Shown: positions 1-53,854 of the stretch, one piece after another
How positions within the stretch are numbered: the first letter of the stretch is position 1
How the letters are laid out: each line of letters opens with the position of its first letter
Origin: Candidatus Poseidoniales archaeon
Lineage (GTDB): Archaea > Thermoplasmatota > Poseidoniia > Poseidoniales > Poseidoniaceae
Direction: 5' to 3'
Length of the DNA stretch: 53,854 nt
Assembly: GCA_013911465.1 (NCBI GenBank)
Contig: JACETE010000001.1
Location: forward strand, 1-53,854
Program-made: the position numbers and the translations under genes
The notes under the pieces: model-generated
The model's input: the letters and a program-made list of their open reading frames with translations, nothing else
Database searches by the model: none
What the model was told of the DNA's origin: nothing

Positions 1-2
1 GA

Positions 3-290
3 AAGCGCCGAATTCGTGCCCTTCTTTTTACTGTACCAATCATTCACATTTTGAACCTGTTTCGAAATGCGGGTCTTGTATGGATGCATCTTTCCTACGA
101 GGGTTGGGAGTACCTCGGTCTAAGCATGTTTGAGTTTGGACACTCGTATGCTTCACGCGTCGTCTCATTGTTCGCAATGTTTGTGATGGCTATCGCAATG
201 TTCGAGTTGCTACCTGAACTCCATCGTCACATTCTCAGACTGATGGATGCTGCAGGGTTGCGAAAGAAAAAACAAGACATCAATTCTTGA
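3..290 (+). CDS. Possible 3' end of a CDS running off the left edge (hypothetical membrane protein fragment)
   Basis: The frame is open from nt 3, with no stop before the listed TTG at 51. The tail has hydrophobic helix-like stretches (VVSLFAMFVMAIAMFELL) and a basic end (RKKKQ). No family recognised. Confidence 0.3.
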   Translation, partial: KRRIRALLFTVPIIHILNLFRNAGLVWMHLSYEGWEYLGLSMFEFGHSYASRVVSLFAMFVMAIAMFELLPELHRHILRLMDAAGLRKKKQDINS

Positions 291-3200
291 TCCATGGTGA
301 ATCTGGTTCATCACGATACCACAACTTGCCGCTATTTGCAGGGAACTCAATGTGTTCACGGCCCTTGGAATCCATCATCCCCATTAGACTGGTAGATGGT
401 TGCTCAAGGACTGGTTCTTCCGCAGTCAGTTGGCCTAAGTCATAAATTGGGACATCAGAATTCTGGTATGCCGGTGGTTCTTGGCTGGGTGATTCCAATT
501 CTGGTGCACTTGGTAATGTGGTTGGTACTGTGTAGTCGTTGTTCATTTGCAACATTTGTTCAGCAAATGCATCCGTCTTGTTCCATTCCTGTTCCATATG
601 TTGCTGGTTTCCGCCGTTACCGCTTCGCAAAAACAGAACCATCAGTCCAATCAAAACGATGAGAAGCGCTCCTCCAGCACCATAAACGATATCGTTTGCA
701 ACGCTCGGAGCAAAGTCTGCATTGTCTCCAATTCCATCCCCGTCTACGTCCTTCTGTTCATCAGGGTCATCTGGGAACTGATCATCAATATCAGGAACAC
801 CATCTCCATCACGATCGAATGGATTGTATGTTGTGGCACAACTTTCAGCCGCTTTTTCAATTTCGAATGATGTAATGAATCCATCGTCATTGGAGTCGAT
901 TTCTTCGATTGAATACTCATTCTTGAACGGCAATGTTTCAAAGAAATCAACAGCGGTCTTTACTGGAAGTTGTTCCTCAAACATGAGCAATTCGTTTTCA
1001 CAATTGCACAAGTAAGCGACGACTTCAGTAAATTCAATCAACCCATCCTGGCTTTGGTCTACGCCATTGAATTCGATGTCTCCTGGACTTGAGCGTCTGA
1101 ACTCATCAGCATTCATGAAGCCATCACCGTTAATGTCCGAATCTTCGAAAAATTCTTCGAGATCTTCGTCGCAAGCGACAATGTCCTCCGGTTCAGGTTC
1201 AGGTTCGGGTGTTGGCCCAGGTCGAGTCTCTTCCTTCCAATAGGCTACAATTGATACGTCTGAGAAATCATCTTGAGCGATCAGTGTGATGTCAAAACGA
1301 CCAGATGCGGGAGAATAAACATACAATTCTTGGAAGGTTCCTTCCCCATAGGATTGGAACTGTTCCCCAAAGATATCCTCATCAAAGAGGTCTTCGTCAA
1401 AGAAATCCATATCGTCAAAGCCAAAGAAATCCTCGTAATCAATTTCTCCATCTCCCATGATGATGAGCGATCCTTCTCCACCAAAGGTTGTGATGATGAG
1501 TTCATCAGAACGTGTGGCTAAGTCGACATAAAAGTACAATTCTTCGCCAGCAGGAGCACTTAATCCGGAAACTTCTTCATCGTTAAACAATTCAATCGGT
1601 GTTCCGTCATATTCCCACACATAGAGGTCTTCGAATGAAGCAGTAATTGAAACGCCGCTAAAGACACTCATTGAGTCGAGAAGGATGTACCACTTGCCCG
1701 GTGTTGGATTGTTGAATCCAACCTTGTCTCCTGCTCCTGGTGAGCCCGAGTGGTGATCTGCTTCACTTGCGGTCGGTGTATTTTCGTAGCGCAGATGGAG
1801 GGTGGCTTCACCAAACCCACCATCAAGGTCGACTTCTAAGCGCTCTGTTCCTGAAGGAACATCGATGAAAAAGTATTGATCCAAGCCATCGTATCCACTC
1901 ATTGGACCGTATGCTATCCCTGGCTGAAGTTCAACAGCAGTTGAAGGGTCTGCATTGGTTGGGGCGTAGGTAAAGTCAGCAACAATGGTGAAATCATTGG
2001 CTTTGCGATACGTGTATGCTGTGATGTAGTAGATTCCTGGCTCAACATCAAACAGGTTAACTTCCTCATCGTTACCACCATTGGTTGAATACATGATGTT
2101 GCTTTGAATTCCCATGCTTTCATCTTCATAGAAGATGTCTTCATACGGTTCATAGTAGTAGTAATAATTCGGGTCAACAGGCCCTCCAGAGGAGATGACG
2201 AGGTCCACGTCACCTTTTCCACCATAGGTCTCAATCTTTAGTTCTGTCAATGAATCGGTAACATTCACGAAATAGTACTCAAGAGTTGCCTCATAACTAT
2301 CTCGATCACCTTGTATTGATTGCGAGGTCACAGGAACGCCATTGTACAATTCGGTCATTTCATCAAGACTTGGAGGTTCCTCGGCAACTTCCCAATAGGC
2401 TTGAATTTCGAATTCTTCTATGTCTTCTGTAACATCGATCGAGAACCAAATGATGTCTGCTTCTGGCCACGTCCAAGAATTCCAAACAGAGCCGTAGTAA
2501 CCAGTCAATTCTTCATCATAATCCCACGGTGCTGGAATTCTATCGTAACCAACGTACGCATTGAAGAAAGGACTTCCTTCGAAATCATAATCCCATTCGT
2601 CATAATAGTAATCCTCTGACCATCCCCAGATGTAGACATCTGCCATGATCGTGTACTCGTCGATGTCAGCATAGAATAGAAGTGTATCACCTTGTTGAAT
2701 ATCTTCGAGCATAACATATTCATCATTGAGCAATTCGACGGCTTGGGCTACGATAGACCCATCCGGCATCACCCAATCTGCTCCGATAATTTCTCCTAAT
2801 CGGTCTGGGTTGTCAAATTCAATCAGATCTCCAGTTTCGTCACCTTCACCTTCAGAAAAGGCCCAATGGCTCTTCGGTATCCATGCACCATTCTCTACCT
2901 TATGACCAATGGTTACATCATCAATAATGCCTTCGAAGTAGTAACAATCGCATCCAGCACCCATACGGGCAATGTAAAGCTCATCGCATGAATCACCTGA
3001 GGTAAAACAATCGTTGGAGCCAAAGTCGCCCACAGGAATCAGAGCGTCTTCAGCAGATATGTTACCTGCAGGAACTCCATCAATGGTGAATTCTCCTCCA
3101 ACGCCTTCAATGATGGATACCCCTATGGTATACCATGAATCCTCAGTGATGCTTGTGTTTGAGAGAGGATGCTTTGAGAGACTGTATTCCGAGGCATAGC

Positions 3201-3912
3201 CGATGTATCCATCGGAAAGATACATTCCCCATCCATAATCGCCTTTCATCGTAATAAATCGTATACCGTCAAGATTGTTTGCTTTGATGGTGGCTTCAAT
3301 GCTGAGCGAGCCATTTGTTGAAAGTCCTTCATCATGGTCGACAACAATGTGGTCGCCATATCCATCAAAACGTAGTGAGAAATCTGCGCCAGGACCTACT
3401 TCAACTACTCCGTATACAGGGAAATATTCTGGATTGTTTTCAAGATCGTTCCATGTTTGTGGCATGATGTTGCCCATGTTGGTCGATGCGATGTGAACAT
3501 AATCGGAGTCGTCTCCGCCTGTGGGTTGATCAACACCCCAGTTTCGATACAAAAATGGTGTGCCATCGTGCCATCGATAGATTCCTTCGTCTTGGACATC
3601 GTTGAGTCCAATCCAAAGGTGACGGCTTTGGTTGTCAAAACTTGCAAATGTATCGAAAACCCATGTGTTTTCATCCGCATCATCGATGGTTGTCAAATAC
3701 CCATTAAGAGAACGTGCTTTGAACGCAGCATCTTCCCAAGATGATGCGGTTAACAGATGATATGTCTTGTTGTTTGCAGGATTAACCTCGGTGTGTAAAA
3801 CTGAAACTTCTTCAGCAGGATTGGCTTGTACCGGTGCTGCGATTGAAAGAAGGGTTGAGGCGAGCATCATCAAGATGAGACCCGGTGCAATGATGCGTTT
3901 GTGCGACTGCAT
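280..3912 (-). CDS. Large acidic multidomain surface protein: signal peptide, C-type-lectin-like domain, LamG/ConA-like domain, three PPC-like beta domains, EF-hand loops, TSP3-like Ca-binding repeats, C-terminal TM anchor and cytoplasmic tail
   Basis: Signal peptide MQSHKRIIAPGLILMMLASTLLSIAAPVQA begins at the ATG at 3912. CTLD motifs: WIGLND, YRWHDGTPFLYRNW, QPT, WNDLEN. LamG-like region: LRFDGYGDHIVVD...SWYTIGVS. PPC-like region: YFFIDVPSGTERLEVDLDGGFGEATLHLRY. EF loops: DINGDGFMNADE, DQSQDGLIEFTE, DSNDDGFITSFE. TSP3-like repeat: DRDGDGVPDIDD...DVDGDGIGDNAD. TM helix: GALLIVLIGLMVLFL. The start is uncertain; an alternative ATG lies at 3963, and the ORF-track start at 4041 would overlap the lhr 3' end. 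Confidence 0.85.
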   Translation of the reverse strand: MQSHKRIIAPGLILMMLASTLLSIAAPVQANPAEEVSVLHTEVNPANNKTYHLLTASSWEDAAFKARSLNGYLTTIDDADENTWVFDTFASFDNQSRHLWIGLNDVQDEGIYRWHDGTPFLYRNWGVDQPTGGDDSDYVHIASTNMGNIMPQTWNDLENNPEYFPVYGVVEVGPGADFSLRFDGYGDHIVVDHDEGLSTNGSLSIEATIKANNLDGIRFITMKGDYGWGMYLSDGYIGYASEYSLSKHPLSNTSITEDSWYTIGVSIIEGVGGEFTIDGVPAGNISAEDALIPVGDFGSNDCFTSGDSCDELYIARMGAGCDCYYFEGIIDDVTIGHKVENGAWIPKSHWAFSEGEGDETGDLIEFDNPDRLGEIIGADWVMPDGSIVAQAVELLNDEYVMLEDIQQGDTLLFYADIDEYTIMADVYIWGWSEDYYYDEWDYDFEGSPFFNAYVGYDRIPAPWDYDEELTGYYGSVWNSWTWPEADIIWFSIDVTEDIEEFEIQAYWEVAEEPPSLDEMTELYNGVPVTSQSIQGDRDSYEATLEYYFVNVTDSLTELKIETYGGKGDVDLVISSGGPVDPNYYYYYEPYEDIFYEDESMGIQSNIMYSTNGGNDEEVNLFDVEPGIYYITAYTYRKANDFTIVADFTYAPTNADPSTAVELQPGIAYGPMSGYDGLDQYFFIDVPSGTERLEVDLDGGFGEATLHLRYENTPTASEADHHSGSPGAGDKVGFNNPTPGKWYILLDSMSVFSGVSITASFEDLYVWEYDGTPIELFNDEEVSGLSAPAGEELYFYVDLATRSDELIITTFGGEGSLIIMGDGEIDYEDFFGFDDMDFFDEDLFDEDIFGEQFQSYGEGTFQELYVYSPASGRFDITLIAQDDFSDVSIVAYWKEETRPGPTPEPEPEPEDIVACDEDLEEFFEDSDINGDGFMNADEFRRSSPGDIEFNGVDQSQDGLIEFTEVVAYLCNCENELLMFEEQLPVKTAVDFFETLPFKNEYSIEEIDSNDDGFITSFEIEKAAESCATTYNPFDRDGDGVPDIDDQFPDDPDEQKDVDGDGIGDNADFAPSVANDIVYGAGGALLIVLIGLMVLFLRSGNGGNQQHMEQEWNKTDAFAEQMLQMNNDYTVPTTLPSAPELESPSQEPPAYQNSDVPIYDLGQLTAEEPVLEQPSTSLMGMMDSKGREHIEFPANSGKLWYRDEPDSPWIKN

Positions 3913-4018
3913 GTTGAATTTCAACCGGTGGTGCTTGATAAGACCATTGCCTACCTTTTCCATAGTGCTATGGTGAATGTTGCGGTACATCAATGGCTTG
4001 GTACGTTGATTTGACAAC

Positions 4019-7000
4019 TTATTGCATCTTTTTTCCACCAATGCGGAGTTCTGTCTTCAACGGCATTTGGTGTTCCCAAGCGAATTCTTTGACGACACGC
4101 CAACCCTTCTCACTACCTTCATAATCTGTAACGTCAATGGTTTTGTTTCTTGTATTGGCTTTGAAAGCAGCAACAGGTTCGGCATTTTTGAACACCAGAT
4201 ATGCACTACCAAAGCCAAATTTTTCCTTTAGAACGTCACCGAAATAGGGGGCGATTGGATCAGTAGGAGGGAGGACAAAGTCACGTATCGGATTGATTGT
4301 CTTTGCGGATTCAAGCAATTCTTTTCGACCCCAACAGACCTCGTGCAGGTTTTCGATGAGGAATCCTTTGACGAGGGTACCATCGTCTTCAAATTCATTG
4401 AGCACAGCTTTCAATTCTTCAGGTTTGAATGGCGTTCCAGAAAGACGCAGGAGTTGCTTGATGGTAATGACTGGATAATCGCTCACAAGATTTCTCAGGT
4501 ATTCTCTTCGAAGATGAACTGGATCAGCATCTGTGCGTGGATGAACTGCCCTGAATCCTCCTCTGAAATCTTCGACAATGTGCCCAGTACGAATCAATGG
4601 TTGCACGAGTTTCCTAAATTCTGATTGCGTAAGTGCATGACGCTCTTTGAAGATGTTTGGATCGGTTTGTGTACTGAAGAAATCGATGATATCAACCAAA
4701 TCATCTTCAGGGGGAATTCCTCGAATGGTCAATAAATTCTCAAAATACTCATACGGGGCCCAAACTTGATGGCCACGCATGTTCACACCTTTGTGGAGTC
4801 GATTTGCGCTTGCCATTGATTTCAAATTGGTTCGGAACAATTCACATCGACCGCGGAGTGCGAAATCATCTCGTATCTCCTTGATTTTACGTAGTGCGAG
4901 AGTTTCATTTTCATGTCGTGTTTCTTGATGCAGGTGGTGTTGATGGAAAAGAGCCCGCTCAGCAATTTCCCTGGGTTGAGGGTCGACGACTCCACCTCGA
5001 ATCATTCGTTCGCCAACTTGTTTGAAACCAATTCGCTCCAAACCTGCACGCAATGGCTGACTTAACTCGGAAATCGGTTCACTGTTGACGTTGGTCAATA
5101 CTGCGACATCCACCAATTGATCTGCATGGTTCTCCAAGAGAATTAAGAAGGCATCACAAAACTCTTCGAAATATGCTGTTGGCACGTGCATGTCTTTAAT
5201 TTCTAAGTAATCATTGACCCTAAACATGAGTACTTTTCCAACTGGATCAACACCCTTGAACACAGGAAGATACCAACCTCGATCGAGTGCAGATCGAACT
5301 TCCCAAATGAATCGAGAAACGTACGGATCGGATTGAGTGAGAATACGAATACTTCGATCCTCTCTTCTGGGAACTCGTAACAATTCCACTTCAGCAGGTG
5401 TACAGTAAAAATCCTCAGTATCTGGAACAAGTGCTGTTACTTTGGAAATTTTACCACTTGTCTCCAAATTATGTAGCGCAACGAGTAAATCCTCGTAATT
5501 TCTTGAGACATAAAATCGCAACGTACTTGCCTTTACGGGGCCCATTCTTCGGACAACTTCTTCAATCGCATCTTCAAATTCCATCGGTTTGTAAACGCCG
5601 TGTACCCTGTGGAACAACGACAAACGTCGTCTTCGGCCGATGACTTCTTCAAATTGCTTCACGAACAACATTTGTCGGTCCAGATTGGAGACTGCATTTT
5701 TGACATCTCGCTCCATTTGGCGATGTTCTTCTCCTTTCGGGAAATCCTGGACCAATTCTTGTCGAGTGATGTTTTCATCTGGATGAAGTTTTGACAAGAC
5801 TTCTTCTTCCATCGCACCAATCCATGGTTCCGGTTTGAGGCCAAGCAACATTGGAATGTTCTTCTTGGTCGTGTAACCCATCCGATTGTGCAACAACCGT
5901 CCACTTACAACATCAGAATCGAGTTGCAAATCCTTCCAATCTTTAAATCTGAAATCCTTGATTCTGTACAACAATTCTTGTTGCTTTTGGACCAATACAT
6001 GCTCGTTAAAGGCATCAAAGACATCTTCGTATATTTTGAAAGATTTATCCAAAACAAGATTTTGAATCCAACGATATTCAACAACCTCTTCTTCTCCACC
6101 TGTGATTCGGTGCTCATCTACTTTGAGAATCAATTCAGCATCATCAGTTTGTGTAAAGAATCCTACACTGATCACGTTCCGGGTCTCGAGTTCATGGACG
6201 ATTCGATCAACGGATTTTTCTGAGAACGGAAGCCTCTCATGGAGAATTTCAGTGGTTTTTGGACCTTCAGATCCCAGAAGTTCGAGAACTTTGACACGAA
6301 GTGCTTCGTGTGGATCTCCAACAGGAATTGTTTTCCATTTAGTTGGTGTTGTTCCATCGAATTCACTGGCAATTTCAAACGTCATGTCTTTTGTATTGTA
6401 ATCGCGAAGATCAACAATAGATGTTGAATCCGTTTTGGCTAAACAAGCCAATGTTCCGTGGATTTCTGCCATAAACGGATTGAACCACTTTCCATCAATT
6501 TCTGGAACGCCCGTGCCATCAATTTTCGTAATCTTTCCTCGATTGCACAGTTCTTCGACCCAAGACCGAATAACTTCCAATTCAATACCCTCGAGTTTAT
6601 CCCTGTACAGGGGATTGTTGAATTCTCGATCAAGACCTCCACCATGTTGCATCAATTCATACAGAGATTCAGGTGAATGAGGAACAGGTGCTTTATCGCT
6701 GTAGTATTTGTCGAGTTGCTCCGAGGTCATCTCCGTAGCAAGGCTCCGTGTACCCATCAATCGACGTAGCACTTCTGGATCGATGTCTTTGACGAGGAAT
6801 GCTCGAGTCTTCATCGACATTAAATCCTCAAACGCAGACATGTACAAACTCATTCCTAAACGGGAAGGAATGGTTACCTTTGTGTGGACGATTCGTGCAT
6901 CTCCTTCAATACAGGATTCCAAGAATTGATTCAATCCAAAGACGTCAATATCACCAAAGAGGACTTCATTTTTGGCTTCCCTCATCAAGAGTGAACCTTC

Positions 7001-9310
7001 CATGGTCCGATGTCGTGTAAGAAGGGCCTCAGCTTTTTGTTGGAATTGTTGCGGGCTTATTTCTTCAGCACCAACTCGTTTAGGGATGATCATTGATCGG
7101 CCAGCAACTTCTCTGAATCGCTTGGCAAAAATTTGTGTGTTGATGATGTATCGCTCGATAACCTCGATGTGATTGTTTGACCGGAATGCTTCGTAAAGTT
7201 GGCCAGGGTCTACGTCTTGAGCAGTCCGAATAAGCAATCCATTTTCATCAAAGGAGAGTTCGATGACACTGATGCCGTTGGATTCAGCAATACCAGCCAT
7301 AAAGTAACCGAGAGCGGTGTTAAATGCACGCCCTCTACATGTTGTAATCAGATAGGCAGGATGTCCAGTCCCAATGATTTGTTCGATAAGGATTCGATTG
7401 GGTTCTGGAACTTGGAAGGTATCGATTGTATGTTCTTCCAAATGTCGAGCAATAGCATTCGAAACTGCATTGGAGAGACCGTATGCTTCCCGCAAGACAA
7501 GACGTGGATCTTGTTCACGTCGTAATGAAATCATGCAATGGCGTATCAAAGAAAGCAACGAGGCAGATAATTCCCTACTTCTTGAACGCGCTTCGCCTGA
7601 CCATGATGGGACCGTTGGTCGATATCCAGTAACACTCGATACGTTAACACGAGTGCCCTGTATGTTTGTAACACGATATGTGGAACCACCAAGGAGAATA
7701 ACATCCCCCCCTCGAAGATTGGACACAAAGGAACCAGATAACTGTCCAAGAATCGAACCTTCAGCATTGAATACAAGATAGGAATTATCTGGAGCAATTG
7801 TTCCAATGTTGGTGTAATAAATCATCCGAGAATATCCTCTCTTTCCGTATGTATTGTCTTCCCAATCAATCCAAACTCTTCGCTCCTCTTCGAGCATATC
7901 GAGAACTTCGATGAAATCGTCGTACTCGAAATTTCTATAGTTCCAGGCGCTTGAAACGATTTCAAATGCTTCATCGATGTCAATTTCATTGATAATGACA
8001 AGTCCAATCAGGAATTGAGCCACAACGTCAAGACAATTTTCTGGGAAATCAAGTCGGTCCATGTCTCCCGATTGAATTGCTGCTTGTAGGGCGGCTAATT
8101 CAATCAAATCATCGACACTCGATGGCAAGAATCGAGCACGAGGGATGCCTCCAACATGGTGACCTGCACGACCTATTCGTTGCAATGCAGTAGCGATATC
8201 ACCAGGGGAGCCGAGTTGAATAACCATGTCAACGGTTCCGATGTCAATACCCATTTCGAGTGAGGAAGAGGTGACTACTGCCCTCAAATGTCCTTTCTTG
8301 AGTTGCTGTTCAACGTTGAGTCGAATCTTTTTATCCATCGATCCGTGGTGGCCAGCTACAAGTTCGCCTAGTCCAAATTCAGGGCGGCGGAGTCTCTGAA
8401 CCAATGTTTCAGTCATTTTTCGAGTATTTGCAAAAACCAACGTGGTCGTGTGAGCTGAAATTAAATCAGCAATGATGCTAATGTTTTCATCAAGAATTTT
8501 CAGTACAGGTAAATCGCTGAATTTTTGATGCGGAAGGAGAATATCAAGGTCAAGTTCTCGTGACCCCGATACCTTTGCGATGTGTACCTTTTGTCCATCG
8601 CCTCGAGATTCCCGATCATCGCTTGCAACCAAATATTCAGCAACCGTTTCGAGTGGCTCCATGGTTGCTGAAATTCCTATTCGTTGTACTGGCCTCTCGA
8701 GTAACGTATCGAGATATGCTAGCGTAAGGGCGAGATGAACGCCTCTCTTTGTCGGTACGAGGGAATGCAGTTCGTCGATAATCATGTATTCAACATCACT
8801 GATGATCGGTTGAAATCTTGGTGATGTGATGGCAATTGCAAGGCTTTCTGGAGTCGTAATAAGAATATGCGGAGGATTGCGTAACATCTTTTGGCGTTCG
8901 GATTGAGGCGTATCACCTGTTCTTAATCCTACACGAATTTCTTGTGCACGATCGGGTAGGAATCGTTCTGAGATTTCATTGAGCGGTCCGATGAGATTCT
9001 TTTGAATATCATTCGCTAATGCTTTAATTGGCGAAATGTAAACGCAATGAATCCGTTTTTCCAATTTACCATCAAGTGCCTTGCGAACCAATTGATCAAT
9101 AATGGTGAGAAATGCAGTGAGTGTTTTACCTGAACCTGTTGGTGAACATAGCAGAAGATGTCCACCATCCATAATGGTAGGAATTGCAAGTTTTTGAGGT
9201 CGTGTAAAATCAGGAAACTTTTCTTTGAACCAATTCCGAACTGGGGCGCATAATTTGTCCAATAACACATCCGTTTCGGTGGGATGTTCGAGATATGTTA
9301 TCTCAGGCAT
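4019..9310 (-). CDS. lhr: Lhr-like large ATP-dependent SF2 helicase (1763 aa) with a long C-terminal extension
   Basis: Lhr-type N-terminus (VRNWFKEKFPDFTRPQKLAIP). Helicase motifs: I SPTGSGKT, Ia YISPIKALAND, II DELH, III SATM, V TSSSLEMGIDIG, VI QRIGRAGH. About 900 further residues follow the helicase core. A GGTGA sits 9 nt upstream of the ATG. Confidence 0.9.
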   Translation of the reverse strand: MPEITYLEHPTETDVLLDKLCAPVRNWFKEKFPDFTRPQKLAIPTIMDGGHLLLCSPTGSGKTLTAFLTIIDQLVRKALDGKLEKRIHCVYISPIKALANDIQKNLIGPLNEISERFLPDRAQEIRVGLRTGDTPQSERQKMLRNPPHILITTPESLAIAITSPRFQPIISDVEYMIIDELHSLVPTKRGVHLALTLAYLDTLLERPVQRIGISATMEPLETVAEYLVASDDRESRGDGQKVHIAKVSGSRELDLDILLPHQKFSDLPVLKILDENISIIADLISAHTTTLVFANTRKMTETLVQRLRRPEFGLGELVAGHHGSMDKKIRLNVEQQLKKGHLRAVVTSSSLEMGIDIGTVDMVIQLGSPGDIATALQRIGRAGHHVGGIPRARFLPSSVDDLIELAALQAAIQSGDMDRLDFPENCLDVVAQFLIGLVIINEIDIDEAFEIVSSAWNYRNFEYDDFIEVLDMLEEERRVWIDWEDNTYGKRGYSRMIYYTNIGTIAPDNSYLVFNAEGSILGQLSGSFVSNLRGGDVILLGGSTYRVTNIQGTRVNVSSVTGYRPTVPSWSGEARSRSRELSASLLSLIRHCMISLRREQDPRLVLREAYGLSNAVSNAIARHLEEHTIDTFQVPEPNRILIEQIIGTGHPAYLITTCRGRAFNTALGYFMAGIAESNGISVIELSFDENGLLIRTAQDVDPGQLYEAFRSNNHIEVIERYIINTQIFAKRFREVAGRSMIIPKRVGAEEISPQQFQQKAEALLTRHRTMEGSLLMREAKNEVLFGDIDVFGLNQFLESCIEGDARIVHTKVTIPSRLGMSLYMSAFEDLMSMKTRAFLVKDIDPEVLRRLMGTRSLATEMTSEQLDKYYSDKAPVPHSPESLYELMQHGGGLDREFNNPLYRDKLEGIELEVIRSWVEELCNRGKITKIDGTGVPEIDGKWFNPFMAEIHGTLACLAKTDSTSIVDLRDYNTKDMTFEIASEFDGTTPTKWKTIPVGDPHEALRVKVLELLGSEGPKTTEILHERLPFSEKSVDRIVHELETRNVISVGFFTQTDDAELILKVDEHRITGGEEEVVEYRWIQNLVLDKSFKIYEDVFDAFNEHVLVQKQQELLYRIKDFRFKDWKDLQLDSDVVSGRLLHNRMGYTTKKNIPMLLGLKPEPWIGAMEEEVLSKLHPDENITRQELVQDFPKGEEHRQMERDVKNAVSNLDRQMLFVKQFEEVIGRRRRLSLFHRVHGVYKPMEFEDAIEEVVRRMGPVKASTLRFYVSRNYEDLLVALHNLETSGKISKVTALVPDTEDFYCTPAEVELLRVPRREDRSIRILTQSDPYVSRFIWEVRSALDRGWYLPVFKGVDPVGKVLMFRVNDYLEIKDMHVPTAYFEEFCDAFLILLENHADQLVDVAVLTNVNSEPISELSQPLRAGLERIGFKQVGERMIRGGVVDPQPREIAERALFHQHHLHQETRHENETLALRKIKEIRDDFALRGRCELFRTNLKSMASANRLHKGVNMRGHQVWAPYEYFENLLTIRGIPPEDDLVDIIDFFSTQTDPNIFKERHALTQSEFRKLVQPLIRTGHIVEDFRGGFRAVHPRTDADPVHLRREYLRNLVSDYPVITIKQLLRLSGTPFKPEELKAVLNEFEDDGTLVKGFLIENLHEVCWGRKELLESAKTINPIRDFVLPPTDPIAPYFGDVLKEKFGFGSAYLVFKNAEPVAAFKANTRNKTIDVTDYEGSEKGWRVVKEFAWEHQMPLKTELRIGGKKMQ

Positions 9311-9376
9311 ATTTTTTTCACCAATCTCAGTGATGTGGAGGCAAGGTACGACACATATGATTGTTTCGTTTTTTGC

Positions 9377-9691
9377 CTATGCCCAACCAAGACCTTTCTT
9401 CCCCCATCGTTTAATGGATTCTGTTTCTGGATCGCTGTTCGAAATGAGTAATGGCGAGGTTGTTGAGATTGGAGGTAACAGGATTTCATGCAATGCTTTT
9501 GTTGGACACGAGCCTATACAAGAAAGACAACCGACGCATTGTGTAGCTAGAACAACGACTGGTCGTTTCTTGTGCTTCCTATCGGTGGGGCTCTCTGCAA
9601 GCGGCAAGAGCGCCTCAAAAGGGCAATGTGGGATGCACAAATCACAACCAGTGCAATCCGCCTCAGTTATGGCCACCATGGATTGTCCCAT
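9377..9691 (-). CDS. 2x[4Fe-4S] ferredoxin-domain protein
   Basis: Two CxxCxxCxxxCP motifs: CTGCDLCIPHCP and CVGCLSCIGSCP. Confidence 0.8.
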   Translation of the reverse strand: MGQSMVAITEADCTGCDLCIPHCPFEALLPLAESPTDRKHKKRPVVVLATQCVGCLSCIGSCPTKALHEILLPPISTTSPLLISNSDPETESIKRWGKKGLGWA

Positions 9692-9786
9692 GTTTTATGC
9701 TAGGCACTGGAGTTTTTCAATCCAAGCCTTTCTCCATGAGGTCAAGTTGAAATGCCATCTCGATTAGCGTAGTTTGAGGGGATATC

Positions 9787-11463
9787 TTGTCGAAGGATGA
9801 TGCACGTCTTGAACGGTTGCATGGCATGCTAAGGCAACGTGGAATTCTCCTTCCTGCCTTCGATTTGTACGGAGGTGCAAAGGGCTTGTACGATTTTGGT
9901 CCTGTTGGGGGTCGATTGCGCTCTCGTTTAATCCAGGTTTGGCTTGATCATTGGCTTTCTATGGGAGATGTTGTTGAGATTTCATGTCCTACTGTAACAC
10001 CATACGAAGTTCTTGAAGCAAGTGGACACGTCGGTGAATTTTCTGATTTTATGACTGTTTGTGGAAATTGTGATGAAGCCAGTCGAGCAGATACACTCCT
10101 CGAAGAATTTCACCCGAATCCAGATGCCCTGAGCAAATCAGAGTTGCAGGACTTGCTTGTGCAAGTCAATCCAGAATGTCCTTCCTGTTCAGCACGAGAA
10201 TGGAGCGATGTAGTCGCTCAGAATTTAATGTTCTCAACAACAATTGGGGCAGGCTCTTCTGGAAGAGACGGTTTCATGCGCCCTGAAACTGCTCAAGGTA
10301 TGTTTACTTCATTTCCGTCTCTCTACCGCCACTTCAGAGAGCGCCTGCCATTTGGTGCTGTTCAAGTTGGGAAAGGTTATCGAAACGAGATATCCCCTCG
10401 GCAAGGAATGATTCGCCTTCGAGAATTCAATATGGCTGAGTTGGAATATTTTATTGATCCCGAACAATCTCTCAATCATGATTTATCTCAGTGGTCGTCG
10501 TTTAACGTTAATCTTCTCGACGGGAACGGTAAGAAACATTCGATGCCACTTGCAAGTGCTGTTGAAGAAGGACTCGTGCGACATTCTACAGTCGGCTATT
10601 TCATGGGTAGGACATACAATTTCCTGGTCGAAGTTGGTATTGATCCGACCCGACTTCGCTTCCGACAACATGCTTCTGACGAAATGGCACATTACGCTTC
10701 GGATTGTTGGGATGTTGAAATTGAAGGTTCGTATGGATGGATAGAATGTGTAGGTATCGCACATCGTGGTTGTTACGATCTTGAGGCTCATGAACAAGCA
10801 AGTGGCAAGACTCTTCGAGCCCGCCGGGAATTTTCCGAACCGCGCCTGATTGAAATCGATGGTTGGACCATTGACGGTGGAACTGCTGGACCTGCCTTCC
10901 GAGGTGATGCCGGACAAGTCAAGACCATTGTGGAGTCCTTTGAAAGCGATATGACGTATCCGAGTGAAGTAACTCTTTCAGATGGGCGTGTTCTTCTTGT
11001 CGAAGAACAACATGTCAAGCGAGTTCAGAAAACCGTCAAAGAAACAGGTGAGTGGTTTATCCCACATGTTGTAGAACCTGCTTTCGGAATTGATAGAATC
11101 CTATGGCACATCCTCGACCATGCATTCAAAGAAACAGAAAAGGGTGGTGAACCCTATCGAATGCTAACTCTGTCAAAGCACATCGCACCGATTGATGTTG
11201 CTATTTTTCCACTCTTTGAAAAGGACGGTATGGGTGAGATAGCTCAAGATATTCATTCCTTGTGTTGTAAAAAATCCGGTTTGGTTTCGATGTATGATGC
11301 CGGAGGTTCTATTGGAAAGCGATACGCAAGGGCTGATGAGATTGGTATTCCTGTTTGTATTACCGTCGATCATCAATCACTTGAGGACCGAACAGTAACG
11401 CTTCGAAATCGAGATGACGGTTCACAGACTCGTATCTCCATGGATGAATTGCCTTTCCTCTGA
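9787..11463 (+). CDS. glyS: Glycyl-tRNA synthetase, archaeal/eukaryote-type class II
   Basis: N-terminus LRQRGILLPAFDLYGG. Class II motifs FMRPETAQG and YRNEISPRQGMIRLREFNMAE. Anticodon-binding tail GKRYARADEIGIP. TTG start preceded by GAGGGG. Confidence 0.95.
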   Translation: MSKDDARLERLHGMLRQRGILLPAFDLYGGAKGLYDFGPVGGRLRSRLIQVWLDHWLSMGDVVEISCPTVTPYEVLEASGHVGEFSDFMTVCGNCDEASRADTLLEEFHPNPDALSKSELQDLLVQVNPECPSCSAREWSDVVAQNLMFSTTIGAGSSGRDGFMRPETAQGMFTSFPSLYRHFRERLPFGAVQVGKGYRNEISPRQGMIRLREFNMAELEYFIDPEQSLNHDLSQWSSFNVNLLDGNGKKHSMPLASAVEEGLVRHSTVGYFMGRTYNFLVEVGIDPTRLRFRQHASDEMAHYASDCWDVEIEGSYGWIECVGIAHRGCYDLEAHEQASGKTLRARREFSEPRLIEIDGWTIDGGTAGPAFRGDAGQVKTIVESFESDMTYPSEVTLSDGRVLLVEEQHVKRVQKTVKETGEWFIPHVVEPAFGIDRILWHILDHAFKETEKGGEPYRMLTLSKHIAPIDVAIFPLFEKDGMGEIAQDIHSLCCKKSGLVSMYDAGGSIGKRYARADEIGIPVCITVDHQSLEDRTVTLRNRDDGSQTRISMDELPFL

Positions 11464-11506
11464 TGGAAAGAAACATCTTCATGAACCGTCGGGAACTTGT
11501 ATCATC

Positions 11507-13024
11507 ATGAGCGGTGCTTCAGATTGGACTGAACGCCATCGCCCTGTCTCCGAACATCAACTTGAGGGGAACGAGGTTCAACGACGAAAGATTCGTGAAT
11601 GGCTCGACGGTTGGATTAATGGTCAACCAAAAAAGAAAGGGATTCTTCTTGTTGGCCCACCAGGCGTAGGGAAAACAACAGTTGCGCGAGCAATTGCACA
11701 AGATATGGGTTGGACTGTCATTGAATTGAATGCGAGTGATACTCGAAATGCAGTAGCTATTCGTAAGGCTGCCACACAATCATCCACGCACCGATCATTG
11801 TTTCACGACCCAAATAAGCCTCAACAACGAACCCTGATCCTTCTTGATGAAGTGGACCACATTGGTGGTGGATTACGCCAAATCAGCGAGGATCGAATTC
11901 GCAAGGGTATTGAGGACGATGAATCTGCTGTACTTTCTGGAGATTCTGGAGGGAAAGCAGAACTGTTGCGTTTACTTGAAGTGACCAAACAACCGGTTAT
12001 TCTTGCATGCAATGATATCATGGGACTTTGGGGTCGTTCCTCCTCGACATGGAGGAACACCAAGGACCGGTTCAGTCGGAACCTGATTACAGTAACCTTT
12101 GATCGTGTTTCAGACGAAGCACTTCGACGTATTGCCCGACGTGTTCTTCGTGAGGAAAACATCGACTATACGAATGAGGCAATCGATGTCCTCGTCAACG
12201 GGAATCACGGAGATTTACGAGCATTGGTTCGTGATTTGCAAGTGTTGTCGTCGGGAGAAGTCAAGAAATTATCGCCAGATTTGGTGCGTTCACACTTGGA
12301 GGCAGGAGTTCGTGATATGACCACTGAAGTGTTTCCAGGTATGGAGTCCTTGTACAAATCAGAATCAGCAACAGATGCGGTCTCAATAGGAAGGAGCATC
12401 GACAAACAACCATCCGATCTGATGAACTGGGTTCATTGGAACAATGCATCACTGTATGCTGATACGGCGATGCGTCGTGGGTCAAATGCTCTGGTCCTTG
12501 CTGACCGTTCGGTTGAAAGCCGCTATCGTGATTTAGCACATCATTCATCATACTGGACGTTACATCTTTCTTCCTTATCTGCAAGTGTTGCAAATCAGGA
12601 AAAACTTCCAAATCGAATATACCCGAGTTATCCAAATTACTTGAGGCGCTCAGGTTCATGGGCTCGTCCTGCAATCATCAACCATCTCGCAGACCTTTCC
12701 AAAACGAGCAGATCAACTGTGCGTCGAGAGTTTATGCCTTTGTTGAGCGCTCTTCATCAAGAGAATCCCGTTTTTGGAGATCCCCATCGATTTGAGATTT
12801 CCCTTGCCCTTGGATTGAGTGCCGAGGAACATGCAGCGCTCTGTAATTTGCCATTGTCTAGAAAATCCACAAAGGCCTTGATTCAGGAATTTGAAAAAGC
12901 AGAAGAGGAATGGAAAGATCCGGTCATTGATTCAGTGTTAGAAGAAATTCAGGAAGAGCCTATTCCTGAGCCTGAAGTCAAGCAAGAACCGAGTCATGAT
13001 TCAGCTCAACGGACCTTGTTCTGA
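11507..13024 (+). CDS. rfcL: Replication factor C large subunit
   Basis: WTERHRP, Walker A GPPGVGKTT, Walker B LILLDEVD, acidic C-terminal tail. The start is set at the ATG at 11507, which avoids overlap with the glyS 3' end. Confidence 0.9.
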   Translation: MSGASDWTERHRPVSEHQLEGNEVQRRKIREWLDGWINGQPKKKGILLVGPPGVGKTTVARAIAQDMGWTVIELNASDTRNAVAIRKAATQSSTHRSLFHDPNKPQQRTLILLDEVDHIGGGLRQISEDRIRKGIEDDESAVLSGDSGGKAELLRLLEVTKQPVILACNDIMGLWGRSSSTWRNTKDRFSRNLITVTFDRVSDEALRRIARRVLREENIDYTNEAIDVLVNGNHGDLRALVRDLQVLSSGEVKKLSPDLVRSHLEAGVRDMTTEVFPGMESLYKSESATDAVSIGRSIDKQPSDLMNWVHWNNASLYADTAMRRGSNALVLADRSVESRYRDLAHHSSYWTLHLSSLSASVANQEKLPNRIYPSYPNYLRRSGSWARPAIINHLADLSKTSRSTVRREFMPLLSALHQENPVFGDPHRFEISLALGLSAEEHAALCNLPLSRKSTKALIQEFEKAEEEWKDPVIDSVLEEIQEEPIPEPEVKQEPSHDSAQRTLF

Positions 13025-14641
13025 GTCTTCATGAGGTTCTCGAGATATCATTCTTTTTAATCGGGACAAAGCACTGCGTGGAGCTTGGTCTTTGGATTCT
13101 GATCTCCATGTATGTGGGTGCAATAGAATGACTGCAGTGAGCAACTCCAGACGGCCAAACCACATGAGAATTGATGTGAGTAACAATGCTCCAGAATTGA
13201 GGCCTGCCCATGTTTCTGTTGGCCCATAATTACCAATGGTTGGCCCAGTATTGCCTAGACTGGATGCTACGAGAGCCAAAATTGATTCAAAATCTTCTCC
13301 TGGTACAATGAATGCCAAGAGAATCGATGAAATTGCGAACAAACCAATCCAAACGAAAAGCATCCCAATGATGAGACCAAGTTGCTGATTTCCGACCACT
13401 TCTCCATTCATTCGAATTGTCTGCACTTTTCGAGGCTGTGCAATTCGAACCAATTCACGCATTGCAACTTTGAAAGCCAAATTAATTCGCAGGAGTTTCA
13501 ATCCACCACTTGTACTTCCTGCAGAAGCACCAACAATCATCAATACAAACAAGAAAAGATGGGTTACAACGGGCCATTGCATGTAATCAGTTGAAGTATA
13601 TCCAGTTGACGTACCCAACGAAACGACGTGGAACAGGGAATCAATAAACGAATCCATCGTCGTGTAATCACGTGTTGCAAGCAATGCAATGGTGATGAAG
13701 AGGAATGTCGTCAAGATGTACACCACATAATTCTTGAACTCCTCATCTTGAGTCGCCTTACGAAATTGTCCTTCACGGATAAACCAAAGTAAGGTGAAAT
13801 TGATTCCACCAATAAACATGAACAAAATAATGATCAATTCTACAGTATACGATTCAAAATGACCTATGCTTGCATCATAGGTAGAAAAACCACCCGTTGG
13901 CATTGTTGTAAGTGCATGGTTGATTGAGTCAAACCAATCCATACCTCCGATGCTCATCAATAAACCAAATTCAAGCAGAGTTAATGCAAGGTAGAGCCCC
14001 CACAAGGCAAGTGCAGTTTCTTGCAGTTTAGGTTTCAATCGAGAAAGCGAGGGACCTGTAAGTTCAGCACGGGCCAACGCCATCCCGCCACCAATTACTC
14101 TTGATAGAATCATCATGCCAAGCATGATAATTCCCATTCCACCAAACCATTGTGTAAGTGATCTCCAGAACAACAATCCTCTAGCTTGTGAATTGATACA
14201 ATCCATTCCAGGAGAACAGTTAGGGCTCATCGAGGTCGAGATAACCGTGGCTCCAGTCGTTGAGAATCCAGACATCGATTCAAACCAAGCGTTGACAGCG
14301 CCTCGGGCAATATCTGCAAAATCCGAACCATCGGTAAAAGGGCCATGGAACATTCCACCTAGCCAATAAGGAAGTGCTCCAATAAATACTGCAAGTGGCC
14401 AAACTAAAGCCACTGCTGCAAAGGCTTCTCGATCTCGAAGACGCATGTGTGTATTTCGCTTGGTTCCAAAACGTAGCATCATTGAACCAATAAAGAGGGA
14501 TAACCCAGCAGGTATGGAAAACGCTCGAAACGCAAGTTCCCAGTTGTCCATATACCCTGTTGCCACCACACATAGCAGGAGCGGAATCGTCAGTGCGACG
14601 AGTGTCCACCCAAGAATAAGATTGAGAACATCAAAACGCAT
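13001..14641 (-). CDS. trkH: TrkH/KtrB-family potassium uptake membrane subunit
   Basis: Polytopic membrane protein with repeated pore-loop motifs (SGFSTTGATV, MPTGGFSTYD, LGTSTGYTS, LGNTGPT). Confidence 0.9.
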   Translation of the reverse strand: MRFDVLNLILGWTLVALTIPLLLCVVATGYMDNWELAFRAFSIPAGLSLFIGSMMLRFGTKRNTHMRLRDREAFAAVALVWPLAVFIGALPYWLGGMFHGPFTDGSDFADIARGAVNAWFESMSGFSTTGATVISTSMSPNCSPGMDCINSQARGLLFWRSLTQWFGGMGIIMLGMMILSRVIGGGMALARAELTGPSLSRLKPKLQETALALWGLYLALTLLEFGLLMSIGGMDWFDSINHALTTMPTGGFSTYDASIGHFESYTVELIIILFMFIGGINFTLLWFIREGQFRKATQDEEFKNYVVYILTTFLFITIALLATRDYTTMDSFIDSLFHVVSLGTSTGYTSTDYMQWPVVTHLFLFVLMIVGASAGSTSGGLKLLRINLAFKVAMRELVRIAQPRKVQTIRMNGEVVGNQQLGLIIGMLFVWIGLFAISSILLAFIVPGEDFESILALVASSLGNTGPTIGNYGPTETWAGLNSGALLLTSILMWFGRLELLTAVILLHPHTWRSESKDQAPRSALSRLKRMISREPHEDSEQGPLS

Positions 14642-14643
14642 GA

Positions 14644-16074
14644 TTACACCTTGAATCGTTTCTCAAGATCAGCGACTCTATCCGGTCTACAGAAGAGAAT
14701 GAGTCGATCGCCCTCGACAATTGTCTTCTCACGCGCAGGTCGTAGCGTTTCCCAATAACCAGCAGTGTTTCTTCGTTGGATAAATGCGATACGGGACCAT
14801 TCAGGTAGGCCTGAGTTCCTGATTTTCTTTCCTGCAAATTTTGAATCCTGTGAGACAGTTTGGCTTATTCCAACAACATCTGGGATGTTTGAAAGAATTG
14901 CATATGCTCCTGATGCTTTGGTATGGATATGGGCGAGAATATTGTCAACTGCGACTCTTTTGATATCAACGGCAAATGTAATTCCCATTCGTTGAGTAAC
15001 TGTAACAAGATCAGAATCCTTGAGGATCAATCCGGTACGTGTAACTCCCATGTCGTTCGCTAAAAGAGCGGCTGCAATGGATATATGATCGTCATCAAGT
15101 GCAGCGATTGCAATGTGATGTTCTTTGATTCCTATTTCCGTAAGGATATTGCGATCCAAAAAGTCACCATGAATGACATCCAAATTTGCATGTGCTCCAA
15201 TGGCTGAGCCTGATAACTCGTTTGCAATGTTCAGATTTCTTTCTATGACCGTCACGTATGCACCATTTTTTAACCAGTTTTCTGCAATCCGCTTTCCGAC
15301 ATCCGTGGCTCCGATGATGGCAACCCGTGGTTGAGCAGGGAAGTCAATGGATTCATGCCCAAATGCAGTCAATATACGGCTGAACGAACCCAATCCACTG
15401 GTGGCTACGGCGATACGGTCCTTCGGCATCAAGGTGAAATCTTTGTTTGGAACAGTACTTGGCTCTCCATCTCGCTTAACGCCTACAATAAGGGGCAGTC
15501 CACCCTCAATACCGAGACTTGCTTCTGCAAGAGTCTGGTAAATCACTTGTTCAGCGTCTTTTGTTACGTTTAATTCAATGATGAATGCTTCGTGTCCAAA
15601 TGGAATGACTTCCTCAATGGCAGATGATCGCAAACCTGTAGCCAATCGTTGAATGGCACCATCAACAGGGTCAATTGCATAATCGACAGCAGCCCAGCGT
15701 GAAAGATGTCCTTGTCGATGTTCTTCGACATAATTTCTGTCACGGAATCTTCCGATTGAAAGCAAGTTGTGTTGAATTGATGCTCCATTTTGGCGTTTAA
15801 ATTCATCTTCAGCGAGCGCACAAGCTATCAAATTTCGATCATCTGAATCTGTCACGGCAACAAACACCGATGCATCGCCAATACCGGCTTCTTGCAGCGA
15901 ACTGCGAGACGTAATGTCTCCGTGAATTACCAATGCATCAAGCGATTGAGCATTTTTAACTGCCCGAGAATCACTATCAATCAATACGACATCCATTGTC
16001 TCAGCACGCATTGCCCGAGCAAGTTCTGAACCCACTCGCCCTGCACCACCTATAATTACACGCATTTTCATCAC
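14644..16074 (-). CDS. trkA: TrkA potassium uptake NAD-binding subunit (two RCK-N plus RCK-C units)
   Basis: Two Rossmann GxGxxG segments (IIGGAGRVG, IIGATDVGK). Length is close to bacterial TrkA. It lies 2 nt upstream of trkH. Confidence 0.9.
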   Translation of the reverse strand: MMKMRVIIGGAGRVGSELARAMRAETMDVVLIDSDSRAVKNAQSLDALVIHGDITSRSSLQEAGIGDASVFVAVTDSDDRNLIACALAEDEFKRQNGASIQHNLLSIGRFRDRNYVEEHRQGHLSRWAAVDYAIDPVDGAIQRLATGLRSSAIEEVIPFGHEAFIIELNVTKDAEQVIYQTLAEASLGIEGGLPLIVGVKRDGEPSTVPNKDFTLMPKDRIAVATSGLGSFSRILTAFGHESIDFPAQPRVAIIGATDVGKRIAENWLKNGAYVTVIERNLNIANELSGSAIGAHANLDVIHGDFLDRNILTEIGIKEHHIAIAALDDDHISIAAALLANDMGVTRTGLILKDSDLVTVTQRMGITFAVDIKRVAVDNILAHIHTKASGAYAILSNIPDVVGISQTVSQDSKFAGKKIRNSGLPEWSRIAFIQRRNTAGYWETLRPAREKTIVEGDRLILFCRPDRVADLEKRFKV

Positions 16075-16075
16075 C

Positions 16076-17656
16076 TCAACTGTAAACTGGGAACTTACCG
16101 CCCCCGTAACTTACGGGCCCTTCTAAGGCAAAGATCCGATCACGTTCAATTCTGTCAAAATCTCCATCCTGGTCCGAATACAAAAGCGGCCTATAGTAGG
16201 CATTAATGTAGGTGCCATCACGATTTGGATCCGGTTGTTCAATCCAGTCGATGAGTGCGGACGCTGTGTGAAGTAGCCACTTGTTGTTGGTAACATCGAC
16301 CGAGGCTTCGATGTAACAACTGTTGAGATCAATATTGTTCTCATTGCACCATTCCGATGACATTGGCAATTGAATGTAACCCCAAGCGTGCGCTTCCCAT
16401 TTCGTGTAGGACTTGCTTGAAAGAATACCGAAGACATACCACCCTGGAATCCCCTTCGCTCTCAAGAGACTTAGGAATGCATTCGTTTGTTCATCGCAAT
16501 CTCCTTGACCTGCAGCAAGGCAGGACGGGCCACTAAGGGCTGCAGTACCAGCACCCTCTTCGGTGTAATATTCGATATTTTCTCGAATGTAATCAAAAGC
16601 GGCTTTGGCAAAAGTGAAGGCATTTTGATTTCCATCTGGTAGATTGGAATCAATGGCAGATACTGCAGCTATGACGTTTGCAGCCGTTGCATCAATTGCA
16701 TGATCGGGACGATTTTTATTGTACCAACGTAGTGCAGTGAAGTCATCGGTTCGTTCACCGTCTCCTCGATTTTGAAAATCATCAAAGGTTCCGCTGTTTT
16801 CCTCAACAATACCTGATGAAAACCCTGGGATTCGAGCATCGACATCATCGACGTCCGACCACCATGTGAATGATTTGGAGCTAATGGTTACCAAATATTC
16901 AAAGGTAATTTTCTGGTTGGGCGAGAGGTTTACCTTGACCTTTACACAAGGCCCTCCTGTACAAAAATCATTACCGCTTCCAGATGTTCCGGGCCACCAG
17001 ATTTCGTGCCCTCCTGATGTAACGACAGACTCTGCAGCAGATTTTATTGCAGCATTTCCAAGAGGTATGTCAAGGGATTGACCATCAATTCGTAATTCAA
17101 TAGCCGATACATCTTGTATTTTCTGATTTGGCAAATCTTGACTTCCGTCGGTATACGTATACATCGCATTGCTGTTTTCGAGAGCATAGATATCAGGAGA
17201 TATTGGTAATGTTTCAATGAAATACTCATTTGAATCGCCATCCATGTTCTCAAGTGTTACAATGCGATTGAGTGTGTAATCTGCTTCGATATCGTATACC
17301 AAATATCCTGAAGTCGGATTCATAATGAATTCTTTCACTTCAGAAATCTTGCCCATTGTCATCTCTCGTGCTTGTGGTGAAAGCATAATGAAAGCAACCA
17401 ATCCTAGCATAATCAGGCTTCGAAACCTGTTCTTTCGACCTTTAAGTATATTTTTTGTTCGGCCTCGGTCAGTTTGAACAATTCCTCTTCGCTTTGGTGC
17501 TGAGGTCATTCTGTAGGCGTTGACATTGTTGTGACGATCCTTTTGGAGATTAATACGGTGTTCCATGATGGAACTGTTTGCTAATACTCTCCCGCACGAG
17601 TAACAGATGGTGTCACCATCCAGCGTGGTCGCAGAGCAATACGGGCAAGAACCCAT
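16076..17656 (-). CDS. Transglutaminase-like cysteine protease-fold membrane protein with N-terminal zinc ribbon
   Basis: CPYCS...CYSCG zinc ribbon, a TM helix (LIMLGLVAFIMLS), and a transglutaminase core (GQGDCDEQTNAFLSLLRAKGIPGWYV, WEAHAWGYIQL, a downstream Asp). Confidence 0.8.
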   Translation of the reverse strand: MGSCPYCSATTLDGDTICYSCGRVLANSSIMEHRINLQKDRHNNVNAYRMTSAPKRRGIVQTDRGRTKNILKGRKNRFRSLIMLGLVAFIMLSPQAREMTMGKISEVKEFIMNPTSGYLVYDIEADYTLNRIVTLENMDGDSNEYFIETLPISPDIYALENSNAMYTYTDGSQDLPNQKIQDVSAIELRIDGQSLDIPLGNAAIKSAAESVVTSGGHEIWWPGTSGSGNDFCTGGPCVKVKVNLSPNQKITFEYLVTISSKSFTWWSDVDDVDARIPGFSSGIVEENSGTFDDFQNRGDGERTDDFTALRWYNKNRPDHAIDATAANVIAAVSAIDSNLPDGNQNAFTFAKAAFDYIRENIEYYTEEGAGTAALSGPSCLAAGQGDCDEQTNAFLSLLRAKGIPGWYVFGILSSKSYTKWEAHAWGYIQLPMSSEWCNENNIDLNSCYIEASVDVTNNKWLLHTASALIDWIEQPDPNRDGTYINAYYRPLLYSDQDGDFDRIERDRIFALEGPVSYGGGKFPVYS

Positions 17657-17741
17657 GTCACGTTGGTTTCGCAGTCATGGTTTAATGGTTGTGTGAGATG
17701 ACCGACCAAACCATTGATAGAGGGGGTCTAGGGCCGAGTTA

Positions 17742-18542
17742 TCATTCCTCGGACAGATCAGTGTTTATCAGAACAGATTCTGGAGATTGTATGAGCCTTG
17801 CAGATGCTTGTTTTTCACGTCGCTTGTCGGCTTGCATTCTCCTCCATCTACGGCGACCTTCCTTGGGAACCGAATCCCAAACCCATTTTTCAGCCGAATC
17901 CTGAACCAACAACACCGGAGGGATGATGAAAACCCACGCAAGAGGGCTAAACCAAGCAAAATAGAACATGGTTAGCGATGAGGCTCTCCAAAAGGTTGCT
18001 CTAAAGATCGCACCCCATCGTTTACCTCTTAGCATCAAAGTTCCATGAAAGGCCGTAATCATTGCTTCCACTCTTGGTGCAAAAAAACCAATCAGAAGGA
18101 TCGTCAATACATCGACAAAACCAACACTATCGGTTTGGACTTTTCTTGTGATCAATACAATGGCCAACATCCCGCCAACTGCGAGGCCAAGTGCCCAGCC
18201 ACTGGTTGCCTGAGAGCCACCTTTTCGTACTCGTTTTCGACGGAGGAGGAAGTGCATGCCAATTGTGGCAATCAACGGAACGAGGATTAAACGGATAAGA
18301 TTGAGTTCGGGGGTTCGTTCACCGGTCAATTGAGCTTCGTAGTATGGTAGAAAAAGGGAACTATCAGCATATGAAGCAAAAGCCCCTCCCAATAAAATCC
18401 CCCAAAATACTTGATTCCATGCAGTAGGTAAGTCATAGAATCCAGAATACTTGGTCATCACACCACGCCATCCCAGCGTCATTCCAACAAGCCCACAAAC
18501 GGCCGCAATTTGGAATGTGATGAATTCATTGACCACGAGCAT
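17742..18542 (-). CDS. Hypothetical polytopic membrane protein with a basic C-terminal tail
   Basis: About six hydrophobic helices and an RRRWRRMQADKRREK tail. No family recognised. The ORF-track start (18686) would overlap the divergent ArsA gene by 64 nt, so I prefer the internal ATG at 18542. The start remains uncertain. Confidence 0.5.
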   Translation of the reverse strand: MLVVNEFITFQIAAVCGLVGMTLGWRGVMTKYSGFYDLPTAWNQVFWGILLGGAFASYADSSLFLPYYEAQLTGERTPELNLIRLILVPLIATIGMHFLLRRKRVRKGGSQATSGWALGLAVGGMLAIVLITRKVQTDSVGFVDVLTILLIGFFAPRVEAMITAFHGTLMLRGKRWGAIFRATFWRASSLTMFYFAWFSPLAWVFIIPPVLLVQDSAEKWVWDSVPKEGRRRWRRMQADKRREKQASARLIQSPESVLINTDLSEE

Positions 18543-18622
18543 TCCTGATGAATCGCCTACATAAGATGGATAGCAAAATTTGGAGGCAATGAGTTCAAAC
18601 ACCTCCTCCCAATGTCCAAACC

Positions 18623-19873
18623 ATGGCGAGGTTGTTGTTGTTTGGAGGAAAAGGTGGAGTTGGTAAAACGACCACTTCTGCTTCAACCGCAGTTTGGCTT
18701 GCGGATTCAGGTCTCAAGGTATTGCTTGTGTCAAGTGATCCAGCACACTCAACTTCGGATTCCCTTGGTGTTGATTTATCTTCAGAACCAACTGCGGTTG
18801 AAGGCGTCCCTGGTTTGTTTGGTTTGGAACTCAATCCAGAGGCTAAATTGTCGACATTTATGCCCAAACTTGGTGAAAGTCTCTCCGGTATGTCATCCTC
18901 ACCTTTCTCTGCACTAGGTGGTCTTGGTGGTATGTTTGACCAAGGGGCAAAGGAAGAAATAGCATCGATTAAAGAGGAAGTTGATTCAAGTGAATTGGTG
19001 TTGCCCGGGCTTGATGAAGCTATTGCATTTGATGAACTGCTCAAGCACGTAGAAAACCCAACGTGGGACGTTATCGTATTCGACACCGCCCCTACAGGTC
19101 ATACACTTCGATTCCTCTCGCTCCCTGAACTAATTGAAGCCTGGTCGGGAAGATTGTTACGAATGATGCGAGTGTCAGGTGGAATTCGTTCAATGTTGTT
19201 TGGACGTAAGCAAAGCGATGCGATGAAAGAAGAACTTGAACGATTTCGTCGTCGAGTTTTACACGTTCGGCGTGTTCTTAGTGACCCATCAACGACATCA
19301 TTCACGTTGGTTACGATTCCTGAACGCATGGGTGTGAATGAAACTGTTCGTGCGAATGTGTCTTTGAGTGAATACGAACTTCCTGTGACAGGTTGCTTGG
19401 TGAATCGAGTGACTCCAGAACTCGATCATCCATTCTTGCAACGTAGACGATCTGAAGAGCAAGGGCACATTGAAGAATTGAAAGAAAGTCTAAACCTGCC
19501 CGTGACAACAATGGAATTGTTTGATTCAGAAGTTCAAGGATTAGAGCGTCTAAGGACATACGGAAGCCTGTTGTACGGAGAGCCTAAGATCCTTGGAGAT
19601 GAACTCGGACCTTATTCTATTGGTGATCGATTGCATCATTCAATTCATCGTGGTATGTACATTGAACAAGGCGATGGTGTCGAAATCATACATCTCCATT
19701 TCCCGGGTCTTGAACGCGATGATCTCTCCCTTCGAAGCGAAGACGGTGTTCTGTTTGTAGGGGTGAATGGCCGTGAACATGCAGTTCCAACAACATCTCC
19801 TGCAAAGGCTTCACAAGTGAAGGCTAAACTAGAGAACGACATTCTCCGTCTTGATGTTCCTCTCTCGGAGTGA
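18623..19873 (+). CDS. ArsA/Get3-family ATPase with C-terminal HSP20-like domain
   Basis: Deviant Walker A GGKGGVGKTT, switch I DPAHS, switch II DTAPTGHTLR. The C-terminal roughly 90 aa are beta-rich (IHLHFPGLERDDLSLRSEDGVLFVGV...ILRLDVP), resembling the ArsA-associated HSP20-like domain. Confidence 0.9.
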   Translation: MARLLLFGGKGGVGKTTTSASTAVWLADSGLKVLLVSSDPAHSTSDSLGVDLSSEPTAVEGVPGLFGLELNPEAKLSTFMPKLGESLSGMSSSPFSALGGLGGMFDQGAKEEIASIKEEVDSSELVLPGLDEAIAFDELLKHVENPTWDVIVFDTAPTGHTLRFLSLPELIEAWSGRLLRMMRVSGGIRSMLFGRKQSDAMKEELERFRRRVLHVRRVLSDPSTTSFTLVTIPERMGVNETVRANVSLSEYELPVTGCLVNRVTPELDHPFLQRRRSEEQGHIEELKESLNLPVTTMELFDSEVQGLERLRTYGSLLYGEPKILGDELGPYSIGDRLHHSIHRGMYIEQGDGVEIIHLHFPGLERDDLSLRSEDGVLFVGVNGREHAVPTTSPAKASQVKAKLENDILRLDVPLSE

Positions 19874-19914
19874 ACTTCCGTTGGATTTTAAGCAGAAGGC
19901 TTGGTGGCTAAAAC

Positions 19915-21288
19915 ATGGCGCTTGAAGGACTTTCACGTGGGATTTTTCGTTCCCTCGGGCTCCTTCGAAGCAAACGTCGTCTCAATGAAGAAGAACTCAA
20001 AGATATGACAAAGAGCCTACGACGTGCCCTGCAGGAAGCCGATTTCAACGTTCGGCAGACCAAGGAAATAGTCGACCGTTTGGAAGAGCGAATGCGTGAA
20101 GAGGAACCACGCCCTGGTGTCGATCTACAGACACACGCAATGAACATCCTGTATCTCGAACTTGTTCGAATTCTAGGATCTTCTCATGAATTCCAACCTC
20201 GCGGTGCTACCCTTCTACTCGTCGGGCTTTATGGTCAAGGAAAGACCACAACAACTGCAAAATTAGCAGAATGGTATCGGAAAAAACACGGTCTTCGCGT
20301 AGCTGTTATCGAAGCTGACGTACATCGTCCAGGTGCATACGCGCAACTTTCCCAACTCTTGGAAGATTCATCTGTTGTCGTGTATGGTGAACCCGATGAG
20401 AAAGACGCTGCCACCATCGTTCGGAATGGTCTAGCAGCTTGCTCAGCAGCCGATTTGGTGATTGTTGACACTGCAGGACGACATCAACTTGATGAAGAAC
20501 TGGTCGAAGAATTGGAACGTATTGCATCCATCACACGCGCAACTGAGCGTTGGCTTGTCATCGATGCACAAGTTGGTCAAGCTGCAGGACCTGTTGCTGC
20601 TTCATTTCACGACCTAGCAGGTGTAACGGGAATTGTCGTAACAAAATTGGACGGTACTGCCCGTGGCGGTGGTGCTTTGTCCGCTGTTGCTGCAACAGGG
20701 GCGCCTCTTGTTCACATTGGTGTTGGAGAGAAAGTTTCTGATCTTGAAAAGTTTGAAGCAGACAGATTCATCTCTCGATTGCTTGGAATGGGCGATATTC
20801 GAGGTCTCATTGATCTTGCGCCTGAGGATCTTGACGAAGAAGAGGCAATGCGATTGACCCAACGTCTTATGTCTGGCCGATTTAACTTAAACGACATGTA
20901 CAAGCAAATGGAAATGATGGCAAAGGTTGGAACAATTGACAAACTAATGTCATTTTTACCTGGTAGTATGTTTGGAGGCCTTGGAGGTATGTCAAAGTCC
21001 CAAAAAGAAGCAATGCAAGGGAATCTAGACCGATACAGAACCATCATGGATTCGATGACTGGTTGGGAAAAGAACGAACCTGCTAAGATAAAGGCAGAAC
21101 GAATCCAAAGAATTGCTCGTGGTTCCGGTGTTAAAGAGAAGGATGTTAGGGAACTCATTGCTCAATGGAAACGCTCTCGTAAGATGATGAAAGGTATGGG
21201 CGGTAATCGTAAGTTGAACAAACAGATGCGTAAGATGATGAAAGACGGCGATATGGACAACATGGACCCATCAGCATTCGGCATGTGA
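19915..21288 (+). CDS. srp54: Signal recognition particle protein SRP54
   Basis: N domain, G domain (GLYGQGKTTTTAKLA, DTAGRH, TKLDG) and a Met-rich M domain (MEMMAKVG...MRKMMKDGDM). Confidence 0.95.
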   Translation: MALEGLSRGIFRSLGLLRSKRRLNEEELKDMTKSLRRALQEADFNVRQTKEIVDRLEERMREEEPRPGVDLQTHAMNILYLELVRILGSSHEFQPRGATLLLVGLYGQGKTTTTAKLAEWYRKKHGLRVAVIEADVHRPGAYAQLSQLLEDSSVVVYGEPDEKDAATIVRNGLAACSAADLVIVDTAGRHQLDEELVEELERIASITRATERWLVIDAQVGQAAGPVAASFHDLAGVTGIVVTKLDGTARGGGALSAVAATGAPLVHIGVGEKVSDLEKFEADRFISRLLGMGDIRGLIDLAPEDLDEEEAMRLTQRLMSGRFNLNDMYKQMEMMAKVGTIDKLMSFLPGSMFGGLGGMSKSQKEAMQGNLDRYRTIMDSMTGWEKNEPAKIKAERIQRIARGSGVKEKDVRELIAQWKRSRKMMKGMGGNRKLNKQMRKMMKDGDMDNMDPSAFGM

Positions 21289-21303
21289 TGTGTGAGTGAT
21301 CCA

Positions 21304-21630
21304 ATGCGTCTCTATCACAATCCACGATGTTCTAAGTCTAGAGAAGCAGTCAATCTTCTCCTCAATGCAGGATATGAATTCGAAGAGTACCGATACCTAT
21401 CGGATGGAATTGCTCATGAAGATTTGGCGATTCTATCAAATCTAAGTGGAATTGTTCGAAACAAGGATGTTCAAGGCGAAATCGATGTCAACAACCTCGA
21501 ACCTTCAGACATTCGACAACTCTTGATTGATCAACCAAAATGTTTGGAACGTCCGGTATTGATTCTGAATGGAAAAGCCGTCATAGGAAGGCCTCCTGAA
21601 TTGATCTTGGAGTTCTTGGCGAATCAGTAG
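21304..21630 (+). CDS. ArsC/YfgD-family (arsenate reductase / Spx superfamily) protein
   Basis: YHNPRCSKSREAVNLL N-terminal motif and a length of about 108 aa. I prefer the ATG at 21304 over the GTG at 21292. Confidence 0.85.
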   Translation: MRLYHNPRCSKSREAVNLLLNAGYEFEEYRYLSDGIAHEDLAILSNLSGIVRNKDVQGEIDVNNLEPSDIRQLLIDQPKCLERPVLILNGKAVIGRPPELILEFLANQ

Positions 21631-23150
21631 GTCTTAGCCAGCAAGACTCGTCGTTTTGTCGGTTTTCCGCTCATGTGACATGGTCGCTCATCTGGGAAAT
21701 CCTCCGTTGAATCTCCTAAGAATGTCAACCCAGTAGAACGTTCTATAATTTCTGCATGAGAATCTGAACCATCAAATGGAAGTTCGTAGATATGTCCTTC
21801 CTTGACTTCTCCATTCATCTTCCATTGACCATTTTCTTCAACAAATGGTGGCAATGGTTGTATGACATGGTCCATGTGTTCAGTTGAACGCGTCTTGAGA
21901 ACTGTAGAAATATCGTCCAAAACCTGACGTACGGAATTAACGATGTCATCGATAGGCAATGGCTGTTTTCCACCTGTGCGTTTTGCTGCGAAAGCTGTGC
22001 CTTGTTCAACATCACGGGGGCCAATATCGAGTCGGAGAGGGACCCCTTTAATTTCCCAATCGTAGTATTTCTGGCCGGGGTGCAAGTCACGATCATCTAC
22101 ATGGACACGAAGGCCAGCATTCCGAAGGGTCTCCGCAACATCGTGTGAAATAGAGATGGTATCAACCTCAGAGTTCTTTCGAACCATTGGGCAAATGACA
22201 ACTTGCCAAGGGGCGATAGCAGGTGGCATAATCAATCCTGCATCGTCTCCATGCATACCCACTAAAGCACCGAGCAGACGCTCAGACATACCGTATGTGG
22301 TTTGATGAACGTGTTGTTGTTTAGCCTCTAAATTCTCATACGTAATGTCAAATGCCTTTGCCCATTGATCCCTGTAATGGTGACAACTTGCGACTTGGAG
22401 TGTTCGACCGTTCGGCATGACTGCATCAATTCCGATTGTATAGTGCGCACCAGGGAATGTGTCCCAAACTGGGCGTTTTGCTTTGATGATTGGTAGGCAT
22501 AACTTTTCCATCAGTCTGTCAACTATTTCCAAATCTTGTTCGATTTGTCGTGTAGCATCTTCCTCATTAGCATGAGCCGTGTGTGCTTCAAAGAAGTGAA
22601 TTTCACGTACACGAATGAAGGAACGTGTCTGTTTTGTTTCGTATCGGAATGTATTGACCATCTGATAGACTTTCAAAGGCAAATCCTTGTGACTACGAAT
22701 CCAGAGTGGAAACATTGTGTACATCGCTGTTTCGCTTGTAGGGCGCAGGAACATCGGTATGTCCAATTCGTTTTCACCTGCATGCTTAACCCAATACACT
22801 TCCTTCTTGAATCCAGCTTCTTCATCTTCATCTCGAAGTTCATCTGGGTCTACGCCTTCTTCACGAGCACGCTTTAACCTTGCAACGAGAGCATTTTCTT
22901 TTTCGAGTAAATCTTCTGGTATCAACAAAGGGAAATTGACTTCCTCATGACCAGTTCGATCCATTTCAGCATGAGTAAGCGCATCGATCTGACGCATAGC
23001 TTTCCAGCCGTATGGCCTCCAAACATCCATTCCCTTGATTGGATAACGCTTGTCGACAAGTTCCGCTGCCTCTACGATAAATGGATACCAAGCGTTGAAA
23101 TCTTCAACCTTGCTTGGAATTCCGCGCTTTGCTTTTGCAGGTTTGCCCAT
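21624..23150 (-). CDS. proS: Prolyl-tRNA synthetase, archaeal/eukaryote type
   Basis: FNAWYPFIVEAAELVD N-terminus, class II motifs (FRYETKQTRSFIRVREIHFFEAH) and a C-terminal extension ending in Tyr. Confidence 0.95.
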   Translation of the reverse strand: MGKPAKAKRGIPSKVEDFNAWYPFIVEAAELVDKRYPIKGMDVWRPYGWKAMRQIDALTHAEMDRTGHEEVNFPLLIPEDLLEKENALVARLKRAREEGVDPDELRDEDEEAGFKKEVYWVKHAGENELDIPMFLRPTSETAMYTMFPLWIRSHKDLPLKVYQMVNTFRYETKQTRSFIRVREIHFFEAHTAHANEEDATRQIEQDLEIVDRLMEKLCLPIIKAKRPVWDTFPGAHYTIGIDAVMPNGRTLQVASCHHYRDQWAKAFDITYENLEAKQQHVHQTTYGMSERLLGALVGMHGDDAGLIMPPAIAPWQVVICPMVRKNSEVDTISISHDVAETLRNAGLRVHVDDRDLHPGQKYYDWEIKGVPLRLDIGPRDVEQGTAFAAKRTGGKQPLPIDDIVNSVRQVLDDISTVLKTRSTEHMDHVIQPLPPFVEENGQWKMNGEVKEGHIYELPFDGSDSHAEIIERSTGLTFLGDSTEDFPDERPCHMSGKPTKRRVLLAKTY

Positions 23151-23212
23151 GTTTTGTCCTTACAGCACCTGCTCATCAAGATGACGGAGGAATTAACCTT
23201 GCTATGATTGCT

Positions 23213-23794
23213 TCACTGTCTTTTTCTGAGCAGGAACATCATGGCGATAAGAGAAACAACTGCAACAACATCAGGAATCCCTACAACACCTTCTGTGACC
23301 GGAAGGCTCCATCCATTTATAGAGTCCAATTGATAAATCTCGAGGAGGTTCATTTTCGTGTGTCCTTCATTGGAACATGCATTTGTGCACATCGAACCAA
23401 CGAGAGTATGAAGATAGCCGAACATGTTTGCGAGTACAGCGAGTAATCCGATGAGTGATGCATAACTCATGATTCCGAATGATTTCTTGTTCTTTGTGTC
23501 TCCGGCAATTGGCATTGGTGCAATAGGAGGAAGTTCTGCCGCAGGGGCAGGAGGATGTTCTAAGGCGACATCTCCAATGACTTCAATCATCATGTCTGTG
23601 GCTGGAAGCGGTGCGGATGGGGCTGTATCCTGATTCTCAAAATCACGTAATTTTTTAGGTTGAACAGGTTGGATTTTGATTCCATAAAGACGGTCTGCCA
23701 ATGATGCTAGAGCAGGATCTTCAGCAACTTCTGCTGCATCCAACTCCCCATCAAGGAGTTTTTGCAGACGTTCCTGGATATCGCTCATTGACAA
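23213..23794 (-). CDS. Hypothetical membrane protein
   Basis: Acidic, helical N-terminus, a Pro/Ala-rich linker and two predicted TM helices (ASLIGLLAVLANMFGYL, VVAVVSLIAMMFLL). GAGGAG lies upstream of the ATG. No family recognised. Confidence 0.5.
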   Translation of the reverse strand: MSMSDIQERLQKLLDGELDAAEVAEDPALASLADRLYGIKIQPVQPKKLRDFENQDTAPSAPLPATDMMIEVIGDVALEHPPAPAAELPPIAPMPIAGDTKNKKSFGIMSYASLIGLLAVLANMFGYLHTLVGSMCTNACSNEGHTKMNLLEIYQLDSINGWSLPVTEGVVGIPDVVAVVSLIAMMFLLRKRQ

Positions 23795-23857
23795 CTCCTC
23801 GTGTTGTGGGCTGATGCTCCATCATTCATGAAGCCTCCTTTTCACTAACGTGTTCAA

Positions 23858-24520
23858 TCAAGCCTTGCCGGCAGCTTCTACTTCAGCCCAATCACGCATG
23901 AACCCTTCCAAGCCACGATCGGTGAGTGGATGCTTCATTAATTGCCTGAAAATCTTTGCAGGCATTGTTGCAGTGTGCGCTCCAAGTTGCATGCATTGCA
24001 ATACGTGAGTAGGGTGTCGAATTGAAGCGGCTAGAACCTTTGTCGTAATGGATTCATACTTTGACCAAGTTTCCATGATTTCTGCAATCAAATTCATACC
24101 ATCATGTCCAGTATCATCGATTCTTCCGATGAAAGGCGAAACGTATGTAGCGCCTGCTTTTGCGGCCATCAATGCTTGCGATGCTGAGAAGATGAGGGTG
24201 ACGTTTGTATCGACTCCTTCATCAGTGAGAACTTTTGTAGCTGCAAGCCCTTCAGGAGTACACGGAATTTTGATGATGACATTTTCAGGCAATTCGGATT
24301 TGAGTTGTCGTGCTTGTTCCAACATCCCTTGGGTATCCATCGCTGTAACTTCGGCAGAGATTGGACCTGAACAGATTCCAGCAATCTCGCGAACGACTTC
24401 TTTGAAATCCCGTCCACTTTTCTTGATAAGAGAAGGATTTGTCGTGACACCGTCAAGGATGCCCCAGGCTGCTATTTCACGAATTTCGTCAACGTCGGCT
24501 GTATCTAAGAAGAACTCCAT
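23858..24520 (-). CDS. tal: Short-type transaldolase / fructose-6-phosphate aldolase family
   Basis: [13 protein letters not shown]...DGVTTNPSL, the Schiff-base lysine context (IIKIPCT) and a length of 220 aa. Confidence 0.9.
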
Positions 24521-24562
24521 GACTTCGCCTTCAATTGACGATTCATGAACATGATGGTTGCA

Positions 24563-25501
24563 TCACTTGCGTTGAATTGCCCGCAGTGCTGCCTTTACAA
24601 TGTGAGGACTGCTTAACTCCATCAACTCCAACATTTCATCTGCTTGTCCAGATTCACCGAATCGATCTTTCACACCTACTCGCTCCAGAGGTGTTGATGT
24701 TGAGCCAGAAAGATGTTCTGCTACTGCACCTCCGAGCCCTCCTATGACCGAGTGATCCTCAGCGGTTACAATAGCACCACATTGTGCAGATACTTTGTCG
24801 ACTAATGCAGTATCTAATGGCTTGATTGTGTGCATGTCGATAACCGTAGCATTGACTCCTTGCTGTTCAAGTAGGTCAGCAGCCTTCAATGCTTCAGAAA
24901 CAAGAACTCCACATGAAATAATTGCAACATCCGAACCGCGTTTCAGTTCTATTCCTTTTCCGATTTGAATCGTTCCTGGTTCAACATTGTCGTAAAGAAC
25001 AGGAGTCTTGTTTCGAGCAGTTCTCGTGTAGGATGGTTGCTTTGATTCAGCAAGTTGTTTGGTTAGAATACGTGTGCTGACATCATCACATGGATGAAGC
25101 ACCGTCACATTTGGTAGCGTTCGGTAAATGGCCAAATCCTCTATGGATTGGGCTGAAGAACCATCCGTTCCAGTGTGTGTTCCACCGTGTGAACCACACA
25201 GATGAACCGCCAACCCTGGACGTGCAACACCATTGCGCATTTGCTCGAATGCTCGCTCGGTAAAGATTGCAAATGTTGATGCAAAGGGTATGTATCCACT
25301 GGACGCAAGTCCTGCTGCAACCAAAAGCATGTTCTGTTCACCGATTCCACACGATATCGTTCGATCAGGATGTTCCTTTCTGAAGTGCAAAGATTTGGTT
25401 GATTTACCAAGATCTGCTTCGAGAACAACGACTTTGTCGTTTTCAGCGAGATCCAGCAATGCTTGACCATATCCGTCTCGTGTAGCTGCCATTCTCGTCA
25501 T
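24563..25501 (-). CDS. Transketolase, C-terminal (pyrimidine-binding) subunit
   Basis: TRDGYGQAL...GIGEQNM...GSHGGTHTGTDGSSAQSIEDLA. Its ATG overlaps the stop of the N-terminal subunit gene (ATGA). Confidence 0.9.
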   Translation of the reverse strand: MTRMAATRDGYGQALLDLAENDKVVVLEADLGKSTKSLHFRKEHPDRTISCGIGEQNMLLVAAGLASSGYIPFASTFAIFTERAFEQMRNGVARPGLAVHLCGSHGGTHTGTDGSSAQSIEDLAIYRTLPNVTVLHPCDDVSTRILTKQLAESKQPSYTRTARNKTPVLYDNVEPGTIQIGKGIELKRGSDVAIISCGVLVSEALKAADLLEQQGVNATVIDMHTIKPLDTALVDKVSAQCGAIVTAEDHSVIGGLGGAVAEHLSGSTSTPLERVGVKDRFGESGQADEMLELMELSSPHIVKAALRAIQRK

Positions 25502-26322
25502 TCTACCGCCCCCAGTTCTTTCATTGCGATCGCATACTGTTCATCGTTGGGTGCTGCTCCGTGGAATGATGGATTGTCTTCCATGTACGATACACCTTTG
25601 CCTTTGATGGTGTGAGCAATCAGAATTGATGGTCCATCGTTAGAGTGATCGAGGAATTCAATGCCATCAACAATTTCTTGCATGTTATGTCCGTCAATTT
25701 CCTTTACATTCCATCCAAACGCTTTCCATTTTGCAGGAATGTCGAACATTCGCATTTGCGATTCGCAGAAATCATCATTCTGAATTCTGTTTCGATCGAG
25801 GATAACTTTCAAATTACCAAGTTCGTGATGGGTTGCGGCCATTGCTGCTTCCCATACAGAACCTTCCTGAATCTCGCCGTCCCCTAACATGACAAATGCT
25901 CGTCGCTCGCTACCATCAATTCGTGCTGCAAGAGCACATCCCATACCGAAAGATAGGCCCATACCCAAACTTCCTGCACTGAAATCTACACCAGGGCACC
26001 ACTTCATATCGACGTGACCTTGACAAATCCCACCGAGGACACGATAGGAGTGAAGATCCTCATGCTGAATGAATCCCTTCTCAGCCAACAGCGCATACAT
26101 TCCAGGTGATGCATGTCCTTTCGAAAGAATGAACCGATCACGATCTTCCCAATCGGGTTCATCTGGACGCACACGTAGACTCGTTGAGTACAGTGCGGCC
26201 ATGAGATCAATTTCTGATAATGAGCCACCAGGGTGGCCAGCCTGTGCCCTGTAAACCATGTTGACAATTTCAATACGACAACGTCGGGCAATTTCTTCAA
26301 GTTCGGATAGTGTAGCGGACAT
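25498..26322 (-). CDS. Transketolase, N-terminal (TPP-binding) subunit
   Basis: AQAGHPGGSLS, SKGHASPGMYA, GSLGMGLSFG, LGDGEIQEGSVWEA. I prefer the ATG at 26322 (MSATLSE) over the upstream in-frame TTG at 26334. Confidence 0.9.
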   Translation of the reverse strand: MSATLSELEEIARRCRIEIVNMVYRAQAGHPGGSLSEIDLMAALYSTSLRVRPDEPDWEDRDRFILSKGHASPGMYALLAEKGFIQHEDLHSYRVLGGICQGHVDMKWCPGVDFSAGSLGMGLSFGMGCALAARIDGSERRAFVMLGDGEIQEGSVWEAAMAATHHELGNLKVILDRNRIQNDDFCESQMRMFDIPAKWKAFGWNVKEIDGHNMQEIVDGIEFLDHSNDGPSILIAHTIKGKGVSYMEDNPSFHGAAPNDEQYAIAMKELGAVE

Positions 26323-26323
26323 A

Positions 26324-26345
26324 ATGGCCAACAAACATTGGCCAT
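26324..26345 (-). promoter_or_regulatory. Hairpin (ATGGCCAA / TTGGCCAT, 6-nt loop) between the OPT gene end and the transketolase N-subunit start
   Basis: Perfect 8-bp inverted repeat read directly from the sequence. It ends 1 nt upstream of the preferred ATG at 26322. Confidence 0.3.
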
Positions 26346-26375
26346 CGCTTTGAGCCTTTGATAATTACCGTTGAA

Positions 26376-28454
26376 TTATTTGGATTGTGGAATCAAAGAG
26401 CGAACAAATTTTTTGATTGAATGCGTTGCAGTGGTAAAGATTTCTTTGGCCAAATTCCCACCATCGGGTAGTGCACGGGTAGCAAGCCAGATAAAGACTC
26501 CAACGAACCAAGCAAAGAACAACAAGGAGAACATTTGAGAGAGTTCATTGATACCAAAGAGGACATCCAATTTGATATTGAGGACGATTAAGACCGCGAT
26601 GAGAACTCCAAGTATTGATTCACCTGCAATAAATCCAGCACCAATGAGGACACCCCGGCTCTCTACATCGGATGCAGCTTGTTTGGCATCCTCGGATGGC
26701 TCGCCATCAAGTGTACCATCTACACGGATGTATGCAGCTCCAATCGCAAGGGACGAGAGAATACCACCAAGCATGATTGGGACGCTTAGTTTCAAAGGTA
26801 GGTAAATACCGATTGCGACAGACATAACAGGCATTGAGAGACGAATCAAAACCACAGCAAGTGCTGCTCCCAAGAAAACCATTGGAAGATTCATATCGCC
26901 AACAAACGCTCCTTTTACGATGGCACCAATTAGCTCAGCTTGTGGAGCAAACAAGGCTTCACTACAATCGTACAATTCTTTGCTCGATCCTTCCGCCTGA
27001 GCAGCAATGATTCGTTCATTAGTCGCAAGACATGCTGTTGAGGAGATTTGGAAGGCATTGTGCAGTAAAGCAATTGTTGGTCCAATAACAAAAGCACCTG
27101 TGATGACACCTACAATCTCTGCAACCTGTTGCCTCCATGGTGTAGCCCCTACCATGTGTCCTGTCTTCAAATCCTGCATAACATCACCCGCAATTGCTGC
27201 GCTACTTGCAACAACTGCAGCGATGAGGAGCGTAGCATACATCAGTTCAGTTTGTGATAAGCCAAGGAACAACGATCCTACAATCCACACCAGCCCGACC
27301 GTGAACAACAACGTTGCGATGGTCATTCCCGATACTGGAGAATTGCTCGAACCAACGACACCTGCAATGTATCCTGCAACTGCTGCAAAGAAGAATGCTA
27401 CCATTGCTAAAAACAATGCACCAGCAAGAGATAAGACGAGCGAACCTGTTATCATCCAATAGAAGAAAAACGTGAGAACGACGAGTACTGCACAAACAAC
27501 GGTGACCCACTTCAACGGCAAATCTTTCTCGGTTCGTAGATGCAATTCAGAATCTGTATCACTTTGAACAAAGGACTTCTTGAGGCCAGTAATGATGGTT
27601 TTTCTCATGCTCCAAAGGGTATAAATTCCACCGACGACCATTGCACCAACACCAACGTATCGGACCTGTTCAAGCCATAATTTATCGAATCCTTGGGCCA
27701 ATGAATCTGAGGCAGGCCATCCGTTCAGATAACCAAAAAGTGGGACAAGAATTCCAAATCCAAGAATACCTCCGAGGAAAATATAGGAAGCAATTCGAAT
27801 TCCTACAATGAAGCCTACGGAGAGAAGCGCTACCGATAGATCGATGCCAGCATACATACGCGTTTTCATAAATTCAAATGCTGTTTCAGCTGAATGATGT
27901 GTGACTTTGAATCCTTTCACCATGAGCCCATAGAGTGCTCCGATACCAAGTGCATATACAATAGCAAGGGCACCACTTCCACCCTCCTCTCCTGCTACGA
28001 GGACTTCGCGACAGGCAACACCTTCAGGATACGGCAATGCTTCCTCGACGATGAACAAACGTCGGAGCGCGATTGTGAACATCGTTCCCAACAGGCCTCC
28101 CAACAATGCGATTGCCAGCGTAGGAAACCATTCAATATCGACCCAAATGCCAATGACAAGCATTGCAGGGACAGTAAAAATTACTCCAGCAGCTAATGAT
28201 TCTCCAGCACTTGCCATGGTTTGTACAGCATTGTTTTCAAGGATACTGACATCTTTGAAAAGACTGCGAAGAATAAGCATCGACATTACAGCCGCAGGGA
28301 TACTGGCGGAAACAGTCATTCCTGCATAAAGGCCGAGGTAGGCATTTGCTGCAGTCATGAGAATGCCCAGTAGAACACCGACGACGAGGACGCGAACGGT
28401 CAATTCTTTTGGTTCTTGATCCGCTGGGATGTATGGGCCATCATCACCGGACAT
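26376..28454 (-). CDS. OPT-family oligopeptide transporter
   Basis: 692-aa polytopic protein with an OPT-type N-terminus (ELTVRVLVVGVLLGILMTAANAYLGLYAGMTVSASIPAAV) and a DLKTGHMVGATP motif. Confidence 0.9.
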   Translation of the reverse strand: MSGDDGPYIPADQEPKELTVRVLVVGVLLGILMTAANAYLGLYAGMTVSASIPAAVMSMLILRSLFKDVSILENNAVQTMASAGESLAAGVIFTVPAMLVIGIWVDIEWFPTLAIALLGGLLGTMFTIALRRLFIVEEALPYPEGVACREVLVAGEEGGSGALAIVYALGIGALYGLMVKGFKVTHHSAETAFEFMKTRMYAGIDLSVALLSVGFIVGIRIASYIFLGGILGFGILVPLFGYLNGWPASDSLAQGFDKLWLEQVRYVGVGAMVVGGIYTLWSMRKTIITGLKKSFVQSDTDSELHLRTEKDLPLKWVTVVCAVLVVLTFFFYWMITGSLVLSLAGALFLAMVAFFFAAVAGYIAGVVGSSNSPVSGMTIATLLFTVGLVWIVGSLFLGLSQTELMYATLLIAAVVASSAAIAGDVMQDLKTGHMVGATPWRQQVAEIVGVITGAFVIGPTIALLHNAFQISSTACLATNERIIAAQAEGSSKELYDCSEALFAPQAELIGAIVKGAFVGDMNLPMVFLGAALAVVLIRLSMPVMSVAIGIYLPLKLSVPIMLGGILSSLAIGAAYIRVDGTLDGEPSEDAKQAASDVESRGVLIGAGFIAGESILGVLIAVLIVLNIKLDVLFGINELSQMFSLLFFAWFVGVFIWLATRALPDGGNLAKEIFTTATHSIKKFVRSLIPQSK

Positions 28455-28576
28455 GGTCTACCCAATCCAACGAAGTTTGAGAAAGATTCGGCTGTTTTTT
28501 AACGAACCAACACGGGTATGATTTTCATGGGTTTTCCTCCATCAAAATCATAAAGCAGACAAGAGAGGCTACAGAG

Positions 28577-28598
28577 CAGAGGTTTCAACGGACCTCTG
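28577..28598 (+). promoter_or_regulatory. Hairpin (CAGAGGT / ACCTCTG, 8-nt loop) abutting the Shine-Dalgarno-like GGGGTGA of the P-type ATPase gene
   Basis: Perfect 7-bp stem read directly from the sequence. The 3' arm ends where GGGGTGA begins, and the ATG is at 28609. Confidence 0.3.
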
Positions 28599-28608
28599 GG
28601 GTGATTCA

Positions 28609-31503
28609 ATGGTTCAACAAAATTGGCACTCGATGGAAAACGATGAAGTGCTATCCGTACTGGATGCAAACCCTAACGGTTTGAACCAATCTGAAATCCA
28701 TAAAAGAATGCAAAAGTATGGACCAAATCAATTGGAACAACCTGAACCAACATCGGCAATACTGAGATTTTTGTCCCAATACAATGATCCACTCAATTAT
28801 CTTCTGATTGCAGCAGCATTGGTTGCGCTGGCAATAAAGCCCGATCATCCTGGAGATGCAATCTTCATCTTCCTCGTGTTAACAGCAAATGCATTTTTTG
28901 GATTTTGGCAAGAAGGTCAAGCCGAACAAGCTATGGATGCACTGAAACAAATGAGTATTTCCAACTCCATTACACTCAGAGATGGGTTTGAATCAGAAAT
29001 CCCCACCACAGATTTAGTTCCTGGTGATATTGTAAAATTAGAGGAAGGAATTAACGTACCTGCAGACTTGAGACTTCTTGAAGTCTATCAGTGCAGGGTG
29101 GATGAATCTGCACTCACTGGAGAATCTGAACCCATTACAAAGCACCTTGAACCAATTGACGTCAATGCATTGCTATCGGACCGACGTAACATGATGTACA
29201 TGGGTACAACGGTCGCGACAGGTCGTGCAGTTGGCGTCGTTGTTGAAACAGGGATGAAAACACAACTCGGACGTATTGCGAGTGATATTTCAGATGCCCA
29301 GACACCAAAAACACCACTAGAGTTGAAACTCGAATCCTTGGGAAGGTTCCTCGGATTCATTGCATTAATTGTTGCAGTATTACTCGTATCAATCAAGTTA
29401 ATTCTCGCATATGGTGGCCCGATTCCACTCAAGGAAGTAGCGATTAAACAATTCATTACAGCTATTGCAATTTTCGTTGCGATTGTTCCAGAAGGCCTTC
29501 CGATTATTCTTGTTATCACCTTGTCGCTTGGAATGAGAAACATGGCTCGTCACAAGGCGATAATCCGTAGGATGAAAGCCGTGGAAACACTTGGTTCTAC
29601 CACTGTCATTTGCTCAGACAAGACGGGAACGCTAACAAAGAATCAAATGACTGTGCGGCAACTTCACACCGTTGATGGTTATTATGGTGTAACTGGAGAC
29701 GGGTTTAGTCCAAAGGGAACACTTGTACATGACGGAAATGAACTTGATGAAGATGCAATGTCTTCATTACAGGCTGATCCAGGATTTCGATTACTAGCAT
29801 CCTGTTTATCGCTGTGCCATAACTCTCAAATCAGTAAACAAGAAGGTCGATGGACTGCAATAGGCGACCCTACTGATTCGGCTTGCGCAGTTTTGGGTTG
29901 GAAACTCAATGGGAATGTTCGGAAATTCACACAACGACATCCAAGGCTTCATGAATTCTTCTTCGATACAGAACGAAAGCGTATGTCCGTCATTCACGAA
30001 TATGAAGGCGAGCGTTGGGTATTTGCAAAAGGTGCTGCTGGAGGATTTGTTCCAATCACCAAATACAGGTATCTTGATGGGGAATTGGTTGAAATTAGCG
30101 GAGAAGATCTGAAAGCTGCTTCAGTACGCAATAAAGAAATGGGTTCACAATCAATGCGTGTTATTGCCTTGGCAGCTCGCAAATTGGAAGAGGACGAGGA
30201 TATTACAGACATCTCTGTTGTCGAAAATGAACTCATTTTCCTAGGCTTGGTTGGTATTATGGATCCTCCTCGGCCTGAAGTGAAGGAAGCAATCAGAATC
30301 TGTCAAGAGGCAGGTATCAAAGTAAAAATGATCACGGGCGATCATCACATGACCGCTTCTGCCATCGGCCAAGAACTTGCAATACAAGGCGCGGAAAATG
30401 ATCCAGTGAGTGGTGCCGAACTCAGGTCTATGACCGATGAAACACTCTCCGATTCTGTTGACAAAGCAATCTTTTCCAGAGTTACACCCGACCAAAAAAT
30501 GAGAATAGTTTCCTCCCTGCAAGAGCGGGGCGAAATAGTTGCAATGACCGGAGATGGTGTCAATGATGCTCCTGCATTGTCAGGTGCCAATATAGGTATT
30601 GCAATGGGCATTGCTGGAACAGACGTTGCAAAAGATGCAGCAGACATGGTCCTGCAGGATGATAATTTTGCAAACATTGTACACGCTGTTGAAGAGGGTA
30701 GGAAAATCTATCAAAACATACGAAACTTTGTTCGATACCAAGTTTCCACAAACGTTGCTGCTGTCGCATTAATCGTCATTTCCACCTTCATATTTGGTTG
30801 GGAGTTGCCTCTTACTGCAACACAAATTCTGGTCATCAATATTCTGATGGATGGCCCGCCTGCAGTCGCACTGGGAGTAGAGAAACGTCATGGCAATGTT
30901 ATGGCGCGTCCTCCTCGCCCTGTTGATGAAGGACTACCAAATTCAAGAGACATTGGGTTGATTTTCTATCTCGGTGCAGTGATGGTCATTGGAACGTTAA
31001 TCGTATTCTTCCTCGCTGGAGGCGGTGTTTATGGACCCGGGAACGAGTGCACTCTTGCACCGTTCGCAACGGAAGCGGATGCTGGCTTTTCTGTAGCTGA
31101 TTGTCTGGCAGGAGATGAACAAGCAATGGAAGCATACAACGTCTACGCTGAAGATGCATTTGCGAATGCACAAACAATGACCTTTACGGTATTCATTGTC
31201 TTCCAGTTGTTTAACGTTCTCAATTGCAGATCTGAAAAAGAGAGTCTCTTCTCATTAGGTCTCTTCTCCAACGGAGCCATCAATTATGCAATTCTTGCAT
31301 CTGGTTTCCTTCTCTTCTTGTTTGTACACTTTGCTACGTTCCCTCTACCATTAATTGGTATAGAATTTGGCAATCTTCTCAGTACTACTCCATTAGAAGG
31401 CATCGACTGGCTGGTGTTGATAGCAGTTGCTTCAACCGTTTTCTTGGTCGAAGAATTCCGAAAATTGATGATTAAATCTCGCTTCTTTAGCGTACGTCGT
31501 TGA
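28609..31503 (+). CDS. P2-type cation-transporting P-type ATPase (Ca2+/Na+-type)
   Basis: TGESEP, the M4 motif VPEGLP, the phosphorylation site CSDKTGTLT, MITGDH and TGDGVNDAPAL. GGGGTGA lies upstream of the ATG. Confidence 0.95.
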   Translation: MVQQNWHSMENDEVLSVLDANPNGLNQSEIHKRMQKYGPNQLEQPEPTSAILRFLSQYNDPLNYLLIAAALVALAIKPDHPGDAIFIFLVLTANAFFGFWQEGQAEQAMDALKQMSISNSITLRDGFESEIPTTDLVPGDIVKLEEGINVPADLRLLEVYQCRVDESALTGESEPITKHLEPIDVNALLSDRRNMMYMGTTVATGRAVGVVVETGMKTQLGRIASDISDAQTPKTPLELKLESLGRFLGFIALIVAVLLVSIKLILAYGGPIPLKEVAIKQFITAIAIFVAIVPEGLPIILVITLSLGMRNMARHKAIIRRMKAVETLGSTTVICSDKTGTLTKNQMTVRQLHTVDGYYGVTGDGFSPKGTLVHDGNELDEDAMSSLQADPGFRLLASCLSLCHNSQISKQEGRWTAIGDPTDSACAVLGWKLNGNVRKFTQRHPRLHEFFFDTERKRMSVIHEYEGERWVFAKGAAGGFVPITKYRYLDGELVEISGEDLKAASVRNKEMGSQSMRVIALAARKLEEDEDITDISVVENELIFLGLVGIMDPPRPEVKEAIRICQEAGIKVKMITGDHHMTASAIGQELAIQGAENDPVSGAELRSMTDETLSDSVDKAIFSRVTPDQKMRIVSSLQERGEIVAMTGDGVNDAPALSGANIGIAMGIAGTDVAKDAADMVLQDDNFANIVHAVEEGRKIYQNIRNFVRYQVSTNVAAVALIVISTFIFGWELPLTATQILVINILMDGPPAVALGVEKRHGNVMARPPRPVDEGLPNSRDIGLIFYLGAVMVIGTLIVFFLAGGGVYGPGNECTLAPFATEADAGFSVADCLAGDEQAMEAYNVYAEDAFANAQTMTFTVFIVFQLFNVLNCRSEKESLFSLGLFSNGAINYAILASGFLLFLFVHFATFPLPLIGIEFGNLLSTTPLEGIDWLVLIAVASTVFLVEEFRKLMIKSRFFSVRR

Positions 31504-31552
31504 GTTGTGGATGAATCCACATCTTCTTGAAGAATGAATTCGAGGATAAGGC

Positions 31553-32752
31553 ATGACTGAGTGGGTTTCAACCAGACTTCTGGCTGACCGAAATCCAGAT
31601 TGGCAAAAGAGTCTCAGTGAATTTCTATCGAAGGAATCGTGGTCAGAAGACCTCCAGCCGATTGTTGATAAGATCCTCAAAGGAACTCCCCTAAACCGAT
31701 TCGACGGTGTTGAATTGTTCAACACTCCCAATCTCTTCGAACTTGGTAAGTTAGCCCATCTCCATAAAGTTGCAATGTTTGGAAATCGTGCATATTTTAA
31801 TTCTAATGTTCACGTTAATCAAACCAATATTTGCGTACTTGCTTGCAGATTTTGTGCCTTTCGAAGAGGTCCAAAAGCTGAAGATGCCTATGCTCTTACC
31901 ATTGATAATTATCTGGATGAGTTGTCGAAATTTTCACCCTTTGTGAACGAGGTTCATTCAGTAGGCGGGTTGCATCCTGAATGGACCGTTGAGCACTATT
32001 CACAACTGTTCGAACGGATACGCCGAGAACACCCACATATTTCGATCAAAGCACTAACTGCAGTTGAAATCAAACACCTCTCCCAACTCTCGAATCTCTC
32101 AATTATTGATACGTTGAGTATACTCCAACAATCAGGTCTAACCTCTCTTCCAGGTGGAGGCGCCGAGATACTTGATGACGAAGTACGCGCAGTTATTTGT
32201 AACGGAAAAGAATCAAGCCAGGAGTATCTCGACATTCATCGCGCAGCACATACAATTGGCTTACCAAGTAATTGTACAATGTTGTTTGGTACAATTGAAA
32301 CTGTTGAACAGCGCGTCGAACACATTCTCAAGTTACGAGATTTAGGAACAGAGACGAACGGATTTCAATGCTTCGTACCTTACCCCTTCCTCCCGGATTC
32401 AACACGATTACCAATGGCTCAACTTTCAACAGGCCAAGAAATCTTGCGAGTCATTGCCGTCTCTCGAATTCTTCTTGACAGCATACCACACATCAAAGCA
32501 TATCGAATGAATATTGGTGATGAACTTGCTGAACTCGCTCTACAATTTGGTGCAGATGATATCGATGGAACCGTGCAACAAGAATCGATTATGCATCTTG
32601 CTGGTTCAACCACTCCATTAACACACGATCTTCTTCAATTGTCTAAACTCGTTGAAAATGCTGGATGCATTCCAGTCAAGCGAAATACAACATACACCTC
32701 GTTTGAAGAATATACGCCTCCTCAACCGGTCAAAAGGCTTCCAATGGCATGA
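31553..32752 (+). CDS. Radical SAM enzyme of the futalosine pathway (MqnE/MqnC type; aminofutalosine synthase or cyclic dehypoxanthine futalosine synthase)
   Basis: CVLACRFCAF CxxxCxxC cluster after NVHVNQTN, GGLHPEW, LPGGGAEIL and GLPSNCTMLFGTIET. mqnA follows immediately. I cannot separate MqnE from MqnC by eye. Confidence 0.8.
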   Translation: MTEWVSTRLLADRNPDWQKSLSEFLSKESWSEDLQPIVDKILKGTPLNRFDGVELFNTPNLFELGKLAHLHKVAMFGNRAYFNSNVHVNQTNICVLACRFCAFRRGPKAEDAYALTIDNYLDELSKFSPFVNEVHSVGGLHPEWTVEHYSQLFERIRREHPHISIKALTAVEIKHLSQLSNLSIIDTLSILQQSGLTSLPGGGAEILDDEVRAVICNGKESSQEYLDIHRAAHTIGLPSNCTMLFGTIETVEQRVEHILKLRDLGTETNGFQCFVPYPFLPDSTRLPMAQLSTGQEILRVIAVSRILLDSIPHIKAYRMNIGDELAELALQFGADDIDGTVQQESIMHLAGSTTPLTHDLLQLSKLVENAGCIPVKRNTTYTSFEEYTPPQPVKRLPMA

Positions 32753-32785
32753 GGTGATTTATTGATTCAAAATGTACCACGATGG

Positions 32786-33565
32786 ATGAATACAATAGGC
32801 AGAGTTGCATTCATGAATTGTGATCCGCTATTTATTGGATTGGACAGCTCGTTTCACGTTTTACCAGCCCCCCCTTCTTGGTTAACTGGTCATCTCCTGC
32901 GACGGGATTGTGTCCTTGCTCCGATTCCCGCAGCCGATTTTGCAAAACACCATGAGGAATTGGCTCTTGTTCCAGAAATAGGAATATGCTCGAAGGGTGA
33001 AGTAGGAAGTGTCTTGGTTTTTGGAAATCGACCGTTAGAAGAAATGAGAGACATTGCTCTGCCAACGGATTCATCCTCTTCTGTTGCACTTCTCAAATTC
33101 CTACTGAAAGAGCGAGGCCTTGATCCACGTCCTGTTGAGATGGGGCCTGATCTTGATTCGATGCTTGAACGGTGTGATGGAGCATTACTGATTGGAGACA
33201 GGGCTCTTGATCGAGCAAAAACAGATCCAGAACTTGTTCGTCTCGACCTCGGCCAGGCCTGGTTAGAACGTACCGGTCAACCAATGGTATTCGGTGTCTT
33301 CGCGGCTCGAAAAGATACACCAATTGAAGCGGTTCGTTTGGCGCATCAAGCACTTTTGGAACGATTGCACTCATTTGAAAACGATCCGCTAACGAGGGAG
33401 AAGGTTCTGCTACACGCGCATTTGCACTCTGATATGTCAATGGATCGATTAAATCGATATTTCGGAGAAGTTTTCAACCGTCTTGATGACGAGCATGTCG
33501 ATGGATTACAAGAATATCTCATGCGATGTTGCGGAATGGAAGAAAAGTTGACATTCCTGTGGTAA
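32786..33565 (+). CDS. mqnA: MqnA-like chorismate dehydratase (VitK2 biosynthesis family)
   Basis: RVAFMNCDPLF N-terminus, GSVLVFG, ALPTDSSSSVALLKFLL, ALLIGDRAL and DLGQAWLERTGQPMVFGVFAAR match the MqnA pattern. The start may be the TTG at 32762 or the ATG at 32786. Confidence 0.75.
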   Translation: MNTIGRVAFMNCDPLFIGLDSSFHVLPAPPSWLTGHLLRRDCVLAPIPAADFAKHHEELALVPEIGICSKGEVGSVLVFGNRPLEEMRDIALPTDSSSSVALLKFLLKERGLDPRPVEMGPDLDSMLERCDGALLIGDRALDRAKTDPELVRLDLGQAWLERTGQPMVFGVFAARKDTPIEAVRLAHQALLERLHSFENDPLTREKVLLHAHLHSDMSMDRLNRYFGEVFNRLDDEHVDGLQEYLMRCCGMEEKLTFLW

Positions 33566-33579
33566 ATCACATATCTCAG

Positions 33580-35745
33580 TCAATTAAAATCATCTTCGGA
33601 TTGGGGTCTCTTGACAGCTCTGCGCCTCCGTGGTTCTGATGTTGTCTGGGAATCACTAAGTTTTCGCCGTTTTGTACGAACAGGTTCTTTTGTTGATTGT
33701 TTCGCTTTTCGTTTCCGAACGACTTCTTGAGAGGACTCTTGGAGAAGTTTTTCTGCTTCGTTAACAGAACGCTTGCGCACGGGTACTCGTTTTGATGCTA
33801 CTGTCTTCTCATCAGGTTGCTCCATTTGTTGTGGTTCTTCGAACTCCTCTAATTCATTAAAGAATGAATCCTCGATGTATTCATCCTCATCATCATCGAA
33901 TTCTTCATCATCAAGCGTTATTTGATAAGATGACTTACTCGATTGCTTTCGGAATAAAAAGATACCACCAAGAACTGATGCCCCAATTCCAAGGAGAAGA
34001 ACAACTAGAACTATCGGTGAAGAAATCAATGACGTAGCATCGATATCCTGATCATCAGTTTGAACGATTGTGAGTGAAAATTGAACACTTTCTTCCTGAA
34101 TGTGCCATGGAACATATTGTTCAGAATTGATTCCTTCTCCACTTAGTGTGACAAAAATAGGATGCTGTTCACTTAATTCTGTGATACTACCGTTTGCTGG
34201 GAATCGATGATTATCAAGTTGAATCGTCAATTGATCTAGGTTTTGAGGCGCATCAAATCGATACGTTAATTGGATTGAATATCGGATGTGTGATGTCTTA
34301 TCATTTGCAGGCATGAGAACCATGCCTTCAGTCACTTTACAATCAAATTCATCCAGTGCAATCGATGTGTTTTGAATTGAAATGAATGAGGCTATAGATG
34401 CCGCTATGACATCTTGCTGCATACTGAGGCATATAGAGTCAGCAAACAATTGAGTTTCATCCTGAGAGAGTCTAATGTCTGTATCGAGTGAGAATCTCGA
34501 GATGTCCCGAATACTTGCAGAATGTTGCTTGTTGAGTGTAAATGATTGATCAACAATAAGATGTGTTGAATTGAGAATCAACTCGATGCTGCGGATATAG
34601 TTTTCATTCGGCAAGAGTTCACATGCTATGCCAACATCAACACAATTGAGATCCCAGTTGTCTTCAATTCCATCCCCGTCGTCATCGGAATCCAATGAGT
34701 CTGGAACACCGTCGCCGTCCGTATCTGTACCGGAATCTCCGAGCCCGAGTTTCTCAATTTCCGTTGCGTATGCGACAATGTAATCCACTTTGGAGTTTGT
34801 GAAAAGATTGGAAAGTTCACCAATTTCATTGGTTATCATTGAATAATCTGTTATTTCATGGAACATGGTAAGTTGACCAATTGTGATTTCATTGAGGAGA
34901 TCATATGCAAGGATGTGCTGATACGGTGAATCTTTGTGCGCATAAATAATATTCAGGTCATCATTAATTTCATATCTCAATACGTCATCAATGTCAATAG
35001 CTTTTAGTTCTGCACCTGAAAATGTCCATTTTCTGATTCCATTATCGGGGGTGGCAATTGAGAAATATTCATCATCTTTTCCGATTGTACAAGCATTGAT
35101 GGTTGATTGCAATTGAATCGTCTGGTGGAGAACCTCACCATCGTCATCCCACAGTTGAATCAATCCATTGCGATCTGCTGTGAGGACACTGCCACTTGAT
35201 TCCGATACATCGAAACACGCCATCGGCCCAGTGTGATTTCCAATGTAAGATGACTCTTGTTCGAGTGTGTCTCGGTTGAGTTGAAGAACCCCGGTTTCAG
35301 GAGAATTTGCGTAAACGTTAGCACCATTTGGTGACCACATGAGGATATGAGCATTGGATATGGTTTCATCACTCGAGATTATTGTAGATAGGTCTGAGGT
35401 TGTGATGATATGAATCGTGTCACTGTTTGACGCAGTGGTCCGAAGTGTTAGGGCGATCTTAGTTTCATCAGGTGAAAGTGAAGTAGCAAGAATTTCAGTA
35501 TCAAAAATACGCTCTTGAAGGACAGTTCCATCTGAATCAAGTTTGTACATATTCGAACCGAATGAAGCAAAAATATTCTGTGACGAATCAGCCTCGATAG
35601 TTCTGTGACCACTATCAGCATTTTCGACGACGAATGCTTCTTTGAAGAAGAGTCCTGTGGCGGGTGTTGCACCAGCAGAACCGACAATTGCAATCATGAA
35701 ACACACCAACAAAAGAGACGCCCCCTGTCGGATTCTGTTTTCCAT
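33580..35745 (-). CDS. Membrane-anchored surface protein: signal peptide, beta-propeller-like repeats, TSP3-like Ca-binding repeat, C-terminal TM helix, strongly charged cytoplasmic tail
   Basis: N-terminal hydrophobic segment LLLVCFMIAIVGSAGA. WD/PQQ-like repeat strings (LSPDETKIALT, MWSPNGANVYA, VLTADRNGLIQLWDDDGE). GTDTDGDGVPDSLDSDDDGDGIEDNWD. TM helix IVLVVLLLGIGASVLGGIFLF. The tail has an acidic block followed by a basic block. Confidence 0.75.
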   Translation of the reverse strand: MENRIRQGASLLLVCFMIAIVGSAGATPATGLFFKEAFVVENADSGHRTIEADSSQNIFASFGSNMYKLDSDGTVLQERIFDTEILATSLSPDETKIALTLRTTASNSDTIHIITTSDLSTIISSDETISNAHILMWSPNGANVYANSPETGVLQLNRDTLEQESSYIGNHTGPMACFDVSESSGSVLTADRNGLIQLWDDDGEVLHQTIQLQSTINACTIGKDDEYFSIATPDNGIRKWTFSGAELKAIDIDDVLRYEINDDLNIIYAHKDSPYQHILAYDLLNEITIGQLTMFHEITDYSMITNEIGELSNLFTNSKVDYIVAYATEIEKLGLGDSGTDTDGDGVPDSLDSDDDGDGIEDNWDLNCVDVGIACELLPNENYIRSIELILNSTHLIVDQSFTLNKQHSASIRDISRFSLDTDIRLSQDETQLFADSICLSMQQDVIAASIASFISIQNTSIALDEFDCKVTEGMVLMPANDKTSHIRYSIQLTYRFDAPQNLDQLTIQLDNHRFPANGSITELSEQHPIFVTLSGEGINSEQYVPWHIQEESVQFSLTIVQTDDQDIDATSLISSPIVLVVLLLGIGASVLGGIFLFRKQSSKSSYQITLDDEEFDDDEDEYIEDSFFNELEEFEEPQQMEQPDEKTVASKRVPVRKRSVNEAEKLLQESSQEVVRKRKAKQSTKEPVRTKRRKLSDSQTTSEPRRRRAVKRPQSEDDFN

Positions 35746-35768
35746 GTCGTGAACTATGTCACCAATTA

Positions 35769-35807
35769 CATAAACAATCCGTATTTTGACCTTGCCAGTT
35801 GTTTATG
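35769..35807. promoter_or_regulatory. Perfect 9-bp inverted repeat (CATAAACAA / TTGTTTATG, 21-nt spacer) in a divergent intergenic region; candidate paired TATA-like elements or an operator
   Basis: Read directly from the sequence. Each arm presents TTTATG toward one of the two divergent genes (35745 minus, 35852 plus). Confidence 0.35.
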
Positions 35808-35851
35808 GAATGATGCGGTTGGTTCTTGAAGGGAGTGACTTTGGTTTGGCC

Positions 35852-36733
35852 ATGTCGAAACTACCACGAGACGATGATGGCAATTTAATTGTCAGGATTG
35901 GACACTCTCCAGACCCAGATGATGCATTTATGTTTCATGCAATGACCACGAATGCATTTCCTACGCCCGGTTACAATTTCGTACATGAACTGCAAGATAT
36001 TGAAACGCTCAATCACCGCGCAATGAATCAGGAATTGGAAGTCTCAGCAGTCTCCATCCATGCATATCCTGATATTTCAGAACACTACGCACTGATGAAC
36101 TGCGGTGCATCAATGGGAGAAGGATATGGGCCAATGATTGTTGCAAAACAGGGCTTGTCTTTGGAACAAGCAAAAGAATCTGTAATTGCAATCCCTGGTA
36201 TCAAGACATCTGCTTATCTCGGTCTTCGATTGGCTTGGGGCGATGTGAAGTTCGAAGTTGTACCCTTTGATGAAATCATTCCTCGTATTCTTGACGATAC
36301 TTACGCATGTGGCCTCATCATACACGAAGGTCAACTCACGTATGTTGAACACGATCTCAATGTTCTTATCGATCTAGGTGTTTGGTGGAATGAACGAACA
36401 GATGGTTGGCCAATGCCACTTGGCGGCAATGTCGTTCGCAGAGATTTGGGGCAGGATATAATGGAAGACATTACGATGTATACCAAAATGAGTATCGAGC
36501 ATTCCATTCAACATCCAGATGAGGCTTTGGAGTTTGCCAAAGCATGGGGTAGAGGTATCGATGACGAGACAAATCAGAAATTCGTCACTATGTACGTTAA
36601 TGACCGGACAATCGATTACAAACCTGAAGGTCGTTCCTCCATCCGCCAATTTTTGAAAGAAGGGCAAGAAATTGGAATGATTCGTGCCGATTTTGACATA
36701 GATGGTCTTTCATTCATTGGTTCAAAGGAGTGA
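35852..36733 (+). CDS. mqnD: MqnD, 1,4-dihydroxy-6-naphthoate synthase
   Basis: RIGHSPDPDDAFMFHAM, DIETLN, EVSAVSIHAY and GASMGEGYGPMIVA match the MqnD pattern. The ATG at 35852 is preceded by GAAGGGAGTGA. Confidence 0.85.
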   Translation: MSKLPRDDDGNLIVRIGHSPDPDDAFMFHAMTTNAFPTPGYNFVHELQDIETLNHRAMNQELEVSAVSIHAYPDISEHYALMNCGASMGEGYGPMIVAKQGLSLEQAKESVIAIPGIKTSAYLGLRLAWGDVKFEVVPFDEIIPRILDDTYACGLIIHEGQLTYVEHDLNVLIDLGVWWNERTDGWPMPLGGNVVRRDLGQDIMEDITMYTKMSIEHSIQHPDEALEFAKAWGRGIDDETNQKFVTMYVNDRTIDYKPEGRSSIRQFLKEGQEIGMIRADFDIDGLSFIGSKE

Positions 36734-37215
36734 TTACGGTGGAACTAAGACCGGCAACCAGTGAATATGGTTCAGTCGACCCAGCACCTCCATCAAATAC
36801 GGTTCAGTTGAATGAATTACGAACTGTTCTTCTCGATGAAAACGAAAAAATGTTTCAAAGGATGCGTTCTGTTTTCAAGCTACGAAATATCCGCTCACCT
36901 GAGGCTTGTCTGATTCTTTGTGAAGCATTTATCTCAGAAAGTGCTTTGCTGCGTCATGAACTAGCCTACGTTCTCGGTCAAATGCAAATGGATGAGGCGT
37001 TACCAACGTTGATCAGAATTCTTTCTGACAACAATGAGCATGTCATGGTTCGACATGAAGCTGCTGAAGCCCTTGGAGCAATAGGCAACCACAAAGCCAT
37101 CCCCACCCTCAAGAAATTCCTTTCTGATGAACACATAGAAGTGAGTGAATCCTGTGAAGTCGCACTTGATCTGATGGATTGGGTTCAAAACAGCAATGTC
37201 CCAGAATCGGCTTAA
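36730..37215 (+). CDS. Half-size deoxyhypusine hydroxylase (DOHH)-like HEAT-repeat protein
   Basis: Two DOHH-type His-Glu motifs (LLRHELAYVLGQMQ, VMVRHEAAEALGAIG), plus SVDPAPP and ESCEVALDL strings that I recall from eukaryotic DOHH. The GTG start overlaps the mqnD stop (GTGA). Confidence 0.75.
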   Translation: MITVELRPATSEYGSVDPAPPSNTVQLNELRTVLLDENEKMFQRMRSVFKLRNIRSPEACLILCEAFISESALLRHELAYVLGQMQMDEALPTLIRILSDNNEHVMVRHEAAEALGAIGNHKAIPTLKKFLSDEHIEVSESCEVALDLMDWVQNSNVPESA

Positions 37216-37263
37216 TCTATCACGACCTTTTAGAACCGAGACCTTTAGCAACAATCAGGTGAG

Positions 37264-37476
37264 ATGATGCCACACGAACATGTCCAACTTGCACAAGCAC
37301 CAAATGGAGAGATTGGACCTCGATGTCATGATTGTGGTATTCGACTTACGTTCGGTTCTGCAATGGTACACAATCAACATTACTTTTGCTGGGACCACTA
37401 TGTGGCAATCACTGGAGCCGATACCGTTACCGTTGTCGGAGAAACAGAAGAGAAATTCTACATGAAGAACGCTTAG
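37264..37476 (+). CDS. Small putative zinc-binding protein (C-x2-C ... F-C-x2-H, zf-FCS/TRASH-like)
   Basis: AGGTGA lies 6 nt upstream of the ATG. The motif is CHDCG-x17-FCWDH. The antisense 77-aa ORF looks less protein-like. Only 70 aa, so the call is tentative. Confidence 0.4.
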   Translation: MMPHEHVQLAQAPNGEIGPRCHDCGIRLTFGSAMVHNQHYFCWDHYVAITGADTVTVVGETEEKFYMKNA

Positions 37477-37512
37477 GGTCGCGTTCAAGAACTGTCAATT
37501 TCTGGGCTTAAC

Positions 37513-38712
37513 ATGGCTTCAGCAGGATGGGCACGGTTTGCACATCGCTTTGGCCAATATTATCGTGACTCAACCTTTTGGCGACCACCACGAATGCCAA
37601 AGAGAGAATGGATGTTTATTCCATTTGGAGGTTCGCCTCCACTACGACACAAATCGTTCAGAAATGAGCAAGACCTGAGACGATTTCTTTCAGAACGCGC
37701 CATGCATTCATGTTTCTATTCCACTGCGTATTGGCAAAAGCCCTATGAGATGAAAATGGACAACAAAATATGGCAAGGTGCTGACCTCATTTTTGATCTT
37801 GATGGAGACCATTTGCCGGGTGTAACGGACAGAGATTTCCCTGGCATGTTGGATGTTATTCGTGACCAGGCTTATTCCCTATGGCATGACTTTCTTCAAC
37901 CTGAATTTGGTTTCAAAGAAGATTTTCTTCAAGTTACTTTTTCCGGACATAGAGGATTCCATCTTCACTATCGGGATCCGTCGTTATTCCATTTGGATTC
38001 GGAAGCGAGAAGAGAACTCGTTTCTCACATACGTGGCGAAGGTGTCGACGTGCAAGGTGGATTGACTCGCTTCAATGACGTTCGTGCAAATGGATGGACC
38101 AAACGAATCCGAACTCAAATTCCGACATTGATCGATAAGCTCGTTCAGATTGCAGAGAGAAATGAAAACTCGGCAGGAATAATGAAAGAACTACATCTTG
38201 GGCTCAAAGATAATCTTCAACGAGAAGGAAAACCAGGAAAAGGCCCAGTGAGTATCCAAAAACTCGCGGACATGTTTCTTCATGAAGAACGACGTGAGTC
38301 CGTTACTAATGGCCAAATTTCACGGTTAGGCACCAATCAGGGTCTGTTCCTTGATTTGGTGAAATCCGATGCATCAATTGTACTGGGTGCTGCAGGTGAA
38401 ACCGATGAAGTGGTAACCATCGATGTTCGTCGTCAAATTCGTTGGCCAACATCGCTTCATGGGAAAACAGGAATGAGGGTAACAGAATTCCCGTTGAATC
38501 GTTTAGATTCTGATGGTTCGAATCCTTTTGATGCGTTGAATGAGGCATTCGTCTTTGGTACAGATAAATCGATGGATGTTGAAATTATAGTCGACGATGC
38601 AATTCTACGATTTGGGCAAGACCAACATGATGTGACTGCGGGAGATCGGCTTCATGTTTCTGAATCAGCAGCGACATTTCTGAATCTCAAAGGTTGGGGC
38701 AAGATGGTTTGA
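37513..38712 (+). CDS. priS: DNA primase small (catalytic) subunit PriS
   Basis: Catalytic DLIFDLDGDH and FSGHRGFHLHY motifs. Length is typical of archaeal PriS. Confidence 0.9.
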   Translation: MASAGWARFAHRFGQYYRDSTFWRPPRMPKREWMFIPFGGSPPLRHKSFRNEQDLRRFLSERAMHSCFYSTAYWQKPYEMKMDNKIWQGADLIFDLDGDHLPGVTDRDFPGMLDVIRDQAYSLWHDFLQPEFGFKEDFLQVTFSGHRGFHLHYRDPSLFHLDSEARRELVSHIRGEGVDVQGGLTRFNDVRANGWTKRIRTQIPTLIDKLVQIAERNENSAGIMKELHLGLKDNLQREGKPGKGPVSIQKLADMFLHEERRESVTNGQISRLGTNQGLFLDLVKSDASIVLGAAGETDEVVTIDVRRQIRWPTSLHGKTGMRVTEFPLNRLDSDGSNPFDALNEAFVFGTDKSMDVEIIVDDAILRFGQDQHDVTAGDRLHVSESAATFLNLKGWGKMV

Positions 38713-38772
38713 AAATCCTGAACATAATATCTCAAATTTTCAGTACTGATTGTGGTAAGGTTCAAGGGTAGT

Positions 38773-39786
38773 ATGGCCTCCAGTCAATTTAGAGGTGAAG
38801 GTATGCGACGTCGAAAAAAGAACAAATCAACAGAAACAGCCCCTTCTCCACTCCCTCCTCTTCCAGGCATGCCGCCTTTACCAGGAGCGCCATTGCCGCC
38901 TTTGCCCGCTGCACCAACTCCAGAACCACAACCACTCCCTGAATTGCCAGCATCACCTGTGCCAGCGCCCGTTCCAGCGCCTACGGTGCCTGGAGCACCT
39001 CAACCTTCCCCACCCCAGGCACAACAACCAGATGACAATTCCAATGAATACGGAGATTTGTGGGCAAAACGCTCTGCGAAACCATTGCCTCAGATTTATG
39101 GAGCAATCGACCGACTTGGTTCTGGAGAAACGGGTTCACTATTGGATCGATATTCCGATCGTTTTGGGCATTCTCTCGATCGTGACATCATCGTTTTGCG
39201 AAAGAAAGAACGTGAAGAAGCCCTCAATGAAGCACGAAACGCTCCAGTGGTTGAACTTCTCGATGAAGAAGAGCATGATCGGTTAACAGAGGTTGAAAAC
39301 CTATTGCGTGAACTCAAACCCCAATACAAATCTGCTAAATCAGCAGGTGATAAGGAAGCCCTCCGCATTTTAGTCCCTCAATTGGAACAACTGATGGCCG
39401 AACGTCGTTCGTTGATGAGTCAAGCGAGTCCAGTAACGGAAACACAAGTGTCGACTGACTCGGATTCAGCAACTGAACCGGCCGAAGAAACCCATCAAGA
39501 TGATAATGAGGCCGATGAATTGTTCTCACAATTCTTCACCATTGTGAACGATTTACTTGGTGATGAATTGCCTGAGGAAGCAATCGAATCCTTCCTCGCA
39601 TCGGATGGATTTGAGTTATTCAAGGAAGTTGGAGCTGATCCATCTGCTATCGATGATGAGCGACGTGGTGAATTCTTCAAGATTATCGATGAACAACTTG
39701 GCAACATGCCCGACAGTTCGATTACGAAGTTCGTAGAATCAGGTGAATTTGAAATATACAAACAAATTTCTGAAATGTATACATGA
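38773..39786 (+). CDS. Hypothetical protein: basic N-terminus, polyproline PPLP tract, coiled-coil-like middle, acidic C-terminus with two tandem ~35-aa repeats
   Basis: RRRKKNKS; PSPLPPLPGMPPLPGAPLPPLPAAPTPEPQPLPELP; repeats QFFTIVNDLLGDELPEEAIESFLASDGFELFKEV and EFFKIIDEQLGNMPDSSITKFVESGEFEIYKQI. I prefer the ATG at 38773 over the GTG at 38752. Confidence 0.6.
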   Translation: MASSQFRGEGMRRRKKNKSTETAPSPLPPLPGMPPLPGAPLPPLPAAPTPEPQPLPELPASPVPAPVPAPTVPGAPQPSPPQAQQPDDNSNEYGDLWAKRSAKPLPQIYGAIDRLGSGETGSLLDRYSDRFGHSLDRDIIVLRKKEREEALNEARNAPVVELLDEEEHDRLTEVENLLRELKPQYKSAKSAGDKEALRILVPQLEQLMAERRSLMSQASPVTETQVSTDSDSATEPAEETHQDDNEADELFSQFFTIVNDLLGDELPEEAIESFLASDGFELFKEVGADPSAIDDERRGEFFKIIDEQLGNMPDSSITKFVESGEFEIYKQISEMYT

Positions 39787-39799
39787 AAGAGGCGAGAAT

Positions 39800-40630
39800 A
39801 TGGGATTACTCGATAAAGTTGAATCAACTGAAAAAGATGTCAAAAAGGCCAAACCTGTTGCTGTAGCGAAACCGGTTGAGGCAAAACCTTCTCCTAAGAA
39901 AGAGAAAAAGGAAAAGAAGCCTAAGAAGGTGAAAGTAAAGAAGGCACGTCCAGAAGGACTCTCATCAGAATTTGAGATCGCACCAAAATTAAGTCGAGTG
40001 ATTTGCTGGTGGGTAAATTTCACAGCAAATTTCGCTTTACTTATCGCAGCATTGGTCATGAACGTTCTGACCGGAGCGAGGAGCGGCGGGGGAGCCAATA
40101 CAACTTTATTCATCATCGCCTTCCTGGTTCTGATATTCAATGCAATATTCCTGCCAATCTACACTGGGCGAAACCTTGGCCAATACACCTCCTCTACACG
40201 TTCAATTCGTGGCGATGGAAGCAAGCCTCTTTTCCTTCATGGTCTTTTTGTTAACAACTTAGGCCTGATGTCACTTGTTGGATTTATCATGATCTTCACC
40301 CAAGCAGGACAAATTGCTGACGGTGGAACATCCCCTATTGTGTTCACATCAGTGGGTGCTGTGTTTATGGTACTCTGGATCGTTAATTGGCAATTCACCC
40401 GTAACAGCGAACTCAACCAAGGATTGTTTGACCTTCTTTTCAGTGCTTATCTCGTACGTTATGTTTCAGAAGAAAAGGCAACGTCAGGATTCAGAGCCCG
40501 ATTGGAAAGCATGAGTCAATTTGGTGAAAAGTATGCTCAACGTGTTGAAGAACGAGCCAAGGCTCGTGAAGAGAAGGCTTCAATGAAAGACTCTGAAGAA
40601 GAAACAACCGTTGAACAAACAGAAGACTGA
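39800..40630 (+). CDS. RDD-family-like membrane protein with Lys-rich N-terminus and charged C-terminus
   Basis: KKEKKEKKPKKVKVKK N-terminus, four hydrophobic helices, and RDD-like strings (YTGRNLGQY...IRGDGSKP, LFDLLFSAYLVR). The ATG at 39800 lies 13 nt after the previous stop. Confidence 0.55.
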   Translation: MGLLDKVESTEKDVKKAKPVAVAKPVEAKPSPKKEKKEKKPKKVKVKKARPEGLSSEFEIAPKLSRVICWWVNFTANFALLIAALVMNVLTGARSGGGANTTLFIIAFLVLIFNAIFLPIYTGRNLGQYTSSTRSIRGDGSKPLFLHGLFVNNLGLMSLVGFIMIFTQAGQIADGGTSPIVFTSVGAVFMVLWIVNWQFTRNSELNQGLFDLLFSAYLVRYVSEEKATSGFRARLESMSQFGEKYAQRVEERAKAREEKASMKDSEEETTVEQTED

Positions 40631-40644
40631 AGGGATTAATACCC

Positions 40645-41619
40645 ATGTATTCTCATCGGTTTGTAGCGTTCCAGCTGCATTTATTTTTTTGGATTATTCT
40701 CGTTCTCGGATTATACATCCTTGATCTAACGACTCCAATATTCATCGTTTTACCAATATCCATCGTTGATTTGTGGTTAGCCCTTTGTCTTGGTTTTATG
40801 TTACGATTGCCAACATCACGTGAAGATGTAGGAGCGCCAGAAGGTTGGGCATGGGAACAATACCAGATTCTTGATTATCCTGTTCGATGGTTAGCCAAAG
40901 AGATAGATCCATCCAAACCTATGGCGATTCTTGTACACGGCTGGAACTCGAGAGCGATGAACATGATCGGGAGAGCTGAGTTATACCAACAATGCGGATA
41001 CAATTGTGTACTCTTTGAAATGCGCGCCCACGGCGGTAACAAAAAAGTCCAACATTGGGCTGCAATGCATGTTTGTTATGATCTAGAGCAGACCCTATCA
41101 CTTTTCCAAAAAAGGGGTTGGTTATCAAACGGTTTCCTTATTCATGGTCATAGCTTAGGTGGTTTCGTTGCCCAACGTGCATTACGTCCATCCCTGGATA
41201 CATCAGATAACGCTATTGGAATTATTTTAGAATCACCTGTTACATCGTATGAATTGATCAATAATCAAACGTGCGAGTACCTTAAAATTCCTAGTACGTT
41301 GCATAGGCCGATGATGAACAGATTGCTACGTTACTACAATCTCCTGAACCCAAGTCATTTTGCAGTTTCATCCATCACAATGCTTTCGACACCTGAATGG
41401 GGAATGCCATCCTGTCCTACACTACTCGTACAGGCGAAATTTGATGCTACTCTCGGAAGGAAGCATGCAGATTTACTCATTGATGTTCACAACAATCGAC
41501 AAACTGAGTTCAAATATCATATCGTAGAAGATTTGAAACATGCTTACGAAAAAAACAATTCAACACGTGATTCATTAATTAGTAAATGGATGGAAGAGCA
41601 TTCACTCCTCTTCTCCTGA
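40645..41619 (+). CDS. Membrane-anchored alpha/beta hydrolase
   Basis: Two N-terminal TM helices, the oxyanion region ILVHGWNS, the nucleophile elbow GHSLGG, and distal Asp/His candidates (KFDAT, DLKHAY). Confidence 0.8.
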   Translation: MYSHRFVAFQLHLFFWIILVLGLYILDLTTPIFIVLPISIVDLWLALCLGFMLRLPTSREDVGAPEGWAWEQYQILDYPVRWLAKEIDPSKPMAILVHGWNSRAMNMIGRAELYQQCGYNCVLFEMRAHGGNKKVQHWAAMHVCYDLEQTLSLFQKRGWLSNGFLIHGHSLGGFVAQRALRPSLDTSDNAIGIILESPVTSYELINNQTCEYLKIPSTLHRPMMNRLLRYYNLLNPSHFAVSSITMLSTPEWGMPSCPTLLVQAKFDATLGRKHADLLIDVHNNRQTEFKYHIVEDLKHAYEKNNSTRDSLISKWMEEHSLLFS

Positions 41620-42636
41620 ACTTGCTTGTTCACGTGCAAGTTCACGCATATCATCGACTTCATCGAGTTCATCGACAATTTCCTCACCAAGAAGCGTTTC
41701 TAAAACGTCTTCCATAGTAAGAATACCAGATGTGCCTCCAAATTCATCTTGAACCACTGCGAATTGTTGCCTGCGTTCGAGGAAAAGATCCAATGCAGTA
41801 TCGACACTTTGTGTGGTCGAAATAAACTCTACAGGTTTCATGAATTCCTCGACCTTTCGTTCCCACTCATCGCGGCTTGCTGCAACGAGAAGTTCAGAAC
41901 GAATGACGACGCCTTGAATATCATCAACAGACTCATCAAACACCGGCATCCTTGAAAATCGCAAAACGGGATATTCGTCTAGGACGTTTTTTATGGTCAT
42001 ACTTTGATTCAAAGCAGTAACAACAACCCGTGGAGTCATAACTTCTGTAATTGAAATTTCCCGAAGTCTGAGTAGATTGAGAATAACGGTTTCTTCATCT
42101 CTCATCAATGCGCCCTCTTCTTCACCAAGGTCTGCAAGGGCAGCAAGATCATCTCGTGTGACCAATTGACCATCAGCACTTGGCAGAACTTTCTTCATCC
42201 ATTGAATAGGTGCGATAATGAAGAAGAGTACTATGGTAATCCAATTGAGTAGAACACCTGTCATCATCGATAATTGTCTCCAATACGCTGTACCAAGTGT
42301 TTTCGGAATGATTTCAGATAGGAACAATACAGCAAGCGTTAGGATAACTGAAGCGATTGTCAGATATTCGTTACCAAATTGATTCTGAACCTCTGAACCT
42401 ACACCTGCGGCTCCCATTGTGTGAGCAATTGTATTGAGCGTTAAAATTGCAGTTAGTGGTTTAACTGCATCGTCTGCCTTGAGTTTCGACCACAAATCTC
42501 CGCGTTTGTTACCATCCTTCTGCCAAACGGCCACCTGAGTGTTTGGAATTGAGAGGACTACTGCTTCAAGTATTGAACAAAGAAACGATACGCCAAGGGC
42601 GAGTGCTGTGTAAAAAATCAGTAATGTGAGGTTCAT
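41602..42636 (-). CDS. CNNM/HlyC-CorC-family transporter (DUF21 membrane domain plus CBS pair, no CorC_HlyC C-terminal domain)
   Basis: DUF21-type N-terminus (LSILEAVVLSI...EIIPKTLG) followed by a CBS pair (VMTPRVVVTAL..., FAVVQDEFGGTSGILTMEDVLE). Confidence 0.85.
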   Translation of the reverse strand: MNLTLLIFYTALALGVSFLCSILEAVVLSIPNTQVAVWQKDGNKRGDLWSKLKADDAVKPLTAILTLNTIAHTMGAAGVGSEVQNQFGNEYLTIASVILTLAVLFLSEIIPKTLGTAYWRQLSMMTGVLLNWITIVLFFIIAPIQWMKKVLPSADGQLVTRDDLAALADLGEEEGALMRDEETVILNLLRLREISITEVMTPRVVVTALNQSMTIKNVLDEYPVLRFSRMPVFDESVDDIQGVVIRSELLVAASRDEWERKVEEFMKPVEFISTTQSVDTALDLFLERRQQFAVVQDEFGGTSGILTMEDVLETLLGEEIVDELDEVDDMRELAREQASSGEEE

Positions 42637-42721
42637 GTTGAACTTGAACTCCTGTCCGTAGGATAATCTATCCCAATACGTCCTTCTTCTTCAAAATGTT
42701 GTTTTTGGAAGGCTTCAAGGG

Positions 42722-42737
42722 TTGATTTGAAAATCAA
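42722..42737. promoter_or_regulatory. Palindrome TTGATTT-GA-AAATCAA, 12 nt upstream of the metG start
   Basis: Perfect 7-bp arms read directly from the sequence. It lies in the CNNM / metG divergent region. Confidence 0.3.
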
Positions 42738-42749
42738 TGCCGATTAGCG

Positions 42750-44999
42750 ATGAACATGGCGGATAGTGACCACGTACTAATTTGCGTGGCATGGCCATAT
42801 GCGAATGGACCTCTACATCTCGGTCACGTGGCCGGATGTTACCTGCCACCAGACATCCATGCACGCTTCGAACGAGCCCGTGGAAATCGTGTGTTGATGG
42901 TATCCGGTTCTGATGAACATGGAACTCCAATTACGGTTAGTGCGGAACAAGATGGCATTGAACCGCAGGATGTTGTCGACCAATATCATTCCATTAATTC
43001 TCAAGCATTGCTCGATCTAGGTTGCACATGGATGCCAAATGTTGACAAACGCGGAGTTGAATACGGAGGTTCACTCTTCAACCGAACCAGCGATCACCAG
43101 CATAAACAAAAAGTCCAAGATAATTTCAAGAAACTTTACGACGCTGGATTTTTTGAACGCAAGACAATGCAACAATATTACGAAGTTCATCCAGATGGAG
43201 GAGGCCGATTTCTTCCTGATCGTTACATTGAGGGCACCTGCCCATCATGTGGAGCAGATGGAGCCCGCGGAGACCAATGTGATTCTTGTGGAGCTACGTA
43301 TGAATCATCGGAACTAAAGAATCCTATTTCGAAAATGAATCCTGAATTGGATGTGGAAATTCGAGATACAGAACATCTCTTTTATCGGCTAGATTTATTT
43401 CAAGAAGCACTTGAACAACATGCGGAGAACAACCATTCGGTTTGGAAACCTAACGTTCGGGCTATGACAAAACAGTGGCTCGATATGGGACTCCAACCTC
43501 GAGCAGTTACGAGAGATCTTGAGTGGGGCATAGAAGTTCCACTTGATGGTACTGATTGGGACGGCAAGTGCATTTACGTCTGGTTTGAAGCTGTTCAAGG
43601 GTATCTTACTTGTTCACAAATATGGTCGGAATCCTATGCTGATGACAATTCATGGGAAAATTGGTGGCTTGAACGTGATAACTTCAACCAACGTCATTAC
43701 TATTTCCTAGGTAAAGATAATGTTCCATTCCATACCGTCATATGGCCCGCTATTCTCATGGGATTAAACCATGTACGTAATGGCAAGAATGCTAACGATC
43801 CAGTGGGTCTTCCTCAAAGTGGGGATCTACGATTGGAGGATAACGTTCCAGCTATGGAATATCTCATGTTGGGTGGTGGTCAATTTTCGAAGTCAAGAAA
43901 ACATGCCATATGGCTCCCCTCTTTCCTCGAACGATTTGACCCTGATACATTACGCTATTATCTCAGTATTAACATGCCTGAATCTCATGATACAGATTTT
44001 ACTTGGAATGAATTTGTTGATCGAATCAACAACGAACTCATTGCGACGTATGGCAACTTTGCCAATCGTGTGATGTCACTCGCAGCACGTTTACCTGACA
44101 CTCCAGGCAGAGATTCCTTGCCAGATTTTGATACGCTCCAGTATTACGACGGACTTTGTTCAACTCTTGAACAACTCCACGCAGACATGACTCAATCCTT
44201 GGAACGACACCGCTACAAAGAAGCATTACGAACAGCAATGACTGCTGCACAACATGGTAATCAACTCCTTCAATCAGCAATGCCTTGGAATCACCTCAAA
44301 ACCGAAACAGATGCTGATGGTCGTTCCGAATCTCTCTCCTCGTTAGCATTTGGATGGCGGATTTGCCGTTATCTTTCAATTGTTACTCAACCCTTCCTGC
44401 CCTTCAGTGCAGAAAAGTTATGGAAGATGTTAGGAATTCAAACCGCACTGTGTGATACTCATTGGAATGATGCAATAGATTGGTCAACACAAGTCACCAC
44501 GCCTTCATCAACATTCGAGCCTTTGTTCAAGCGTTTAGATGTTGAAGAAATTGTCAAAGAAGAACAATCACTTGTTGAAAATTCTGATGATTCAAATGAT
44601 GTATCTCATTCAGTAAAAGGTGGAAAAAAGGAGAAGAAAAGCATGAAAACCGAAACGCCAGAAGGAATAGAATATCTCGATTTTGAATCGTTCATGAAGG
44701 TAGAATTACGTGTTGGCAAAATTCTATCTGTGGAAAATCACCCTAATGCGGATCGTTTGTATGTTGTGAAATTAGAAGATGGATCAGAAAATGGAAGAAC
44801 CATTTGTGCAGGAATCAAAGAATATTATTCACCTGAAGAACTTTTGAACAAATCTGTTGTTTTTGTTGCCAACCTCAAGCCTCGCCCACTTCGTGGAGTG
44901 GTTAGTGAGGGGATGATGCTTGCAGCAGATGACGGAAATGATATCGTTCGTCTTGTCACAATCGACGGTGACATAGGTCCAGGGTCATTGGTCCGTTAA
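42750..44999 (+). CDS. metG: Methionyl-tRNA synthetase with C-terminal Trbp111/EMAP-like tRNA-binding domain
   Basis: HLGH signature (GPLHLGHVAG), zinc knuckle CPSCG...CDSCG, KMSKS-type QFSKSRK, and a C-terminal OB domain (LRVGKILSVENHPNADRLYVVKLEDG). Confidence 0.95.
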   Translation: MNMADSDHVLICVAWPYANGPLHLGHVAGCYLPPDIHARFERARGNRVLMVSGSDEHGTPITVSAEQDGIEPQDVVDQYHSINSQALLDLGCTWMPNVDKRGVEYGGSLFNRTSDHQHKQKVQDNFKKLYDAGFFERKTMQQYYEVHPDGGGRFLPDRYIEGTCPSCGADGARGDQCDSCGATYESSELKNPISKMNPELDVEIRDTEHLFYRLDLFQEALEQHAENNHSVWKPNVRAMTKQWLDMGLQPRAVTRDLEWGIEVPLDGTDWDGKCIYVWFEAVQGYLTCSQIWSESYADDNSWENWWLERDNFNQRHYYFLGKDNVPFHTVIWPAILMGLNHVRNGKNANDPVGLPQSGDLRLEDNVPAMEYLMLGGGQFSKSRKHAIWLPSFLERFDPDTLRYYLSINMPESHDTDFTWNEFVDRINNELIATYGNFANRVMSLAARLPDTPGRDSLPDFDTLQYYDGLCSTLEQLHADMTQSLERHRYKEALRTAMTAAQHGNQLLQSAMPWNHLKTETDADGRSESLSSLAFGWRICRYLSIVTQPFLPFSAEKLWKMLGIQTALCDTHWNDAIDWSTQVTTPSSTFEPLFKRLDVEEIVKEEQSLVENSDDSNDVSHSVKGGKKEKKSMKTETPEGIEYLDFESFMKVELRVGKILSVENHPNADRLYVVKLEDGSENGRTICAGIKEYYSPEELLNKSVVFVANLKPRPLRGVVSEGMMLAADDGNDIVRLVTIDGDIGPGSLVR

Positions 45000-45617
45000 T
45001 CTCAGACGAACTGCATCCATGCATTGTCGTGAATAAATACGTCCTTTTTCGACAATATTCGGTAAGGATTCTCGCATTTCTTCTCCATAAGACTCTGGAA
45101 GAGATTCCAGATTGATCTCTACGTTGAAGACTGCCCCTTTCAATGCTGCAGAAGCCAGTAACCCCGCAACACCTACATCGGATGCTGCATTTGGATTTCC
45201 TTTCTCTGCTAGTTCAGGTAAGAGTTCAAGCAAATCCAATGCTTTTGTAGCTGTTCGAAACGGTACTTCTGCAGCTCCCAAGGTTGCTGAGCGTATCGAA
45301 TCTCTTCTGGATGCTTTTTCATCATCAGTTGCCTTAGGCAGTCTGAACGATGCGACTACAGCATCAAATGCAGCACTATCTTGAGTAGCAAGCTCCAACC
45401 CCTCATCCAATAGTGGTATTGCCACAAGTTTCACGTTTTCTGATATTGTCCAACCATCTTGGAGTGAATCTTTCGATAAGGTGAGATCAGATACCATCAC
45501 AGCCAATGCTGCTGCTTGCCCTAGAGCAACTCCAGCAGCAGATCCTCCTCCGGGAGTAGGATCACTGCTTGCTAATGCATCTTGAAATTCACGTAGTGTT
45601 TTTGCCGCCCATGTCAT
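44985..45617 (-). CDS. Formiminotetrahydrofolate cyclodeaminase-domain protein
   Basis: PTPGGGSAAGVALGQAAALAVMV signature. All-helical, 210 aa. Its ATG overlaps the stop of the upstream formiminotransferase gene. Confidence 0.85.
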   Translation of the reverse strand: MTWAAKTLREFQDALASSDPTPGGGSAAGVALGQAAALAVMVSDLTLSKDSLQDGWTISENVKLVAIPLLDEGLELATQDSAAFDAVVASFRLPKATDDEKASRRDSIRSATLGAAEVPFRTATKALDLLELLPELAEKGNPNAASDVGVAGLLASAALKGAVFNVEINLESLPESYGEEMRESLPNIVEKGRIYSRQCMDAVRLRLTDQ

Positions 45618-46654
45618 ACTTTTTCCTCCCTCAGTGCTAATTCTATGATGCGATCGTTTGGATTAAATTCTCCGATTGAGTTTAATCCTAAGCGTTCAAT
45701 TGCAATTGCGATGTATTCTTCATCACTCAATCCTTCTCCTGCATACCAACAACCTGCATCAAGCATTGCTTGCAAAGGCACCAATCCTACCAGCTCACTT
45801 CCTTTTGTCATCCGACCCATATTTCTGCATAAACTATCGATTGTGTCAAATGCGTGATGTAAATTTGTAACATTGAAATTTTGTAGATTCATGGATACTT
45901 GACTTATGTTGTGTGATTCAAGTGGAACTCCCATGCCCTGAACGTGCTTCAGCAAACCTACCGTTCTGAATTTCCTCTCACCATCTGAAGTTTTGATCAA
46001 ACGTCCTGAACTGCGAACAAGCGAGCCGATTTGTTGCGCTACTTTAGGGTCAGCATCATCGATATTGACATTGTAAGCCAGTAATATATCTCGTGCACCA
46101 ATGGTGATTCCTCCAGATTTCTGAGCCTTTTCCGTCCAGGTAACCTCGCCGAGATCGGGTAATCGCGTTGTGCCTGAATGGATTTCTGTAGATCCGTTGA
46201 ACCGGTCCTCTAATCCTTCATATTCACCCTTGCGTAGTCTTGATAGTAGTTTACGATCTTCATGATCCGCTGCAAATCCATAAAGGAAAACAGGAACGTC
46301 AAGTTCTGCAATTGTATTTGCTACACGCTTAGCCATCTCTACACAATTGTCCATGGTTGTATTGGAGATTGGAATGAATGGGCAAACATCAACACATCCC
46401 ATGCGGGGATGTTCACCAGAATGGTAGCGCATATCGATTTCTTCAATCGCTTTTGAAACAAGATTGATGGCTGCTTGTTCTACCGCACCAACGATTCCTG
46501 CAAACGTAATTACCGTTCGATTGTAATCTGGATCAGGTTCGACACCAAGAATTTTAACGCCTTCGATTCGTGCAGCATCCACAATCCTGTTGATTTTTTC
46601 AATATCTCTTCCTTCAGATATGTTTGGGACGCACTCAACAATACCACTTGACAT
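45614..46654 (-). CDS. Glutamate formiminotransferase
   Basis: IVECVPNISEGRD N-terminal signature, HPRMGCVDVCPFIP, and a second formiminotransferase subdomain. Confidence 0.9.
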   Translation of the reverse strand: MSSGIVECVPNISEGRDIEKINRIVDAARIEGVKILGVEPDPDYNRTVITFAGIVGAVEQAAINLVSKAIEEIDMRYHSGEHPRMGCVDVCPFIPISNTTMDNCVEMAKRVANTIAELDVPVFLYGFAADHEDRKLLSRLRKGEYEGLEDRFNGSTEIHSGTTRLPDLGEVTWTEKAQKSGGITIGARDILLAYNVNIDDADPKVAQQIGSLVRSSGRLIKTSDGERKFRTVGLLKHVQGMGVPLESHNISQVSMNLQNFNVTNLHHAFDTIDSLCRNMGRMTKGSELVGLVPLQAMLDAGCWYAGEGLSDEEYIAIAIERLGLNSIGEFNPNDRIIELALREEKV

Positions 46655-46693
46655 GATGTTGGGTTTTCACGTCGGACTTTGAACATTCACCTT

Positions 46694-47914
46694 TCATCCA
46701 TACAAACCTTCAGGGGAAGATGTGTTACCAGATTTGGATTTTTTCTTGTTCAGTCGCTCGATTGCTGCCACCACATCGCTATGCAAAACAGTATCTCGGT
46801 CCGAACGAATTGCGATCATCCCAGCTTCAACACAAGTTGCTTTGAGTTCAGCACCACTGAACCCTTCAGTGGCCTTTGCCATGGCTTTAAGTCGCACATT
46901 TTTCGTGTTCATGGTTGATAGATGAAGGCTCAAGATCGCTTTACGTGACTCTTCTTCGGGAATTGGGATTTCAATAATTCTGTCAAATCGACCAGGGCGT
47001 AAAAGTGCATCATCGAGAATATCAGGACGATTGGTGGCAGCAATAATTTTCACGTGTTCCAATTCATCAAATCCATCCAATTCGGCAAGCAATTGCATCA
47101 ACGTACGTTGAACTTCTCGATCACCACTTGTCGACCCGTCCAACCTTTTGGCGCCTATTGCATCAATTTCGTCAAGGAAGATAATTGATGGAGATTTATC
47201 TTTCGCCAAAGAAAATAATTCTCGTACTAGTCTGCCTCCTTCACCAATGTATTTCTGAGCAAGTTCAGAACCCACCATCCGAATGAAGGTGGCATTGGTA
47301 TGGTGAGCTACCGCCTTTGCCAGCAACGTTTTTCCGCAACCTGGAGGACCGACAAGAAGAACACCTTTTGGAGGTTTGATACCCACCTTCGTAAACAAGT
47401 GTGGTTTTGTCAACGGAAGTTCAATGGCCTCTCGAACGGAAAGAATCTCATCATCAAGTCCTGCTACCATTTCATACGTAGTATCGGGTTTTTCAACCAT
47501 TTCAGAACCACTCACAATTGGATCCCATGCGTCATGAAGAACTTCAACGAGAGAAAGTGAATCTTGGTTCAAAGCAACTCTTGTACCAGGTTTGAGGAGA
47601 TCGGGTTCTATTCGTTGATTGAGGGATACTTGGAATACCGTACCATTTGATGATCGGACAATTGCCCGCTCAGGATCGAGTACGTCTTGCAATGTGCCTA
47701 CTATGAGAGGGGGTGCACGCAAATGCCTGACCTCTTCTTCAAGGCGACCAGCCTGCTTTTTGACGTTCCGAAGTTCAGATTCAATGTGCGTTCGCTCACT
47801 GATCAACTCTTGTGTCTGTTCCTGCAATTGACGATAATCTTGTTCGAGTTTTTGAAATTCATCCTCTCGATGATTTTTCACAGCATCTGAATTTCGTTCA
47901 ACTTCACTGCCCAT
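46694..47914 (-). CDS. pan: Proteasome-activating nucleotidase (PAN, Rpt-like AAA+ ATPase)
   Basis: N-terminal coiled coil, OB domain, Walker A GPPGCGKT, Walker B IIFLDEID, and a C-terminal HbYX-type end (LYG). Confidence 0.95.
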   Translation of the reverse strand: MGSEVERNSDAVKNHREDEFQKLEQDYRQLQEQTQELISERTHIESELRNVKKQAGRLEEEVRHLRAPPLIVGTLQDVLDPERAIVRSSNGTVFQVSLNQRIEPDLLKPGTRVALNQDSLSLVEVLHDAWDPIVSGSEMVEKPDTTYEMVAGLDDEILSVREAIELPLTKPHLFTKVGIKPPKGVLLVGPPGCGKTLLAKAVAHHTNATFIRMVGSELAQKYIGEGGRLVRELFSLAKDKSPSIIFLDEIDAIGAKRLDGSTSGDREVQRTLMQLLAELDGFDELEHVKIIAATNRPDILDDALLRPGRFDRIIEIPIPEEESRKAILSLHLSTMNTKNVRLKAMAKATEGFSGAELKATCVEAGMIAIRSDRDTVLHSDVVAAIERLNKKKSKSGNTSSPEGLYG

Positions 47915-47938
47915 GCCAATCGTTTATTCCTCGGGCCT

Positions 47939-47992
47939 AGGGTTCATCAACTCATCGTAAAGAATTGATTACAACGGCGAAGGGTTCATCAA
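47939..47992. repeat. Exact 12-nt direct repeat AGGGTTCATCAA, two copies 42 nt apart, in the pan / MBF1 divergent intergenic region
   Basis: The copies at 47939..47950 and 47981..47992 were read directly from the sequence. Confidence 0.4.
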
Positions 47993-48022
47993 ATGTCACG
48001 GTGAGGAGAGAATGGGGATACG

Positions 48023-48514
48023 ATGGGGGATTGTGAATTATGCGGAGCCACCAAGGTTTCAATTCGAGAACATCGAGTAAACAAAGCAATGTTGGCAATT
48101 TGTCAGAAATGCGTTGTTCAGATGAACCTAGAGCCTAAACAGGAAGCTCCTGGCCTTGCACGCGCTCGTAGAACCCCTGTGGGGAAACCAAAGCAACGTA
48201 CATTTCGTAAAAACAACATTATGAATAAATCAGAAAAAGAACTTGCAGATGATTTTTCCCGTCGCATTATCAGCGGACGTGAATCAAAGGGGTGGTCACA
48301 AGCAGAACTTGGACAGAGAATGGCGGAGACCATCAACGTCATCAAATCAGCAGAAACTGGGAAAACACCAACCGATTCCGTGGTACGTAAATTCGAAATG
48401 ATTCTTGGGATTGAACTGATGATTGAATCGAGTGGAGAACATCAATCCATGATTGGAAAGAATGCTAACAGCCGTGGAATGACCATTGGAGATTATCTCA
48501 AAGATTTGCGGTGA
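48023..48514 (+). CDS. Archaeal MBF1-type protein (zinc ribbon plus XRE-family HTH)
   Basis: CELCG...CQKC zinc ribbon, then the HTH segment RESKGWSQAELGQRMAETINVIKSAETGKTP. Confidence 0.85.
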   Translation: MGDCELCGATKVSIREHRVNKAMLAICQKCVVQMNLEPKQEAPGLARARRTPVGKPKQRTFRKNNIMNKSEKELADDFSRRIISGRESKGWSQAELGQRMAETINVIKSAETGKTPTDSVVRKFEMILGIELMIESSGEHQSMIGKNANSRGMTIGDYLKDLR

Positions 48515-48518
48515 AAGC

Positions 48519-49061
48519 ATGGACATTCCGGTACATGCCATCTGGCTTGCACAAGATGACCCAAAAAAGAACACAGCGGTCCGAGCATCAAAAGATCAGT
48601 TACTGAGATTGCACAAAGATTTCAGAAGACTACCTAGAAAGGGTATCATTTTGGAACCGTTGTGTGGCAAGGTCCTTGGACCTGAAGACCGGGATCTTTT
48701 CGAACAGAATGGAGCGTTAGTAGGACTTGACTGTTCATGGGCCCAAATCGAGAGCTCCGTTGAACATGTCATGAGAAAGACACGTCTACAACCACGTATG
48801 TTGCCGTTACTACTTGCTGCAAACCCGGTTAATTGGGGGAAGGCTGGAAAGCTCTCCACAGTGGAGGCATTAGCAGCATCTCTCTATTTACTTGGAAGAA
48901 TCGACCAGGCTCGAGAATTGCTGAGTAAATTTCGATGGGGTGAACGATTCTTAGAACTCAATCGCGAGCCATTGGAGGCTTATGCGAATGCCAAGAGTTC
49001 AGCAGAACTTGTAGCGCTACAGTTTGAATTCTTTGATATTGAGGTGGATGATCATGAGTAA
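48519..49061 (+). CDS. tsr3: Tsr3 small-subunit rRNA aminocarboxypropyltransferase (DUF367)
   Basis: DDPKKNTA, LDCSW and LLAANPVNWGKAGKLSTVEALAASLYLLG are typical Tsr3 strings. The ATG at 48519 lies 4 nt after the MBF1 stop. Confidence 0.85.
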   Translation: MDIPVHAIWLAQDDPKKNTAVRASKDQLLRLHKDFRRLPRKGIILEPLCGKVLGPEDRDLFEQNGALVGLDCSWAQIESSVEHVMRKTRLQPRMLPLLLAANPVNWGKAGKLSTVEALAASLYLLGRIDQARELLSKFRWGERFLELNREPLEAYANAKSSAELVALQFEFFDIEVDDHE

Positions 49062-49833
49062 TGGTCAAAAAAAGTTGCCTCTCCAACGTTTATCGAATAC
49101 GGGTATCGAAATTCGAAAGGAAACAGTTGTTGAAGAATTCGCAATTCAATTGACAGCACTTGACAAAACTGGAAACGTGTACTGCCATACAACACTCTTG
49201 GCAACGCCAATGGATCTCATCGAATTGCATATGGGCCATCTCTATGCAGAAGGTTACCTTGATGAAGTGCCATCTGTTGATCACTTTAATCATTCATTTG
49301 ATACACATCATATCGTTCATTATGATTCAATCTGTTCACAACCTATCCGTAACGGCATTGTTACTTCGTCTTGCGGTGCATGTAATCATCCGGATCTTCT
49401 TGTTGACGGTATTACCACGGATTATGATGAACATGAACAGGGCAATTATTCACTCGATAATATTCAAACGGCTTTGGATGAACTCACACAACATATGGTC
49501 CTCTTCAAGGAAAGCGGAGGTTGTCACGGTTCAGCGCTCCGTACTCAGAGCGGAACTGTTGAATTTGTCGCCGAAGATATTGGAAGGCATAATGCAGTTG
49601 ACAAGACAATTGGAAAGGCACTTTCCTCGGATTACGATTCAATGAGTAACTCAATGCTATTGCTTTCAGGCCGGTGCGGATGGGATATTGTAGCCAAAGC
49701 TGTACGTGTTGGAATTCCAGCTATTGCCTCCTTTGGTGCGTTTTCAAGTGCTGCCGTTCAACTAGCTCGTGAACATCAGATTACTCTTTATGGATTCGTG
49801 AGTAACGATGGTGCTTGGAAAGTCGGATATTAA
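49054..49833 (+). CDS. fdhD: FdhD, formate dehydrogenase-family sulfurtransferase accessory protein
   Basis: SSCGAC, ESGGCHGSAL, EDIGRHNAVDK and LLLSGRCGWDIV motifs. The ATG at 49054 overlaps the tsr3 end by 8 nt. Confidence 0.9.
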   Translation: MSNGQKKLPLQRLSNTGIEIRKETVVEEFAIQLTALDKTGNVYCHTTLLATPMDLIELHMGHLYAEGYLDEVPSVDHFNHSFDTHHIVHYDSICSQPIRNGIVTSSCGACNHPDLLVDGITTDYDEHEQGNYSLDNIQTALDELTQHMVLFKESGGCHGSALRTQSGTVEFVAEDIGRHNAVDKTIGKALSSDYDSMSNSMLLLSGRCGWDIVAKAVRVGIPAIASFGAFSSAAVQLAREHQITLYGFVSNDGAWKVGY

Positions 49834-49881
49834 GTTGGATTCCCTCCAAGCATTCATGAGATTGATTGATTTGCCCAAGTT

Positions 49882-52170
49882 ATGAAGGAGACGCACGATG
49901 GCACTACGCCTCCTGATACAGCAGGTTTACGCCTTTCCAAAATCAAGACAACTGCTGCAGGTATTCCTGCGGCAGTTTCTTCCTTGAATCATGGAATACG
50001 CAAAATGGGCCTCACAAAAACGGTTCGTACACTTCTTATGGTCAATCAAAAAGACGGATTTGATTGTCCAGGATGTGCGTGGCCAGATCCTGAACATCGT
50101 ACTTCTTTCGAGTTTTGTGAAAACGGTGCCAAAGCAGTTGCTGATGAAGCTATGAAAGCAAAGGTTGATGCAACTTTTTTCCAAAAATACTCAATTTCAG
50201 ATCTTTTGGAAAAATCTGATTTTTGGTTAAACAGTCAGGGAAGAATTGCTCAACCAATGATTCGTGCACAGGGTTCAACCCATTACCAACCCATAGATTG
50301 GGACGACGCTTTTGATCTGATTTCAGAAGAGATACAATCCATGAGTCATCCTGAGCGAGGCGTTTACTATACTTCAGGTCGAACTTCCAACGAAGCAGCA
50401 TTTCTCTATCAGGCATTGGTCCGAGCACTCGGCTCTAACAACATGCCGGATTGTTCGAATATGTGCCATGAATCAAGTGGTAAAGCATTAACAGAAACCA
50501 TTGGCATCGGTAAAGGAACAGTACATTTGGAAGATTTCAATCACGCAGACCTTATTTTGGTTATCGGACAAAACCCGGGGACAAATCATCCACGTATGCT
50601 AACAGCGCTTCGAGACGCAAAGAAGAGAGGTGCGAAAATAATCAGTATCAATCCTCTTCCTGAAACAGGTTTACAGCGATTCAAACACCCCCAGGATTAC
50701 ATGAATGGTGATTTTCGTTCAACCCAACTTGCAGATCTCTTCGTACCTGTGCGTATTGGTGGTGATGCAGCACTCCTCAAAGGCATCATGAAAGTTCTGC
50801 TCGATACAGGTGCGCTTGATACATCATTTATCGAAAACAAAACCATTGGTTTCGATCAATTCCGAGCATCGCTTGACAAGTATTCATGGGATGAAATCGT
50901 TCATGATTCTGGTATTGAGCGTACCTTGATTGAGGAAATTGCATCTCTCTGTGATGAATCCAATGCTACTATTGCATGTTGGGCAATGGGCTTAACGCAA
51001 CATCGTAACGGTGTTGCTGTTATCCAAGAAGTGGTTAATTTACTCTTGTTGGGTGGCCATATTGGGCGGAAAGGAGCTGGTGTATGTCCAGTTCGAGGTC
51101 ATTCCAATGTTCAAGGCGATCGAACTGTCGGCATATGGGAAGCTCCATCAGAATCGTTCTTACAGAAACTCGAGGAGGGGCTGAATTTCTCGATACCGCG
51201 GAAACACGGTTATGACGTAGTTCATGCTATTCATGCAATGGAACAAGGGAACGTTGACGTATTCATTTCCATGGGGGGTAATTTCCTTTCTGCAACACCA
51301 GATACCAAAAGAACTGCAATCGGATTGCAGAAGGTTGGATTAACTGTGCAGATTTCTACGAAATTGAATCGTAGCCATCTCATTACTGGGGAGACCGCTC
51401 TGATTCTGCCAGTTTTAGGTCGCACCGAAATCGATCTTCAAGAGAGTGGTGAACAATTCGTTACGGTAGAGAATTCTATGGGCGTTGTTCACCGTTCAAA
51501 AGGAAATATGAAACCCGCATCAACCAGCCTCATTAGCGAACCTACCCTTGTAGCCCAACTCGGTGTTCGTTTGTGCCCAGATATGTTGCCATGGAGAGAG
51601 TTCATGAAGAATTACGATAACATTCGTGATCTTATGGAACGCTCACTCAATGGATTTAATGATTATAATCATCGAGTTCGTGAAACAAACGGATTCCTTT
51701 TGCCGAATCCACCACGAGATTCTTGTGAATTCAAAACTGAAAGCGGAAAAGCATCTTTTTCAGTACATCCACTGCCAGACGTTAACATAACCGACGGTCA
51801 TTTTGTGTTGATGACAATCCGAAGTCACGATCAATACAATACAACGATCTATGGATTGCATGATAGATATCGAGGCGTACATGGTAACCGCCGAATTGTA
51901 TTCATGAATGCCCTTGATATGTCTGAAAGGAGTCTCAAGACAAGAGATATCGTCCACATGAAGAGTCATTTTAATGGAACTGTCCGTGAATCTCAAAACT
52001 GGATTGTTGTACCATATGAAATTCCACGTGGCAATCTAGCTGCTTACTTTCCTGAAGCCAATGAACTCGTTCCATTGGACTCCACAGCCCACATCTCCAA
52101 CACACCTACATCAAAATGGATCGAGGTTTCTCTCTCCACTTCAGATGCATCCATCATTGAAGAGGAATGA
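49882..52170 (+). CDS. FdhF/YdeP-family molybdopterin oxidoreductase
   Basis: YdeP-type N-terminus FDCPGCAWPDPEH, NMCHESSG, VIGQNPGTNHPRM, MGLTQHRNG. The reading frame is uninterrupted over 762 aa, with no in-frame TGA. Confidence 0.9.
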   Translation: MKETHDGTTPPDTAGLRLSKIKTTAAGIPAAVSSLNHGIRKMGLTKTVRTLLMVNQKDGFDCPGCAWPDPEHRTSFEFCENGAKAVADEAMKAKVDATFFQKYSISDLLEKSDFWLNSQGRIAQPMIRAQGSTHYQPIDWDDAFDLISEEIQSMSHPERGVYYTSGRTSNEAAFLYQALVRALGSNNMPDCSNMCHESSGKALTETIGIGKGTVHLEDFNHADLILVIGQNPGTNHPRMLTALRDAKKRGAKIISINPLPETGLQRFKHPQDYMNGDFRSTQLADLFVPVRIGGDAALLKGIMKVLLDTGALDTSFIENKTIGFDQFRASLDKYSWDEIVHDSGIERTLIEEIASLCDESNATIACWAMGLTQHRNGVAVIQEVVNLLLLGGHIGRKGAGVCPVRGHSNVQGDRTVGIWEAPSESFLQKLEEGLNFSIPRKHGYDVVHAIHAMEQGNVDVFISMGGNFLSATPDTKRTAIGLQKVGLTVQISTKLNRSHLITGETALILPVLGRTEIDLQESGEQFVTVENSMGVVHRSKGNMKPASTSLISEPTLVAQLGVRLCPDMLPWREFMKNYDNIRDLMERSLNGFNDYNHRVRETNGFLLPNPPRDSCEFKTESGKASFSVHPLPDVNITDGHFVLMTIRSHDQYNTTIYGLHDRYRGVHGNRRIVFMNALDMSERSLKTRDIVHMKSHFNGTVRESQNWIVVPYEIPRGNLAAYFPEANELVPLDSTAHISNTPTSKWIEVSLSTSDASIIEEE

Positions 52171-53444
52171 GTGAAACAATGTCTGATAACGCATACATCC
52201 GTCTTGTTCGAGAGAACAAAACGTATCGTCAATTCTGGATTGCTGCATTCATCTCAATGTTTGGTGAATGGTTCAATACAATTGCATTATTCCTACTTAT
52301 TTTGAAATACACAGATTCAGAATTGCTCCTTGGAATCTTAATGGCTGTTCGAATGGGATGTTTTGCTCTCATGCAACCCTTCTTTGGGTTATTAGCTGAT
52401 CGCGTCAATCGAAAACGATTGATGATCATTACAAACGTTCTCCAAATTTTCTTGGCACTCGCATTCATTGGTGTTGATGGGCCAGAAGATATGTGGTGGA
52501 TGTTCCTTTGCTCCGGTATCATGATGGCATTGCACGGGCTCTATGTGACGGCAGAGCGTGCAGCCTTGCCAAATATCGTTTCAAAGGAAGACCTCACAAC
52601 TGCAAATGCTCTTGATAGTGCAACGTGGTCTACCGCATTGTGTTTAGGAGCATTTGTAGGCGGTCTTGTTGTATCCGAATATGGTGTAACGGTCGCGTTT
52701 ATCATCGACTCAATTACGTTCCTTATTGGCACATTATTGCTTATCCCCTTGACAGTGCCACAAACGTTCGATAAGGCATCTTCCGGGTCTCTCATTACCT
52801 CATCGTTGAAAGATATCTGGATTGGTCAAAGACGAATACAATCCGATCCGCGACTTTTCCGTATCATCTTTGCAAAAACGTCCTGGAATATTGCAGGAGG
52901 GGGATTAGCAGGTGTATTCCTTGTGTTAGCAGGAAACAACATCGATTTTGTTGGTGCTGCCCTAGGTTTTGGTATCTTTTTCTTTGCGAGGGGAGTTGGT
53001 ACGGGTATCGGGCCTATTCTCGCACGTCGGTTCTTCAAAGATTCTGAAAAATGGCCTCGACTTATCGGACTGTTAATTGTAGTGAGTGGAATTTTCTATC
53101 TCTTCGTAGGCTTAAGTTTGGAAGGGCCATTGTTGTTGACATTGGCCTTGGTTACACTCGCACATACTGCGAGTGGCGGTAACTGGGTTCTTTCGACCGT
53201 ACTTACTCAACAATGGGTCGAAGATGAAATGCGCGGAAGAGTCTTTTCCACAGACATGCTCTTGCTTTCAATAGGCCATGTGATTTCCACAATATCTGCC
53301 GGATATCTCATCGAAAACGGGTACGTCAATTTAGAACAAGGAATTATTTCATTCGCCTGTCTCATGATTCTGAGTGGCGTAATCTTCACTGTTTGGAATC
53401 CTAGGCAGAAGAACACAACTCATGCTGACATACTGGTGGCGTGA
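52167..53444 (+). CDS. MFS transporter (EntS/DUF894-like)
   Basis: About 12 TM helices, an N-terminus FWIAAFISMFGEWFNTIAL, and the loop motif GLLADRVNRKRLM. The ATGA start overlaps the oxidoreductase stop. Confidence 0.85.
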   Translation: MSETMSDNAYIRLVRENKTYRQFWIAAFISMFGEWFNTIALFLLILKYTDSELLLGILMAVRMGCFALMQPFFGLLADRVNRKRLMIITNVLQIFLALAFIGVDGPEDMWWMFLCSGIMMALHGLYVTAERAALPNIVSKEDLTTANALDSATWSTALCLGAFVGGLVVSEYGVTVAFIIDSITFLIGTLLLIPLTVPQTFDKASSGSLITSSLKDIWIGQRRIQSDPRLFRIIFAKTSWNIAGGGLAGVFLVLAGNNIDFVGAALGFGIFFFARGVGTGIGPILARRFFKDSEKWPRLIGLLIVVSGIFYLFVGLSLEGPLLLTLALVTLAHTASGGNWVLSTVLTQQWVEDEMRGRVFSTDMLLLSIGHVISTISAGYLIENGYVNLEQGIISFACLMILSGVIFTVWNPRQKNTTHADILVA

Positions 53445-53854
53445 AATAACGCCTTTCATCTGAATCAGGGTCAATAATATCCAACTGCAATGTCGATGTC
53501 TCGCTTTCTTGAATTGTCACGATTGACGATGTGCTTGCTGGAAGGTAATCTTCACCCGTTGATGCAAGGGATACGCGTATTATATGGCCAGACTCGATGA
53601 TCGCATCCAAGGGCATGAATTCCATCTTTGCATTGATTGTCTCAAATACTGGCGTCCACGTTTGAATTTCATCTCCACCTGCATGATATCGTAAATCCAT
53701 GATTGCGTGACCTACGTGAATACAAGTTCCTTCATAACAATCTTCGAGAAGGGCATACAATTGTCCTCCGACAGTAGCTGTTGTTACATCAACATGAAGG
53801 CGGGGCGTACCTGCGATTCGCAAAGCACTTGGAAGTGGCTCGGTTTCCCAGACT
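53401..53854 (-). CDS. 3' part of a CocE/NonD (X-Pro dipeptidyl-peptidase S15) family hydrolase; the 5' end lies beyond the right edge
   Basis: The frame stays open to the window edge (VWETEPLPSALRIAGTPRLHVDV...). The pattern resembles the beta-sandwich C-terminal domain of CocE/NonD hydrolases. Confidence 0.6.
   Translation of the reverse strand, partial: VWETEPLPSALRIAGTPRLHVDVTTATVGGQLYALLEDCYEGTCIHVGHAIMDLRYHAGGDEIQTWTPVFETINAKMEFMPLDAIIESGHIIRVSLASTGEDYLPASTSSIVTIQESETSTLQLDIIDPDSDERRYFTPPVCQHELCSSA

What the first reader, a model, noticed from the sequence alone, without database searches (positions are those of the whole stretch)
36730..37215. Stand-alone half-size deoxyhypusine hydroxylase (DOHH)-like protein, translationally coupled to mqnD
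The 161-aa ORF carries two His-Glu motifs in DOHH-specific context (LLRHELAYVLGQMQ and VMVRHEAAEALGAIG). It also has SVDPAPP near its N-terminus and ESCEVALDL near its C-terminus. As I recall eukaryotic DOHH, it is about 300 aa, built from two pseudo-symmetric four-HEAT halves, with four HE motifs ligating a di-iron centre. Under that recollection, these strings correspond to the inter-half linker plus the C-terminal half. They do not fit generic PBS-lyase HEAT repeats, which have VRxxAAxALG without the HE pair. A protein with only two HE motifs cannot form the di-iron site as a monomer. Three explanations remain: it homodimerises (an ancestral-like half-gene form), it pairs with a second half encoded elsewhere, or it is a truncated remnant. 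To my knowledge a DOHH has not been assigned for most archaea, even though some carry hypusinated aIF5A. Its GTG start overlaps the mqnD stop (GTGA at 36730..36733), so it is probably co-translated with an unrelated quinone gene.
Basis: partly seen in the sequence, partly recalled or inferred. Interest (0 to 1): 0.75.

Follow-up and report, generated by a model that had tools for sequence, protein, structure and literature searches.

The report
Half-size deoxyhypusine hydroxylase in marine archaea
A marine Group II archaeon (Poseidoniaceae) carries a conserved gene for exactly one half of the eukaryotic enzyme that finishes the hypusine modification of translation factor 5A, an enzyme the literature says archaea lack, and it most likely works as a pair of identical halves.

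Summary
The ORF is real, and it is a true relative of deoxyhypusine hydroxylase (DOHH), not a generic HEAT protein. Human DOHH (4D4Z) is the best PDB hit (E 1e-66). Each DOHH half scores 107-118 bits, against 43 bits or less for generic HEAT segments.

Both His-Glu iron motifs, the substrate-pocket Gly and the linker motif SVDPAPP are invariant across the archaeal family. The gene is 152-163 codons long in at least 80 Poseidoniales species genomes and never appears as a doubled gene. It keeps the order mqnD, half-DOHH, small Cys/His ORF, priS in 88 of 91 sources. It is under strong purifying selection (dN/dS about 0.05-0.1). It is therefore not a remnant.

Two details of the finding need correcting:
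- The HEAT core is not specifically the C-terminal half. It is equidistant from both halves and scores better on the N-half profile than real N halves do.
- The likely start is GTG 36739, with a GGAG eight bases upstream, not the GTGA overlap.

A tandem copy models onto 4D4Z (TM 0.94, rmsd 1.5 Å). This fits a homodimer that builds the di-iron site, but does not prove one. Substrate, metal content and dimerisation remain inferred.

The parts
36739..37215 (+). Half-size DOHH-like gene, probable coding region (158 aa, GTG start). The longest ORF starts at GTG 36730 (161 aa).
   Evidence: ORF. Start inferred from relatives that have ATG at the position-4 codon with GGAG/GGTG 7-8 nt upstream. Best PDB hit is human DOHH 4D4Z, E 1.3e-66.
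36727..36730 (+). GGAG, a Shine-Dalgarno-like site 8 nt before GTG 36739. It abuts the mqnD stop codon (TGA 36731..36733).
   Evidence: Sequence. GGAG or GGTG lies at the same distance from the start in most of 91 related loci.
36730..36733 (+). GTGA: an alternative GTG start overlapping the mqnD stop.
   Evidence: The GTG is absent in the more distant relatives, whose junction reads TAGGTG...ATG.
36772..36792 (+). Leader motif SVDPAPP (residues 15-21), equivalent to the linker between the two halves of eukaryotic DOHH.
   Evidence: It aligns to SVDPAPP of 4D4Z. S15-P20 is invariant in 38 family members. DP[AS]P is present in the linker of 91 of 112 full-length DOHHs.
36796..37191 (+). Four HEAT hairpins (eight helices, residues 23-154).
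   Evidence: The AlphaFold2 monomer has pLDDT of about 97-99 across this range. Its best structural match is 4D4Z.
36955..36960 (+). His76-Glu77, the first His-Glu motif. It is equivalent to human H56-E57 and H207-E208.
   Evidence: Alignment. Invariant in the family and present in all 91 loci.
36976..36978 (+). Gly83 of LGQ, equivalent to the human Gly of the LGQ motif (G214 in the C half and its N-half partner), which is needed for substrate binding.
   Evidence: Alignment. Invariant. Role of the human residues from PMC9117371.
37054..37059 (+). His109-Glu110, the second His-Glu motif. It is equivalent to human H89-E90 and H240-E241.
   Evidence: Alignment. Invariant in the family and present in all 91 loci.
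35786..36733 (+). Upstream mqnD-like gene (1,4-dihydroxy-6-naphthoate synthase family). Gene callers on near-identical contigs start it at the equivalent of 35813.
   Evidence: Pfam VitK2_biosynth. PDB hits 2CZL/3A3U and 1ZBM. It lies upstream of the half-DOHH in 90 of 91 sources.
37267..37476 (+). Conserved small ORF (69-70 aa) with a CxxC...CWxH pattern, directly downstream. Its function is unknown and whether it belongs to the system is also unknown.
   Evidence: Present downstream in 89 of 91 sources. Conserved pattern shown. No Pfam or PDB hit.
37513..38712 (+). priS (DNA primase small subunit), the last gene of the conserved same-strand block. It is context, not part of the enzyme.
   Evidence: Pfam DNA_primase_S. 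Conserved downstream.

Best explanation
The gene encodes a functional, half-size member of the deoxyhypusine hydroxylase family in a Poseidoniaceae (Marine Group II) archaeon.

The 158-161 aa chain folds into four HEAT hairpins. These carry one His-Glu pair on hairpin 2 (H76-E77) and one on hairpin 3 (H109-E110).

I infer that two identical chains pack face to face around a two-fold axis, as the N and C halves of the eukaryotic enzyme do around their pseudo-two-fold axis. Each chain would then give His76, His109 and Glu110 to one iron. The dimer would hold the di-iron centre that activates O2. Glu77 and Gly83 from both chains would line the pocket for the deoxyhypusine side chain.

The most likely substrate is deoxyhypusine on the archaeon's own translation factor aIF5A, converted to hypusine.

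Shown here: homology, conservation of the ligands, pocket residues and leader, the fold, constancy of the half size, synteny and purifying selection. Inferred: dimerisation, iron binding and the substrate.
For: Homology to DOHH:
- Human DOHH 4D4Z is the top PDB hit (E 1.3e-66). Both halves align at about 45-50% identity, with HE on HE.
- Generic HEAT_PBS segments reach only 7-43 bits per stretch and have no HE.

Conservation in the family:
- H76, E77, G83, H109, E110 and S15-P20 are invariant in 38 diverse members.
- All 91 loci keep both HE motifs, and the ORFs are 152-163 codons.
- dN/dS is 0.047 for the closest informative pair, with a median of 0.115 over 11 pairs.
- The block mqnD, half-DOHH, small ORF, priS is found in 88 of 91 sources, on archaeal contigs up to 920 kb.

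Fold:
- The monomer model has pLDDT 89, with the core at about 98, and its best fold match is 4D4Z.
- A head-to-tail copy of the protein models with pLDDT 91 and pTM 0.89. It superposes on 4D4Z with TM 0.94 and rmsd 1.5 Å over 286 columns.

One chain serving both roles:
- The protein scores 164.9 bits on the N-half profile and 161.7 on the C-half profile. Real N halves score 122 on the C profile and real C halves 135 on the N profile.

Literature:
- The six iron ligands are two His and one Glu from each half, and E57/E208 and the LGQ Gly bind the substrate (PMC9117371).
- DHS and aIF5A are reported in all archaeal genomes (PMC5178350, PMC6105217, PMC7773846).
- A DHS homologue is described in a Poseidoniales genome (PMC10407285).
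Against: - No dimer was modelled as two free chains. The tandem model was driven by an alignment of full-length eukaryotic DOHHs and by a covalent link, and no coordinates were available to measure ligand distances.
- aIF5A and DHS were not seen in this window and could not be searched for in Poseidoniales genomes here.
- A divergent second half elsewhere in the genome is not excluded, because only the best 80 of 399 genome hits were visible.
- The only conserved neighbours are a quinone-pathway gene, a small unknown ORF and primase. None of them links the gene to translation.
- The invariant leader is left disordered in the monomer model (pLDDT 46-57).
Confidence: 0.6

Rival explanations
1. 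It is one subunit of a heterodimer. A second, divergent half-DOHH encoded elsewhere in the genome supplies the other two His-Glu motifs.
For: A single chain cannot build the di-iron site. Only the best 80 of 399 genome hits were listed, so a paralogue below about 59% identity would have been invisible.
Against: - There is no second DOHH-like sequence in the 53.8 kb window or within 6-10 kb of the gene in 90 related loci.
- The 80 listed genome loci come from 80 different assemblies.
- All half-size hits in two large protein searches form one family.
- The protein fits the N-half and C-half profiles equally well. That is the opposite of what a specialised subunit would show.
Confidence: 0.12
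2. It is a DOHH-type di-iron oxygenase that acts on a substrate other than aIF5A. One example would be a step linked to the neighbouring menaquinone (futalosine) genes. Another would be a different aminobutylated or polyamine-like substrate.
For: Adjacency to mqnD is conserved in 90 of 91 sources, and the two genes sit 5 nt apart or overlap. MqnA-like and radical-SAM CofH-like genes lie 3-5 kb upstream. Poseidoniales DHS homologues have been interpreted as homospermidine synthases (speY) rather than aIF5A-modifying enzymes (PMC10407285).
Against: - Identity to eukaryotic DOHH is about 45-55%, and every residue reported to bind the deoxyhypusine side chain is kept (PMC9117371).
- To my knowledge the known late futalosine steps need no hydroxylase.
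- The same block also holds primase, so the block is not a pathway operon.
Confidence: 0.15
3. It is a decaying remnant of a full-length DOHH, or a eukaryotic contaminant or misassembly, with no function of its own.
For: It is half the normal length, and its closest full-length relatives are eukaryotic.
Against: - The half-size ORF is found in at least 80 species-level genomes and never as a doubled gene.
- 64 columns are invariant among 38 diverse members.
- dN/dS is about 0.05-0.1.
- It is embedded in conserved archaeal synteny on contigs up to 920 kb.
- GC content is the same as in its neighbours.
Confidence: 0.02
4. It is a generic HEAT / PBS-lyase-like scaffold with no catalytic metal site.
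For: Pfam reports only HEAT_PBS, HEAT_2 and HEAT. NCBIfam shows weak hits to NblB and CpcE.
Against: - The NCBIfam hits are at 31 bits or less, against cut-offs of 300 and above.
- Generic HEAT segments lack His-Glu and score 43 bits or less per stretch, against 107-118 bits for the DOHH halves.
- The DOHH-specific linker motif is present and invariant.
Confidence: 0.03

Closest known systems
Eukaryotic deoxyhypusine hydroxylase (human DOHH, PDB 4D4Z/4D50; yeast Lia1); EC 1.14.99.29
   Same: - The HEAT-hairpin fold is the same.
- The His-Glu motifs sit in the same sequence context (LLxHExAYxLGQ and MVRHEAAEALG).
- The substrate-pocket Glu and Gly are kept.
- The SVDPAPP motif is kept.
- Identity to either half is about 45-55%.
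- A tandem copy superposes on 4D4Z at TM 0.94.
   Different: - It has one four-hairpin unit with two His-Glu motifs, instead of eight hairpins with four.
- SVDPAPP is an N-terminal leader instead of an internal linker.
- It is found in an archaeon.
- The core is equidistant from the N and C halves rather than matching one of them.
- About half of the family carries an acidic C-terminal tail ending in Trp.
PBS-lyase HEAT-like repeat proteins (Pfam PF03130; CpcE/CpcF, NblB, E. coli YibA)
   Same: The repeat type and helical hairpin architecture are the same. Pfam HEAT_PBS is matched above its threshold.
   Different: - Those proteins have VRxxAAxALG without His-Glu and have no di-iron site (PMC3306375 for YibA).
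- The NCBIfam equivalog scores here are about a tenth of the cut-offs.
Designed alphaRep and consensus HEAT proteins (e.g. 3LTJ, 6FT5)
   Same: The four-to-six hairpin HEAT solenoid is the same, with fold matches at TM of about 0.67.
   Different: They are artificial binders without metal ligands. Sequence identity is 25-30%, against 47% to DOHH.

Membership tests
Deoxyhypusine hydroxylase (DOHH) | Specific sequence similarity to DOHH, clearly above that to generic HEAT-repeat proteins | tested here: met
   4D4Z is matched at E 1.3e-66, with 107 and 118 bits per half. Generic HEAT segments reach 7-43 bits. The protein scores 162-165 bits on profiles of real DOHH halves.
Deoxyhypusine hydroxylase (DOHH) | His-Glu motifs at the positions of the iron ligands (human H56-E57, H89-E90, H207-E208, H240-E241) | tested here: met
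   H76-E77 and H109-E110 align to both pairs of human motifs. They are invariant in the family. There are only two motifs per chain.
Deoxyhypusine hydroxylase (DOHH) | Eight HEAT repeats in one chain, arranged as a symmetrical dyad with four His-Glu motifs | tested here: not met
   The chain is 158-161 aa with eight helices, that is four hairpins. All 91 related ORFs are 152-163 codons. No adjacent second copy exists.
Deoxyhypusine hydroxylase (DOHH) | Residues that bind the deoxyhypusine side chain (human E57, E90, E208, E241 and the Gly of LGQ) | tested here: met
   E77, E110 and G83 align to them and are invariant. The roles of the human residues come from PMC9117371.
Deoxyhypusine hydroxylase (DOHH) | Conserved SVDPAPP-type motif preceding the second four-hairpin unit | tested here: met
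   It is present as an N-terminal leader and invariant in the family. DP[AS]P occurs in the linker of 91 of 112 full-length DOHHs.
Deoxyhypusine hydroxylase (DOHH) | Two iron atoms per active unit and a stable peroxo-di-iron(III) intermediate | not testable with these tools
   This needs purified protein. Only indirect compatibility is available, from the tandem model that matches 4D4Z.
Deoxyhypusine hydroxylase (DOHH) | Hydroxylates deoxyhypusine on IF5A | not testable with these tools
Deoxyhypusine hydroxylase (DOHH) | Co-occurrence with deoxyhypusine synthase and IF5A in the same genome | not tested
   Neither gene is in the window. The literature states that both are in all archaeal genomes (PMC5178350, PMC6105217). 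A DHS homologue is reported in a Poseidoniales genome (PMC10407285).
PBS-lyase HEAT-like repeat proteins (bilin lyases, NblB) | Matches the Pfam HEAT_PBS repeat model | tested here: met
   PF03130 is matched at E 2e-16 and 59 bits, against a cut-off of 20.9. This is membership at the level of the repeat type only.
PBS-lyase HEAT-like repeat proteins (bilin lyases, NblB) | Reaches the curated score of a lyase or NblB equivalog model | tested here: not met
   NblB scores 31 bits against a cut-off of 300. CpcE scores 26.5 against 330.

The most novel reading that the evidence does not exclude
The Poseidoniaceae protein is a living representative of the unduplicated form of DOHH: a homodimeric four-HEAT di-iron hydroxylase. 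It would have separated from the eukaryotic lineage at or before the internal duplication that produced the eight-HEAT enzyme. It would also be the first true archaeal DOHH, making real hypusine in an abundant ocean archaeon. The evidence that leaves this open is its central position between the N and C halves, its monophyly (191 of 200 bootstraps) and its unresolved placement relative to the two halves.
Probability: 0.3. Interest if true: 0.85.

Novelty: new variant of a known kind. Interest (0 to 1): 0.72.

Why it matters
- **Archaeal DOHH.** Reviews and primary papers up to at least 2020 state that no DOHH homologue exists in any archaeon, although some archaea contain hypusine (PMC5178350, PMC6105217, PMC7773846). 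Here a clear DOHH homologue turns out to be a conserved gene of one of the most abundant archaeal groups of the surface ocean. No paper in the searchable library mentions it. One automatic pipeline (JGI) labels it 'deoxyhypusine monooxygenase', and NCBI calls it a HEAT-repeat or hypothetical protein.
- **A natural experiment.** It offers a half-enzyme in which to ask how a pseudo-symmetric di-iron site can be built from identical subunits. It also bears on how a non-enzymatic repeat scaffold became an oxygenase (compare PMC9040561).
- **Directly testable.** The protein is small and should be easy to express.
- **What it does not explain.** It does not account for hypusine in Sulfolobus and its relatives. 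No homologue was seen outside Poseidoniales.

Tried and rejected
- **Dimer mimic with a flexible linker.** I built an alignment of copy, (GGGGS)6, copy using only archaeal family members, to test dimerisation without eukaryotic information. I did not try to get round the rule.
- **Representative-library search.** It listed only full-length DOHHs and giant multi-HEAT proteins, because summed scores outrank single-unit proteins. It gave no view of other half-size families.
- **Genome-collection scan.** It was saturated: the best 80 of 399 hits are all Poseidoniales. Taxa below about 59% identity, and any divergent second copy, stayed invisible.
- **Second protein search.** I started it from a different family clade to walk outwards. 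It again returned only Poseidoniales-type half-size proteins and eukaryotic full-length ones.
- **Proteins of 241-268 aa.** These might have been prokaryotic near-full-length DOHHs. They lie in eukaryotic gene neighbourhoods and are split gene calls.
- **Rooting the N / C / archaeal three-way split.** Generic HEAT_PBS segments as an outgroup gave 2, 2 and 0 informative sites, so the rooting is uninformative.
- **Vestigial SVDPAPP at the N-termini of full-length DOHHs.** One regex match in 112, plus one look-alike seen by eye, so this is no evidence either way.
- **Papers that were not held.** Park 2006, Kim 2006 and Han 2015 could not be read. I therefore could not check my recollection that isolated human halves are inactive, and I do not rely on it.
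- **aIF5A and DHS.** They were not found in the window, and I had no way to search Poseidoniales genomes for them.
- **Bacterial-type promoter and terminator scan.** Counts did not exceed the shuffled controls. No plus-strand terminator-like site lies inside the block, which is weak evidence at best in an archaeon.
Full report
**What is there.** GTGA at 36730..36733 is present, and TGA 36731..36733 ends the upstream ORF. The upstream ORF is MqnD-like: Pfam VitK2_biosynth E 7e-64, PDB 2CZL/3A3U 'menaquinone biosynthetic enzyme' E 3e-47 and 1ZBM E 9e-66. A second VitK2_biosynth gene at 32762..33565 matches chorismate dehydratase MqnA instead. The window is ordinary chromosome of a Poseidoniaceae (Marine Group II) archaeon. 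It encodes ProRS, SRP54, PriS, MetRS, transketolase, the Trk system and a proteasome-type AAA ATPase. Near-identical proteins are named 'Candidatus Poseidoniaceae archaeon'.

**It is DOHH-like, not a generic HEAT protein.** Pfam sees only HEAT_PBS, HEAT_2 and HEAT. NCBIfam gives only sub-threshold bilin-lyase and NblB hits, at 31 bits or less against cut-offs of 300 and above.
- Against the PDB, the top hit is human DOHH 4D4Z at E 1.3e-66. The query aligns to both halves: residues 28-154 to the N half at 107 bits, and residues 7-150 to linker plus C half at 118 bits.
- In that alignment H76-E77 falls on H56-E57 and H207-E208, H109-E110 falls on H89-E90 and H240-E241, and SVDPAPP falls on SVDPAPP.
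- Segments of generic multi-HEAT proteins that cover the same span score 7-43 bits. They read VRxxAAxALG, and 18 of the 20 contain no His-Glu at all.
- The residues reported to anchor the irons are H56, H89, E90, H207, H240 and E241. Those reported to bind the deoxyhypusine side chain are E57, E90, E208, E241 and the Gly of LGQ (PMC9117371). All have invariant counterparts in the archaeal family: H76, E77, G83, H109 and E110.

**It is a conserved gene, not a remnant.**
- A search of 5.8 billion proteins returns a family of 150-166 aa proteins at 62-99% identity, on contigs up to 920 kb. Full-length eukaryotic DOHHs follow at 42-52% identity.
- A scan of one genome per prokaryotic species finds 399 stretches encoding a relative. 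The best 80 (59-88% identity) come from 80 different assemblies. Most titles name Poseidoniales, Poseidoniaceae or Poseidonia. The rest carry only broad labels (Methanobacteriota, Euryarchaeota, Thermoplasmatota), and two are bins labelled as bacteria. All carry the same gene block.
- In all 91 sources the ORF runs 152-163 codons from the start of the match to the stop and keeps both His-Glu motifs.
- Sixty-four columns are invariant among 38 diverse members.
- dN/dS against the window gene is 0.047 for the closest informative pair (dS about 1.0). The median is 0.115 over the 11 pairs whose dS is not saturated.
- The order mqnD, half-DOHH, small ORF, priS holds in 88 of 91 sources (gene tables).
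- The protein diverges at about the same rate as PriS. Mean identity to the window is 68% for the half-DOHH, 71% for PriS and 81% for MqnD.

**Start codon and coupling.** In the window clade the junction reads GGAGTGAnnnnn(A/G)TG. Most relatives have ATG at the codon equivalent to residue 4. More distant clades read TAGGTGnnnnnnnATG and have no start at position 1. The conserved features are therefore a GGAG or GGTG 7-8 nt before the position-4 start. In the window this gives GGAG 36727..36730 and GTG 36739, for a 158-aa product. That is also the length NCBI annotates for a near-identical protein. The gene therefore begins 5 nt after the mqnD stop, with its ribosome-binding site laid over that stop. 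The packing is tight and co-transcription is likely, but it is not the four-base overlap described. No plus-strand terminator-like site lies in the block, though such a scan means little for an archaeon.

**Which half is it?** I split 69 full-length DOHHs into N and C halves and aligned them with the archaeal family, here called M.
- In the HEAT core (residues 28-155), M is 42% identical to N halves and 44% to C halves on average. N and C halves of the same or of different proteins are only 37% identical.
- Neighbour-joining recovers M as a clade in 191 of 200 bootstraps. Its sister group is C-only in 77 replicates, N-only in 62 and mixed in 52.
- With majority consensus sequences the identities are N-C 60%, N-M 59% and C-M 57%. 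This gives a three-way star with branch lengths 0.26, 0.31 and 0.33. M shares a residue with N alone at 14 sites and with C alone at 11.
- On profiles built from the halves, M scores 164.9 bits on the N profile and 161.7 on the C profile. Real N halves score 154.1 on the N profile and real C halves 173.2 on the C profile. The cross scores are 122 (N on the C profile) and 135 (C on the N profile).
- The core is therefore not 'the C-terminal half'. It sits at the centre of the N/C split and looks like a consensus or ancestor of both. Only the leader and the ESCEVALD helix are C-like.
- Rooting with generic HEAT segments is uninformative. Full-length DOHHs show no clear relic of a leader at their N-termini.

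**Structure.**
- With the archaeal family as the alignment, AlphaFold2 gives eight helices over residues 23-154 at pLDDT of about 97-99. The overall mean is 89. 4D4Z is the best structural match at 47% identity.
- The invariant leader (residues 1-22) is left at pLDDT 46-57.
- I also submitted a head-to-tail concatenation of the window protein, aligned with 58 full-length DOHHs. The tool accepted it. The model has pLDDT 91 and pTM 0.89, and the SVDPAP of the second copy is at about 90. It superposes on 4D4Z with target-normalised TM 0.94 and rmsd 1.5 Å over 286 columns.
- This shows that two copies are compatible with the DOHH architecture. It is not an independent proof of dimerisation, because the alignment and the covalent link favour that outcome and I had no coordinates to measure ligand distances.

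**Most likely mechanism.** Each eukaryotic half gives two His and one Glu to one iron, and the halves are related by a pseudo-two-fold axis (PMC9117371, PMC3306375). From this I infer a homodimer in which each chain binds one iron through H76, H109 and E110, and both chains line the substrate pocket. The equal fit to the N and C profiles is what a subunit playing both roles would show. The substrate is most likely deoxyhypusine on aIF5A, for three reasons:
- every residue reported to bind that substrate is kept;
- identity to the eukaryotic enzyme is about 45-55%;
- Poseidoniales live in oxygenated surface water (PMC10783094).

DHS and aIF5A are said to be present in all archaeal genomes (PMC5178350, PMC6105217, PMC7773846). 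A DHS homologue, interpreted there as homospermidine synthase speY, is described in a Poseidoniales genome (PMC10407285). I could not check either gene in these genomes.

**Rivals.**
- A partner half encoded elsewhere is not excluded. However, nothing DOHH-like lies in the window or within 6-10 kb in 90 loci, and all visible half-size proteins form one family.
- A different substrate, perhaps linked to the conserved mqnD neighbour, remains possible.
- The remnant, contaminant and generic-scaffold readings are rejected by the data above.

**Comparison with what is known, and origin.** The literature repeatedly states that DOHH is absent from archaea (PMC3306375, PMC5178350, PMC6105217, PMC7773846). 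Searches combining DOHH with Marine Group II, Poseidoniales or 'DOHH homolog' found no description of this family. JGI's pipeline already labels members 'deoxyhypusine monooxygenase', while NCBI labels them HEAT-repeat or hypothetical proteins. So this is a new variant of a known enzyme kind, seen but not discussed.

Its origin is unresolved among three readings: a pre-duplication relic, a transfer from a stem eukaryote, or truncation followed by symmetrisation. Gene exchange between Poseidoniales and stramenopiles has been proposed for another polyamine gene (PMC10407285). The best-scoring named eukaryotic hits include oomycetes and a plasmodiophorid. Even so, M is not nested in either half's clade.

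**Verdict.** Function as a homodimeric archaeal DOHH is the best-supported reading (about 0.6). Interest is 0.72.

Noticed in passing
window 37267..37476 (+): A 69-70 aa ORF lies between the half-DOHH and priS and is present downstream in 89 of 91 sources. At least 90% of sequences share the pattern MPHxHxxLAQxPNGExGPRCxxCGxRLTFGxxMVxxxxYxCWxHYVxxTGAD, which looks like a small zinc ribbon (CxxC...CWxH). It has no Pfam or PDB sequence match. Whether it serves the hydroxylase (metal or electron delivery) or primase is unknown.
   Followed up: partly
loci L040-L090 (e.g. L043:5980-6462, L059, L080): 43 of 91 family members end in an acidic tail closed by a tryptophan (EFEETEW, EWEDTSW, EPTEIDW). 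The window protein and its clade lack it. It looks like a docking tail, but nothing is known about it.
   Followed up: no
L016 (CALDQY010000261.1) and L020 (CAXQWT010000082.1): Two genome bins labelled as bacteria (Rhodobiaceae; Salipiger bermudensis) carry the whole archaeal mqnD, half-DOHH, small ORF, priS block. These contigs are almost certainly Poseidoniales contamination of the bins.
   Followed up: partly
proteins P0064, P0071, P0074 (alignment A4): Three metagenomic family members have an N-terminal part from one family clade and a C-terminal part identical to another. They are either assembly chimeras on short contigs or recombinants.
   Followed up: no
window 31553..36733: The futalosine-pathway genes are interrupted. 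A radical-SAM CofH-like gene (31553..32752) and an MqnA-like gene (32762..33565) are separated from the MqnD-like gene (35786..36733) by a 721-aa minus-strand protein (33580..35745). That protein has weak beta-propeller matches, a hydrophobic stretch and a highly charged tail. The arrangement is conserved in relatives.
   Followed up: partly
window 280..9310 (-): There is a 1763-aa Lhr-type helicase with DEAD_assoc, winged-helix and AlkZ-like glycosylase-type domains. Next to it is a 1253-aa protein with PPC and C-type lectin domains.
   Followed up: no
window 38752..39786 (+): A 344-aa ORF after priS has a proline-rich N-terminal third and an acidic remainder. It has no Pfam match. A gene of 318-341 aa with no Pfam hit is called at this position in related contigs.
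   Followed up: no
window residues P21 and N53 of the half-DOHH (36790..36792, 36886..36888): Two human DOHH disease variants, p.P152L and p.N184K (PMC11203672), map to conserved positions here. They fall on the last proline of SVDPAPP and on the invariant Asn of LRN. The mapping rests on my inferred offset of +5 between 4D4Z chain numbering and protein numbering.
   Followed up: partly
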